In this document: positions 1-32,000 of the stretch, piece by piece | Layout of the letters: every line of letters starts with the position of its first letter | Numbering within the stretch: position 1 is the first letter of the stretch | Assembly (NCBI RefSeq): GCF_000734015.1 | Contig: NZ_CP008796.1 | Span: forward strand, 1,290,001 to 1,322,000 | Length of the DNA stretch: 32,000 nt | Source of the DNA: Thermodesulfobacterium commune DSM 2178 | GTDB lineage: Bacteria; Desulfobacterota; Thermodesulfobacteria; Thermodesulfobacteriales; Thermodesulfobacteriaceae | Direction of reading: 5' to 3' | Made by a program: the position numbers and the translations under genes | Notes under the pieces: model-generated | Databases searched by the model: none | Told to the model about the DNA's origin: nothing | The model's input: only the letters and a program-made list of their open reading frames with translations

Positions 1-1985
1 ACGAAAACGGAAATTACCATCTTATCGTGGGAAACGCTTCTTCTTACCTTCAGGCTTCAGGAAGGGTTTCAAGGCTCACTACTAAAGGACTTATGCCAGG
101 ACTTTCGGTTATCTTGGTAGATAGTTTTAAAGCCTTAAACAGTCTTAAAAAAAGACTAAGGTTTTATTTAGGGGATGAAGTAGAGTTAACAGAGGTGAAT
201 TTTGAAAAAATAATCGAGCTTGATACCCAAATAAAACAAGAAAGAGAAAAAATTTCAGCTGAAAAGATAGATTTTAAGAACTACCTTCTTATCGTAGAAT
301 CCCCTCATAAAGCCAAAACCATAGCTAGCTTCTTTGGAAAACCCTCGGTTAGAAGGTACACCAACCTATGGGTTTATGAAATACCGATGGAAAATACCCT
401 GCTTTCTGTCTGTGCTTCTTTAGGGCATCTTTATAACCTTTCCAGAAAAAAGGGGATATTTGGAGTTTTAAAGAATAACAGAACTTTTCATCCTGTTTTT
501 AATACCATAAAAATAGACAGAGAAACAGGAGAACAATATGTGGATGAAGAAGAAATAAAGGATAAAGAAAACATCTTTGACAAAGCTGACATTGTAGACG
601 GGCTTAGGATCCTTAGTTTTTGTTCAGACCAAACCTTTATTGCCTCAGATCCTGACTCAGAGGGAGAAAAGATTGCTTATGACATTTACATTAATCTGAA
701 ACCCTTTCAAAAAAATATTAAAAGACTAGAGTTTCACGAAGTTACGGTAAGAGCCCTTAAAAAAGCCTTTGAAACCCCTCAAGAAATAAACCTTCCTCGG
801 GTTAAAGCCCAGTTAGCCAGAAGGGTGGCAGATCGTTGGGTAGGGTTTTCTCTTTCTCAGGAATTATGGAAAGTTTTCCACAAAAACTATCTCTCAGCAG
901 GTAGGGTGCAAACTCCGGTTTTAGGATGGGTAATAGAAAGAGAAAAACTAAGTAAGCAACACAAATATCGAATAAACTTTACGATAAATGAATATCCCCT
1001 TTTTATCGAGGTAGAAGAAAAAGAAATTGCAGAGAAATTAGAACAACACCTACCTCAGGCTAAAATTACCTTAGAAGGCCAAAAAGAAGATGAACTTTCT
1101 CCACCTCCTCCTTATACCACAGACACCATACTGGAAGAAGCCTATAATTTCTTCAGGTTTTCTACCTCCTATACCATGTCTCTTTTGCAAGAACTCTTTG
1201 AACTCGGTTTAATCACCTATCATCGAACAGATTCAACTCGAATTTCAGACGTAGGACGGTTTCAGGTAGCTAAACCTTATATCTCAGAACATTTTGGAGA
1301 AGAGTTATTCTATCCGAGAGAATGGTTTAGTGAAGGAGCCCATGAAGGTATAAGGCCTACCCGTCCCTGGGATGTAGAAGAACTAAAACTAAGGGTAGCC
1401 CACGGATTAATCTCTTTTAAAAATTATAAGGATAGTTTTAGATTGTATGACCTTATTTTTAGAAGATTTATAGCAAGTCAGATGAGAAAAACTAAAGTCT
1501 TAAAAAAGAACCTTAAGTTGGTCCTTCCCTTTTTCGCCTGGGAAGAAGAAGTGATAGTAGACATACTTTCAAACGGTTATGATTTAGTTTGGACCAAACC
1601 ACATCTTTTCCCCGTTTCTCCTTCTTTTACCATAAACAACATTAAGTTACAAAAAATACCTAAAGCTTTTCTTTTTAATCAGGGGACTCTGATCCAGGAA
1701 ATGAAAAAAAGAGGGTTAGGTAGACCATCTACTTATGCAGAAATTGTTTCTACCCTTTTAAATAAGTATTATGTTTATGAGCTGAAAAACGGAGGACTTG
1801 TTCCTACAGCCTTAGGAAAACAGGTATACGAATATCTAAGGTCAAGGTTTGAAACCTATGTATCTGAGGAGTTTACCAGAAAACTTGAAGCCTTTATGGA
1901 CGAGGTAGAAGAAGGTAAAAAAGATTGGGTAGAAATTTGTTATACCCTTTTGCCTCTTCTAAAAGAATTGAACATCATCTTGTAA
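1..1985 (+). CDS. rgy: reverse gyrase, C-terminal ~660 aa (5' end outside the window)
   Basis: The frame is open from base 3 (ENGNYHLIVGNASSYLQASGRVSRL, a helicase motif VI-like QxxGRxSR). It continues into a type IA topoisomerase: Toprim start LLIVESPHKAKTIASFFG, acidic DPDSEGE, active-site region ITYHRTDSTRIS. A helicase-topo IA fusion in one frame is diagnostic of reverse gyrase. Stop TAA at 1983-1985. Confidence 0.85.
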   Translation, partial: ENGNYHLIVGNASSYLQASGRVSRLTTKGLMPGLSVILVDSFKALNSLKKRLRFYLGDEVELTEVNFEKIIELDTQIKQEREKISAEKIDFKNYLLIVESPHKAKTIASFFGKPSVRRYTNLWVYEIPMENTLLSVCASLGHLYNLSRKKGIFGVLKNNRTFHPVFNTIKIDRETGEQYVDEEEIKDKENIFDKADIVDGLRILSFCSDQTFIASDPDSEGEKIAYDIYINLKPFQKNIKRLEFHEVTVRALKKAFETPQEINLPRVKAQLARRVADRWVGFSLSQELWKVFHKNYLSAGRVQTPVLGWVIEREKLSKQHKYRINFTINEYPLFIEVEEKEIAEKLEQHLPQAKITLEGQKEDELSPPPPYTTDTILEEAYNFFRFSTSYTMSLLQELFELGLITYHRTDSTRISDVGRFQVAKPYISEHFGEELFYPREWFSEGAHEGIRPTRPWDVEELKLRVAHGLISFKNYKDSFRLYDLIFRRFIASQMRKTKVLKKNLKLVLPFFAWEEEVIVDILSNGYDLVWTKPHLFPVSPSFTINNIKLQKIPKAFLFNQGTLIQEMKKRGLGRPSTYAEIVSTLLNKYYVYELKNGGLVPTALGKQVYEYLRSRFETYVSEEFTRKLEAFMDEVEEGKKDWVEICYTLLPLLKELNIIL

Positions 1986-2069
1986 AATTTAAAAATGTTA
2001 TTAGGTTGTTGTTTTTTTTGTTTTTTTAAGTATACTTTTTTTAAACTATAGCTTTCCGGGAGGAGCTTG

Positions 2070-2972
2070 ATGAGATTTAAAAATGTTATTTTTGGTTTTT
2101 TGTTAGCCATAATCTTGTATATAGCTATTTTCCGAACTTTACTTCCAGAAAACAGTTTAGTTTTTAGTTTAGCCACTTTTGTCTATTTTGTTGCGGCTTT
2201 AATTTATTTTATACATTGGGTTTTTAAGTGGGATTGGGGAGGATTTGTAGGTTCTACCATTGGTTGGGCTGGGTTGTTTTTAAACCTCGCGGCTTTTTTT
2301 ATTAGATGGTATCAAACCCATCAAGCTGGCTTTGGCTACGTTCCTCTTTCCAACCTTTATGAATCTTTGGTCTTTTTTGGACTATGTATTGCATTAATTT
2401 ATCTTGTTATGGAGTTTAAATTTCCTTCTAAAGCCTTAGGAAGCATTACCTTTACTTTGACTGCTTTTATCATGGCCTATGCCTCTCTTAAAGCTCCTGC
2501 TGAAATCAAGCCACTTCTCCCAGCCCTAAAAAGTAATTGGTTGATAGCCCATGTAGTTACCTGTTTTTTGGGATATGGGGCTTTTGCCGTTACCTTTGGT
2601 CTAAGCCTGTTTTATCTCATCGGAGCTAATAAAACTCTCTCAGCCTCTTTGCAAGTTTCTTTAGAACATTTTATATATAGACTGATGCTTTTTGGTTTCT
2701 TTTGGCTTTCCTTAGGTATTATCACCGGATCTGTTTGGGCGGAGCAAGCTTGGGGAAGCTACTGGAGCTGGGACCCTAAGGAAACCTGGTCTTTTATCAC
2801 CTGGCTTATCTATGGCGGAGCCATCCATCTTCGTTTAATAAAAGGTTCTAAAGATTGGGGAGGGAAAAAACTTGCCTGGCTAAACATCATAGGGTTTGCC
2901 TCTGTACTTTTTACTTATTTTGGAGTAAACTTTTTATTGTCAGGATTACATAGTTATGCAACTCCAGGCTAA
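2070..2972 (+). CDS. ccsA: cytochrome c-type biogenesis protein, CcsA/ResC (heme-handling) family
   Basis: Polytopic membrane protein with the Trp-rich heme-handling signature WGSYWSWDPKETWSFITW and flanking conserved His residues (WLIAHV, GGAIHLR). ATG 2070 is preceded by GGGAGGAG. The track start at 2067 is a TTG one codon upstream. Confidence 0.8.
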   Translation: MRFKNVIFGFLLAIILYIAIFRTLLPENSLVFSLATFVYFVAALIYFIHWVFKWDWGGFVGSTIGWAGLFLNLAAFFIRWYQTHQAGFGYVPLSNLYESLVFFGLCIALIYLVMEFKFPSKALGSITFTLTAFIMAYASLKAPAEIKPLLPALKSNWLIAHVVTCFLGYGAFAVTFGLSLFYLIGANKTLSASLQVSLEHFIYRLMLFGFFWLSLGIITGSVWAEQAWGSYWSWDPKETWSFITWLIYGGAIHLRLIKGSKDWGGKKLAWLNIIGFASVLFTYFGVNFLLSGLHSYATPG

Positions 2973-2992
2973 TAAAACTGGAGGGGATTAAG

Positions 2993-3706
2993 ATGTTAGT
3001 AAAAAATTGGATGACTGAAGAAGTGATTACCTTAGAAGAAGAGGAACCTATAACCAGGGCTATTCAACTTTTAAAGGAACACCAAATACGAAGGATTCCC
3101 ATAACCAGAGGAGGAAAACTAGTAGGAATTGTTACCCAAACAGACATAAAAGAGGCTACCCCACCAAAATTCGTAGGGGTTGACCTAAAAGAACTTTATG
3201 ACCTTTTTTTAAACCTAAAAGTAAAAGACATCATGACCCCAGACCCTATCACCGTATCTCCAGAAGATACCATAGAAAAAGCTTCTGTCCTTATGCTTGA
3301 AAACAAAATCTCTGGACTTCCGGTAGTTAATGAAAATAATTATGTTATAGGGATTATCACTCAAACAGACATTTTTAAACTTTTTGTTCAACTAACTGGG
3401 GCTTATTTCAGTCCTTATCATGTAGCCCTTTATATCAACTCACCCTATCAACTTCCTGAGATTTTAGAAATTTTTAAGAATTTACAAATAAATATTTATA
3501 CCATTTTTTGCTGGAGAGACGAATTTTGTATAGATGATACCTGTAAAAAAAGAGTTTTTATTCGTTTCCAAGCTGTTGAAGAGGCTAAAATAAAGGAAGC
3601 TTTGGAAAAACTTGAGACTAAGTTTGAAATAGCTGAATTTAAGAAAGACAATATAAAAGATATCCCCCAAAAACGGAAAGAAGAAAAAAATTTATTGGTT
3701 TTCTAA
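2993..3706 (+). CDS. CBS-domain pair protein with an ACT-like C-terminal domain (AcuB-like)
   Basis: Two CBS repeats (VITLEEEEPITRAIQLLKEHQIRRIPI..GKLVGIVTQTDI and PITVSPEDTIEKASVLMLENKISGLPVV..VIGIITQTDI) are followed by a ~90-aa alpha/beta tail. SD GGAGGGG lies upstream of ATG 2993. Confidence 0.7.
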   Translation: MLVKNWMTEEVITLEEEEPITRAIQLLKEHQIRRIPITRGGKLVGIVTQTDIKEATPPKFVGVDLKELYDLFLNLKVKDIMTPDPITVSPEDTIEKASVLMLENKISGLPVVNENNYVIGIITQTDIFKLFVQLTGAYFSPYHVALYINSPYQLPEILEIFKNLQINIYTIFCWRDEFCIDDTCKKRVFIRFQAVEEAKIKEALEKLETKFEIAEFKKDNIKDIPQKRKEEKNLLVF

Positions 3707-5572
3707 ATTTTCAGTATTTTCTTGATTCTGAGTCTCTGTATTCTCTGTATATAAAAAGAACCCTTGAGGTTTATGATTAGTTCCTTTCATTACGCTTAAC
3801 CAAACAGGACAAGCAACCCTTCCTCCTGTTTCCCCTCTTTCTAACGTCTTACCTGAATCATAACCAACCCAAACACCACAAGTATAGGTAGGTGTAAACC
3901 CCACAAACCAAGCATCTCTATATTCCTGGGTAGTACCGGTTTTTCCAGCTACCGGCACACCCAATCCCCTGGCACAAGTTCCTGTTCCATAAAGAACTAC
4001 TGCCTGTAGGAAATCATTCATTATAGAAGCAGTGTAAGGAGAAATTACCGGCTTAGCTACCACATCAGTTTTGTAAATAGGGGTTTTAGCAAACAAACTA
4101 TCTCTCACTTCTTCTATAAACTTAGGTTTTACCATACGACCTAAGTTAGGGAAAATAGTAAAGCTCCTTGTGAGCTCTATCGGAGTTAATTCATAAGAAC
4201 CAAGGGCTATACTATAATTAAAATCTCTAGGGATGTTAAGTTCTAATTTTTGAACCATATCATAAATTTTTTCTCTTCCTAGCATCAAAGCAAGCCTTAC
4301 TGCTACTACGTTTCTTGACTTGGCTAAGGCATCCCTTAAGCTTATAGGACCTAAATACTGCCCATCATAATTTCCAGGTGACCAATCTTTGCCCTGGTCG
4401 CCTCCAGGAAGAGTTATAGGTTCATCGGGAATTACATCCTCTGGAGAGACTACTCGATCTTCAATAGCCTTAGCCCAGATAAAAGGCTTAAACGCAGACC
4501 CAGGTTGTCTTTTAGCTAGAATAGCTCTATTATAAGGAGAAGCCAAATAGTTTCTTCCTCCGATAAGAACCCTTACTCCTCCGTTTTTGTTTTCCATACA
4601 AACTACTGCTATCTCTGGAGGTTCTCTGTTCGTAAACATACGACTAAGGGTGTTCATAAGGTTTTCATATGCCTTCTTTTCCCACTCTAAATCAAGAGTA
4701 GTATAGACTACAAGTCCCCCCCTCTCTACTACCTCAGAAGGGAATAATTTTTTAAGTTCTTCTTTTATCACATCTAAGAAGTAGGCTGCATAAACAGGAA
4801 TGTTAACATTTTTAGGGTTTAAATGTATAGGTTGAGATGAAATAGCCTGAGCTTTTTCAGGAGAAATAAAACCTACCTCTGCCATTCTTTTAAGCACATA
4901 GTTTCTTCTAGCTATAGAAAGATTATAATTTTGAAGGGGATTATATTTAGAAGGGGCTGCCGGTAAACCTGCCAAAACCGCTGCCTCGTTTAAGTCTAAC
5001 TCCCAGACATGTTTGTTAAAATAAGTAAGGGCAGCAGCTTCTACTCCATAAGCCCCTTCCCCTAAGTAAATATGATTCAAATATATGGTTAGAATCTGAT
5101 CTTTGGTTAGATATTTTTCAATTTGCCAGGCCAAAAACATCTCTTTGATTTTTCTTCTAAGCGTCCTTTCAGGAGAAAGGACAAGGGACTTAACTACCTG
5201 TTGAGTAATGGTACTACCGCCTTGGACTACCTTACCATGAACGATATTTTTGTAAAGTGCCCTTAATAAACTCCAAAAATCTATCCCTTTATGTTTATAG
5301 AAATTAGCATCTTCTGCAGCTAAAAAAGCTTGGATTACATGAGGAGGGATTTTATCTATAGGTACAAAAACACGCCTTACTGGACCGATAAAACCTACCA
5401 GATTCCCATGAATATCGTATACCAAATTTGTTTGTTCTGGTCGGTAGTTTTTAAGCTTAGAAATACTTGGGAGACTAACCTTAAGATAAATAAACCCAGC
5501 TGCTAAAATTATAGAGAAGAAAAGAAAAATCGATAAAACCAAAATACCTGTCAACTTAAAGACAGAATTCAT
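3692..5572 (-). CDS. mrcA: class A penicillin-binding protein (PBP1A-type transglycosylase/transpeptidase)
   Basis: N-terminal TM anchor. GT51 motifs EDANFYKHKGID, GGSTITQQ and RRKIKEM. Transpeptidase motifs SAFKP (SxxK), KSRN (SxN) and KTGTT (KTG). It converges on and overlaps the CBS gene by 15 nt. Confidence 0.9.
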   Translation of the reverse strand: MNSVFKLTGILVLSIFLFFSIILAAGFIYLKVSLPSISKLKNYRPEQTNLVYDIHGNLVGFIGPVRRVFVPIDKIPPHVIQAFLAAEDANFYKHKGIDFWSLLRALYKNIVHGKVVQGGSTITQQVVKSLVLSPERTLRRKIKEMFLAWQIEKYLTKDQILTIYLNHIYLGEGAYGVEAAALTYFNKHVWELDLNEAAVLAGLPAAPSKYNPLQNYNLSIARRNYVLKRMAEVGFISPEKAQAISSQPIHLNPKNVNIPVYAAYFLDVIKEELKKLFPSEVVERGGLVVYTTLDLEWEKKAYENLMNTLSRMFTNREPPEIAVVCMENKNGGVRVLIGGRNYLASPYNRAILAKRQPGSAFKPFIWAKAIEDRVVSPEDVIPDEPITLPGGDQGKDWSPGNYDGQYLGPISLRDALAKSRNVVAVRLALMLGREKIYDMVQKLELNIPRDFNYSIALGSYELTPIELTRSFTIFPNLGRMVKPKFIEEVRDSLFAKTPIYKTDVVAKPVISPYTASIMNDFLQAVVLYGTGTCARGLGVPVAGKTGTTQEYRDAWFVGFTPTYTCGVWVGYDSGKTLERGETGGRVACPVWLSVMKGTNHKPQGFFLYTENTETQNQENTENLENQ

Positions 5573-5580
5573 AAAAGTTT

Positions 5581-5608
5581 ATTATACCTTGATTTTTGAT
5601 TTTGAGAA
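5581..5608 (-). promoter_or_regulatory. putative sigma70-type promoter of the PBP gene (near-leaderless)
   Basis: Minus strand reads TTCTCA (5608-5603), 16 nt, TATAAT (5586-5581), then only 8 nt (aaactttt, no SD) before ATG at 5572. Confidence 0.35.
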
Positions 5609-5640
5609 CTTTTTAAAGAGATTTTTAAAAAGATTTAATT

Positions 5641-5660
5641 TAGGTATAAAAATAAAAAAA
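5641..5660 (-). terminator. T-tract immediately after the 5S rRNA (possible operon terminator)
   Basis: The minus strand reads ...GGTGCCCGGGA TTTTTTTATTTTTATACC directly after the closing strand of 5S helix I. No separate local hairpin was seen. Confidence 0.3.
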
Positions 5661-5780
<120 letters not shown>

Positions 5781-5838
5781 AACTTTAATATTTTTAACAA
5801 GTGAATGGGGTATCCTTTGGAACTTTTAAGCTGGTACT

Positions 5839-8864
<3,026 letters not shown>

Positions 8865-8944
8865 ACAGGAACCAGCTTAAAGATGCCAAAGGATACCCCT
8901 ATTCACTTGTCAAAGATCTAATTTTTCCACCACTTTTCATTAAG

Positions 8945-9020
8945 TGGTGGAGGTGAACGGATTCGAACCGTCGACCTCCGGCTTGCAAAGCCGGCGCTCT
9001 CCCAACTGAGCTACACCCCC
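8945..9020 (-). tRNA. tRNA-Ala (anticodon TGC), CCA encoded
   Basis: The reverse complement GGGGGTGTAGCTCAGTTGGGAGAGCGCCGGCTTTGCAAGCCGGAGGTCGACGGTTCGAATCCGTTCACCTCCACCA folds as a 76-nt cloverleaf. It has the G3:U70 Ala identity pair and the anticodon loop TTTGCAA. Confidence 0.95.
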
Positions 9021-9057
9021 ACGCCTTCCTCCTAAACCCATCCTCTAACCAAGAGAA

Positions 9058-9133
<76 letters not shown>

Positions 9134-9153
9134 GTAATCCGCTCACCCATTCC

Positions 9154-9166
9154 TTTCAAAGAACAT
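9154..9166 (-). promoter_or_regulatory. boxA-like antitermination element in the 16S-tRNA spacer
   Basis: The minus strand reads ATGTTCTTTGAAA, almost identical to the leader copy at 10886-10899. It resembles the bacterial rrn boxA (TGTTCTTTGAAAA / GCTCTTTAACAA type). Confidence 0.6.
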
Positions 9167-9180
9167 AAAAATTTATATAG

Positions 9181-9202
9181 AATAGCGTCCGCAAGGAGCC
9201 CC
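9181..9202 (-). other. 3' half of the 16S precursor processing stem
   Basis: AATAGCGTCCGCAAGGAGCCCC is the near-perfect reverse complement of 10862-10882 (GGGGCCCTTGCGAACGCTATT), with one G.U pair and one bulge. The two halves bracket the mature 16S, as RNase III stems do. Confidence 0.75.
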
Positions 9203-9217
9203 TAAAATTCTCCTTAG

Positions 9218-10791
<1,574 letters not shown>

Positions 10792-10861
10792 AATTTTGTC
10801 CTGGCCACCTGCCTATAAACAGGCCGGCCGCAACTTTCAATTTAATTTAAAAAGGAATTGC

Positions 10862-10882
10862 GGGGCCCTTGCGAACGCTATT
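10862..10882 (-). other. 5' half of the 16S precursor processing stem
   Basis: Complementary to 9181-9202 (see that feature). Confidence 0.75.
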
Positions 10883-10885
10883 CAA

Positions 10886-10899
10886 TTTTCAAAGAACAT
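10886..10899 (-). promoter_or_regulatory. boxA-like antitermination element in the rrn leader
   Basis: The minus strand reads ATGTTCTTTGAAAA, just upstream of the 16S processing stem. Related copies follow each upstream promoter: GTCTTTTGAAAA at 10955-10966, GTTCTTTGTTAA at 11046-11057 and at 11145-11156. Confidence 0.6.
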
Positions 10900-10909
10900 T
10901 TTTAATAAA

Positions 10910-10937
10910 AAATTAAAACAACTTTTAAATTTGTCAA
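10910..10937 (-). promoter_or_regulatory. rrn promoter P1 (closest to 16S)
   Basis: Minus strand: perfect -35 TTGACA (10937-10932), 16-nt spacer, -10 TAATTT (10915-10910). The region is AT-rich. Confidence 0.55.
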
Positions 10938-10973
10938 GAGCCTTTGAAAAGAAATTTTCAAAAGACAAAATTT

Positions 10974-11001
10974 AATATAACACAATCTGTCTTTTTGTCA
11001 A
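10974..11001 (-). promoter_or_regulatory. rrn promoter P2
   Basis: Minus strand: CTCTTGACA -35 (11001-10996), 16-nt spacer, -10 TATATT (10979-10974). Confidence 0.6.
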
Positions 11002-11075
11002 GAGGCTTAAGCACCCTCCTAAAAACAACTCCTACCCTTCACTTCTTAACAAAGAACGACTTAGCGTGAAAATTA

Positions 11076-11103
11076 AATTTAACACAGCCCTGTAAATTGT
11101 CAA
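11076..11103 (-). promoter_or_regulatory. rrn promoter P3
   Basis: Minus strand: CTCTTGACA -35 (11103-11098), 16-nt spacer, -10 TAAATT (11081-11076). Confidence 0.55.
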
Positions 11104-11175
11104 GAGGGTTTTTAAATTTTATTTCTAATTTTTTCTTACCTCTTTTAACAAAGAACAATCTTAAACTTGATAAAA

Positions 11176-11203
11176 AGAATACACTAAATTTTTGGGTTGT
11201 CAA
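11176..11203 (-). promoter_or_regulatory. rrn promoter P4 (weakest -10)
   Basis: Minus strand: GTTGACA -35 (11203-11198), 16-nt spacer, -10 TATTCT (11181-11176). Confidence 0.4.
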
Positions 11204-11577
11204 CCCCTTATTCAAAAAATTTATATTTTTAAATTACATGGCATCAAGATTAGACGACTACACAATTTTTACCTTGTTTTTTAGCTTTATAAAGATTATT
11301 GTCTGCGATAAAAAGCATCTCTCTTAAACTGTTTTTAAGCTCAAGTGCTCCTCCGATAGAGTGTTAAATCTACTAAAAAAGTTTAGGAAGGGAAGAGAGG
11401 AGGGGTTGGGAGGGTTGGATTTGTGAGGGGTAGAGGAGATGGGATCTAAACTTTATTACTGGAATAAGGGGTTAAAGTGGGTTTTTAAAGGGGATTTTCC
11501 AAGAATAAGGTTGAGGATTTTACAGGGTTTTAAACATGTTTAAAAAAGAATTTATGAGGCTTTGCTGAAAAATGGAT

Positions 11578-11655
11578 GGTTCCAACCTTTTATACAAAGG
11601 TTGGAACCAAGGTTGGAACCAAATGGGCAAGGTTGGAACCTTCCTGGTTCCAACC
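11578..11655. repeat. array A: five 10-bp GGTTSSAACC units
   Basis: GGTTCCAACC (11578-11587), GGTTGGAACC (11599-11608, 11611-11620, 11631-11640), GGTTCCAACC (11646-11655). Units 1/2 and 4/5 form perfect inverted repeats, giving potential hairpins of 13 and 12 bp. Confidence 0.9.
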
Positions 11656-11663
11656 TTGTGGTT

Positions 11664-12305
11664 TTATTTTGGGAGAATGTTAAAAAGTTTCAAGTATTCC
11701 ATATCTTCTTTGCGGTTTTCATAGATAGAAATTTTTATCCATTGAGGTTTTGAGGCTATCATGCTCACAGAGTAAACCATGATGTAATCGGGTTCTTTGG
11801 TAGAGCTTAAGAATATCCCTGGATACTGTTCACATCCTTTTTTGATGCATGTTCTTAGTGAGGTAAGAATTTTTTCTATAGGAGGATTGGTAATTTTAAG
11901 AACCTGGAAAACCGAGTTTAAAAGCAACAAGCCATCTTTATCTGATTTGGAAAGGCAATTAAAGCCAAGTTTTCGGTCAATTTCACAATTAATGACAATT
12001 TCTAAGTGAGGTGGCCAGTAATTTATATCGTCTGGCTTGGTCTTTGTTTTTTCCATATAGGTCACCGCTCCAATATGAGTAAAAGATGGCGAGTGGATAT
12101 TAAGTTCATAATGTTTGCTATTTTCTTTGTCCTTTTTAGAAAGTCTGGTGATTTTTTTATTTTGTTGCATTAAGCGATCAATTTGATGTAAAAGGTCGGG
12201 AGTGATTTTTCTCGGTTGACCAGCTATGTTTTCACTAAAAATGCCAACGAGAATAAAAAGACCAAAGATAATAGCAAGGGTATTAAAAAATTTCTTTTTC
12301 TTCAT
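11664..12305 (-). CDS. membrane-anchored or secreted protein of unknown function (prophage-remnant cargo)
   Basis: 213 aa. The N-terminal MKKKKFFNTLAIIFGLFILVGIF signal/anchor is similar to that of the 12838-13221 product. SD AGGAGGTG precedes the ATG. The rest has no motif I recognise. Confidence 0.65.
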   Translation of the reverse strand: MKKKKFFNTLAIIFGLFILVGIFSENIAGQPRKITPDLLHQIDRLMQQNKKITRLSKKDKENSKHYELNIHSPSFTHIGAVTYMEKTKTKPDDINYWPPHLEIVINCEIDRKLGFNCLSKSDKDGLLLLNSVFQVLKITNPPIEKILTSLRTCIKKGCEQYPGIFLSSTKEPDYIMVYSVSMIASKPQWIKISIYENRKEDMEYLKLFNILPK

Positions 12306-12365
12306 AGGACACCTCCTTTTTAGTGTTTGTTATAGAAAACATTTTGGAAAAAAGTAAGGAAAAGA

Positions 12366-12506
12366 CAAGGGGGATTTTTATAAAGAGATTTCTCGTATGA
12401 GTTTTAAGGCTACTGCGATGATGCGGGCTTCTTGGGGGACAATAGGCGGATAATTTGGATTATCGGAGGTTAAAAGGATTAGACCATCTTTTTTCATTAG
12501 CCTTTA
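12366..12506 (-). pseudogene. 3'-terminal 40-codon fragment of a CI/LexA-type repressor gene
   Basis: The minus strand encodes (R)LMKKDGLILLTSDNPNYPPIVPQEARIIAVALKLIREISL*, versus LMKKDGLILLTSDNPNYPPIIPQEARIIAVALKLLREISL* in the intact repressor. There are 6 nt differences: 4 synonymous and 2 conservative. Confidence 0.85.
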
Positions 12507-12510
12507 AGGG

Positions 12511-12650
12511 AATTGCATTTTTTTTGCAAAATGGTTGTAAGTAGGAAGTGAGAGTTTATGAGGGATGGAAAGAATTTGAGTTGCATGTTTTTGCAACATA
12601 ATTTTGGTTTTTGGAGTGATCTTAAAAGAAATTGCATGATTTTGCAAGAT
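12511..12650 (+). repeat. three ATTGCAT-N(3-7)-TTTGCAA sites
   Basis: aATTGCATtttttTTTGCAAaat (12511-12532), agTTGCATgttTTTGCAAcat (12579-12599), aATTGCATgaTTTTGCAAgat (12630-12650). The same motif occurs at 22509-28 (aaATTGCATaaaTTTGCAAtat). It shares TGCAAAAT with the operator half-site at 14012-14023. Confidence 0.7.
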
Positions 12651-12710
12651 GTGTAAAAATTGGTTAAATGGTTGTAAATAAGAATTTATCAAGGTTTTCT
12701 TGAAAAAGGG

Positions 12711-12786
12711 GGTTACAACCTTTAACAAAAAGGTTACAACCAAGCTTACAACCAAACCCTACAACCAAACCCTACAACCTATAACC
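12711..12786. repeat. array B: GGTTACAACC-type direct repeats
   Basis: GGTTACAACC (12711-12720, 12732-12741), GCTTACAACC (12744-12753), CCTACAACC (12758-12766, 12771-12779), AACC (12783-12786). The first three units use the same spacers as array A (11 nt tttaWacaaaa, then aa). Partial inverted units GGTTGTAA lie at 12533-12540 and 12670-12677. Confidence 0.9.
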
Positions 12787-12837
12787 AGAGGTTCTTACCT
12801 TTTTTAAAAAGTTTAATCTTTTGGAGGTTTCAAGTTT

Positions 12838-13221
12838 CTATTTAAGAATAGTTTTAGAGCTTACTTTACCATTGTCAAAAGTTATCATTACTCCTTGAGC
12901 AAAGCCTTTATAATAATACCAATTTTCAATTTTCCCAAGTCCAGCCACTTCTGTTTCATCTATACTATCTGGTTCTCCAAGTATATTTTTTACTTGCTCT
13001 TTTTTCATTCCTATTTTAATTTTTTGATAAGCTTTTTCAAAATCTTCAGTTTTTTCTTCTTCTGCTTTTTGGGTATCAGCTTTGGGTGTTTCTACCGTTT
13101 TTTCTTCTTTTGGAGTAACATTGGGAGCTTGCGTTTTTTTCTCTCCACCCCCAAAAAAAATTCCTATAAGAATAAGAAAACCAAAAAAGATTGCAACTCC
13201 AATTAACACTTTCTTAAACAT
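12838..13221 (-). CDS. membrane-anchored small protein with a BamE/SmpA-like or DUF3862-like C-terminal domain
   Basis: 127 aa. MFKKVLIGVAIFFGFLILIGIFF anchor, K/E/T-rich linker, then KIKIGMKKEQVKNILGEPDS...WYYY. SD AGGAGGTG. It lies directly downstream of, and is probably co-transcribed with, the repressor. Confidence 0.7.
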   Translation of the reverse strand: MFKKVLIGVAIFFGFLILIGIFFGGGEKKTQAPNVTPKEEKTVETPKADTQKAEEEKTEDFEKAYQKIKIGMKKEQVKNILGEPDSIDETEVAGLGKIENWYYYKGFAQGVMITFDNGKVSSKTILK

Positions 13222-13295
13222 ATGGCACCTCCTTTTTTAAGGTTTACTATAAAGAACATTTCTACAAGAAAAATAGAAAAAGGCAAGGGGGATTT

Positions 13296-13991
13296 TTATA
13301 AAGAGATTTCTCGTAGAAGTTTTAAGGCTACGGCGATGATGCGGGCTTCTTGAGGGATAATAGGCGGATAATTTGGATTATCAGAGGTTAAAAGGATTAG
13401 ACCATCTTTTTTCATTAGCCTTTTCACTAAAAGTTCTCCTTCTTGGTCGGCAACGATGACAATTTTTCTATTAGGGATGTCAAAACCGTCGCCAATGTAA
13501 ATTTTTGCTATTACTTTATCTCCTTCCTGTAAAGTAGGTTCCATGCTATCGCCGTGGACTTCAACGGCAATAAGGTCAGAGGGGTTAACTCTGGGAATTT
13601 TTTTGGTTTCTATGTAGCCGATGATTTCAATATCACCTTTCATTTGAGGGAAGCCTGCTCCAGCTTTTCCTATGACAGGAACAAGGATGCTGTTTTCTTT
13701 AATTCGGCGTTGTTCAGCTAAGATGATTTCTTCTATGCTTGGCTTTTTTTCAAAGATTTCGCCTTGACCAGTTTTAAGCCATTCGTAGGAGACGCCGAAG
13801 ATTTGGGAAATTAAGCGTAAAATCTTATCGGGAATTGGATATTCATTAGATTCATAATATTGAAGAGTTCTGAGCCCAATCATCAATTTTTCAGCAAAAT
13901 CTTTTTGAGAGAATTTTAAAATATTTTTGCGTAAATGTTTAATTCTTTGAGCTAATTCACTATTTTTATCTAAATTTCCGCAATTTTGCAT
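13296..13991 (-). CDS. prophage repressor, XRE-HTH + S24 (LexA/CI-type) autopeptidase domain
   Basis: N-terminal HTH (LAQRIKHLRKNILKFSQKDFAEKLMIGLRTLQYYE). Candidate Ala-Gly cleavage site (GKAGAGF). Ser/Lys dyad context (HGDSMEPTL ... LVKRL). The start ATG lies inside the operator half-site at 13980-13991. SD GAGGA. Confidence 0.9.
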   Translation of the reverse strand: MQNCGNLDKNSELAQRIKHLRKNILKFSQKDFAEKLMIGLRTLQYYESNEYPIPDKILRLISQIFGVSYEWLKTGQGEIFEKKPSIEEIILAEQRRIKENSILVPVIGKAGAGFPQMKGDIEIIGYIETKKIPRVNPSDLIAVEVHGDSMEPTLQEGDKVIAKIYIGDGFDIPNRKIVIVADQEGELLVKRLMKKDGLILLTSDNPNYPPIIPQEARIIAVALKLLREISL

Positions 13992-14030
13992 TTTTTATCC
14001 TCTTGACATATATGCAAAATTGCGTATACT
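13980..14030 (+). promoter_or_regulatory. early promoter with flanking inverted operator half-sites
   Basis: GCAATTTTGCAT (13980-13991) and ATGCAAAATTGC (14012-14023) are a perfect 12-bp inverted repeat. TTGACA (14003-14008), 16 nt, TATACT (14025-14030). The second half-site fills the spacer. The predicted TSS coincides with ATG 14037. Confidence 0.7.
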
Positions 14031-14036
14031 ATTCCC

Positions 14037-14267
14037 ATGATGGTTAAAAAGAGAAACATCAAAAAGCAAAGATACAAGACGAATGCAAGGTTAATTAAAT
14101 CGCTTCTTGTGCTAAGAGGGGTTAAGCTGGTTGATTTGGCAAAAGAGTTTGGGATTACCAAGCAGTATCTTTGGTATGTCATACACGGAAGACGCAAGGG
14201 GGAAAGGATACGCAAAAAAATAGCCCAATTTTTAGGTATGCCATATGACCAACTTTGGGGGGAGTAA
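14037..14267 (+). CDS. ner: Ner-like (Nlp/HTH_35-type) early regulator
   Basis: ARLIKSLLVLRGVKLVDLAKEFGITKQYLWYVIHGRRKGERIRKKIAQFLGMPYDQLW follows the Mu Ner pattern (I..L...G.SL..L....G......L..V.......GE..IA..L...P..IWP). It occupies the position of ner, divergent from the repressor. Confidence 0.75.
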   Translation: MMVKKRNIKKQRYKTNARLIKSLLVLRGVKLVDLAKEFGITKQYLWYVIHGRRKGERIRKKIAQFLGMPYDQLWGE

Positions 14268-14269
14268 AA

Positions 14270-14521
14270 ATGGAAAAAAGTATCAAAATTTACAGTCATG
14301 GTCCTATTTGCCTTGAGATTTCGGCAAATTTGTTAGCTCTTTTAACAGGGTTATTAAAGCCTCCAGATAATCAGTTTGAAGCTCAACAGTCCAATAAAGC
14401 TTCTTTTGACCATAATTTTCAACTACTTGAGGTATTGCAGATTTTAGCTGAACGGTTCCGAATACTACCACAGCAGGGGATTGAGTTATCAAGTATACGA
14501 ATTCGGATTGAGATAGAGTAA
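14270..14521 (+). CDS. hypothetical early protein (alternative to the antisense ORF 14304-14546)
   Basis: ATG lies 3 nt after the ner-like stop, with GGGGGGAG upstream. It is co-directional with the early operon. Codon-position statistics that I counted do not discriminate it from the antisense frame. Confidence 0.35.
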   Translation: MEKSIKIYSHGPICLEISANLLALLTGLLKPPDNQFEAQQSNKASFDHNFQLLEVLQILAERFRILPQQGIELSSIRIRIEIE

Positions 14522-14546
14522 TGGTAAGGCTAATATTGCGGTTCAT
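14304..14546 (-). CDS. hypothetical 80-aa protein, antisense to the early operon
   Basis: Strong SD GGAGG 6 nt before ATG 14546, and its own promoter (next feature). The protein MNRNISLTITLSQSEFVYLITQ...KKLYWTVELQTDYLEALITLLKEL looks globular. Confidence 0.45.
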   Translation of the reverse strand: MNRNISLTITLSQSEFVYLITQSPAVVVFGTVQLKSAIPQVVENYGQKKLYWTVELQTDYLEALITLLKELTNLPKSQGK

Positions 14547-14575
14547 TTATAGCCTCCGTGTTCTTTTTAGTAAAC

Positions 14576-14604
14576 ATTTTAACTTTGAAGCTAAGGAAAG
14601 GCAA
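14576..14604 (-). promoter_or_regulatory. candidate promoter for the minus-strand ORF 14304-14546
   Basis: Minus strand: TTGCCT (14604-14599), 17 nt, TAAAAT (14581-14576), about 20 nt upstream of the GGAGG. Confidence 0.4.
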
Positions 14605-15038
14605 TGTCAAAGCTTCGGAAAAAATTGACATATAAGGAAGGGGCTCCGTTTATTAGGAAGGGGGACCTGGATGTCACGGAAGGCTTTAGAAAAGCAGTAT
14701 CGGAAGCAATTAAAAAGTCGGGATATAGCAGGGAGCAGGTGGTGGAATTGATTGAGATTATGACCAATCAAAGGATTTCTAAGCACATGTTAGATCAGGC
14801 GACATCATCCAAAAAAGAGTATAGGTTCCCGGCTGAGGTTTTACACGCTTTCTGCGTGATCACTGGGAGCTTGGAGCCCTTTCGGGTTTTGCTTCGTGCG
14901 ATTGGATGTGAGGTTGTAGACCCTTCGGAAGAGAGGGCTTTGAGGCTTGCAAGGCTACTTAAGGAAAAAGAGAGGATAGAAAGGGAAATAGAAAAACTAA
15001 AAAGAGAGATGGAGGTGGAGTATGCAAGTAACGCTTAA
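14604..15038 (+). CDS. early DNA-binding protein (CII-like HTH followed by a coiled coil)
   Basis: SGYSREQVVELIEIMTNQRISKHMLDQATS...YRFPAEVLHAFCVITG, then LKEKERIEREIEKLKREME. This pattern is common in phage early regulators. The family assignment is tentative. Confidence 0.5.
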   Translation: MSKLRKKLTYKEGAPFIRKGDLDVTEGFRKAVSEAIKKSGYSREQVVELIEIMTNQRISKHMLDQATSSKKEYRFPAEVLHAFCVITGSLEPFRVLLRAIGCEVVDPSEERALRLARLLKEKERIEREIEKLKREMEVEYASNA

Positions 15039-15522
15039 TGAAATAGCAGAGAAGCTTGGGTTAGACTACAACACGATTTGGAAAAGGGCTAAAGAAGAAG
15101 GATGGGAACCAATAGGTCGAAAAGGAGTTAATGGGAGTCCTAAACTGTATGATCTGTCTACTTTACCCGAGGATATTCAAGAGGCGTTTTCAGAAGATGC
15201 ACAATTTGAAAGCTCTCTGAATATAAGAATAAGTGAACTGCAGTTTTTCGTTAAGAAGATGGAAGAGATAATACAAAAATTGCTTGAGTTGTCTGGGTTA
15301 AATGTAAAAGGAGTAAAAAGGGTGTTAATAACTAATTCTGGGTATGAAATAGAGTTAACTTCTGAAGCAATGATTAGCTTTGTTAAGAAGTATGGGTTTA
15401 AAGTTAGTAGATATGCGACAGGTGTAAAAAATGAATACTGGGTATGGGTAAGAATAAATCATGATATAGTGCTATTTTCTATGGTTAGAAAAGAAGTATT
15501 TGAGCAGTATTTCAAGGTATAA
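15022..15522 (+). CDS. protein with a Mu repressor / MuA I-alpha-type winged-helix N-terminal domain
   Basis: LNEIAEKLGLDYNTIWKRAKEEGWEPIGRKGVNGSPKLYDLSTLPEDIQEAF parallels MuA (AKKQGWQNRTRAGVKGGKAIEYNANSLPVEAK) and the N-terminus of the transposase at 16702 (GNGGRQYRIALSSLPADAQ). Confidence 0.6.
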   Translation: MQVTLNEIAEKLGLDYNTIWKRAKEEGWEPIGRKGVNGSPKLYDLSTLPEDIQEAFSEDAQFESSLNIRISELQFFVKKMEEIIQKLLELSGLNVKGVKRVLITNSGYEIELTSEAMISFVKKYGFKVSRYATGVKNEYWVWVRINHDIVLFSMVRKEVFEQYFKV

Positions 15523-15533
15523 GGGAGGGAAGA

Positions 15534-15758
15534 ATGATGATAATACAAGAGAAAGGACAAAGGAAACACAAGATATTGTATGTAGTAATTTTGATTTTTT
15601 TGGTAATTAGCATGGTATTGCAGATAAAAGTTTTGAAAGAGATTTCGGAAATTCGTGCTCAGAAAGAAGAAGGCGTCATTTATATTTTAAATCCAGCAAT
15701 TGCAAAGGATACGGGAGTTGTATATATACCGCCATGTGAAGATAGATGTGAGAGGTAA
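15534..15758 (+). CDS. small single-pass membrane protein
   Basis: 74 aa with a central TM segment ILYVVILIFLVISMVLQI. SD GGGAGGGAAG upstream. Confidence 0.5.
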   Translation: MMIIQEKGQRKHKILYVVILIFLVISMVLQIKVLKEISEIRAQKEEGVIYILNPAIAKDTGVVYIPPCEDRCER

Positions 15759-15767
15759 GGTATGATG

Positions 15768-16442
15768 TTAAGAACGGCGTTTTTCTTTAATTCTTGCAGG
15801 AAGTTCAAAGGTATAGATAAGAAAGAGCTTAACAAATTCAACGATCTCTTCTGCTTCTTCAGGAGTGATATCGGTATAGAGAAGGTCGTGAAGGGATTCA
15901 TTACCTTCAATTCGGACATGGTGTGCCCAATCAGCGATAGGCTTGGTAATAATACCTTTTCTAAGAAGGTCATCTATTTTGTCTATCAGTCTATCGCCTT
16001 CTCCTCCAAGATATTTAATAGCAGATTCGAGAACTGCTCGACAACCACCTACGATAAGCGAAGGCTCTTTCTTTTCTCGGAGCATTTCTTGAAGGTCTTC
16101 AAAAACAACTCTTACTTTATCTGGCAAAGATGGATGAGAATAAACAGGCTTAGGTTCTGGATAAACTTTAAGAATTTTAAAGTAAAGAGGGCGAGAAGGT
16201 TGATATTGAAAATTCTGAAGAGCTTCTCTCATCTCAGAATAATGTTTTTCAGGTATTTCAATTTTAATAAGACAGGAATTATTACAATTCGGACATTTAG
16301 CAAGTGTATCAACTTCAACAATATGAATATGATTGCCTTGTATTGTAACTTCTTTAACTCGTTTATAGCTATCAACTGCAGTAACCGTAAAGTTTACTTT
16401 GGCATAGCAAAAGGGACATTCAGTTGGGGGCAAGGTATACAT
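15768..16442 (-). CDS. Zn-ribbon + DUF4145-like helical domain protein (candidate accessory or defence gene)
   Basis: The N-terminus has CPFC...CPNC (four Cys). The C-terminus GGCRAVLESAIKYL...LIDKIDDLLRKGIITKPIADWAHHVRIEGNESLHD...ITPEEAEEIVEFVKLFLIYTF fits my recollection of the DUF4145 pattern (R..LE...L...I..L...G.I......R..GN...H....EA). SD GAGAGG. It is on the opposite strand to all neighbours. Confidence 0.7.
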   Translation of the reverse strand: MYTLPPTECPFCYAKVNFTVTAVDSYKRVKEVTIQGNHIHIVEVDTLAKCPNCNNSCLIKIEIPEKHYSEMREALQNFQYQPSRPLYFKILKVYPEPKPVYSHPSLPDKVRVVFEDLQEMLREKKEPSLIVGGCRAVLESAIKYLGGEGDRLIDKIDDLLRKGIITKPIADWAHHVRIEGNESLHDLLYTDITPEEAEEIVEFVKLFLIYTFELPARIKEKRRS

Positions 16443-16465
16443 AAGATACCTCTCGGAGGTGTGGA

Positions 16466-16702
16466 ATGTTTTTAACAGAAATTATGAATGAAATAGATGA
16501 AATTGTCAAGGAAGTTAATGACCCAGAAGAGGCTGTAAGAAAAATCATGAAAAAAATAGCCTTATTAGAAAGGGAAGATAGGACTTTGGTGATTGAAGCA
16601 ATTGTAAGGAATTACATCATTGCTTTTAAGAGGGCAGAGTTTGCTACTGCAAAATATGAGGCGTTAAAGAGGGAAAAAGAAGCTTTAAAAGGGAAAGAGT
16701 AA
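16466..16702 (+). CDS. hypothetical helical protein
   Basis: 78 aa. SD GGAGGTG. Its stop overlaps the transposase start (TAATG). Confidence 0.55.
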   Translation: MFLTEIMNEIDEIVKEVNDPEEAVRKIMKKIALLEREDRTLVIEAIVRNYIIAFKRAEFATAKYEALKREKEALKGKE

Positions 16703-18645
16703 TGAGAGAGTTTGAGGTTTGGCTTTCAAGGGCTGAAGTCCAGGAACTTTTAGGGATAAGCCAGCAAGCTATATCAAAAGCTATCCAAAAAGGGAAATTC
16801 AAAGTTCAAGAAATATATGGGAATGGGGGAAGACAATACCGAATTGCTCTTTCCAGTTTGCCAGCTGATGCACAAGTAAGATATTTACAGGCTCATCCAG
16901 AGGTGTGGCAGGAGGCTTTAAAGATTAAAGAGCTTTCAGAGGAGGCAAGGGCTTTCTTAATTAAGAAGACACTTCCGCAAAAGGAAGAAAATGAAATATC
17001 CGTAAGGGTTGCAACAATGGATAGAGCTTGGGCAATAAAGGAATACTTGCAAAATCCTTGCTATGAGACGGCAAAAAGAATTGCTGAAGAGCTAAAAGTC
17101 CATGTGTCAACGATTTATAGATGGATAAAAAAGGCTGAAGAAGAGGCTGAAAGAATTCGGATGATGAAATTGGAAAAACAAACAGTGCCTATTAAGTTTC
17201 CACGAACAAGTGTGTCTGAGGATGTGCTGATTGAAAGCTTGAGCATCATTTTAAGCTCTCATGGAAAGAGAATTATCAACGGGTGGCAGTATGTAGTGAA
17301 TAAAGGGTATGATATCTCTTATTCGCAGTATACACGAATTCTCAATAAGATGACGCCACCTTTCAGTAAAATACTTGAGTATCACAGGTCTGGAAGAATT
17401 TCAGCATTACTTACAGAGACTCCCAAAATTATCAGGGCTTGGAGTGAGCTTCCGGTTATGCATACCCTTGTAGGGGACCAACATTATCTTGACTACTACA
17501 TGTATAGTCCGGAGCTTGATGAGGTGGTTAAGGTTCAGCTTTACATCTGGGCTGATTGTTCAAGTAGGTATTTTGTTTCTTGTGTGCCTTCAATTGGGGA
17601 GCAGTATACGCAATGGCATGTGCAGGTAAGTTTGGCTGAAGCTTTTAGAATACATGTTCCTTCTGAGATATACACCGACTGGGGTAAGCAAGAGAATTCA
17701 AAAATGACAGCTGAATTTATTGACAGGCTTGCTTCTGGGAAGATCTATCTTGGGGATTGGGATGATTTCTTAGAAAAGTATCCAGAGGCAAAGATAGCAA
17801 GAAAAAGGTCTACCCCGGGAGTTCCACCTGTTAAGCCAATTGAAAATATGATCAGGAGGTTTACTGAGTTTCTTAATCAAGAGGGGCTTACAGGTTATGC
17901 AAAGAGGGATTTGAAAGATCCGTTCAGAAACAAGCAAATTCAGGAATTATTGAAAGCACAAATTAAAAAGAAGGATCTACCAACGGTTGAAGAAGGCTTG
18001 AAGGTTATCGCAAATGTTATTGAGAAGTGCAATATAACGGAGATAAAAACAAAAGAAGGCAAGAGATTTATTCCAGCTGAGTTTTTATGGAAAGGACTTG
18101 AAGGAAGAAGGGTTGTTATTGGGGATGATGAGATTGCAATGATATTTTTCCCAGCTTTTGTGAGAAAGGTAAGAAATGCTTCGGTTCAAGTAAAACTTGG
18201 GACAAAAACGGTTGTCTTTACTGCAAAAGAATTGACTTGGCTTCGTGATGGGGAAGAGGTCATGATTAAAGTTAATCCTTTCCCTCCGCATGAAGGGTCA
18301 ATGTTTTTTAGATGGAATGGAAGTGATTGGGAATTTTTAGCTCCCGCTACAGTGTGGATTGGTCATAGGGTGCATCCTCAGGATCAGGAAAAGCTTGCTA
18401 AGGCTATGGAAGTGAAAAATCACTATCTTAAACAGTTCGTTTTAGCGATAAGAGAAATTCATGAGAGAGCAAAGAATACTTTTGGGGTGGTTGAAGATAA
18501 GCCTATAAGAAAATTGACATCCGCTATTAAACATAAGCAAGAAGGTATGGGAGATTTGATTTTCTTAGATATCAAAAAATTTAAAAACATAAGGGATAAG
18601 AATTGGGAAGCACTCGAGAAGCTTGCAGAATTTTATAATTATTAA
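16702..18645 (+). CDS. MuA-like DDE transposase
   Basis: 647 aa. N-terminal Mu-type wHTH (ISQQAISKAIQKGKF...YRIALSSLPADAQ). Second HTH (AKRIAEELKVHVSTIYRWIKK). rve-like core (LVGDQHYLDYY, IYTDWGKQENS). Long beta-rich C-terminus. A MuB-like ATPase gene follows immediately. Confidence 0.85.
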   Translation: MREFEVWLSRAEVQELLGISQQAISKAIQKGKFKVQEIYGNGGRQYRIALSSLPADAQVRYLQAHPEVWQEALKIKELSEEARAFLIKKTLPQKEENEISVRVATMDRAWAIKEYLQNPCYETAKRIAEELKVHVSTIYRWIKKAEEEAERIRMMKLEKQTVPIKFPRTSVSEDVLIESLSIILSSHGKRIINGWQYVVNKGYDISYSQYTRILNKMTPPFSKILEYHRSGRISALLTETPKIIRAWSELPVMHTLVGDQHYLDYYMYSPELDEVVKVQLYIWADCSSRYFVSCVPSIGEQYTQWHVQVSLAEAFRIHVPSEIYTDWGKQENSKMTAEFIDRLASGKIYLGDWDDFLEKYPEAKIARKRSTPGVPPVKPIENMIRRFTEFLNQEGLTGYAKRDLKDPFRNKQIQELLKAQIKKKDLPTVEEGLKVIANVIEKCNITEIKTKEGKRFIPAEFLWKGLEGRRVVIGDDEIAMIFFPAFVRKVRNASVQVKLGTKTVVFTAKELTWLRDGEEVMIKVNPFPPHEGSMFFRWNGSDWEFLAPATVWIGHRVHPQDQEKLAKAMEVKNHYLKQFVLAIREIHERAKNTFGVVEDKPIRKLTSAIKHKQEGMGDLIFLDIKKFKNIRDKNWEALEKLAEFYNY

Positions 18646-18663
18646 AACAAGGGGGTGATAAAA

Positions 18664-19548
18664 ATGGAAGCACAAGCACGAATAATAGATTTCGAATTTG
18701 CAGATTTACTTAAACTCTCGGGGTTAACTTTTAAACAACTTGCTAGTATTTTGCGTGAAAAAGGAATCAATGTATCACCAGCAATGCTTTGCATGATTAA
18801 AAATGGTCAAAAAAATTCTCATCCTCTTAAAGAACAAATTAAAGAAATTTTAAAAGAATACATCGAACAGTCTAAAGAAGAAAAAGAAACTATAAAATTT
18901 TTAACCGAAGCACAAAGAAGAATGCTATCAGTTTTAGAAGCAACTTATGAAGATAGGGAATTTGCTTTGATTGTTGGTCCAAGTGGAATTGGGAAAACTT
19001 ATATAGTTGAAAAGTTTGCAGAAGAACATGAGGGAGTTGTGATTTATAAAGTAGCAAAAGCTATGTCACTTGGAGATTTACTTAGAGAGCTTTGCAAAGT
19101 GCTTAAACTACCTGAATGGGGCACAAATTATCAGAAATTTAGCAGGATCAAAGAGAGCCTAAAAGGAAAAAAAATGCTTATTGTTGATGAAGCTGATTTG
19201 CTTGCTGATGAATCGCCAAATAGGTTTTTGCGGAAGATAGAAATTTTTCGTGAGCTTGCGAATGTGTGTGCGGTTGTGCTTGTTGGACTTCCTGAACTTG
19301 ATGAAGCAATTTATGCAAATGTAAAAAGCTATATTTACTCAAGAATGGGATATTATGCTTATTTAAAAGAGCCAGAACCTCAAGAACTTATCAAATATTG
19401 TGAATTAAAAGGAATAAAAAATATAAGACAGGTTGCAGGTGCTTCAATTGGAAGGGGCTATTTTCGTTACATAGATAAGGTGGCAAAAAGAGCAAAGAAA
19501 ATAGGAGAAGAACTGGCTTTGTCAATTATGTATGCAGGAAAAAGATAA
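18664..19548 (+). CDS. MuB-like AAA+ transposition ATPase
   Basis: N-terminal HTH (LSGLTFKQLASILREKGINVSPAMLCMIKNG). Walker A GPSGIGKT. Walker B MLIVDEADLL. ATG 18664 with AAGGGGG 9 nt upstream is preferred over the GTG at 18655 used by the track. Confidence 0.85.
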   Translation: MEAQARIIDFEFADLLKLSGLTFKQLASILREKGINVSPAMLCMIKNGQKNSHPLKEQIKEILKEYIEQSKEEKETIKFLTEAQRRMLSVLEATYEDREFALIVGPSGIGKTYIVEKFAEEHEGVVIYKVAKAMSLGDLLRELCKVLKLPEWGTNYQKFSRIKESLKGKKMLIVDEADLLADESPNRFLRKIEIFRELANVCAVVLVGLPELDEAIYANVKSYIYSRMGYYAYLKEPEPQELIKYCELKGIKNIRQVAGASIGRGYFRYIDKVAKRAKKIGEELALSIMYAGKR

Positions 19549-19574
19549 AAATTAAAAAAGGAGGTGATGAAAAG

Positions 19575-19948
19575 ATGACGAAAGAAAAAAAAACTAAAAA
19601 TGATAAAAAAGAGATTTATAAAGCTAAATTACTTGCTATTTTAGCAAAACATGTGGGGAAAAGTAAATCAATTGGTATGGGGGCATTATATGAGCAAGTT
19701 TTTGGGAATACTTGCAAAGATAAAGTTAATCAAGCACGAATTATAAGAGCTCTTGTAACTGAATTGAGAAAGGAAGGGATTCCAATTTGCTCTGACCAGG
19801 ATAAAGAAGGTGGAGGATATTATTTAGCTGCTGCTGGTAAAGAGCTGGAGGAATATTGTATGAAATTAAGAAAGCGTGCATTAAAGATTTTGCATATGGA
19901 AGCAATACTCAGAAATAAAACTCTACCAGAACTTCTTGGGCAACTTGT
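19575..19948 (+). pseudogene. early-region gene whose last 21 codons are displaced by the IS insertion
   Basis: The ORF reads ...PELLGQL at 19926-19946. Removing 19949-21295 (the IS plus one target-duplication copy) restores ...GQLVLSMGRKSIKENEIGGVNNAN* ending at 21359, overlapping the Gam ATG by 11 nt as is typical of phage operons. The track ORF end at 20027 is IS-derived sequence. Confidence 0.7.
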
Positions 19949-21287
19949 GACACTTGTCAAGAGAATTGTGTCTCCTTATAAAATCTCTTTACAAACATTT
20001 GCCTCAATTCGTATAAAGCAGACTTAATTAAAGGAAGTGGTTTTTGCCATCTCGTTTTCTGAATCCGACTTACTGTTATGTATATCGCAACCTCTGCTGT
20101 CTTGATTGATTGAAAATATCCCCCTGTATTTACCCTTATCAGCTCTATCCTGCTATTTATATTCTCAACCACATTCGTCGTGTATATATACCTCCTCACC
20201 CCCTCAGGATATTTCTTATAAACAAAATAATGCTCCTTCTTTTTCAAAAGTCCCTTTATATAAGCTGGATACTTCTTCTCATAACTCTTACATAATTCCT
20301 CAAATCTAATTAAGGCCCTCTCATACTCCTCTATCCTCTTTATAATGCTTAACTCCTCATAAAATTTTTTAGCATCCTGCTTAGACATGTTCCTGTTGAT
20401 GTTCCTTTGCATGTGTACAAAACAAAGCTGATGATCTGTCTCAGGAAAAAGGGCTTTTATGGCTTGAGCAAGGCCAGGAAAATCATCACTCACTATTACC
20501 ATAACCCTCTTAACTCCCCTCTTTATCAAATCATTAAGTATCTGGAGCCAGTCCTCCTTCGTCTCTGAACCAAAATAAATGTAATAAGAAAGTAAATTTT
20601 TTCTTCCCTCCATATCTATTCCGATGATATTATAAATAACTGCTTTTCTGATTCTGTTGGCTTCGGTATCTTTTATCTGAGTATGATAAGCGTCTATAAA
20701 CATAGCAAACAAATTTTCTGGCAATTCTTTGGTTTTTAATTCTTTGGCTTGGTTATACAATTCTTCTTTAATTTCTTCTATTTGTTCTGGAGAGTAGGGA
20801 AGTTTCATAGATTGCAAGAGGGCTTTGATTTTATTGGGGGAGTAGCTTTGGAGAACGAGGTTAAGGATAAAGTCCTGGAAAGATTCATCAGCTTTTTGCC
20901 ATTCAGGAGGAAGAATAGCAGGTCTGAATTCAGATTTTCTATCTCTTGGGACAGAGATACCAAGGTTACCTAAGAAACAGGCAAGTTGTCTTTCATAGTA
21001 ACCATTAGCTTTATTATCAATACTATCTCTAAGGAATATTTCTCTTTCTTTTTTCATGAGAGCGTTTAAGAGGAGTGCAGCAGCCATTTTGATACCCTCT
21101 TTTGATTCAATTTTTGAGATTTCACTTAAAACTTTTTCTAAATCTAAGTCTAAGTTTTTCATTTTACAGACCTCCTGGTTAGTTTAGTCTTTTAGGTTTT
21201 ATGTTATCATTAATTTAAAAAATATTAAAAATTTTTATTATGCCTCTAAAATATTTTATTAAAAGACACAATTTATATTCTACTCCC
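19949..21287 (-). mobile_element. IS256-family insertion sequence (~1.34 kb)
   Basis: 8-bp direct repeat CAACTTGT at 19941-19948 and 21288-21295. Sub-terminal inverted repeats AATTGTGTCTYYTWATAAAAT at 19964-19984 and 21273-21253. A single transposase ORF fills the element. Confidence 0.8.
19957..21162 (-). CDS. IS256-family (mutator-type) transposase
   Basis: 401 aa with IVSDDFPGLAQAIKALFPETDHQLCFVHMQRNINRN, the signature region of Transposase_mut/IS256. Confidence 0.9.
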   Translation of the reverse strand: MKNLDLDLEKVLSEISKIESKEGIKMAAALLLNALMKKEREIFLRDSIDNKANGYYERQLACFLGNLGISVPRDRKSEFRPAILPPEWQKADESFQDFILNLVLQSYSPNKIKALLQSMKLPYSPEQIEEIKEELYNQAKELKTKELPENLFAMFIDAYHTQIKDTEANRIRKAVIYNIIGIDMEGRKNLLSYYIYFGSETKEDWLQILNDLIKRGVKRVMVIVSDDFPGLAQAIKALFPETDHQLCFVHMQRNINRNMSKQDAKKFYEELSIIKRIEEYERALIRFEELCKSYEKKYPAYIKGLLKKKEHYFVYKKYPEGVRRYIYTTNVVENINSRIELIRVNTGGYFQSIKTAEVAIYITVSRIQKTRWQKPLPLIKSALYELRQMFVKRFYKETQFS

Positions 21288-21348
21288 CAACTTGTATTAA
21301 GTATGGGAAGAAAATCTATAAAAGAAAATGAAATAGGAGGGGTCAACA

Positions 21349-21840
21349 ATGCGAACTAAAAAAGCTAAAAAAATGATGGATCATTTGATTTATAAAATTG
21401 AAAGTTTGCTTTATGCAATTAAGGAAGAAAGGGACTTTTTAAGCAAAGTTGAAGCAGAATATGAAAGAGAATTAGAAGCTCTTAAAGCAAAGTATTATCC
21501 AGAAATTGAGAAACGGAAAAATACTTTGAAAAATTTAGAACAGGAGCTTGAAAAATTTGCTAAGGCTAATGCAGGAAAGTTATTTCAAGATGGAGATATT
21601 GTTGAGACAAGTATAGGAAGGATCATAAGAGAAATAAAAGTTGCAGTAAAGAGAGCAAGAGGGGTTCTTGAGAAACTTGAACAACTTGGTTGGGATGAAG
21701 CGATTATCATCCAAAAGAAAGTTAACTGGGATGTATTGGAAACATGGCCTGAAGAAAAGTTAATAGCTTGCGGAACAGAAAGAGTAACAAAAGTAAAAAT
21801 TACATACGAATTGTATGGGGAGGAGGATGGCAATAGATAG
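21349..21840 (+). CDS. gam: Mu Gam-like host-nuclease inhibitor
   Basis: 163 aa with a coiled-coil N-terminal half, then SIGRIIREIKVAVKRARGVLEKLEQLGWDEAIIIQKKVNWDVL. Size, position after the A/B genes and pattern fit the Gam family. Confidence 0.7.
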   Translation: MRTKKAKKMMDHLIYKIESLLYAIKEERDFLSKVEAEYERELEALKAKYYPEIEKRKNTLKNLEQELEKFAKANAGKLFQDGDIVETSIGRIIREIKVAVKRARGVLEKLEQLGWDEAIIIQKKVNWDVLETWPEEKLIACGTERVTKVKITYELYGEEDGNR

Positions 21841-22246
21841 GAAAAGGCTTTTAAGAAGGCTTTGGGCAATAGCAGATAGGCTTTTTGGTAAAGAAAAAGA
21901 AGAAAAAGTATATAGTTATGTTTCTTTTGTTTATGAGAAAGAAAGATTGCGAGAATTAACAGATGAAGAGCTTGAAGAAATGGTTAAAGCTTTTGTAGAA
22001 ATGCTTTCAGAAAATGAATGCCCTTCTGCACCTAATGAATGGAGACTTATTAAAGTTTTGCAAAAAAAACTTGATTGGACAAATGAGCATTTATTGAATT
22101 ACATTAAAAAATATGCTCGTGTTGATCATCCGAGATTTTTGACTCAATATGAAGCAAAGATTGTAATTGCTGCTATGATGACTATATTAAATGGAAGAAA
22201 GAAGAGAAGAAAAAATAGAAGTGTGAGAAATGAAAAAGTTGTATAA
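21815..22246 (+). CDS. GemA / Mu gp16-like (DUF1018) protein
   Basis: RKRLLRRLWAIADRLFGKEKEE...LRELTDEELEEMVKAF fits my recollection of the gp16/GemA family. An alternative start is ATG 21827. Confidence 0.6.
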   Translation: MGRRMAIDRKRLLRRLWAIADRLFGKEKEEKVYSYVSFVYEKERLRELTDEELEEMVKAFVEMLSENECPSAPNEWRLIKVLQKKLDWTNEHLLNYIKKYARVDHPRFLTQYEAKIVIAAMMTILNGRKKRRKNRSVRNEKVV

Positions 22247-22457
22247 GGTTCGAGAAATAGCGGAATATTTTCAGGTAAGTGAACGAACAGTGTATGGCTG
22301 GATAGAGATGGGTTATTTGCGGGCGATCAAGGTTGGGTCGCTTGATGGGAAAGGGACGGTTAGAGTTCCAGAGGATGCTTTAGAAGAATTTATTAGAAAT
22401 TGTCAAACTATTCCTATTCGTCCAAAAAGGATAGTTCTTAAGGTTCCTCAGGAATAG
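22230..22457 (+). CDS. excisionase-family (HTH_17/MerR-like) DNA-binding protein; candidate middle/late regulator
   Basis: LYKVREIAEYFQVSERTVYGWIEMGYLRAIKVG. It is the last early gene before the first conserved late-promoter box. Confidence 0.6.
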   Translation: MKKLYKVREIAEYFQVSERTVYGWIEMGYLRAIKVGSLDGKGTVRVPEDALEEFIRNCQTIPIRPKRIVLKVPQE

Positions 22458-22482
22458 CATTCTTTATAATCTTTATAATCAG

Positions 22483-22528
22483 GAAAATATTGCTTGTTTC
22501 TTTTTTACAAATTGCATAAATTTGCAAT
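22483..22528 (+). promoter_or_regulatory. conserved box 1 (putative late promoter)
   Basis: GAAAATATTGCTTGT (22483-22497) is repeated exactly at 24985-24999 and 31959-31973. The 46 nt are ~80% identical to 31959-32000. TTGCTT, 19 nt, CATAAA would place the TSS at the ATG of the gpU-like gene (no SD). A tandem CTTTATAAT x2 lies at 22462-22479. Confidence 0.5.
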
Positions 22529-23050
22529 ATGCAGTATGCCCAAATTGGAGATGTAGTTTTTGAAGTCCTTGCATATAAAGAGCATAAAGAGGAATTAGAG
22601 TTTCCTTATGCAAGACATGAGACAATCAAGCCACCTTCAAGTTTACAATTTATGGGTGGAAAGGAGCTTAGAAAAATTAGTTTATCTGTGCGTTGGCATA
22701 GAGAATGGTGTAATCCTGAGGAAGAAAAGAAAAAGCTTGAAGAGTTTGCAGTAAAAGGAGAATATGCCAAATTTATTTTGGCGGAAAAGGTGATCGGAGA
22801 TTTCGTTATTGAAAAAGTTTTTTTTCAGATTCAGCAAATAGATGCTTTTGGAAAGCCAGTAATTATTGATGCAGATTTAGAATTGACAGAATATATTAAA
22901 AAAGAAATGAAAAAGAAGAAGATAGTATCTAAAAAAGCTCCGATGAAAAAAACTAAAAGCACAGCAAGTAGTCAGCCAAAATATCAAGTTATACAAGAGC
23001 AAAGCAAAGATAAATCAATTTCTATGCCGAAAATAGTTAAGGTATCATGA
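22529..23050 (+). CDS. P2 gpU-like tail protein
   Basis: IGDVVFEVL...YARHETIKPPSSLQFMGGKELRKISLSVRW...GDFVIEKV follows the Phage_P2_GpU pattern. It has a Lys-rich C-terminal tail. Confidence 0.7.
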   Translation: MQYAQIGDVVFEVLAYKEHKEELEFPYARHETIKPPSSLQFMGGKELRKISLSVRWHREWCNPEEEKKKLEEFAVKGEYAKFILAEKVIGDFVIEKVFFQIQQIDAFGKPVIIDADLELTEYIKKEMKKKKIVSKKAPMKKTKSTASSQPKYQVIQEQSKDKSISMPKIVKVS

Positions 23051-23253
23051 AATATATAACTAAGGAAGGTGATAGATGGGATTTGCTTGCCTGGAAGTTT
23101 TATGGGGATCCTTACCTTTATGAGCCTCTTCTTTTAGAGAATAAAGAGTTGATGGGGTTTACTGTGCTTCCTGCTGGAAAGGTGATTGAAATTCCAGAGG
23201 TTATAGATGAAACAACTCCTGAGGTAGTTGCTCCGCCGTGGCAGACAGATTAA
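23047..23253 (+). CDS. P2 gpX-like tail protein X (LysM-like)
   Basis: MKYITKEGDRWDLLAWKFYGDP...VLPAGKVIEIPEV parallels P2 X (MKTFALQGDTLDAICVRYYG...VLPHGTAVELPDV). Confidence 0.8.
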   Translation: MKYITKEGDRWDLLAWKFYGDPYLYEPLLLENKELMGFTVLPAGKVIEIPEVIDETTPEVVAPPWQTD

Positions 23254-24257
23254 TTCCAGAGCCTTATTTGTATGTAGAAATTAATAACAGGGATGTTTCG
23301 GCGTATATTACCCCTTTCTTACTTAGTTTTCGGTATATTGATAATGATGGACTTGATAAGAATGAGAGTGATGATGTAGAAATTGAAGTTGAAGATTCTC
23401 AAAGTTTTTTCAGAGATAATCCTCCTGCAAGAGGGAGTTCTTTAAAGGTCCGCTTTGGGTATGTAGATAAAATCAGAGATGCTGGAGTTTTCTTTATAGA
23501 TAGTTATAGTTTTAGGTATAGTAGGTCTGGAGCTGTTTTTACGATAAAAGCTTTAGCAAAAGATGTTAAAGCAAGCTTCAGGACACTAAAAACTACCGCT
23601 TTTGAAAATACAACATTCAAAAAAATAGCAGAAGATATAGCTAAGCGTAATGGATACAAACTATACTTTGAAGGTGCTGATATTTATTTTAAAAGGATAG
23701 ATCAATATAAAGAGCGAGATTTAGCTTTTTTGCAAAAGCTTTGTCAAAGATATGGCTATGTATGTAAGATTTCGGCAAGAAAAATTGTTATTCGGGATAT
23801 GGATAAAGTGTTAGGTGGTTCAGTTTTATATGTACTTACCCCTGAAGTTGTGATTGATTTAGATATTGAAGTATCAAGTCTTTATGCAGGGGATATAGAT
23901 GTTGCTTATTTAGATTTGAATAAAAAAGAGGCTACAGTGGATAAGAAAAAAACTGAGGTTAAAGCAAGCCAAAATATTCAGGTTGAGAGGGTAAGGGTTG
24001 AGAACAAAAAGCAGGCTGAAAGGATAGCTCATGCTCAGAAAACTCAAAATGAAATGAAAGAATTTAAAGGGAGGGTGCGTTGTATCGGGATTCCTGATAT
24101 TTATGCAAGCGGGAAGATTGGTCTTTCTGGTTTTGGAAAGTTTGACAGAGAATATTATGTTTCAAGGGTTGAGCATGAAATCACAAGAAATGGATACATT
24201 ACTCAGATTGAGTTTTATAAATCTCCACAACAAACTGGAGGTAAGAAAAAGAAATGA
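23238..24257 (+). CDS. P2 gpD / Mu gp44-like late control D (baseplate hub) protein
   Basis: 339 aa. Position after U/X and before V. Pattern ...LSFRYIDNDGLDKNESDDVEIEVED...RVEHEITRNGYITQIEF. Confidence 0.75.
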   Translation: MADRLIPEPYLYVEINNRDVSAYITPFLLSFRYIDNDGLDKNESDDVEIEVEDSQSFFRDNPPARGSSLKVRFGYVDKIRDAGVFFIDSYSFRYSRSGAVFTIKALAKDVKASFRTLKTTAFENTTFKKIAEDIAKRNGYKLYFEGADIYFKRIDQYKERDLAFLQKLCQRYGYVCKISARKIVIRDMDKVLGGSVLYVLTPEVVIDLDIEVSSLYAGDIDVAYLDLNKKEATVDKKKTEVKASQNIQVERVRVENKKQAERIAHAQKTQNEMKEFKGRVRCIGIPDIYASGKIGLSGFGKFDREYYVSRVEHEITRNGYITQIEFYKSPQQTGGKKKK

Positions 24258-24661
24258 TACGTCGGGGTATAGTTGTTGCAGTAGATGAGAAAACAGGAAA
24301 AGTAAGGGTTCAATTTCCTGATCTTGATGGGCTTGTATCTAATTGGTTGCCAGTTGTTTTTCAAAAGACTTGTAAAGATAAACATTATTGGATGCCTGAT
24401 GTCGGAGAATATGTTGTAGTTGCTTTTGATGAGGAAGGAGAAAAAAGCGATGGATATGTTCTTGGTGCTTTTTACAATGAGAAGGATACTGTGCCTGAAG
24501 TAGCCAATAAAGATAAATTCTTTGTGAGATTTGAAGATGGGACTGAGATTGAGTATGACAGGAAATCTCATAAGCTCAGAATTTCAGTTAGAGGAGATGT
24601 GCTTATTGAGGCTGATGGAAACATGACACTTAAAGCAAGTAGAATTGACCTAAACCCATAA
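24254..24661 (+). CDS. baseplate assembly protein V / Mu gp45-like central spike (OB-fold)
   Basis: IRRGIVVAVDEKTGKVRVQFPDLDGLVSNWLPVV....PDVGEYVVVAFDEEGEKSDGYVLGAFYN is the typical gpV/Vgr OB-fold start. Confidence 0.8.
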   Translation: MIRRGIVVAVDEKTGKVRVQFPDLDGLVSNWLPVVFQKTCKDKHYWMPDVGEYVVVAFDEEGEKSDGYVLGAFYNEKDTVPEVANKDKFFVRFEDGTEIEYDRKSHKLRISVRGDVLIEADGNMTLKASRIDLNP

Positions 24662-24674
24662 TGGAGGTGCAAAC

Positions 24675-24962
24675 ATGGGAGCTGTTGTTCGGCTTGGGGA
24701 CAATTCTTGTGGTCATGAATGCTTTCCACCTCGTCCAAACATAGAGGCGTCTCCTAATGTGTTTGTGAACGGCAAAGGTGCCCATAGACTTGGTGATGCT
24801 TGGGATGTGCATACCTGACCAGCTGGAAGGCATGACGGCGTGGCTTCAGGTGGAAGTCCAAATGTGTTTGTCAACGGAAAGCCAATTTGTCGAGTAGGAG
24901 ACCCTATTTCCTGCGGAGATACTATGTGTGAAGGTTCACCCAATGTTTTTGCTAATGGATAG
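24675..24962 (+). CDS. PAAR-repeat spike-tip protein interrupted by an in-frame TGA (Sec candidate or pseudogene)
   Basis: SD GGAGGTG 5 nt before ATG 24675. The 95 codons read ...RLGDNSCGHEC...SPNVFVNGKGAHRLGDAWDVHT[TGA 24816-24818]PAGRHDGVASGGSPNVFVNGKPICRVGDPISCGDTMCEGSPNVFANG*. It is absent from the ORF track because each half is under 60 aa. Confidence 0.75.
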
Positions 24963-24987
24963 TTTTTGAAAATGGATAGTTTTTGAA
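24954..24987 (+). repeat. perfect 17-bp tandem duplication AATGGATAGTTTTTGAA x2
   Basis: Copy 1 (24954-24970) contains the last PAAR codons and the stop. Copy 2 (24971-24987) runs into conserved box 2. Confidence 0.95.
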
Positions 24988-25020
24988 AATATTGCTTGTC
25001 TTTAGGTAATTCTTAGATAT
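24985..25020 (+). promoter_or_regulatory. conserved box 2 (putative late promoter)
   Basis: GAAAATATTGCTTGT, then 16-17 nt to TAGATAT. It lies upstream of the gp25-like to MuF block. Confidence 0.4.
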
Positions 25021-25032
25021 CTTCCATTTTAA

Positions 25033-25299
25033 ATGGAAAATTTAACCTCATCTTATGGAATAATTGGCATTATTTTTAATGGTGGTTATTTAGCAGTCGC
25101 TATTTTTCTTTTGTATTTGATTTATGAATTGAAAAAAAAACATGAAAAATTAGAAGAAAATCTTGATACACTTGAGAAAGAAAAAATTTCTAAAGATGAG
25201 TTTTACCGCAGTGTTTCAGGATGGAGAGAAGAAATAAATACATTACATAAAAAAATAGATGACTTAAAAGACCTTATTATAAAGGAGAAACTCAAATGA
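25033..25299 (+). CDS. Mu gp25-like membrane/coiled-coil protein (DUF2730-like)
   Basis: N-terminal TM (IIGIIFNGGYLAVAIFLLYLIY), then a coiled coil. Called from its position three genes upstream of the large terminase; no diagnostic motif was recognised. Confidence 0.5.
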   Translation: MENLTSSYGIIGIIFNGGYLAVAIFLLYLIYELKKKHEKLEENLDTLEKEKISKDEFYRSVSGWREEINTLHKKIDDLKDLIIKEKLK

Positions 25300-25592
25300 G
25301 GTTAGCTTCACTTTCATTGAGATATAAAATTTTAGACTTTCTATACAAAGTTTATCCTGAGGCTGTTGAAGAGCTTACTATTATTCATGTCTTTTACGAA
25401 TATCACACTGTAGATGATATTAAGAAACATCTAAATTATCTTGTTGATAAAGGCTATATAGAGCAAAAAGAGATTTGTCTTAGGCTTGGGACTAAAAAGA
25501 CTACTAATATTTATAAGATAACCTCTAAAGGAATTGACCTTATGCAAGGAATCATTCAGGATAAAGCAATACCAATCCCTGAGGATGAATAA
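25296..25592 (+). CDS. small winged-helix protein (Mu gp26 position)
   Basis: 98 aa, IKKHLNYLVDKGYIEQKE...YKITSKGIDL wHTH-like. Start overlaps the previous stop (ATGA). Confidence 0.5.
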   Translation: MRLASLSLRYKILDFLYKVYPEAVEELTIIHVFYEYHTVDDIKKHLNYLVDKGYIEQKEICLRLGTKKTTNIYKITSKGIDLMQGIIQDKAIPIPEDE

Positions 25593-25594
25593 GG

Positions 25595-26086
25595 ATGCGT
25601 AGGTCAAAAGCAAAGCTTTATGATTTGGTAGAGAGGATCATTTATCTTTACGAAAATGAGAAAATGACCATAAGAGATATTGAGGCTTTACTGCGTTCTG
25701 AAGGTTATGACATTTCTAAATCAAGCATTCATAGAACAATAAAAAGCTATACTGAGCTTGCAGAAGAATATAAAAGAACAGCAGAAGAAACTAAAGCTCT
25801 TATTGAAGCTTTAAGAGAACAACCAGCAAGCTATCAGATGGAAGCTATTTTAACCATGCTTGTTTCTAAAGTTTTTAATTTTGTAAGGAGCATTGAAGAG
25901 CTTGAGTTTGAAGATCCTCATGAACTTGTTTTAGCTTTGAATAGACTTGCTTCTTCGGTAGAAAAAATGCAGAGATATAGAGAAGAATTAGAAGCAAAGA
26001 TGGCCAAAGTTGAGTTAGAAGCAAAGAAGAGAAATATAGATAAAGAGTTTATTGAATATGTCCGCAAGGAAATATTTGGGGCGTAA
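25595..26086 (+). CDS. terminase small subunit, Mu gp27-like (DUF3486-like)
   Basis: N-terminal HTH (MTIRDIEALLRSEGYDISKSSIHRTIKSY) plus a coiled-coil C-terminus. It lies immediately upstream of and overlaps the large terminase. Confidence 0.6.
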   Translation: MRRSKAKLYDLVERIIYLYENEKMTIRDIEALLRSEGYDISKSSIHRTIKSYTELAEEYKRTAEETKALIEALREQPASYQMEAILTMLVSKVFNFVRSIEELEFEDPHELVLALNRLASSVEKMQRYREELEAKMAKVELEAKKRNIDKEFIEYVRKEIFGA

Positions 26087-27389
26087 ACCTTTACTTTTGT
26101 CTTATCAGCAGAGGATGCTTAAGGCTATTTCTGAACACAAGTATTCAATTTTTATGTATGCAAGACAAACTGGGAAAAGCTTTGCTGTTGCGTTATGGGC
26201 AGTTCTTCGTGCTTTAGAAAAATCTAATCATCTTGTTGCAATTATTTCTCCAACTGAGCGTCAAAGTAAAGAGCTTATGGAAAAGGTTAAAAGACATGTT
26301 GAATTTTTAAAAGTTGTAGGTGCTGAATATGGAGAGAAATTTTTTGAAGATGCTAAGATTTCTGTTCTTGAAGTGAAATTTCCAAATGGAAGTAGAATTG
26401 TTGGGCTTCCAGCAAATCCTGATGGTGTAAGAGGGCTCACTGGAGATGTAGTATTAGAAGAGGCAGCTTTCTTTCAGGATGGTTTTAAGGTCTATCAAGC
26501 AATCTTCCCAAGCATTACAAGAAGCAAGGACTATAAGCTTGTTGTAATATCAACCCCTAAGGGGAAACTTAATCTTTTTTATCATCTTTGGACTTCATCT
26601 GAAAATAATGACTTATGGTATCGGGAAAAGTTAACTATCTATGATGCTGTAGCTGAAGGACTTGATGTAGATGTGGAAGTTTTAAAGAAAGGTATTCCTT
26701 CAGATGAAATGTGGCGATCTGAATATCTTTGCGAATTCGTTGATGAGGCTGAAGCTTTTATACCATATGAATTGATACAATTTTGTGAGGCTGAAGATGT
26801 AAGAGAAAAAGATATAAGAAAACTGCAAGGAGAAATTTTTATTGGGGTTGACATAGGAAGAAGGCATGACTACACAGCTATTGCTATTGTGGAGAAGCTT
26901 GGTGATGTTCTTTATCTTAGGAATATGGAAATCTTAAAACAGGTCCCTTTTTCAGAGCAGTTTGCAATTTTAAGACATTTAGCAGGATACGCTCGCAAGA
27001 TGGCAATTGATGAAACTGGAATTGGTATGCAACTTGCTGAAGAGCTAACAAGGCTTTATGGGGAGCTAAAAATTATACCAGTATATTTCACAGCGAAAGC
27101 AAAAGAAGAAATGGCAACAAGACTGAAAACAAAATTCCAGGATAGACTTATAAGAATTTATCCTGACCCAGATTTAAGAGAAGACCTACATTCTGTTAGA
27201 AAAGTAGTGACTGAGGCAGGCAATATCAGACTTGAGAGCGTATCTGATGATGGACATGCAGATAGGTTTTGGGCTTTAGCTTTAGCGGTTCATGCAAGTT
27301 CTGGAGAGGAAAGAAAAATTTTTGTCCCACCGTGTTTTGTTTCACCAAGAAGAGAGGGGTTAACTTATGGGCTTAATCAGCTGGTTTAA
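26052..27389 (+). CDS. terminase large subunit (Mu gp28-like)
   Basis: Walker A-like ARQTGKS. Walker B-like GDVVLEEAAF. RNase H-like nuclease half (IGVDIGRRHDYTAIAIVE ... DDGHADRFWALALAV). An alternative ATG start is at 26058. Confidence 0.85.
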   Translation: MNMSARKYLGRKPLLLSYQQRMLKAISEHKYSIFMYARQTGKSFAVALWAVLRALEKSNHLVAIISPTERQSKELMEKVKRHVEFLKVVGAEYGEKFFEDAKISVLEVKFPNGSRIVGLPANPDGVRGLTGDVVLEEAAFFQDGFKVYQAIFPSITRSKDYKLVVISTPKGKLNLFYHLWTSSENNDLWYREKLTIYDAVAEGLDVDVEVLKKGIPSDEMWRSEYLCEFVDEAEAFIPYELIQFCEAEDVREKDIRKLQGEIFIGVDIGRRHDYTAIAIVEKLGDVLYLRNMEILKQVPFSEQFAILRHLAGYARKMAIDETGIGMQLAEELTRLYGELKIIPVYFTAKAKEEMATRLKTKFQDRLIRIYPDPDLREDLHSVRKVVTEAGNIRLESVSDDGHADRFWALALAVHASSGEERKIFVPPCFVSPRREGLTYGLNQLV

Positions 27390-28770
27390 AGAAAAATTTG
27401 GAGAAAAGCCGAAAAAGGAAAGCTTTAAGGCAAGCTCAATTGAACCTGTAAGTGTTTTAATTCCTCGGACTAAAATTGTTCAGTATAGTTTTATAAACCC
27501 TCGTTATCCTCGTGAATGGCTATTAACCATAGAGAAGGCTGTATTTGGGAATCAAGATTTAAGCATGGTTTTTGAATTATTCGTTGACCTTGCAAACTCT
27601 GGGCATCAAGTGCAGGTCGTAGGGAAACAAGCAGAAGAAGCTAAAACCGAAATTGATAATTTAGCAGCACGATTAAACACTGATAGTCTCGTCAATCAAC
27701 TTTTTGCTCAACTTGCTTTATATGGGGCTGTAAGCATTGAAGTAATAGTTGAAGAAGATTTGTCTGGAGTTCAAAAGGTAGTTCGTGTTCCTGCTCATAC
27801 TATTTACTTTAAATATAATGAGAAAACCCGGGATTTTGAACCTTATCAATGGATACCACCTGAGGACCCAATTAAGCTAAATTTAAATACTTACCTTTAT
27901 ATTCCAATGTTTACCCTTGATGGTTCTCCTTATGCTATACCTCCTTTTTTAGCATCTTTATCTCCACTTGAGATGCAAGAAGAATTCAAAGTTGAGCTAA
28001 AGAATCTTGCTAAAAAGATAGGGCTTCTTGGGTTTTTTGACATAGAAATTCCCAAGCTTGAACCTAAGCCAACTGAGACAGAAACTGAGTATTTTAAAAG
28101 ACTTGAAGAACATTTAAATAAGGTTGCAGAACAAGTAGCTGAAAATATACAAAAGGGGATTTTTCTTCATTATGAGGGGACCAAAGCAGAATTTAAAGAA
28201 ATTGCTGGAAAGACTTCTGATGTGGATAAAATCCTTGCCCATATCAATAGGTGGCTTATTACTGGGGCAAAAGCACAGCCAAGTCTGGTTGGAATTTCAG
28301 AGGGTATAACTGAAACCTGGGCAGTTGTTAGCTATGAACAGTTTGCAAGACAATTGCAGAACTATCAAAGAATAGTAAAAAGAGCTTTGGAATATATCTA
28401 TAAGCTACATTGTGCGTTAAAAGGTTTTGATATTGAAGATATAAACATCATTTTTAATCCTGTGCCAAAGCTAAAGCCTGAAGCTGATATTGAGGCATTT
28501 ACTAAAAAAGCTGATGCAATAACCAAACTTATTGAAACAGGAGTAATAACTATAGATGAAGCAAGAGAAATGCTTGGATTAAACCCAATAGGAGGTGAGA
28601 AAGATGCAAGAGATGAAAAAGTATTTTCTAAGGTTTGGGATAGCTCTTCTGATAGCTTTGCCGTTTCTTTTGATAGCAGGAAGAGAAGCTCTAAGGATAT
28701 TTCTTTACAAGATTGCGATGTGTGCAGTAGGGGTGGCTTTGGCAGAACTTGTCTGGGTAGCGTTTTTTAA
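27367..28770 (+). CDS. portal protein (Mu gp29 / DUF935-like); 3' ~55 codons are doubtful
   Basis: Size and position between the terminase and MuF. The body is acidic and helical. The last 167 nt overlap a well-supported membrane-protein gene and translate to atypical sequence (SSSDSFAVSFDSRKRSSKDISLQDCDVCSRGGFGRTCLGSVF). Confidence 0.65.
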   Translation: MGLISWFKEKFGEKPKKESFKASSIEPVSVLIPRTKIVQYSFINPRYPREWLLTIEKAVFGNQDLSMVFELFVDLANSGHQVQVVGKQAEEAKTEIDNLAARLNTDSLVNQLFAQLALYGAVSIEVIVEEDLSGVQKVVRVPAHTIYFKYNEKTRDFEPYQWIPPEDPIKLNLNTYLYIPMFTLDGSPYAIPPFLASLSPLEMQEEFKVELKNLAKKIGLLGFFDIEIPKLEPKPTETETEYFKRLEEHLNKVAEQVAENIQKGIFLHYEGTKAEFKEIAGKTSDVDKILAHINRWLITGAKAQPSLVGISEGITETWAVVSYEQFARQLQNYQRIVKRALEYIYKLHCALKGFDIEDINIIFNPVPKLKPEADIEAFTKKADAITKLIETGVITIDEAREMLGLNPIGGEKDARDEKVFSKVWDSSSDSFAVSFDSRKRSSKDISLQDCDVCSRGGFGRTCLGSVF

Positions 28771-28882
28771 GCCTGTCTATGGACCAACGGAGAATTTAGA
28801 TGCAGTGGAAAGATTAAGCATATTGTTTTTCCGGGGCATTTTATACGCTGGGATCCTCATCGGACTGATGCTTGGGCTTTAA
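28604..28882 (+). CDS. holin candidate (3 TM, dual-start motif)
   Basis: SD GGAGGTG 6 nt before ATG 28604. MQEMKKYF provides Met1 and Met4 separated by charged residues. Three TM segments (FGIALLIALPFLLIAG, IAMCAVGVALAELVWVAFF, ILFFRGILYAGILIGLMLGL). It lies directly upstream of the endolysin. Confidence 0.65.
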   Translation: MQEMKKYFLRFGIALLIALPFLLIAGREALRIFLYKIAMCAVGVALAELVWVAFFKPVYGPTENLDAVERLSILFFRGILYAGILIGLMLGL

Positions 28883-28883
28883 A

Positions 28884-29483
28884 ATGAGGAGGGCTTTGAG
28901 TAATACGATAATTCTATTTGGGCTTGTGTGGACTGCTCAGGCTCAGGCTGGGATTGTGGATAGATGCATGAAGTATGCACCGCTTGTAATTCGTGAGGCA
29001 AGATATCATATCGGGATGAATGCACCAGCTCATCTCTTTCTCGGGCAAATAGAGCAGGAGTCCAGATGTAATGAAAGGGCTACAGCTTTTGATGGCGGGA
29101 TGGGGCTTGGGCAGTTTATGCCTGAGACCGCAAAAGAGCTACACGAGAGGTATAAGGTGCTTCAGGAGTTCCCTTTTAATCCCTATGACCCGAGATGGAA
29201 TATAAGGGCTCTAATCCTCTATGATAGGGAATGTTATAACTCGGTTTCCTGTCGGGGCTGGTATTTTGCCTTCCGAGCCTATAACGGAGGAGCTTCCCTG
29301 CTAAACAAGGAGATAGCCAGGGCTGGAAGCTGTGATGTAGAAAAGGTTGAAGCCCACTGTAAGCGAAAGGTCATCAGGCTTAAGAATGGCTCTCTACTTG
29401 ACCTATGCGTAGTGAACATTGAGTATCCTTATCGCATCTTTGAGAAGTCTGAGAAGTATAAAAGGAGGCTTGAGGTTAGATGA
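28884..29483 (+). CDS. endolysin: secreted lytic transglycosylase (SLT domain)
   Basis: Signal peptide MRRALSNTIILFGLVWTAQAQA/G. Catalytic region GQIEQESRCN and GMGLGQFMPETA. The track start is TTG 28872. Confidence 0.8.
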   Translation: MRRALSNTIILFGLVWTAQAQAGIVDRCMKYAPLVIREARYHIGMNAPAHLFLGQIEQESRCNERATAFDGGMGLGQFMPETAKELHERYKVLQEFPFNPYDPRWNIRALILYDRECYNSVSCRGWYFAFRAYNGGASLLNKEIARAGSCDVEKVEAHCKRKVIRLKNGSLLDLCVVNIEYPYRIFEKSEKYKRRLEVR

Positions 29484-29484
29484 G

Positions 29485-29871
29485 ATGATAGGCTTGCTAA
29501 GCTGGAGAATTTTAAAGTATTTGCTTATCGGGGCTCTCTTTTTTTTAGTTGGTTTTAAGTCGGCTTGGTATATACAAAGTTTAAAGATAGAGAAAATGAG
29601 GCTTGAGGCTAAAAAGCTTGAAGAAGCTTTAAAACAGTGTGAAGGAGCTAACGAGAGCAATCTAAAAACTATCTCTGCTTTAAAGCTTGATATTGCTAAG
29701 GCTAACAAGTTATGCAGTGCAAGGGCAAAGGTCTATAGACATACGCTTAAGAAACTTCAGGAGATAGATGCTTTAGAACCAAAGAGCGAGGGAGGAAATG
29801 AAACGGATAGCTCTGACCCTATTTTGCTTGAACTTAATCGGATGTTCCCCTCTGGGGCATACGACAAGTAA
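29485..29871 (+). CDS. i-spanin (Rz-like)
   Basis: ATG 29485 is 1 nt after the endolysin TGA. N-terminal TM (ILKYLLIGALFFLVGF), then a coiled coil (LKIEKMRLEAKKLEEALKQCE...). Confidence 0.7.
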   Translation: MIGLLSWRILKYLLIGALFFLVGFKSAWYIQSLKIEKMRLEAKKLEEALKQCEGANESNLKTISALKLDIAKANKLCSARAKVYRHTLKKLQEIDALEPKSEGGNETDSSDPILLELNRMFPSGAYDK

Positions 29872-30100
29872 GATTGTTAAGACTGAGTATGTGAGACCGG
29901 ATCTTCCAGAAGTTCCGGAAGAGCCGAGCTACTATAAAGTGGAATTTTTCAAGGCAAACGGGAGCTACTGTTTAGACCCTGAAAACGCAAAGAGCTTACT
30001 AAAAAACATAGAGCTTATGCGTGGCTACTGCTCTGAGCTTAGGCTTATCCTTGAGAGTTTGCAATGGAAGGACAATGGGACAAAGAAGGAAACGAAATAG
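29798..30100 (+). CDS. o-spanin (Rz1-like outer-membrane lipoprotein), overlapping the i-spanin 3' end
   Basis: MKRIALTLFCLNLIGC contains a lipobox (LIG/C). It starts 74 nt before the i-spanin stop in another frame, the classic overlapped spanin architecture. Confidence 0.75.
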   Translation: MKRIALTLFCLNLIGCSPLGHTTSKIVKTEYVRPDLPEVPEEPSYYKVEFFKANGSYCLDPENAKSLLKNIELMRGYCSELRLILESLQWKDNGTKKETK

Positions 30101-31371
30101 TAGAGAAACTCTACAAACTTCTTTATCCTTCTCTTGGTTCTTCTTTAAGAGATGCCTTAGCAGATATTCTGCGTAAAGCAACATATTTTATAAGCTTTGA
30201 TGATTTAACTCGCTACATTTTAATTACCCTTGAAGAAAAATTTCAGCTTCCTGAAAAAGTTAAGTTTGCACTTAAGCTTGAGCTTGAAAAGATTTATAAA
30301 GAGACTCAAGCTAAGGCACTTTCTGAGGTTGGGATAATTTTTAAACCTGAGCTTTCCATACCAGATTTTAGAGCTATTTCATACGCAGAAAAGCTTCATG
30401 ATTTTTATCTTGGGAAATTTTTCAGAGGAGATAGAGAAATCCGGCTAAGAATTGTTAAATGGTTCTCAAAATATTATCTTGAGGAAGGAAACCCAATTGG
30501 GCGTGGTCAGGCTGGTATAAGAGAGTTTCTTGATAGGTTTGGGGAATACATACAACCTCAAACAGAATGGAAGGCAAGACAAATCATAGATACTTCAGTT
30601 AATTTTTTGCGTAATTCTGCAAGAATTCGTGCTATGCAAAAAGCAAGGATTAAACGCTATAGATGGGATGCAGTGGGGGATAGGCTTACATGCAAGACTT
30701 GCAGGAGTTTTGATGGAAGAACATGGGAAGTAACAGAAGCGGTAAGGATCCTTGATGCTATTGAGAGTTCAGAGGACCCAAGAGCTATTGTAGATTATAA
30801 GCCCTTTGTTACTACTCCTTATAAAGGACCATCTTCTCAAGCTCCCTCCCGATTACCGCCTCTTCATCCTCATTGTAGGTGTAGAATAGTTGCGGAGATA
30901 GAAGAAAAAGAGATACCAGTAACCATAGAGAGACCAGCATTTGCAAAAGATAATCCTATTCAAAGAGACTTAGAGGATGAATATAGAGCTTTAAGCCCTA
31001 AGGAGCTTGAAAATAAAATTAAAGCTCATCTTGGAAGTGATTGGTTCAGACCAGTTAAAGGTGAAAAAGGAATAAATGCTTATAAATCAGCAAAAAAAGA
31101 AGCAGAGAGGCATTTTTTAAAACACGGGCATGAATTTGGTTTTAAAACCCCTGAAGAATATTATCACTCAGCCTATGAGGTGATAAAAAAGCCTGACGAA
31201 GTATACATTGAAAGGGTTAAAGATAAAACCTTTTACATTTTTCGAAAAGGTGATAAAGTAGTAATATCAAGTGATGATGATCTTGCAATAAAAACTTATT
31301 TTAAGTTGAATAAGCCATTTGAAACCTTTTTAAAAGAGAGGAAAAGAGATGGACTTATCAAGGTTCTCTGA
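30064..31371 (+). CDS. MuF (Mu gp30 / SPP1 gp7) head morphogenesis protein with a ~150-aa C-terminal extension (toxin-like)
   Basis: MuF core ...RQIIDTSVNFLRNSARIRAMQ...RYRWDAVGDRLTCKTCRSFDGRTWEV...PPLHPHCRCRIVAE ends near residue 285. The extension ends with ERHFLKHGHEFGFKTPEEYYHSAYEVIKKPDEVYIERVKDKTFYIFRKGDKVVISSDDDLAIKTYFKL. Confidence 0.8.
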   Translation: MEGQWDKEGNEIVEKLYKLLYPSLGSSLRDALADILRKATYFISFDDLTRYILITLEEKFQLPEKVKFALKLELEKIYKETQAKALSEVGIIFKPELSIPDFRAISYAEKLHDFYLGKFFRGDREIRLRIVKWFSKYYLEEGNPIGRGQAGIREFLDRFGEYIQPQTEWKARQIIDTSVNFLRNSARIRAMQKARIKRYRWDAVGDRLTCKTCRSFDGRTWEVTEAVRILDAIESSEDPRAIVDYKPFVTTPYKGPSSQAPSRLPPLHPHCRCRIVAEIEEKEIPVTIERPAFAKDNPIQRDLEDEYRALSPKELENKIKAHLGSDWFRPVKGEKGINAYKSAKKEAERHFLKHGHEFGFKTPEEYYHSAYEVIKKPDEVYIERVKDKTFYIFRKGDKVVISSDDDLAIKTYFKLNKPFETFLKERKRDGLIKVL

Positions 31372-31699
31372 TAAAGAATTAATTGAAGAATGGGCATTTA
31401 GTTTAGCATCTCAAGAAGCTATAGAAACTTTTTTTGATGATTATTCAGCAGAAGTAACCTTACCCTTTCGCACTGAAATCCATAAAAGAGGTCTTGACAA
31501 CCACCCAAAAGTTATAGAAGCAGATAAAAAGCTAATTCAATATGCTTTAAAAGAAAAGCCTTATCCTCCTGTTATAACCGATAATTATGAGCCACCTTTA
31601 GAATACTGGTGGTGGCACATAGATAAAATTGGAGAAAAAACCTATCCAGCTGAGCTACTTCCTGAGCCCCTCAGAGAACTTTATTTACAAGAATTTTAA
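31349..31699 (+). CDS. small acidic protein; candidate immunity partner of the MuF C-terminal domain
   Basis: 116 aa. SD GAGAGG. Overlaps the MuF stop by 23 nt. Trp-rich motif PPLEYWWWHIDKI. No family that I can name. Confidence 0.55.
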   Translation: MDLSRFSDKELIEEWAFSLASQEAIETFFDDYSAEVTLPFRTEIHKRGLDNHPKVIEADKKLIQYALKEKPYPPVITDNYEPPLEYWWWHIDKIGEKTYPAELLPEPLRELYLQEF

Positions 31700-31741
31700 A
31701 AAGCCTTTTATTTTGGCTTTAAAGCCCCTCTTTTTAAGGGG
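31700..31741 (+). terminator. two weak hairpins after the MuF operon
   Basis: AAAGCC(31700-31705)/GGCTTT(31715-31720) and CCCCT(31725-31729)/AGGGG(31737-31741). No clean trailing T-run. Confidence 0.25.
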
Positions 31742-31766
31742 GTAAGTATTATACCCTTACCCCCTT

Positions 31767-31886
31767 CGTTTACGAGCGTTTACGCATCGTTTACCTTGCG
31801 TTTACTGGCATCAATTCTTATTTAGAAGGAATTGAGGTAAACGAATGTCCGTTTACTTTGTTTATTTCTTGTTTACGAGCGTTTAC
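31767..31886. repeat. iteron-like CGTTTAC array around a central dyad
   Basis: CGTTTAC at 31767, 31777, 31788 and 31799 (10-11 bp phasing). Dyad CAATTC(31812-31817)/GAATTG(31829-31834). Inverted GTAAACG at 31837-31843. Further direct copies at 31850, 31870 (TGTTTAC) and 31880. The 17-mer GTTTACGAGCGTTTAC is repeated at 31768-31783 and 31871-31886. Confidence 0.9.
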
Positions 31887-31894
31887 AAAGAAAT

Positions 31895-31952
31895 TTTTGA
31901 GCCAATTTTGAGCCTTTTTTTAAAAAGCTTAACCCTTATTAAACCCTTATTA
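31895..31952 (+). repeat. two pairs of 11-bp tandem repeats
   Basis: TTTTGAGCC at 31895-31903 and 31906-31914 (11-bp period). AACCCTTATTA x2 at 31931-31952. Confidence 0.9.
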
Positions 31953-31958
31953 AATTCA

Positions 31959-32000
31959 GAAAATATTGCTTGTTTTTCTTTTTTAAATTGTATAAAGTTG
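31959..32000 (+). promoter_or_regulatory. conserved box 3 (putative late promoter; window ends inside it)
   Basis: GAAAATATTGCTTGTTTTTCTTTTTTAAATTGTATAAAGTTG aligns with box 1 (22483-22524) along its whole length. Confidence 0.5.

What the first reader, a model, noticed from the sequence alone, without database searches (positions are those of the whole stretch)
11530..13421. Tandem paralogous left arms: a 40-codon repressor stub with mostly synonymous divergence marks a second, decayed or interrupted Mu-like prophage
Two modules share the order [GGTTnnAACC array] - [anchored-protein gene, minus strand] - [~65-bp leader] - [repressor 3' end]. The segment 12366-12502 is 131/137 identical to 13284-13420. 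Four of the six differences are synonymous in the repressor frame, and two are conservative (I->V, L->I). This suggests two diverged functional repressor alleles rather than a recent local duplication. Homology ends abruptly at 12503-12506, so the left copy retains only the last 40 codons. This fits one of two scenarios. The intact prophage may have transposed into the repressor gene of a resident related prophage, leaving the rest of the old prophage beyond the right end. Alternatively, an internal deletion occurred in a tandem lysogen. Either way the breakpoint is a candidate phage-end junction.
Basis: seen in the sequence. Interest (0 to 1): 0.65.

Follow-up and report, generated by a model that had tools for sequence, protein, structure and literature searches.

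The report
Chimeric Mu-like prophage with relic arm
The duplicated repressor stub is real and marks the exact spot where one Mu-like phage transposed into the repressor gene of another; later loss of most of the older phage left a single chimeric, probably immobile prophage inside a diguanylate-cyclase gene of Thermodesulfobacterium commune, which is a well-resolved but ordinary kind of phage mosaicism.

Summary
Window 12348-12505 repeats 13266-13423. In the 41-codon stub, 4 of 6 differences are synonymous.

The stub belongs to a 1,144-bp left arm (11362-12505) of an "A-type" Mu-like phage. This arm is 96% identical to the left arm of an intact metagenomic phage that has a 737-aa transposase.

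Position 12506 is the exact left terminus (AAGGGAATTGCA...) of a "B-type" Mu-like phage with a 647-aa transposase. The same terminus appears in three other contigs, each with a different flank.

The rest of phage A does not lie beyond the right end. The element ends in an A-type right terminus (...GGAATGAACA). A 5-bp duplication, TAGAG, flanks the whole ~35.7-kb composite. Removing the element rebuilds a 423-aa response-regulator/GGDEF gene that is present, identical, in uninterrupted Thermodesulfobacterium genomes. No B-type right end exists.

Best model: A integrated first. B then transposed into A's repressor gene. A and B then recombined in the shared SSB/right-arm region, which deleted B's right end and nearly all of A.

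The GGTTnnAACC "arrays" are intrinsic-terminator hairpins supported by covariation.

This is a new member of a known kind, of moderate to low interest.

The parts
11250..11361 (-). 3' fragment (last 37 codons plus stop) of the host response-regulator/GGDEF diguanylate cyclase gene, cut by the prophage insertion. The rest of the gene lies beyond the prophage right end, outside the window (L039 6315-7479).
   Evidence: Joining window ..11361 to L039 6320.. gives an intact 423-aa ORF with Response_reg and GGDEF domains. That exact protein, P0479, exists in uninterrupted Thermodesulfobacterium genomes. The DNA of the empty sites in L042-L044 carries a single CTCTA.
11357..11361 (.). Left copy of the 5-bp target-site duplication TAGAG. 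The right copy is at L039 6315-6319, outside the window.
11362..12505 (.). Relic left arm of the A-type Mu-like phage. It begins with the terminus 5'-TGTTAAATCTACTAAAAAAGTTTAGGAA.
   Evidence: It is 96.0% identical over 1,144 nt to the left arm of the intact A-type phage contig L045. It is 87-90% identical to L024/L027 over 11356-11660. Four independent flanks all start the homology at TGTT.
11577..11659 (-). A-arm 'GGTTnnAACC array': two strong hairpins. On the minus-strand transcript, hairpin 11609-11577 is followed by a U tract and lies downstream of the cargo gene. A terminator-like hairpin is also present on the plus strand (11627-11659).
   Evidence: Terminator scan. RNA fold -48.7 kcal/mol, z = -7.3. 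Compensatory changes relative to L024 and the B-type copies, with no pair broken by a substitution (one cell lost to an alignment gap).
11664..12305 (-). A-arm cargo gene: a 213-aa protein with an N-terminal membrane anchor and no family assignment.
   Evidence: ORF. No Pfam or PHROG hit. The same protein sits next to an intact repressor in A-type phages (cluster 1; L045).
12378..12505 (-). Repressor stub: the last 41 codons plus stop of the A-type phage's HTH/S24 repressor. It lacks the HTH and the catalytic Ser and Lys. NCBI annotates it as a 39-aa ORF.
   Evidence: P0462
12506..12710 (.). Left terminus of the B-type Mu-like phage (5'-AAGGGAATTGCA...), carrying three TTGCA-N6-7-TGCAA sites (12513-12529, 12581-12596, 12632-12647). 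These are candidate binding sites for the 647-aa transposase.
   Evidence: Homology with L026, L041 and L047 starts exactly at 12506, with unrelated flanks. The motif occurs 4 times in the window against 0.22 expected. Sites are present at both ends of B-type phages.
12711..12790 (-). B-arm array. The terminal pair of GGTTGTAACC units forms a 13-bp hairpin followed by a U tract on the minus-strand transcript (12741-12711).
12838..13221 (-). B-arm cargo gene: a 127-aa anchored protein resembling BamE/DUF3862/BLIP. It is absent from the relatives L026 and L041.
13296..13991 (-). Intact B-type repressor, 231 aa, HTH_3 plus Peptidase_S24.
14037..14267 (+). Ner/Cro-like early regulator, with a divergent promoter/operator region at 13992-14036.
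16702..19548 (+). B-type transposition genes: the 647-aa Mu-like transposase (16702-18645) and the MuB-like AAA+ ATPase (18655-19548).
   Evidence: phrog_310 E=3.6e-38 and phrog_296 E=1.9e-31; AAA_22/TniB. The transposase is 31% identical to the A-type transposase over its N-terminal half (aligned residues 1-345 of 647).
19949..21287 (-). IS256-family insertion sequence inside the prophage. It is absent from the draft assembly of the same strain.
   Evidence: Transposase_mut E=3.4e-63. The window is 100% identical to JQLF01000011.1 on both sides of the IS, with an 8-bp overlap.
21288..32000 (+). B-type core continues: Gam, gpU/X/D/V, terminase, portal, Mu F. The element runs on outside the window to an A-type right end (L039 6314).
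   Evidence: Colinear with the B-type contig L026/L033 at 92-99%. Gene content.

Best explanation
The region is the left boundary of one chimeric Mu-like prophage of Thermodesulfobacterium commune DSM 2178. The element is about 35.7 kb, or about 33.0 kb without its two IS copies.

Proposed history:
1. An A-type transposable phage inserted into a response-regulator/GGDEF gene next to the rRNA operon and made a 5-bp duplication, TAGAG. A-type phages have ends 5'-TGTT...AACA-3' and, in relatives, a 726-737-aa MuA-like transposase.
2. A heteroimmune B-type transposable phage then transposed, in the same orientation, into codon ~190 of A's repressor gene. B-type phages have ends AAGGGA...TCCCTT with TTGCA-N-TGCAA sites and a 647-aa transposase. 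This joined B's left terminus (12506) to the last 41 codons of A's repressor.
3. A and B share near-identical modules. Recombination between direct homologous segments near the right end then removed B's right end, the 5' part of A's repressor, and all of A's early and late genes. The SSB gene and the ~150 bp after it are the most likely crossover site.

What remains is: A left arm (11362-12505), the B core, and the A right terminus. Losing A's early region would also rescue a cell whose A repressor had just been destroyed.

The chimera carries a B-type transposase but only one B-type end, plus two IS insertions. It is therefore most likely immobile.

The GGTTnnAACC arrays in both arms are intrinsic terminators that close the leftward repressor-cargo operon before the phage end.

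Shown: the junctions, the duplication, the empty site, the identity of both arms, the absence of a B right end and of A's remainder, and the hairpin covariation. Inferred: the order of events, the crossover site, the selection, and the immobility.
For: Junctions:
- The B left terminus is at exactly the same base in four contexts.
- The A left terminus is at exactly the same base in four contexts.
- The A arm is 96% identical over 1,144 nt to intact phage L045. L045 continues into a full repressor and an A-type transposase.

Right end:
- L039 (JQLF01000016.1) reads TMP, P2_I, fibre, a 148-aa gene, SSB, then ...GGAATGAACA|TAGAG, followed by host genes.
- From the SSB gene to the terminus it matches the A-type right end of L040 at mostly 88-98% per 100-nt window. 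It diverges from the B-type L033/L034 after position ~6000.
- The A-type terminal inverted repeat matches at 22 of the first 28 positions, read directly.

Empty site:
- The reconstructed 423-aa GGDEF protein is an exact database entry (P0479, 19 contigs).
- L042-L044 show a single CTCTA and the synteny radical SAM - GGDEF - rRNA operon - PBP.

Ends and transposase:
- No B-type right terminus and no TTGCA-N-TGCAA site lies at the composite's right end.
- End type tracks transposase type in the independent contigs L024, L027, L045 (A) and L026/L033, L041, L047/L034 (B).
- The two transposases are 31% identical over their N-terminal halves, apart from a nearly identical first 60 aa.

Homology available for recombination:
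- Repressor, ner, orf144 and orf166 are 80-97% identical between the two types.
- The SSB region is mostly ~90% or more identical to both types (80-97% per 100-nt window).

Contig linkage:
- Draft contigs 11 and 16 are joined by one IS copy with an 8-bp duplication.
- Accession numbers run AIH04479 (tube) to AIH04482 (TMP) in the complete genome.

Terminators.
Against: - The order of events is not observable.
- The crossover cannot be placed more precisely than between the tail-fibre genes and ~310 bp from the right end. B-type relatives with the same short fibre module (L006, L038) end before that region.
- It is untested whether the 647-aa transposase can act on A-type ends. Its first 60 residues are ~85% identical to those of the A-type enzyme.
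- The complete genome (1.76 Mb) could not be read, so the right end comes from the draft assembly of the same strain. A copy of A's remainder elsewhere in the chromosome is not excluded. The only indirect evidence is that no NCBI member appeared among the 15 listed of 24 members of the A-type transposase cluster.
- The B-type right terminus rests on a single contig (L034). No duplication was seen for that contig.
Confidence: 0.72

Rival explanations
1. The chimera is a functional hybrid phage that formed elsewhere. It then transposed as one unit into the GGDEF gene using its outer A-type ends, driven either by its own 647-aa transposase with relaxed specificity or by an A-type helper. The internal B left end is a passenger relic.
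For: The TAGAG duplication flanks the whole composite and cannot by itself tell when the interior was replaced. The N-terminal 60 aa of the A- and B-type transposases are ~85% identical. These phages are highly mosaic.
Against: In every independent contig, end type matches transposase type. Beyond the first 60 aa the aligned part of the two enzymes is only about 20% identical (31% overall over residues 1-345). The one exact-match metagenome scan for the B left end returned only an ordinary B-type end, with no second stub|B junction. The element carries two IS insertions.
Confidence: 0.17
2. One reading: a simple insertion of an intact prophage into the repressor gene of a resident prophage, with the remainder of the resident prophage lying beyond the intact prophage's right end.
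For: The left junction looks exactly as this scenario predicts.
Against: Beyond the right end lies the host GGDEF gene, not a repressor 5' fragment or phage early genes. The right terminus itself is A-type, and the outer flanks rebuild one host gene.
Confidence: 0.02
3. A local tandem duplication of the left arm, followed by divergence or cargo replacement, or an assembly artefact.
For: The two modules are adjacent, direct, and share their order.
Against: The left module is 96% identical to an independent phage type. It has its own terminus, a different hairpin sequence and a different cargo gene. The right module's terminus is shared with other B-type phages. The structure is identical in two assemblies.
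Confidence: 0.01
4. B reached A's repressor by intramolecular replicative transposition (an adjacent deletion), not by infection followed by homologous recombination.
For: Deletions promoted by Mu-type transposition that start exactly at a phage end are a known outcome of replicative transposition (textbook knowledge of Mu). The left junction is compatible with this.
Against: Such a deletion keeps both B ends, but the B right end is missing and is replaced by an A-type right arm. A second, recombinational event is therefore needed in any case.
Confidence: 0.08

Closest known systems
Bacteriophage Mu and Mu-like transposable prophages (Mu, D3112/B3, BcepMu, FluMu-type)
   Same: - Leftward repressor next to the left end, with a divergent Ner/Cro-like gene.
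- A MuA-like DDE transposase plus a MuB-like AAA+ ATPase, and Gam, Mu F and gp27 homologues.
- Insertion inside host genes with a 5-bp duplication.
- 5'-TG...CA-3' termini on the outer (A-type) ends.
   Different: - The repressor is a CI/LexA-type HTH+S24 protein, not a Mu c-type one.
- The resident 647-aa transposase hits phrog_310 but none of Pfam's Mu-specific domains.
- Its own (B-type) ends start with AAGGGA rather than TG.
- The prophage's outer ends belong to a different phage type from its transposase.
Nested or chimeric prophages and phage mosaicism through homologous recombination at shared modules
   Same: One phage has integrated into another. The intervening DNA was later lost by recombination between homologous modules, leaving a relic arm and a truncated gene as a scar.
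   Different: Here the entry step was transposition into the resident phage's immunity gene, resolved to the nucleotide. The product pairs one phage's ends with another phage's transposition genes.
Modular CI/LexA-like phage repressors (interchangeable HTH on a conserved S24 domain)
   Same: At least six unrelated N-terminal HTH types sit on a nearly invariant linker and S24 domain. This explains why the stub is 95% identical to the resident repressor although the phages differ.
   Different: The stub keeps only the last 41 residues. It has no HTH and no catalytic Ser/Lys, so it is not a member in any functional sense.
Rho-independent terminators that insulate phage ends
   Same: A 13-14-bp GC-flanked stem followed by a U tract, directly downstream of the leftward operon. 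Covariation keeps the pairing intact.
   Different: The hairpins are built from repeated 10-nt near-palindromic units, with extra unit copies that make the region look like an iteron array. In the A arm the arrangement is bidirectional.

Membership tests
Mu-like transposable prophage (composite element) | MuA-like DDE transposase | tested here: inconclusive
   The 647-aa protein hits phrog_310 'transposase' at E=3.6e-38. In Pfam only its HTH domains reach threshold; Mu-transpos_C, DDE_2 and rve do not. The A-type relative has Mu-transpos_C and DDE_2.
Mu-like transposable prophage (composite element) | MuB-like AAA+ transposition ATPase next to the transposase | tested here: met
   phrog_296 'DNA transposition protein' E=1.9e-31; AAA_22 and TniB.
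Mu-like transposable prophage (composite element) | 5-bp target-site duplication, and an intact target restored by removing the element | tested here: met
   TAGAG lies on both sides. The rebuilt 423-aa GGDEF protein is identical to P0479. The empty-site DNA in L042-L044 has a single copy.
Mu-like transposable prophage (composite element) | Terminal inverted repeats ending 5'-TG...CA-3' | tested here: met
   The outer ends are TGTTAAATC... and ...GGAATGAACA, matching at 22 of 28 positions. The internal B-type end starts AAGGGA and does not meet this feature.
Mu-like transposable prophage (composite element) | Matched pair of ends cognate to the resident transposase (mobility) | tested here: not met
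   The B-type transposase is present, but only one B-type end remains and it is internal. There is no B-type right terminus and no TTGCA-N-TGCAA site at the right end. That the ends are cognate to each transposase type is inferred from co-occurrence in other contigs.
Mu-like transposable prophage (composite element) | Mu-type accessory and structural genes (Gam, Mu F, gp27-like) | tested here: met
   Precomputed Pfam hits on the called genes: Phage_Mu_Gam and Phage_Mu_F; Phage_Mu_Gp27 in relatives.
CI/LexA-type S24 repressor (the stub) | HTH DNA-binding domain plus an S24 domain with catalytic Ser and Lys | tested here: not met
   The stub keeps residues RLMKK...REISL only. The GDSMEP serine and the VK lysine lie upstream of the break. 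The intact copy at 13296-13991 meets the feature (Peptidase_S24 E=4e-18, HTH_3 E=1.7e-9).
Intrinsic (Rho-independent) terminator (the GGTTnnAACC arrays) | Stable GC-containing hairpin followed by a U tract, downstream of an operon on the transcribed strand | tested here: met
   (z = -7.3 for the A arm, -7.1 for L024). The B-arm hairpin is predicted in the window, L026 and L041.
Intrinsic (Rho-independent) terminator (the GGTTnnAACC arrays) | Pairing conserved through compensatory changes | tested here: met
   Three of 13 pairs have double-sided changes and none is broken by a substitution (one cell is lost to an alignment gap), but only 5 sequences were available.
Intrinsic (Rho-independent) terminator (the GGTTnnAACC arrays) | Termination of transcription in vivo | not testable with these tools
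   Needs Term-seq or RNA-seq.
IS256 family (element at 19949-21287) | Mutator-type transposase and an 8-bp target duplication | tested here: met
   Transposase_mut E=3.4e-63. An 8-bp overlap at the empty site in the draft. The second copy has the duplication TAGGAAAA.

The most novel reading that the evidence does not exclude
The T. commune element may be a trapped intermediate of a general mechanism by which thermophilic Mu-like phages exchange whole transposition modules (ends plus transposase). One phage transposes into the immunity region of another. Homologous recombination in the shared immunity and SSB modules then resolves the nest. The truncated inner right-arm copy carried by all A-type right arms (L039 ~6030-6122 versus 6123-6187; also L040) would be an older scar of the same process at the other end.
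Probability: 0.25. Interest if true: 0.5.

Novelty: new member of a known kind. Interest (0 to 1): 0.33.

Why it matters
This is a nucleotide-resolved natural example of one transposable phage landing in another's repressor gene and then replacing its core. It shows how prophage boundaries can be misread. The true outer end lies 1.1 kb left of the apparent one, and the apparent second prophage is only an arm.

It documents a large hot-spring family of Mu-like phages in which immunity, cargo, end/transposase and fibre modules reassort.

It reassigns an iteron-like repeat array as terminator hairpins.

It shows that a diguanylate cyclase gene of the type strain is disrupted by the prophage, whereas related uninterrupted genomes carry it intact.

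None of this overturns current understanding of phage mosaicism.

Tried and rejected
The tube-protein scan found nothing. The truncated-repressor alignment found only distant Aquificae and other hits.
- Viral-contig scans with the transposase, the repressor and the 213-aa protein gave little.
- A protein search with a relative's tail-fibre fragment did not return the source protein.
- The route that worked was: cluster members, then P0339 and P0368, then draft contigs 11 and 16.
- I first assumed the draft contig ran 19 kb past the window. That was an orientation error, corrected.
- I considered the arrays as transposase, repressor or pac binding sites with swapped specificity. The unit sequence does not track the repressor HTH type, orf166 or the transposase. 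Hairpin covariation explains the concerted changes, so I dropped that idea.
- I looked for a duplication around the B-type contig L047/L034. The flanks are GGCAT and TGACC, so none was found.
- The literature search found only a survey listing a prophage in T. commune DSM 2178, with no dissection.


Full report
**Source and setting**

The window is 100% identical to NCBI draft contig JQLF01000011.1 (GCA_000746435.1), except for a 1,339-bp IS at 19949-21287. Window proteins and their neighbours also occur on a 1,764,045-bp record named Thermodesulfobacterium commune DSM 2178.

An rRNA operon lies on the minus strand at 5662-10791. A Mu-like prophage fills the right part of the window. It encodes:
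- an HTH+S24 repressor (13296-13991, minus strand);
- a Ner-like gene;
- a 647-aa transposase and a MuB-like ATPase;
- Gam, gpU/X/D/V, terminase, portal and Mu F.

Window 12348-12505 repeats 13266-13423 (92%). The core is 95.2% identical over 146 nt. In the repressor frame the left copy keeps 41 codons plus the stop. It has six differences: four synonymous, plus I->V and L->I. It is preceded by an in-frame TAA. pN/pS is 0.16, and the probability of this many synonymous changes under neutrality is 0.037.

Weaker homology covers the leader and the anchor-coding start of the two downstream genes. It also covers the arrays and the 46 nt to their left.

**What the two modules are**

A protein search with the repressor found a family of alleles in which at least six unrelated N-terminal HTH types sit on a nearly invariant linker and S24 domain. 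The stub's peptide equals the C-terminus of one full-length allele, P0088. I fetched the contigs that encode those alleles and compared their DNA. This resolved the structure.

*B-type left end.* Contigs with the 647-aa transposase match the window from exactly 12506 rightwards. The matches are L026 (91% over 12506-12779), L041 and L047 (95% over 12505-12766). Each has a different sequence to the left of that base:
- L026: ...CTTAATC, inside an ftsK-like ORF;
- L041: ...AAAATAT;
- L047: ...AGGCAT;
- window: ...AGCCTTT, the repressor stub.

So 12506 is the left terminus of this "B-type" phage, 5'-AAGGGAATTGCA.

*A-type left arm.* Contigs with a different, 726-737-aa MuA-like transposase (Mu-transpos_C, DDE_2, GemA, gp27) match the left module. 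L045 is 96.0% identical to window 11362-12505 over all 1,144 nt. It then continues into an intact repressor and the A-type early genes. L024 and L027 match 11356-11660 and 12303-12505 but carry a different cargo gene between those segments. In all four contexts the homology starts at TGTTAAATC, with unrelated flanks.

So 11362-12505 is the left arm of an "A-type" phage, cut at codon ~190 of its repressor by B's left end.

**The right end**

The draft contig stops 458 bp after the tube gene. Its last 95 bp are the left end of the same IS. The first 312 bp of draft contig JQLF01000016.1 are the right end of that IS. The flanks of the two contig ends are contiguous in relatives and show an 8-bp duplication, TAGGAAAA. 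In the complete genome only two protein accessions separate the tube (AIH04479) from the tape measure (AIH04482). One IS copy therefore links the two contigs.

Contig 16 (L039) carries the tape measure, P2_I, the fibre, a 148-aa gene and SSB. It then reads ...TTTTTTCCTGGAATGAACA|TAGAG, followed by host genes: a response-regulator/GGDEF gene, radical SAM, MreB and others. There is no repressor 5' fragment and no A-type early region.

- The terminal ~470 nt match the right end of A-type phage L040 up to the final A. After position ~6000 they do not match the B-type right ends in L033 and L034.
- The reverse complement of the terminus, TGTTCATTCCAGGAAAAAAGTTGAGGAA, pairs with the A-type left terminus TGTTAAATCTACTAAAAAAGTTTAGGAA at 22 of 28 positions.
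- The five bases outside each end are TAGAG (window 11357-11361 and L039 6315-6319).
- Joining the flanks with one TAGAG copy gives an intact 423-aa Response_reg+GGDEF ORF.
- That exact protein is in the database from uninterrupted Thermodesulfobacterium genomes (P0479, 19 contigs).
- Three such loci show a single CTCTA and the expected synteny: radical SAM, GGDEF, rRNA operon, PBP.

The whole element is therefore one insertion bounded by A-type ends. It is about 35.7 kb with its two IS copies and about 33.0 kb without them.

**The interior**

From 12506 to the P2_I gene the element is colinear with the B-type reference contig at 92-99%. B-type ends carry TTGCA-N5-8-TGCAA sites:
- three in the first 142 bp of the left end (4 in the window against 0.22 expected);
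- two or three at the right ends of L033 and L034;
- none at the T. commune right end.

No match to the B-type right terminus occurs anywhere in the composite.

End type co-occurs with transposase type in all independent contigs examined. The two transposases are 31% identical over the aligned N-terminal half (residues 1-345), except for a nearly identical first 60 residues.

By contrast, the repressor C-domain, ner, orf144 and orf166 are 80-97% identical between the two types. The SSB gene and the ~150 bp after it are mostly ~90% or more identical to both types, 80-97% per 100-nt window.

**Model**

1. A integrated into the GGDEF gene and made the TAGAG duplication.
2. B transposed into A's repressor gene in the same orientation.
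3. Recombination between the homologous right-hand modules of B and A deleted B's right end and everything of A between its repressor stub and its right arm.

Destroying A's repressor should derepress A, so losing A's early genes would be selected. That part is inference.

The chimera has a B-type transposase, only one B-type end and two IS insertions. It is probably immobile, which is also inference.

The main rival is that the chimera is a working hybrid that transposed as a unit on its A-type ends. The duplication cannot exclude this. Counting against it are the co-segregation of ends with transposases and the absence of any second copy of the junction.

Local duplication and assembly artefact are excluded.

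**The arrays**

Each GGTTnnAACC cluster contains a 13-14-bp hairpin followed by a U tract on the minus-strand transcript, directly after the leftward repressor-cargo operon. The A arm also has a plus-strand hairpin.

The "concerted" differences between phages are compensatory:
- window A: GGTTCCAACC/GGTTGGAACC;
- L024 and L027: GGTTGACACC/GGTGTCAACC;
- window B and L041: GGTTGTAACC;
- L026: GGTTATAACC.

Three of 13 pairs change on both sides and none is broken by a substitution; one cell is lost to an alignment gap.

The arrays are best read as intrinsic terminators that insulate the phage end. B's terminator lies upstream of the stub and the 213-aa gene on the leftward transcript, so the orphaned A-arm gene probably lacks its normal promoter. 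That is inference.

**Comparison and novelty**

The element is Mu-like in gene content, in its 5-bp duplication, in inserting inside genes and in its TG...CA outer ends. It departs from Mu in three ways: a CI/LexA-type repressor, a B-type transposase without Pfam's Mu-specific domains, and B-type termini that start with AAGGGA.

Nested prophages, modular repressors and recombinational mosaics are all well known. A survey had already listed a prophage in this strain without dissecting it (PMC8146710).

I rate this a new member of a known kind. It is neat, fully explained at the sequence level, and of moderate to low surprise.

Noticed in passing
window 19949-21287; L032 end / L039 1-312: An IS256-family IS (401-aa Mutator-type transposase) inside the prophage is absent from the draft assembly of the same strain, with an 8-bp overlap at the empty site. 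A second identical copy, with duplication TAGGAAAA, sits between the 88-aa tail gene and the tape-measure gene. It is the reason three assemblies break there.
   Followed up: yes
window 11577-11659 and 12711-12790; L024, L026, L027, L041: The GGTTnnAACC repeat units change in concert between phages. The changes are compensatory within 13-14-bp hairpins that are followed by U tracts, so these are terminators and not iterons. The function of the extra unit copies in the B arm (CCCTACAACC x2) is unexplained.
   Followed up: partly
window 13296-13991; proteins P0078-P0097: The repressor family has at least six unrelated N-terminal HTH (immunity) types fused at the same point (..LISQ/S.FGVSYEWLK..) to a nearly invariant S24 domain. 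A-type and B-type phages share these alleles.
   Followed up: partly
L039 ~6030-6122 versus 6123-6187 (also L040 12620-12780): The A-type right arm itself contains a tandem, truncated inner right-arm segment. The outer copy is 97% identical to B-type L034 19273-19337. The inner copy ends right after TTTTGCAAAACTATGTAAT. This is a mirror image of the left-arm nesting and may be an older scar.
   Followed up: partly
window 22512-22527: A fourth TTGCA-N6-TGCAA palindrome lies just upstream of the gpU gene and is conserved in L026, L003 and L041. It may be a regulatory or transposase/repressor site inside the phage. Another conserved copy lies in the structural region (L032/L033/L034/L035 7854-7872).
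   Followed up: no
window 16702-16880 versus L024 8499-8320: The A- and B-type transposases share a ~85% identical first 60 residues (HTH_17) and only about 20% identity over the rest of the aligned region. This suggests a common DNA target, such as an enhancer or operator, in the shared immunity region.
   Followed up: no
window 11664-12305 and 12838-13221; L024 10737-11498; L047 570-1286: The slot between the terminator and the repressor stop holds different anchored-protein genes (213, 253, 127 or 238 aa) or nothing (L026, L041). All use a homologous leader and anchor-coding start. It behaves as a moron cassette site.
   Followed up: partly
window 15768-16442 (minus strand): A DUF4145 gene lies in the opposite orientation inside the early operon. 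It is present in L026 and absent from L041 and L047, so it is a candidate accessory or defence gene.
   Followed up: no
window 10909-11116: Three spaced copies of CTCTTGACAA (on the minus strand) lie upstream of the 16S rRNA gene. They are probably tandem rRNA promoters. The prophage sits only ~250 bp beyond them.
   Followed up: no
L047 1-115 and L034 19440-19545 (same contig): The flanks of this complete B-type contig (GGCAT and TGACC) do not form a duplication. Either the DNA is virion-derived with unrelated host flanks, or the B right terminus is not exactly where I placed it.
   Followed up: partly

What the first reader, a model, noticed from the sequence alone, without database searches (positions are those of the whole stretch)
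24675..24962. Hidden PAAR spike-tip gene with an in-frame TGA at the conserved metal-ligand Cys, followed by a SECIS-like hairpin
The ORF track misses this gene and shows two antisense ORFs instead, because a TGA at 24816-24818 splits it into two pieces under 60 aa. Reading from ATG 24675 (SD GGAGGTG, 13 nt after the gpV-like stop) to TAG 24960-24962 gives a 95-codon protein. It has three PAAR-type repeats (SPNVFVNG x3, RLGD/RVGD). The stop falls in DVHT[*]PAGRHDG. As I recall PAAR proteins, the motif there is GD-x-H-x-C-P...H-x-G, which contributes the Cys and His ligands of the tip metal site. The codon is therefore one substitution from TGC/TGT, and it sits at the kind of position where selenocysteine replaces Cys. 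Directly after the TGA, 24819-24853 can fold into about 13 pairs. The lower stem pairs CCA.CTG.AAG with CTT.CAG.TGG. The upper stem pairs CATG with CGTG. The 4-nt apical loop is ACGG. This places GG 22-23 nt from the U of UGA, close to the geometry I remember for the E. coli fdhF SECIS. TGA is an ordinary stop elsewhere in the prophage (23048-23050, 29481-29483), so a reassigned genetic code is not the explanation. A selenoprotein in a phage tail spike would be new. The alternative is a nonsense pseudogene, which fits the truncated tail module.
Basis: partly seen in the sequence, partly recalled or inferred. Interest (0 to 1): 0.75.

Follow-up and report, generated by a model that had tools for sequence, protein, structure and literature searches.

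The report
Selenocysteine-coding phage tail-spike tip (PAAR) gene
A prophage of the hot-spring bacterium Thermodesulfobacterium commune encodes its tail-spike tip protein with an internal UGA that evolution has kept and read through for a long time, most likely as selenocysteine, which would make it the first selenoprotein found in a bacteriophage particle.

Summary
Positions 24675-24962 (+) encode a 95-codon PAAR spike-tip protein, directly after the gpV spike gene, interrupted only by TGA at 24816-24818.

It is not a pseudogene or a sequencing error:
- The same TGA is present in eight other independent assemblies from hot-spring metagenomes, in two unrelated tail modules.
- The 47 codons after it are under strong purifying selection (pN/pS 0.09, p about 1e-12 to 1e-15).
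- The nearest relative without the TGA has TGT (Cys).
- A second lineage has TGA at a different Cys column, codon 16/17.

Columns 16 and 48 co-vary almost perfectly across 200 homologues (174 both, 25 neither, 1 discordant). The two independent TGAs therefore replace the two partners of one Cys pair.

TGA is an ordinary stop in neighbouring genes. All four analysed Thermodesulfobacterium genomes are published as selenocysteine users; this strain was not tested.

- The codon is not one of the canonical Zn ligands (H14, H46, H53, C80).
- The proposed hairpin (24819-24853) is not conserved. An overlapping hairpin at 24842-24858 is conserved and fits the published bacterial SECIS model, but that model is permissive.

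Verdict: a probable new selenoprotein family, supported by comparative evidence only.

The parts
24675..24962 (+). PAAR spike-tip gene: 95 sense codons with one internal UGA, terminated by TAG
   Evidence: The AF2 model of the full-length product has pLDDT 97.3. It superposes on T4 gp5.4 with TM 0.92 and rmsd 1.1 A over 95 columns.
24663..24669 (+). Shine-Dalgarno GGAGGTG, 5 nt before the ATG
   Evidence: The same motif is conserved upstream of the gene in all relatives.
24816..24818 (+). In-frame UGA (codon 48), proposed selenocysteine codon
   Evidence: TGA sits at the identical codon in L081, L107, L108, L083, L002, L109, L018 and L102. L082/L001 have TGT, and all outgroups have TGT or TGC. 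Column 48 is Cys in 174 of 200 homologues.
24720..24722 (+). Cys16 codon (TGC), inferred partner of residue 48
   Evidence: C16 and C48 co-vary: 174 both, 25 neither, 1 discordant, p=6e-31. In L084 and L086 this column is itself TGA, while sisters L085/L003 have TGT.
24842..24858 (+). Candidate SECIS core hairpin GGCUUC-AGGUG-GAAGUC (6 bp stem, 5-nt loop; 29 nt between the UGA and the loop)
   Evidence: It is the RNAalifold consensus, with 95.8% of cells paired in 8 TGA genes. It is the one element that passes the published bSECIS constraints in all 9 TGA48 genes. The stem codons GCT and GGA are invariant, while 72% of comparable codons vary. There is no compensatory change, and the background pass rate is 22%.
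24819..24853 (+).
   Evidence: It can be drawn in the window but is not above chance (z -0.35). It has 88.5% of cells paired, is broken in L083, L002, L108, L018 and L102, and shows 0 compensatory changes. It passes the bSECIS model only in L109.
24714..24716 (+). His14 codon, canonical Zn ligand. The other three are His46 (24810-24812), His53 (24831-24833) and Cys80 (24912-24914).
   Evidence: These columns are invariant in 50 homologues. The three-His-plus-one-Cys Zn site of VCA0105, c1882 and gp5.4 is described in PMC10715212.
24254..24661 (+). gpV-like spike gene (OB-fold, PF04717) whose tip the PAAR protein caps
   Evidence: The gene order gpV then PAAR is conserved in all related loci.

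Best explanation
The gene encodes a complete, functional PAAR cone that caps the gpV tail spike of a Mu/P2-like prophage of Thermodesulfobacterium commune. Its UGA at codon 48 is not a terminator. During late-gene translation the host selenocysteine machinery (SelB with Sec-tRNA-Sec) is recruited by a small stem-loop about 24-40 nt downstream, with its core at 24842-24858, and inserts selenocysteine.

Sec48 replaces the Cys that in Cys-type relatives is always paired with Cys16. Both residues lie two positions after a Zn-ligand His (H14 and H46), next to the apex. I infer that Sec48 and Cys16 form a selenenylsulfide cross-link in place of a disulfide, stapling PAAR repeats 1 and 2. Such a bond forms more readily and resists reduction better than S-S. 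That would suit a virion tip exposed to hot, sulfidic, reducing water.

Shown:
- the UGA is conserved;
- the downstream reading frame is under selection;
- the Sec/Cys interchange occurs at two partner columns;
- UGA is otherwise a stop;
- the full-length product has the PAAR fold.

Inferred:
- that the inserted residue is Sec rather than Cys;
- which hairpin is the SECIS;
- the Se-S bond and its advantage.

The confidence given is for Sec insertion at this UGA. The Se-S staple role is less certain, at about 0.35-0.4.
For: (1) The TGA is at the same codon in 9 independent assemblies (one isolate genome plus 8 metagenome or viral contigs). Their proteins are 83-96% identical, and every internal stop is TGA while terminators are TAA or TAG.

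(2) Purifying selection is strong after the stop. pN/pS is 0.091 for codons 49-95 against 0.195 for codons 1-47, with pS up to 0.74. Fisher p is 2e-15, 2e-13 and 8e-12 for three pairs. There are no indels or further stops.

(3) Sec/Cys pairs exist. L082/L001 (TGT) is nested in the TGA clade as sister to L108, and all outgroups are Cys.

(4) An independent second event exists. L084 and L086 have TGA at column 16, while sister L085/L003 has TGT. Downstream of it there are 14 synonymous against 2 non-synonymous differences.

(5) Columns 16 and 48 co-vary: 174 both, 25 neither, 1 discordant (p=6e-31). They vary independently of the C47/C52 pair. The chance that two random one-step TGA mutations both hit this pair is about 0.01-0.02.

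(6) The TGA-type gene is kept in two unrelated tail modules: gpD is 30-31% and gpV 64-66% identical, while PAAR is 83-96% identical.

(7) Both TGA sites have a hairpin that meets the published bSECIS constraints at similar spacing (29 and 26 nt; loops AGGUG and GUC). The Cys sister L085 has loop AUC and fails. The Sec clade has S59G, which creates the GGU loop, and near-frozen codons in the stem.

(8) TGA terminates 5 of 24 neighbouring genes, and genes in every TGA locus.

(9) All four analysed Thermodesulfobacterium genomes have 3-5 selenoproteins (Peng 2016, supplementary file 3). Thermodesulfobacteria genomes carrying selC* also carry complete selABCD (Mukai 2017).

(10) The full-length product models as one PAAR cone: pLDDT 97.3, TM 0.92 to T4 gp5.4.
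Against: - There is no direct evidence of selenium in the protein.
- The Sec machinery was not verified in T. commune DSM 2178 itself. The strain is absent from Peng's list, the genome scan did not return it, and the 7 kb of extra flank shows no sel genes.
- The SECIS assignment rests on conservation without any compensatory change.
- The bSECIS model is permissive: 22% of background positions pass, and 62% of Cys-type homologues pass at the same column.
- The loop U is A in L108 and L018.
- Rfam gives no hit.
- C16-C48 contact is inferred from co-variation only. No coordinates were available, and no solved PAAR structure contains this pair.
- Co-variation counts are not corrected for phylogeny.
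- Selenoproteins are nearly always redox enzymes, so a structural role is unusual.
Confidence: 0.72

Rival explanations
1. The UGA is recoded, but not as selenocysteine. Cys would be inserted by a SelC*-type tRNA-Cys (opal-reading, SelB-deliverable), or Cys or Trp by near-cognate read-through. Low efficiency might also serve to throttle a protein needed in one copy per virion.
For: selC* tRNA-Cys genes occur in Thermodesulfobacteria, and a delta-proteobacterial one was shown to translate opal as Cys (Mukai 2017). Only one PAAR is needed per tail, by established knowledge of PAAR stoichiometry. The SECIS evidence is permissive. The loop U is not invariant.
Against: Both independent TGAs fall exactly on partner Cys columns. 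Trp insertion would destroy the pair. A pure attenuator could sit anywhere. No suppressor tRNA is found in the window's prophage region or in the fetched TGA loci. If Cys alone were wanted, TGT is one step away, and that step was taken only once, in L082. The TGA has been held across a divergence of pS about 0.7.
Confidence: 0.15
2. The gene is a nonsense pseudogene in a decaying prophage.
For: The stop splits the gene into pieces shorter than 60 aa. Decayed-looking PAAR copies do exist in low-coverage MAGs: L246 has TGA at Trp43 and L245 has TGA at Arg73, both with other damaging substitutions.
Against: The same TGA is present in 9 assemblies across two phage backbones. pN/pS is 0.09 downstream, with p down to 2e-15. 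There are no frameshifts or further stops. All invariant family residues are intact.
Confidence: 0.02
3. The gene is split: the two halves are made as separate polypeptides, with termination at the UGA and restart at an internal start codon, and they assemble into one cone.
For: In the window an in-frame GTG (codon 56, 24840) follows a GGAAGG motif, and the ORF finder lists 24840-24962.
Against: Codon 56 is GTT in L083, L002 and L102, and L102 has no in-frame start at all in codons 49-65. Codons 49-55, including the invariant Zn ligand His53 with synonymous CAT/CAC variation, are conserved and would not be translated. The AF2 model is a single continuous domain.
Confidence: 0.03
4. The TGA is a sequencing or assembly error (the true codon being TGC or TGT), or TGA is reassigned in this phage or host.
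For: TGA is one substitution from TGC or TGT. Stop-codon recoding is known in some phages, by established knowledge.
Against: Independent assemblies from different samples agree on the TGA. TGA terminates 5 of 24 genes here, including the ATGA overlap of gpU and X, and it terminates genes in every TGA-bearing locus. No other gene has an in-frame TGA.
Confidence: 0.01

Closest known systems
Phage and T6SS PAAR-repeat spike tips (Pfam PF05488; T4 gp5.4 4KU0, P1 UpfC 9VYI, V. cholerae VCA0105 4JIV)
   Same: The size is the same (about 95 aa) and there are three PAAR-type repeats. The His3Cys Zn-ligand columns are invariant. The gene sits directly after the spike gene. The model superposes with TM 0.89-0.92.
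   Different: This protein carries an extra co-varying Cys16/Cys48 pair that no solved PAAR has. One partner of the pair is encoded by UGA. No PAAR has been described as a selenoprotein.
Bacterial selenoprotein genes with an in-ORF SECIS (E. coli fdhF paradigm; bSECIS consensus of Zhang and Gladyshev as given in PMC13188914)
   Same: There is an in-frame UGA aligned with Cys in homologues and conserved coding sequence downstream. A small stem-loop with G in the first two loop positions lies 26-30 nt after the UGA. The host genus uses Sec.
   Different: The gene is carried by a phage and encodes a non-enzymatic virion protein, whereas known families are almost all redox enzymes. The hairpin is short (5-6 bp) and lies further from the UGA than in fdhF. 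It is not validated by covariation or experiment.
Viral selenoproteins of eukaryotic viruses (glutathione-peroxidase homologues of molluscum contagiosum virus and fowlpox virus; PMC1802603, PMC6769590 listed)
   Same: A virus relies on the host's Sec machinery to decode its own UGA.
   Different: Those are captured host antioxidant enzymes that use eukaryotic SECIS elements. This one is a bacteriophage structural protein using a bacterial-type element in the coding region.
selC* tRNA-Cys opal decoding (Mukai et al. 2017, PMC5389517)
   Same: It occurs in Thermodesulfobacteria and reads UGA at Sec/Cys positions.
   Different: It would give Cys, not Sec. Its use on phage mRNAs is untested, and no such tRNA lies in the window or the fetched loci.

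Membership tests
PAAR-repeat spike-tip proteins (PF05488) | Significant match to the family profile above the curated threshold | tested here: met
   PF05488 at E=5e-17, 62.3 bits against a cut-off of 27, residues 23-84 spanning the UGA.
PAAR-repeat spike-tip proteins (PF05488) | Conical PAAR fold built from three repeats | tested here: met
   AF2 pLDDT 97.3, pTM 0.87. Foldseek TM 0.92 to 4KU0_D, 0.90 to 9VYI and 0.89 to 4JIV_D. This is a predicted model, not an experimental structure.
PAAR-repeat spike-tip proteins (PF05488) | Apical Zn site of three His and one Cys | tested here: met
   H14, H46, H53 and C80 are invariant in 50 homologues and align with the ligand positions of 4JIV and 4KU0. 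The ligand set comes from PMC10715212. Metal binding itself was not tested.
PAAR-repeat spike-tip proteins (PF05488) | Encoded next to, and capping, a gpV/VgrG-type spike | tested here: met
   The gpV OB-fold gene 24254-24661 ends 13 nt upstream. The same order is seen in all related loci.
Bacterial selenoproteins | In-frame UGA conserved among orthologues | tested here: met
   9 genes have TGA at codon 48 and 2 genes have TGA at codon 17. No TAA or TAG is ever seen at these sites.
Bacterial selenoproteins | Homologues with Cys aligned to the UGA | tested here: met
   L082/L001 (TGT) and all outgroups are Cys at column 48; L085/L003 are Cys at column 16. The column is Cys in 87% of 200 homologues.
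Bacterial selenoproteins | Coding conservation continues past the UGA | tested here: met
   pN/pS is 0.091 downstream, with Fisher p from 8e-12 to 2e-15. The TGA17 pair shows 14 synonymous against 2 non-synonymous differences.
Bacterial selenoproteins | SECIS stem-loop just downstream, meeting the bSECIS constraints: loop 3-9 nt, stem 4-16 bp, G in the first two loop positions, 16-37 nt spacing, MFE <= -7.5 | tested here: inconclusive
   All 11 TGA genes pass with a shared element per site. However, 22% of background positions and 62% of Cys-type homologues also pass. There is no compensatory substitution and no Rfam hit.
Bacterial selenoproteins | Host possesses selA, selB, selC and selD | not tested
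   Support is at genus level only. T. thermophilum, T. hveragerdense, T. geofontis and OPB45 have 3-5 selenoproteins each, and Thermodesulfobacteria genomes with selC* carry complete selABCD. The T. commune DSM 2178 chromosome beyond this window could not be read with these tools.
Bacterial selenoproteins | Selenium demonstrated in the polypeptide | not testable with these tools
   This needs 75Se labelling or mass spectrometry of virions.

The most novel reading that the evidence does not exclude
Hot-spring phages have twice independently converted one partner of a structural Cys16-Cys48 pair in their tail-spike tip to selenocysteine. This would create a selenenylsulfide staple that stays closed in hot, sulfidic, reducing water. 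It would be the first bacteriophage-encoded selenoprotein, a rare non-enzymatic structural use of Sec, and a phage trait that ties infectivity to the host's Sec machinery and to selenium supply.
Probability: 0.35. Interest if true: 0.9.

Novelty: new variant of a known kind. Interest (0 to 1): 0.82.

Why it matters
Known prokaryotic selenoproteins are almost all redox enzymes of cells. The 2026 catalogue review never mentions phage, virus, PAAR, tail, spike or secretion, and my literature searches found no phage selenoprotein.

A Sec residue in a virion protein present at one copy per particle would matter in several ways:
- It would extend Sec biology to bacteriophages.
- It would give a natural case of Sec used for structure or stability rather than catalysis.
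- It would make phage infectivity depend on host selABCD and on selenium availability. That is a testable ecological link in hot springs and a possible host-range marker.
- It shows that standard gene callers systematically miss such genes. None of the TGA-type genes appears among the listed hits of the search of the 5.8-billion-cluster protein database, whose best hit was 78% identical.

The two independent events at partner residues also offer a clean system for asking what Se-S does that S-S cannot.

Tried and rejected
- **Rfam scan of 24600-25050 at E<=10 and of the whole window:** no SECIS or other relevant family.
- **tRNA-Sec or suppressor tRNA in the window or in TGA loci:** none.
- **Exact look-up of the window's gpV:** not on record.
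- **Genome-collection scan:** The tight alignment returned 7 MAG loci but not T. commune itself, so sel genes of the host could not be examined. Ten kb of extra chromosome flank showed none.
- **Supplements of Mukai 2017, the Secmarker paper, the deep-Sep paper and the 2026 review:** no entry for T. commune.
- **Further TGA-type PAAR genes:** none found by a PAAR-profile scan of viral contigs, an exact-pattern scan or a TGA-read-through HMM sweep of all 252 loci. The tblastn ranking is biased against genes with stops.
- **Canonical Zn-ligand reading of codon 48:** rejected.
- **Split-gene, pseudogene, sequencing-error and code-reassignment readings:** rejected.
- **Downstream wHTH ORF (25296-25592) as a dedicated recoding factor:** not pursued, because it is absent from the group-B loci that also keep the TGA.
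- **C16-U48 distance:** could not be measured, because model coordinates are not returned.
- **Primary PAAR structure paper:** the PMC id I guessed was not held, so the ligand set is cited from PMC10715212 instead.

Full report
**1. What is in the sequence**

Positions 24675-24962 (+) read as MGAVVRLGDNSCGHECFPPRPNIEASPNVFVNGKGAHRLGDAWDVHT*PAGRHDGVASGGSPNVFVNGKPICRVGDPISCGDTMCEGSPNVFANG*. The internal stop is TGA at 24816-24818 and the terminator is TAG. A GGAGGTG ribosome-binding site lies at 24663-24669, just after the gpV stop.

Mechanical ORF listing shows only a 47-aa and a 40-aa piece. With the stop filled in, the protein matches Pfam PAAR_motif at E=5e-17 across the stop. It also matches solved PAAR tips (T4 gp5.4, P1 UpfC, VCA0105) over residues 7-93. 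The genes upstream are gpU, tail protein X, gpD and the OB-fold spike gpV. Downstream lie a Mu gp27-like protein, the large terminase and the portal.

The window also holds a complete rRNA operon. Exact protein look-ups identify the host as Thermodesulfobacterium commune DSM 2178.

**2. The stop is conserved, not accidental**

I used the neighbouring gpV protein to fetch relatives from viral and metagenome collections and then located the PAAR gene in each.

- Eight further independent contigs have TGA at exactly codon 48: L081, L107, L108, L083, L002, L109, L018 and L102. Their proteins are 83-96% identical to the window's, and their flanks and terminators differ.
- The closest relative without the stop (L082, identical to L001) has TGT.
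- All more distant homologues have TGT or TGC.
- Every internal stop is TGA, and every terminator is TAA or TAG.

This explains why the search of the 5.8-billion-cluster protein database gave no hit above 78% identity. Gene callers split the TGA-type genes.

**3. The region after the stop is translated**

Among the ten distinct window-clade genes (nine TGA-type plus the Cys-type L082), Nei-Gojobori pN/pS is 0.195 for codons 1-47 and 0.091 for codons 49-95. Synonymous divergence reaches 0.74. For L108 against L102 the 3' half has about 26 synonymous and 6 non-synonymous differences (Fisher p=2e-15). There are no indels or further stops.

An internal restart is excluded. The only candidate start (GTG, codon 56) is GTT in three genes, and L102 has no in-frame start in codons 49-65. 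Codons 49-55, including the invariant His53, are also conserved.

The full-length product models as one domain: pLDDT 97.3 and TM 0.92 to T4 gp5.4 over 95 columns. The pseudogene, sequencing-error and split-gene readings are therefore rejected.

TGA is not reassigned either. It terminates 5 of 24 genes in the window and terminates genes in every TGA-bearing locus, and no other gene has an internal stop.

**4. A second, independent event, and what the residue is**

L084 and L086 have TGA at codon 17, which is family column 16 (GHSP*FP). Their sisters L085/L003 have TGT there. After that stop the two genes differ by 14 synonymous and 2 non-synonymous codons.

In a neighbour-joining tree the TGA48 genes form one clade with the TGT gene L082 nested inside it. 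The TGA16 pair is sister to a Cys gene, and all outgroups are Cys/Cys.

Across 200 distinct homologues the Cys columns co-vary:

| Pair | Both present | Neither | Discordant | Fisher p |
|---|---|---|---|---|
| Cys16 / Cys48 | 174 | 25 | 1 | 6e-31 |
| Cys47 / Cys52 | 120 | 77 | 3 | 2e-52 |

The two pairs are gained and lost independently of each other. That is the behaviour of two separate two-residue units, such as disulfides, rather than one four-Cys site. These counts are not corrected for phylogeny.

The two TGAs therefore replace the two partners of one pair. With 14-21 codons one step away from TGA, two random events would both hit this pair with probability of about 0.01-0.02.

The canonical PAAR Zn ligands are three His and one Cys (PMC10715212). 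They correspond to the invariant H14, H46, H53 and C80. Codon 48 is not one of them, and the solved PAAR structures have Gly/Lys, Ala/Ile or Gly/Asp at columns 16 and 48. 'Conserved Cys' is.

**5. The hairpin**

In the eight-sequence alignment of TGA48 genes (L002 not included) it has 88.5% of cells paired and no compensatory change. Synonymous changes break it in L083, L108, L018 and L102. [quoted passage not shown]

RNAalifold instead finds GGCUUC-AGGUG-GAAGYC at 24842-24858. This has 95.8% of cells paired. The published bacterial SECIS constraints (PMC13188914) are:
- an apical loop of 3-9 nt;
- an upper stem of 4-16 bp;
- G in the first two loop positions;
- 16-37 nt between the UGA and the loop;
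- MFE of -7.5 kcal/mol or lower.

Applying these constraints, this hairpin passes in all nine TGA48 genes at a spacing of 29-30 nt. The TGA17 genes pass with CAGGG-GUC-CCCUG at a spacing of 26 nt. Their Cys sister, with loop AUC, fails.

In the Sec clade a Ser59-to-Gly change creates the GGU loop. The stem codons GCT and GGA are invariant although 72% of comparable codons vary, and Cys-type genes use many synonymous alternatives there.

The model is permissive, however. It is passed by 22% of background positions in this phage's own genes (7% at E<=-12) and by 62% of Cys-type homologues at the same column. No pair shows a double change. I treat the SECIS as plausible and located, not proven.

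**6. The host machinery**

Published comparative genomics lists T. thermophilum (4 selenoproteins), T. hveragerdense (5), T. geofontis (3) and strain OPB45 (3) as Sec users (Peng 2016, supplementary file 3). The first two share proteins at 90% identity or more with this strain.

Mukai et al. report selC* tRNA-Cys genes in Thermodesulfobacteria and complete selABCD in all genomes that carry selC*. This makes Sec decoding available in the genus. It also raises the rival that the UGA is read as Cys.

**7. Spread**

The TGA-type PAAR occurs with two unrelated tail modules. gpD is 96-98% identical in one group and 30-31% in the other, and gpV is 98% against 64-66%. PAAR itself stays 83-96% identical. 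A functional cassette is evidently exchanged and kept.

Copies that look truly decayed appear differently. In low-coverage MAGs, L246 has TGA at Trp43 and L245 has TGA at Arg73, and each carries substitutions at invariant residues.

**8. Interpretation**

By the criteria used in the field to call a new selenoprotein family in silico, this gene qualifies:
- a conserved in-frame UGA;
- Cys homologues at the same column;
- coding conservation downstream;
- a SECIS-compatible stem-loop;
- a host clade that uses Sec.

I put about 0.72 on Sec insertion and 0.15 on non-Sec recoding (Cys or Trp). The remaining weight lies mostly with the rejected rivals: 0.03 split gene, 0.02 pseudogene, 0.01 sequencing error or code reassignment.

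The mechanistic role is a Sec48-Cys16 selenenylsulfide next to the Zn apex. I infer it from the co-variation, from the positions two residues after two Zn-ligand histidines, and from established chemistry: Se-S bonds form faster and have lower reduction potentials than S-S bonds. I give that role about 0.35-0.4.

No paper in the searchable library describes a PAAR or phage selenoprotein.

**9. Limits**

- All evidence is comparative or predicted.
- The host's sel genes, the identity of the inserted residue, the SECIS and the 16-48 contact remain to be tested.

Noticed in passing
window 1-11361 vs 11362 onward; L248 7009-18371: The window is 99.6% identical to a prophage-free T. commune-like metagenome contig up to position 11361, where homology stops. 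In L248 the break lies inside a GGDEF response-regulator gene. The left end of the Mu-like element (transposase-like gene at 16702-18645) is therefore at about 11362, and the insertion disrupts that gene. It lies only about 600 bp from the rRNA operon.
   Followed up: partly
window 24955-24988: A 17-bp tandem duplication (ATGGATAGTTTTTGAAA, two copies) straddles the PAAR stop codon. L082 has a single copy, L083 a diverged single copy and L081 a shorter partial repeat. It has no obvious consequence for the ORF.
   Followed up: partly
L107, L108, L109, L018, L102 vs window 23238-24962: The phages are mosaic. PAAR is 83-96% identical across phages whose adjacent gpD is only 30-31% and gpV 64-66% identical, so the PAAR gene moves as a cassette or is far more constrained than its neighbours.
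   Followed up: partly
L245 4001-4270; L246 2292-2564: Low-coverage Thermodesulfobacteriota MAGs carry decayed-looking PAAR copies. L246 has TGA at the Trp43 column. L245 has TGA at invariant Arg73 plus TGA at Cys columns 48 and 52, with substitutions at other invariant residues. L245 could be a degraded Sec-type gene or a two-Sec variant with errors; this is unresolved.
   Followed up: partly
PAAR family columns 47 and 52 (window T47, R52; 24813-24815, 24828-24830): A second co-varying Cys pair (C47/C52, motif H-C-C-x-x-x-C-H) is present in most relatives and in L102. It has been lost from the rest of the Sec clade (T/S47 and R/S52). This suggests relaxation of one cross-link after Sec was acquired.
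   Followed up: partly
window 25296-25592: A 98-aa ORF with weak winged-helix matches lies just downstream of PAAR. It is conserved at 95-99% in group-A relatives but absent from the group-B loci that also keep the TGA, so it is unlikely to be needed for recoding.
   Followed up: partly
window 5662-10791 (-): A complete 5S-23S-tRNA-Ala-tRNA-Ile-16S operon sits next to the prophage.
   Followed up: no

Follow-up and report, generated by a model that had tools for sequence, protein, structure and literature searches.

A MuF-family phage head protein with a predicted RNase toxin domain and a candidate immunity gene in a Mu-like prophage of Thermodesulfobacterium commune

Why would a phage minor head protein end in a basic domain of about 100 residues, and why would a small acidic ORF begin before its stop codon? 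Such a pair lies near the end of a 32,000-nucleotide stretch of the chromosome of Thermodesulfobacterium commune DSM 2178, which we call the window. An earlier note, made from the letters alone, had proposed that the head protein carries a toxin and that the small ORF encodes immunity to it. The larger of the two genes has the following parts.

30064 to 31371, plus strand: predicted MuF-toxin gene, an ATG ORF of 435 aa for a minor head protein with a C-terminal RNase-like toxin domain
30064 to 30918, plus strand: MuF core, residues 1 to 285, ending at HPHCRCRIVAE
30565 to 30888, plus strand: Pfam MuF domain (Phage_Mu_F), residues 168 to 275
30919 to 31065, plus strand: conserved linker or pre-toxin region, residues 286 to 334, with the KGINAY junction at its end
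31066 to 31368, plus strand: toxin domain, residues 335 to 435, with a colicin-like BECR fold, a predicted metal-independent RNase

Judged by its domain matches, this ORF encodes a minor head protein of the MuF/SPP1-gp7 type, and the prophage that carries it is Mu-like. In a Pfam scan, Phage_Mu_F (PF04233) covers residues 168 to 275 (E = 7e-9, 36.8 bits against a cut-off of 29.6), in an NCBIfam scan TIGR01641 is found (E = 3e-13, 50 bits against a cut-off of 39.65), and PHROG 115, "minor head protein," matches with E = 2e-18. Orthologues of the core with 54 to 57% identity occur in Caldimicrobium, Hydrogenobacter, and viral contigs. One short orthologue of 307 aa, in locus L010, stops 9 residues past HPHCRCR, which confirms that the core ends near residue 285, as had been proposed. 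The linker belongs to this type of protein as well, for in a family profile search profile positions 2 to 50 are matched by MuF-type carriers only. The surroundings are those of a head module: TerL is encoded at 26052-27389 and a portal-like gene lies at 27367-28770, an S24 repressor, a transposase-like ORF, and an AAA ATPase are found upstream, and the gene itself sits within the late head and lysis region. The hosts here are thermophiles of the Thermodesulfobacteriota, Aquificota, and Deferribacterota. Elsewhere in the window, a CRISPR array had been considered for a gap at 7542-11664 in which no ORF reaches 90 aa; this gap belongs to an rRNA operon at 5662-10791, and the candidate was rejected.

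What, then, is the domain at the C terminus? It begins between nucleotides 31066 and 31080, in agreement with the placement of a terminal domain of about 100 aa at about 31066, and the peptide quoted for it is present. Scanned directly, the C-terminal 151 aa and the 116-aa ORF give nothing meaningful in Pfam, PHROGs, NCBIfam, or PADLOC, and a single-sequence search of the PDB gives no match. Homology is visible only with a profile, which we built from 44 domain sequences obtained by an exhaustive representative search. When run against PDB chains with hmmsearch, this profile matches 8EY4_A with E = 9e-14 (9.1e-14), profile positions 12-92 aligning with chain residues 7-88; E-values of these local searches are relative to small custom databases. 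The AF2 model of the domain has a mean pLDDT of 91.8, with helices at 2-24 and 29-41 and strands at 45-51, 54-61, 64-69, and 75-80. This order, a pre-alpha helix, an alpha helix, and four beta strands, agrees with the published description of the colicin-like BECR topology. Compared with the PDB by Foldseek, the model matches the same chain (probability 1.00, TM 0.57/0.64, rmsd 3.4 Å over 83 columns), which is the sole credible match among the best 50, and in BFVD the top matches are two MuF-length phage proteins, one of them named "minor capsid protein" (probability 1.0). The profile and the model both support homology of the toxin domain to the E. coli O32:H37 CdiA-CT toxin and agree with a BECR fold of the colicin-like kind.

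Colicin D is probably a more remote relative. Its chains match the toxin profile only marginally (E = 0.04), hhalign gives E = 1.3e-4 with a probability of 54%, and colicin D is not among the best 50 Foldseek matches of the domain model. The Pfam model for colicin D (PF11429) does not match the window protein, and it reaches E = 0.035, under the cut-off, with one family member (P0032). None of the curated toxin models in Pfam (Colicin_D and PBECR1-5 included), NCBIfam, or PADLOC matches the window protein; PBECR1-5 and DUF6883 give no match to it at E ≤ 10 and none in the 101 family members scanned. At the level of sequence analysis, the suggestion of an RNase-type domain of the BECR or CdiA-CT kind was sound: it is upheld by the match to 8EY4_A, the structural match, the topology, and the alignment with the essential residues of colicin D. 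The families that had been named for it, PBECR1-5, EndoU, and barnase, did not hold up, since neither the window protein nor any of the 101 family members gave a match to them, and the nearest family is that of the 8EY4 CdiA-CT.

Two short motifs make up the predicted active site.

31111 to 31134, plus strand: predicted active-site helix motif H350-F-L-K353-H354-G-H-E357, conserved, aligned with colicin D K608, K610, H611, and D614
31294 to 31305, plus strand: strand beta4 motif T411-Y-F-K414, the Tox-ColD [TS]xxK element, aligned with colicin D S677-G-W-K680

In the profile and hhalign alignment, H354 pairs with colicin D H611, E357 with D614, T411 with S677, and H350 with K608. The colicin D residues K608, H611, D614, and S677 are essential (PMC3482391), and H611 is the general base (PMC9990079). 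The Tox-ColD motif set consists of [KH]K, Hxx[ED], [ST], and [TS]xxK (PMC3482391). In the window protein, Hxx[ED] is H354-G-H-E357, [TS]xxK is T411-Y-F-K414, and the [KH]K position is occupied by R349-H350, residue 349 being variable across the family. Among 102 family members, H354 and Y366 are each kept in 101, K353 and S/T411 in 99, and an acidic residue at 357 (E/D) in 96. The pattern H-x2-K-H-x2-E-F that had drawn attention to the domain (H350, K353, H354, E357) is therefore real and not there by chance; the four positions that align with essential colicin D residues (H350, H354, E357, T411) are conserved at 93-99% in these 102 members.

The warhead family comprises 111 representative clusters, mostly membrane-anchored and, by eye, Firmicutes-like. 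The domain is terminal in MuF, in Phage_min_cap2 (phage minor capsid), and in membrane-anchored proteins, and a protein with an Rhs core (P0043; TIGR03696, E = 1.5e-11) ends in it too. A tblastn search for the warhead in 50,697 GenBank phage records gave no match. One fragment (P0003) is named "pyocin large subunit-like protein" by JGI, a name that we could not trace to any model.

The small ORF and the region downstream contain two further features.

31349 to 31699, plus strand: candidate immunity gene, an ATG ORF for an acidic, all-alpha protein of 116 aa, with a 23-nt overlap with the MuF ORF
31736 to 31766, plus strand: perfect 11-bp hairpin 3' of the immunity candidate, an inverted repeat with no T-run

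The description of this ORF as acidic, carrying the motif EYWWWHIDKI, and overlapping the MuF stop by 23 nt is correct in every particular; its product has a pI of 4.63, opposite in charge to the basic toxin domain (pI 9.4). A GAGAGG sequence at 31336-31341 lies 7 nt ahead of its ATG, and the ORF is probably translationally coupled to the MuF-toxin gene. The product is a member of an unnamed family of 162 proteins, in which EYWWWHIDKI is the most conserved part. Indeed, the whole C-terminal third of this family (PLxxWWWHxDKIxxKxYPAELLPE) is unusually invariant, which is atypical of fast-evolving immunity proteins. The ORF has no Pfam or NCBIfam match, and 8 further diverse family members have no credible Pfam match, with two sub-threshold, unrelated DUFs for P0118 only. 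Nothing significant was found among PDB sequences (best E = 0.21), Foldseek returned nothing better than E = 4.6 from the PDB for the fold, and ImmD, Imm64, and the immunity partner in 8EY4 gave no match to the family. The hairpin at 31736-31766 probably closes the transcription unit, acting as a putative terminator, and a terminator-like stem follows at 31833-31860. The earlier note had described hairpins and then a large noncoding region; the hairpins are there, but the noncoding stretch past the ORF, at about 300 nt, cannot be called very large. Judging from locus L008, the next gene is a gp25 baseplate homologue that starts about 5 nt beyond the window end.

Is the small ORF a partner of the toxin domain or a chance neighbor? 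A member of its family lies directly 3' of the toxin domain, usually overlapping it, in 14 distinct loci, among them every one of the 9 viral loci that the immunity profile by itself picked out. The short MuF without warhead in L010 has no family member, and comparison with the closely syntenic phage L006 shows that L010 lacks both the toxin domain and the ORF; the two are therefore accessory, not structural. In these respects the ORF behaves as the linked partner it was taken to be. At one locus (L001), a cut-off toxin tip is followed by an intact ORF of the family, again overlapping by 23 nt, and IS fragments lie next to them. The reverse case is L013, in which a MuF protein has the toxin domain with no family member nearby, and its domain has lost H350 and K353. 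Family members also occur nowhere near a toxin (L004, L020, L022). There are orphan copies in host chromosomes, standalone copies beside housekeeping genes among them, and T. commune has a tandem-fused double copy (P0118). An inverted 232-aa ORF that abuts a MuF fragment in L002 and L003 had looked by eye like a BECR nuclease, a candidate supported neither by Pfam nor by the toxin profile.

The clearest view of how the pair evolves comes from comparison with L008, which defines an exchangeable segment.

31080 to 31619, plus strand: exchangeable cassette of about 540 nt, made up of the toxin domain and roughly the first 90 codons of the candidate immunity gene, defined by nucleotide identity to L008

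Up to 31079 the DNA is 87-100% identical to that of L008; identity then falls to about 60% at 31080-31319 and to 43-58% at 31320-31619, and returns to 83-92% at 31620-31919. The breakpoints, at about 31080 and about 31620, are sharp, and the blastn match is lost between 31277 and 31605. The same is seen at the protein level: between the window and L008 or L009, the MuF core is 95.8% identical, the toxin domain 49.5%, and the downstream ORF 41%, and a comparison of locus pairs gives 93%, 52%, and 46% for the window and L008. With 87.8% identity to L008, the linker travels with the core and not with the cassette. With L003 the relationship is inverted, the core being 68% identical, the toxin 89%, and the immunity candidate 84%. 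Over all pairs of 9 loci, which are not independent, toxin and immunity identities correlate weakly (Spearman 0.31), because identities saturate at 35-50%; only close comparisons are informative. The earlier note had named C-terminal polymorphism after a conserved MuF core as a check on its proposal, and a core that is about 96% identical in L008, joined at a sharp breakpoint to a toxin that is about 50% identical, is exactly that.

These data suggest that the locus encodes a MuF-family polymorphic toxin and its cognate immunity gene among the head-morphogenesis genes of a Mu-like prophage, a reading to which we give a probability of roughly 70%. As a minor head protein, it would be brought into the capsid by its MuF core (1-285), to which linker 286-334 joins a BECR warhead of about 100 residues. 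We predict that the warhead is an RNase that needs no metal and that most likely cleaves tRNA in the anticodon loop; its general base would be H354, with H350, K353, E357, and T411 forming the rest of the pocket. In the producing cell, the acidic all-alpha 116-aa protein presumably binds and blocks the basic warhead, and late phage protein synthesis could go on. We infer that the toxin is packaged, exits the virion together with the DNA and free of its inhibitor, and is delivered into recipient cells, where it would cut RNA if no matching immunity protein were present. The warhead and the N-terminal two-thirds of the immunity protein, which would determine specificity, are swapped between phages as one cassette of about 540 nt.

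A different use of the same enzyme has to be weighed. The warhead might be an injected effector that aids infection, for instance by early cutting of host tRNAs or defense RNAs, rather than a weapon against competitors, and the 116-aa protein an inhibitor needed at the time of assembly. BECR RNases fused to MuF and portal proteins have been argued to be virion-delivered effectors against RNA-based host defenses (Iyer et al., PMC5512222), the linker and junction are conserved along with the head protein, and, given the late head and lysis location, an unchecked RNase would damage the phage's own late translation. However, the inhibitor is swapped together with the toxin and host chromosomes hold orphan and tandem-fused inhibitor genes, the pattern expected if recipients gain by neutralizing an incoming protein, as is classic for toxin and immunity pairs; moreover, the warhead is common to CdiA and Rhs, both interbacterial weapons. 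We consider an infection effector unlikely. It is very improbable that the domain is a nontoxic RNA- or DNA-binding structural part of MuF, like the proposed inactive BECR MuF-C of phage Mu gp30 (Iyer et al., PMC5512222), with the ORF a head-assembly or chaperone factor: domain, linker, and ORF are indeed kept together in many Mu-like head modules, the invariant third of the small protein hints at a conserved partner instead of an arms race, and L013 has the domain without the ORF, but the catalytic-type residues are almost invariant even in nonphage carriers, unlike those of an inactivated domain, L010 dispenses with both parts that L006 has, the same domain is terminal in CdiA and Rhs toxins, and the sole carrier without the ORF is the one that has lost H350 and K353.

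Within the toxin-immunity reading, a further idea concerns the small protein; we offer it tentatively and think it rather unlikely. The 116-aa family may be a two-part immunity protein of a new fold, in which the invariant C-terminal motif is a plug on the invariant RNase pocket and the variable N-terminal part, the N-terminal two-thirds sets specificity, while hosts keep domesticated copies against toxins injected by phages. If so, these copies would be an immunity to phage effectors that is absent from the PADLOC catalogue.

The locus does not change the general view of how MuF toxin systems work. It provides a compact RNase-type MuF example with a solved relative, 8EY4, and clear predictions of catalytic residues. 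Swapped cassettes on near-identical phage backbones, together with a toxin-less phage, form a natural panel and its control, so that cognate and noncognate immunity are readily testable. Two families that domain libraries miss, the 111-cluster warhead and the 162-member candidate immunity family with its unmatched fold, could now be annotated, which would make such toxins easier to find in metagenomes and in the prophages of thermophiles.

How does this system compare with known ones? Among solved structures, the warhead is closest to 8EY4 chain A, a "PT-VENN domain-containing protein" that is the CdiA-CT of E. coli O32:H37, crystallized as a CDI toxin-immunity complex. The profile match covers 81 of 88 residues, and the two share the H-x2-K-H-G-x-E helix motif and the T-x-F-K strand motif at an identity of only ~22-30%. 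The 8EY4 toxin follows a PT-VENN junction and is delivered on a CdiA filament by type V secretion, whereas the window warhead sits on a phage head protein, and no similarity could be detected between the 8EY4 immunity chain and the 116-aa protein. We found no publication on the activity of the 8EY4 toxin or on O32:H37 CDI in the searchable literature. Colicin D, representing Tox-ColD (PDB 1V74, 1TFO), has the BECR fold with the catalytic His on the pre-alpha helix, as predicted for the window domain; its four essential residues fall on H350, H354, E357, and T411 at a similarity that is marginal, and its specificity for tRNA-Arg should not be assumed for the window warhead. The phage BECR RNase-like domains PBECR1-5 and DUF6883/BECR-Tox3 also occur at MuF C termini (Iyer et al. 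2017, PMC5512222; bioRxiv 10.64898/2026.08.28.747851). DUF6883 has a conserved downstream partner, DUF4926, whereas the partner in the window belongs to another, unnamed family. MuF toxins are widespread, but few are characterized, and according to published abstracts these are pyrophosphokinases or ADP-ribosyltransferases, the Apk2-type ones being adenosine 3'-pyrophosphokinases, not RNases (PMC12226406). With the MuF polymorphic toxins of Jamet et al. (2017, PMC5576092), the window protein shares the MuF N terminus, the variable C-terminal toxin, the prophage head module, and the small downstream ORF; five marks of that group, a MuF domain, a toxin domain shared with other polymorphic-toxin families, terminase and portal nearby, a downstream ORF of <150 aa, and C-terminal polymorphism, are found here, with a warhead family that lies outside the Pfam-defined domains of the known MuF polymorphic toxins. 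MuF was already listed as a carrier of Tox-ColD in 2012 (Zhang et al., PMC3482391). MuF-borne toxins of the colicin D type being known since that catalogue, the system in the window would add one more example to a kind of toxin already described, and what is new is the candidate immunity family.

Two overlapping genes near the end of the window make up the locus:

30064-31371, plus strand: MuF-toxin ORF, ATG start, 435 aa
31349-31699, plus strand: candidate immunity ORF, ATG start, 116 aa

An earlier note on this DNA had claimed that the larger product is a MuF head protein with a toxin-like end. Indeed, the protein is a MuF/SPP1-gp7 minor head protein, matching Phage_Mu_F at residues 168-275 (Pfam, E=7e-9), TIGR01641 (E=3e-13) and PHROG 115, "minor head protein" (E=2e-18), and it contains the terminal peptide and motif that the note had quoted. 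We divide it into a core (residues 1-285), a linker (286-334) and a toxin domain, or warhead (335-435). The 116-aa ORF, also as described, overlaps the MuF stop by 23 nt; GAGAGG lies 7 nt 5′ of its start codon, and its product is acidic (predicted pI 4.63), whereas the terminal domain is basic (9.4). The hairpin said to follow is present (perfect, 11 bp, 31736-31766), with about 300 nt of non-coding DNA 3′ of the ORF. Comparison with L008, a phage carrying a swapped cassette, places the start of the next gene, for a gp25 baseplate homologue, just beyond the window end.

The window passes from host chromosome, with a topoisomerase, PBP1 and an rRNA operon, into a Mu-like prophage. Prophage genes run in the order S24 repressor, HTH transposase-like ORF, AAA ATPase, Mutator-family IS insertion, gpU, gpD, TerL, portal, holin-like ORF, SLT endolysin, spanin-like ORFs and MuF. 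The IS transposase (Transposase_mut, E=3e-63; 19957-21162) is on the minus strand, opposite to the prophage. The lysis cassette (28595-30100) occupies an unusual site between the portal and MuF genes, splitting the head module, and its order is identical in L008. In it, a holin-like membrane ORF of 95 aa is followed by an endolysin with an SLT domain (E=5e-12) and a pair of overlapping spanin-like ORFs; one of the pair carries a lipoprotein-type signal, LIGCSP. On the host side, the rRNA operon (5662-10791, minus strand) is complete, with 5S, 23S, two tRNAs and 16S, and about 1 kb separates it from the apparent left end of the prophage; ORFs at 5994-7542 are spurious, lying inside 23S. Roughly where the operon side gives way to the prophage on the left, a 12-nt sequence, AAGGTTGGAACC, is perfectly repeated in tandem (2.2 copies, 11597-11622).

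Single-sequence searches of curated libraries and the PDB gave no match for the C-terminal domain, and Pfam placed no model over it in any of 101 family members scanned. An exhaustive HMMER search with a three-sequence profile against 1.84 billion representatives returned 111 proteins. One group is MuF-length (414-777 aa) and matched over the whole 150-aa C-terminal module. The other, of 150-296 aa, matched only over a core of about 75 aa, always C-terminal; these proteins have a membrane anchor and an acidic low-complexity linker, and some begin with a zinc ribbon, which in 13 matches Pfam zf_Tbcl. Non-phage proteins make up about 80 of the 102 members analysed (P0036-P0117, from outside the window), and their domain of about 80 aa keeps all catalytic-type residues. 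For an RNase toxin, the combination of zinc ribbon, membrane anchor and acidic linker is unusual.

A 44-sequence profile of the domain matched nearly the full chain A of 8EY4 at E=9.1e-14. This "PT-VENN domain-containing protein" is the CdiA-CT of the E. coli O32:H37 CDI toxin-immunity complex; a literature search did not find its activity. Similarity to colicin D was marginal, both for the same profile against its tRNase domain (E=0.04) and in hhalign against the colicin D segment (E=1.3e-4, probability 54%, 70 columns). The AlphaFold2 model from the 44-sequence alignment (mean pLDDT 91.8) runs pre-alpha helix, alpha helix, four beta strands, short helix, strand, an order that, as modelled, corresponds to the "colicin-like" topology of the RNase-like BECR class (bioRxiv 10.64898/2026.08.28.747851). 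With Foldseek, 8EY4_A was the sole credible PDB match among the best 50 listed (probability 1.00, TM 0.57/0.64), and the best BFVD matches were a 456-aa protein and a 514-aa "minor capsid protein" (probability 1.00, TM about 0.6). These results bear out the suggestion of a CdiA-CT-like, BECR-type toxin domain.

HMMER and hhalign alignments gave the residue correspondence below.

Colicin D residues and their counterparts in the window protein
K607: R349
K608: H350
K610: K353
H611: H354
D614: E357
S677: T411
K680: K414

The colicin D numbering takes the 103-residue chain 1TFO_A as residues 595-697; this offset was inferred, and it is self-consistent because all five residues reported as essential (K607, K608, H611, D614 and S677; Zhang et al. 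2012, PMC3482391) land on the correct letters. The same study gives the Tox-ColD signature as [KH]K, Hxx[ED], [ST], [TS]xxK, and H611 is described as the general base (PMC9990079). Among the 102 members, H354 is conserved in 101, K353 and S/T411 in 99 each, E/D357 in 96 and H350 in 95. Since residues aligned with the active site are kept across the family, the warhead is predicted to be catalytically competent; by analogy, our guess is that its substrate would be the tRNA anticodon loop. A divergent subgroup (L004 15-611 and L029-L032) has H-x2-K-R in place of H-x2-K-H, with Arg at the predicted general-base His.

Polymorphic toxins are defined by one C-terminal domain common to unrelated delivery scaffolds (PMC5576092). 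The warhead is C-terminal in CdiA (8EY4), in MuF and in other carriers: an Rhs-associated core protein (P0043; TIGR03696, E=1.5e-11), a Phage_min_cap2 protein (L029) and unassigned phage proteins of about 515 aa (L030-L032) all end in it. MuF was already among the Tox-ColD carriers of Zhang et al. (PMC3482391).

The family of the 116-aa ORF numbers 162 proteins, every one "hypothetical" and without a Pfam domain; Pfam gave no credible match in nine diverse members. Members with a named source come mostly from thermophiles (Thermodesulfobacterium, Thermodesulfovibrio, Aquificaceae, Deferribacter, Hippea, Thermodesulfatator). The AlphaFold2 model is all-alpha (mean pLDDT 86.6). Foldseek found no PDB match for it better than E=4.6, and comparison of the protein with PDB chains, including 8EY4 and colicin D complex partners, gave none significant (best E=0.21). 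The C-terminal third is almost invariant (PLxxWWWHxDKIxxKxYPAELLPExLRxxYL), and the N-terminal two-thirds are variable and fall within the swapped cassette. In L029-L032, members are shorter, ending at WWWHLDK(I/V) without the YPAELLPE tail, and are paired with H-x2-K-R warheads.

A family member lies directly 3′ of the toxin domain in 14 distinct loci, usually with an overlap of 23-55 nt: window/L007; L008/L009; L005 (Caldimicrobium); L006/L011 (Hydrogenobacter); L002/L003; L014/L015; L016; L017; L018/L019; L023 (Deferribacter autotrophicus); L027; L029; L030; and L031/L032. The immunity profile alone found nine viral loci, and all nine have a warhead directly 5′ (E-values of these local scans are relative to small custom databases). 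In L010, a phage closely syntenic with L006, a 307-aa MuF ends 9 residues past HPHCRCR and the next head gene follows directly, with neither a warhead nor a 116-aa-family ORF. The proposal of a candidate immunity gene immediately downstream gains from both the linkage and this joint absence.

MuF-core relatives are encoded in seven loci, and the polymorphism looked for after a conserved core was found. L007 is 96.8% identical to the window protein in the core, 100% in the linker and 96.0% in the toxin domain; for L008/L009 the values are 95.8%, 87.8% and 49.5%, with the break directly after a common KGINAY motif. Nucleotide identity to L008 is 87-100% up to 31079, about 60% over 31080-31319, 43-58% over 31320-31619 and 83-92% over 31620-31919, and blastn finds no similarity within 31277-31605. 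These sharp steps and the blastn gap therefore give an exchanged unit of about 540 nt, namely the warhead and the first ~90 codons of the 116-aa ORF. L003 has the reverse pattern relative to the window: core 68% (5′-truncated, more divergent), warhead 89%, downstream ORF 84%. Across loci, toxin and immunity identities co-vary weakly overall (rho 0.31). In the chromosomal remnants L002 and L003, the MuF gene is cut at the equivalent of residue 182 and abutted by an inverted 232-aa ORF (minus strand; L002 60-758, L003 87-785) that matches no Pfam or toxin profile. Only gp25 is left between the pair and host genes, and these loci look like decayed or rearranged prophages retaining the pair.

Two loci depart from the pairing of warhead and immunity ORF. 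In L013 (3001-4755, P0011), gp25 comes straight after a warhead-bearing MuF gene, and the whole locus is free of immunity-family ORFs. Where the window warhead has RHFLKHG, this one has EQFEMHG, with Q and M replacing H350 and K353, and it may be an attenuated or inactive variant no longer needing an inhibitor. In L012, a Cys-rich 90-aa ORF unrelated to the family follows an Rhs-borne warhead. Orphan family copies also occur. L004 and L022 have copies not adjoining a toxin gene; the L004 toxin is followed directly by an unrelated ORF, and the family member is 2.5 kb off. In L001, from a 1.9-Mb genome, an intact immunity ORF overlaps by 23 nt a toxin tip that lacks the catalytic helix, since only profile positions 38-104 remain; it adjoins Mutator-type IS fragments. 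In T. commune (L020/L021 4001-4684, P0118), two family copies are tandem-fused into a 227-aa protein whose gene lies by itself in the chromosome, flanked by rho and an IS fragment. A six-frame scan of L020/L021 found no toxin remnant near it, and P0118 may be a domesticated double immunity protein. Fragments of the Mutator transposase family inserted in the window's prophage adjoin orphan copies (L001 8274-9371, L020 5486-5824), which hints that this IS family participates in decay or movement of the modules.

The intergenic region after the immunity candidate contains CGTTTAC seven times (six direct, one inverted) within 120 nt, 31767-31886; the whole window has 9 copies, where chance would give 1.5. 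Close relatives retain the cluster, with 3 copies in L007 and 4 in L008/L009, but L002/L003, L005 and L006 do not. It may be an array of sites bound by a factor that regulates the baseplate operon downstream. The prophage has two copies of a promoter-like element of about 55 nt (…AATTCAGAAAATATTGCTTGTTTCTCTTTTTAAAATTGTATAAACTTGCAATATG; 22483-22533 and 31950-32000), one just 5′ of the gpU-like gene (22529) and the other just 5′ of the gp25-like gene; the element is also conserved in both L007 and L008. Judged by eye, TTGCTT resembles a −35 box and TGTATAAA an extended −10 box, and the ATG follows with hardly any leader.

The MuF core would put the protein in the capsid. The warhead would be made late, with head and lysis proteins, when an unchecked RNase would damage the phage's own translation; the co-translated acidic 116-aa protein would block it. 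The inhibitor would be stripped during passage through portal and tail, and the freed RNase would then act in recipients without a matching inhibitor. The benefit may lie in competition between lysogens and non-lysogens (PMC5576092) or in host takeover and anti-defence (PMC5512222). We favour a real cost to recipients, because orphan immunity copies exist in host chromosomes.

These sequence comparisons support a MuF polymorphic toxin with a putative colicin D/CdiA-CT-type BECR warhead, linked to a candidate immunity gene. MuF polymorphic toxins are a known kind of system; what is new is a warhead subfamily absent from curated libraries and a candidate immunity family whose fold has no match and whose invariant motif is unusual.
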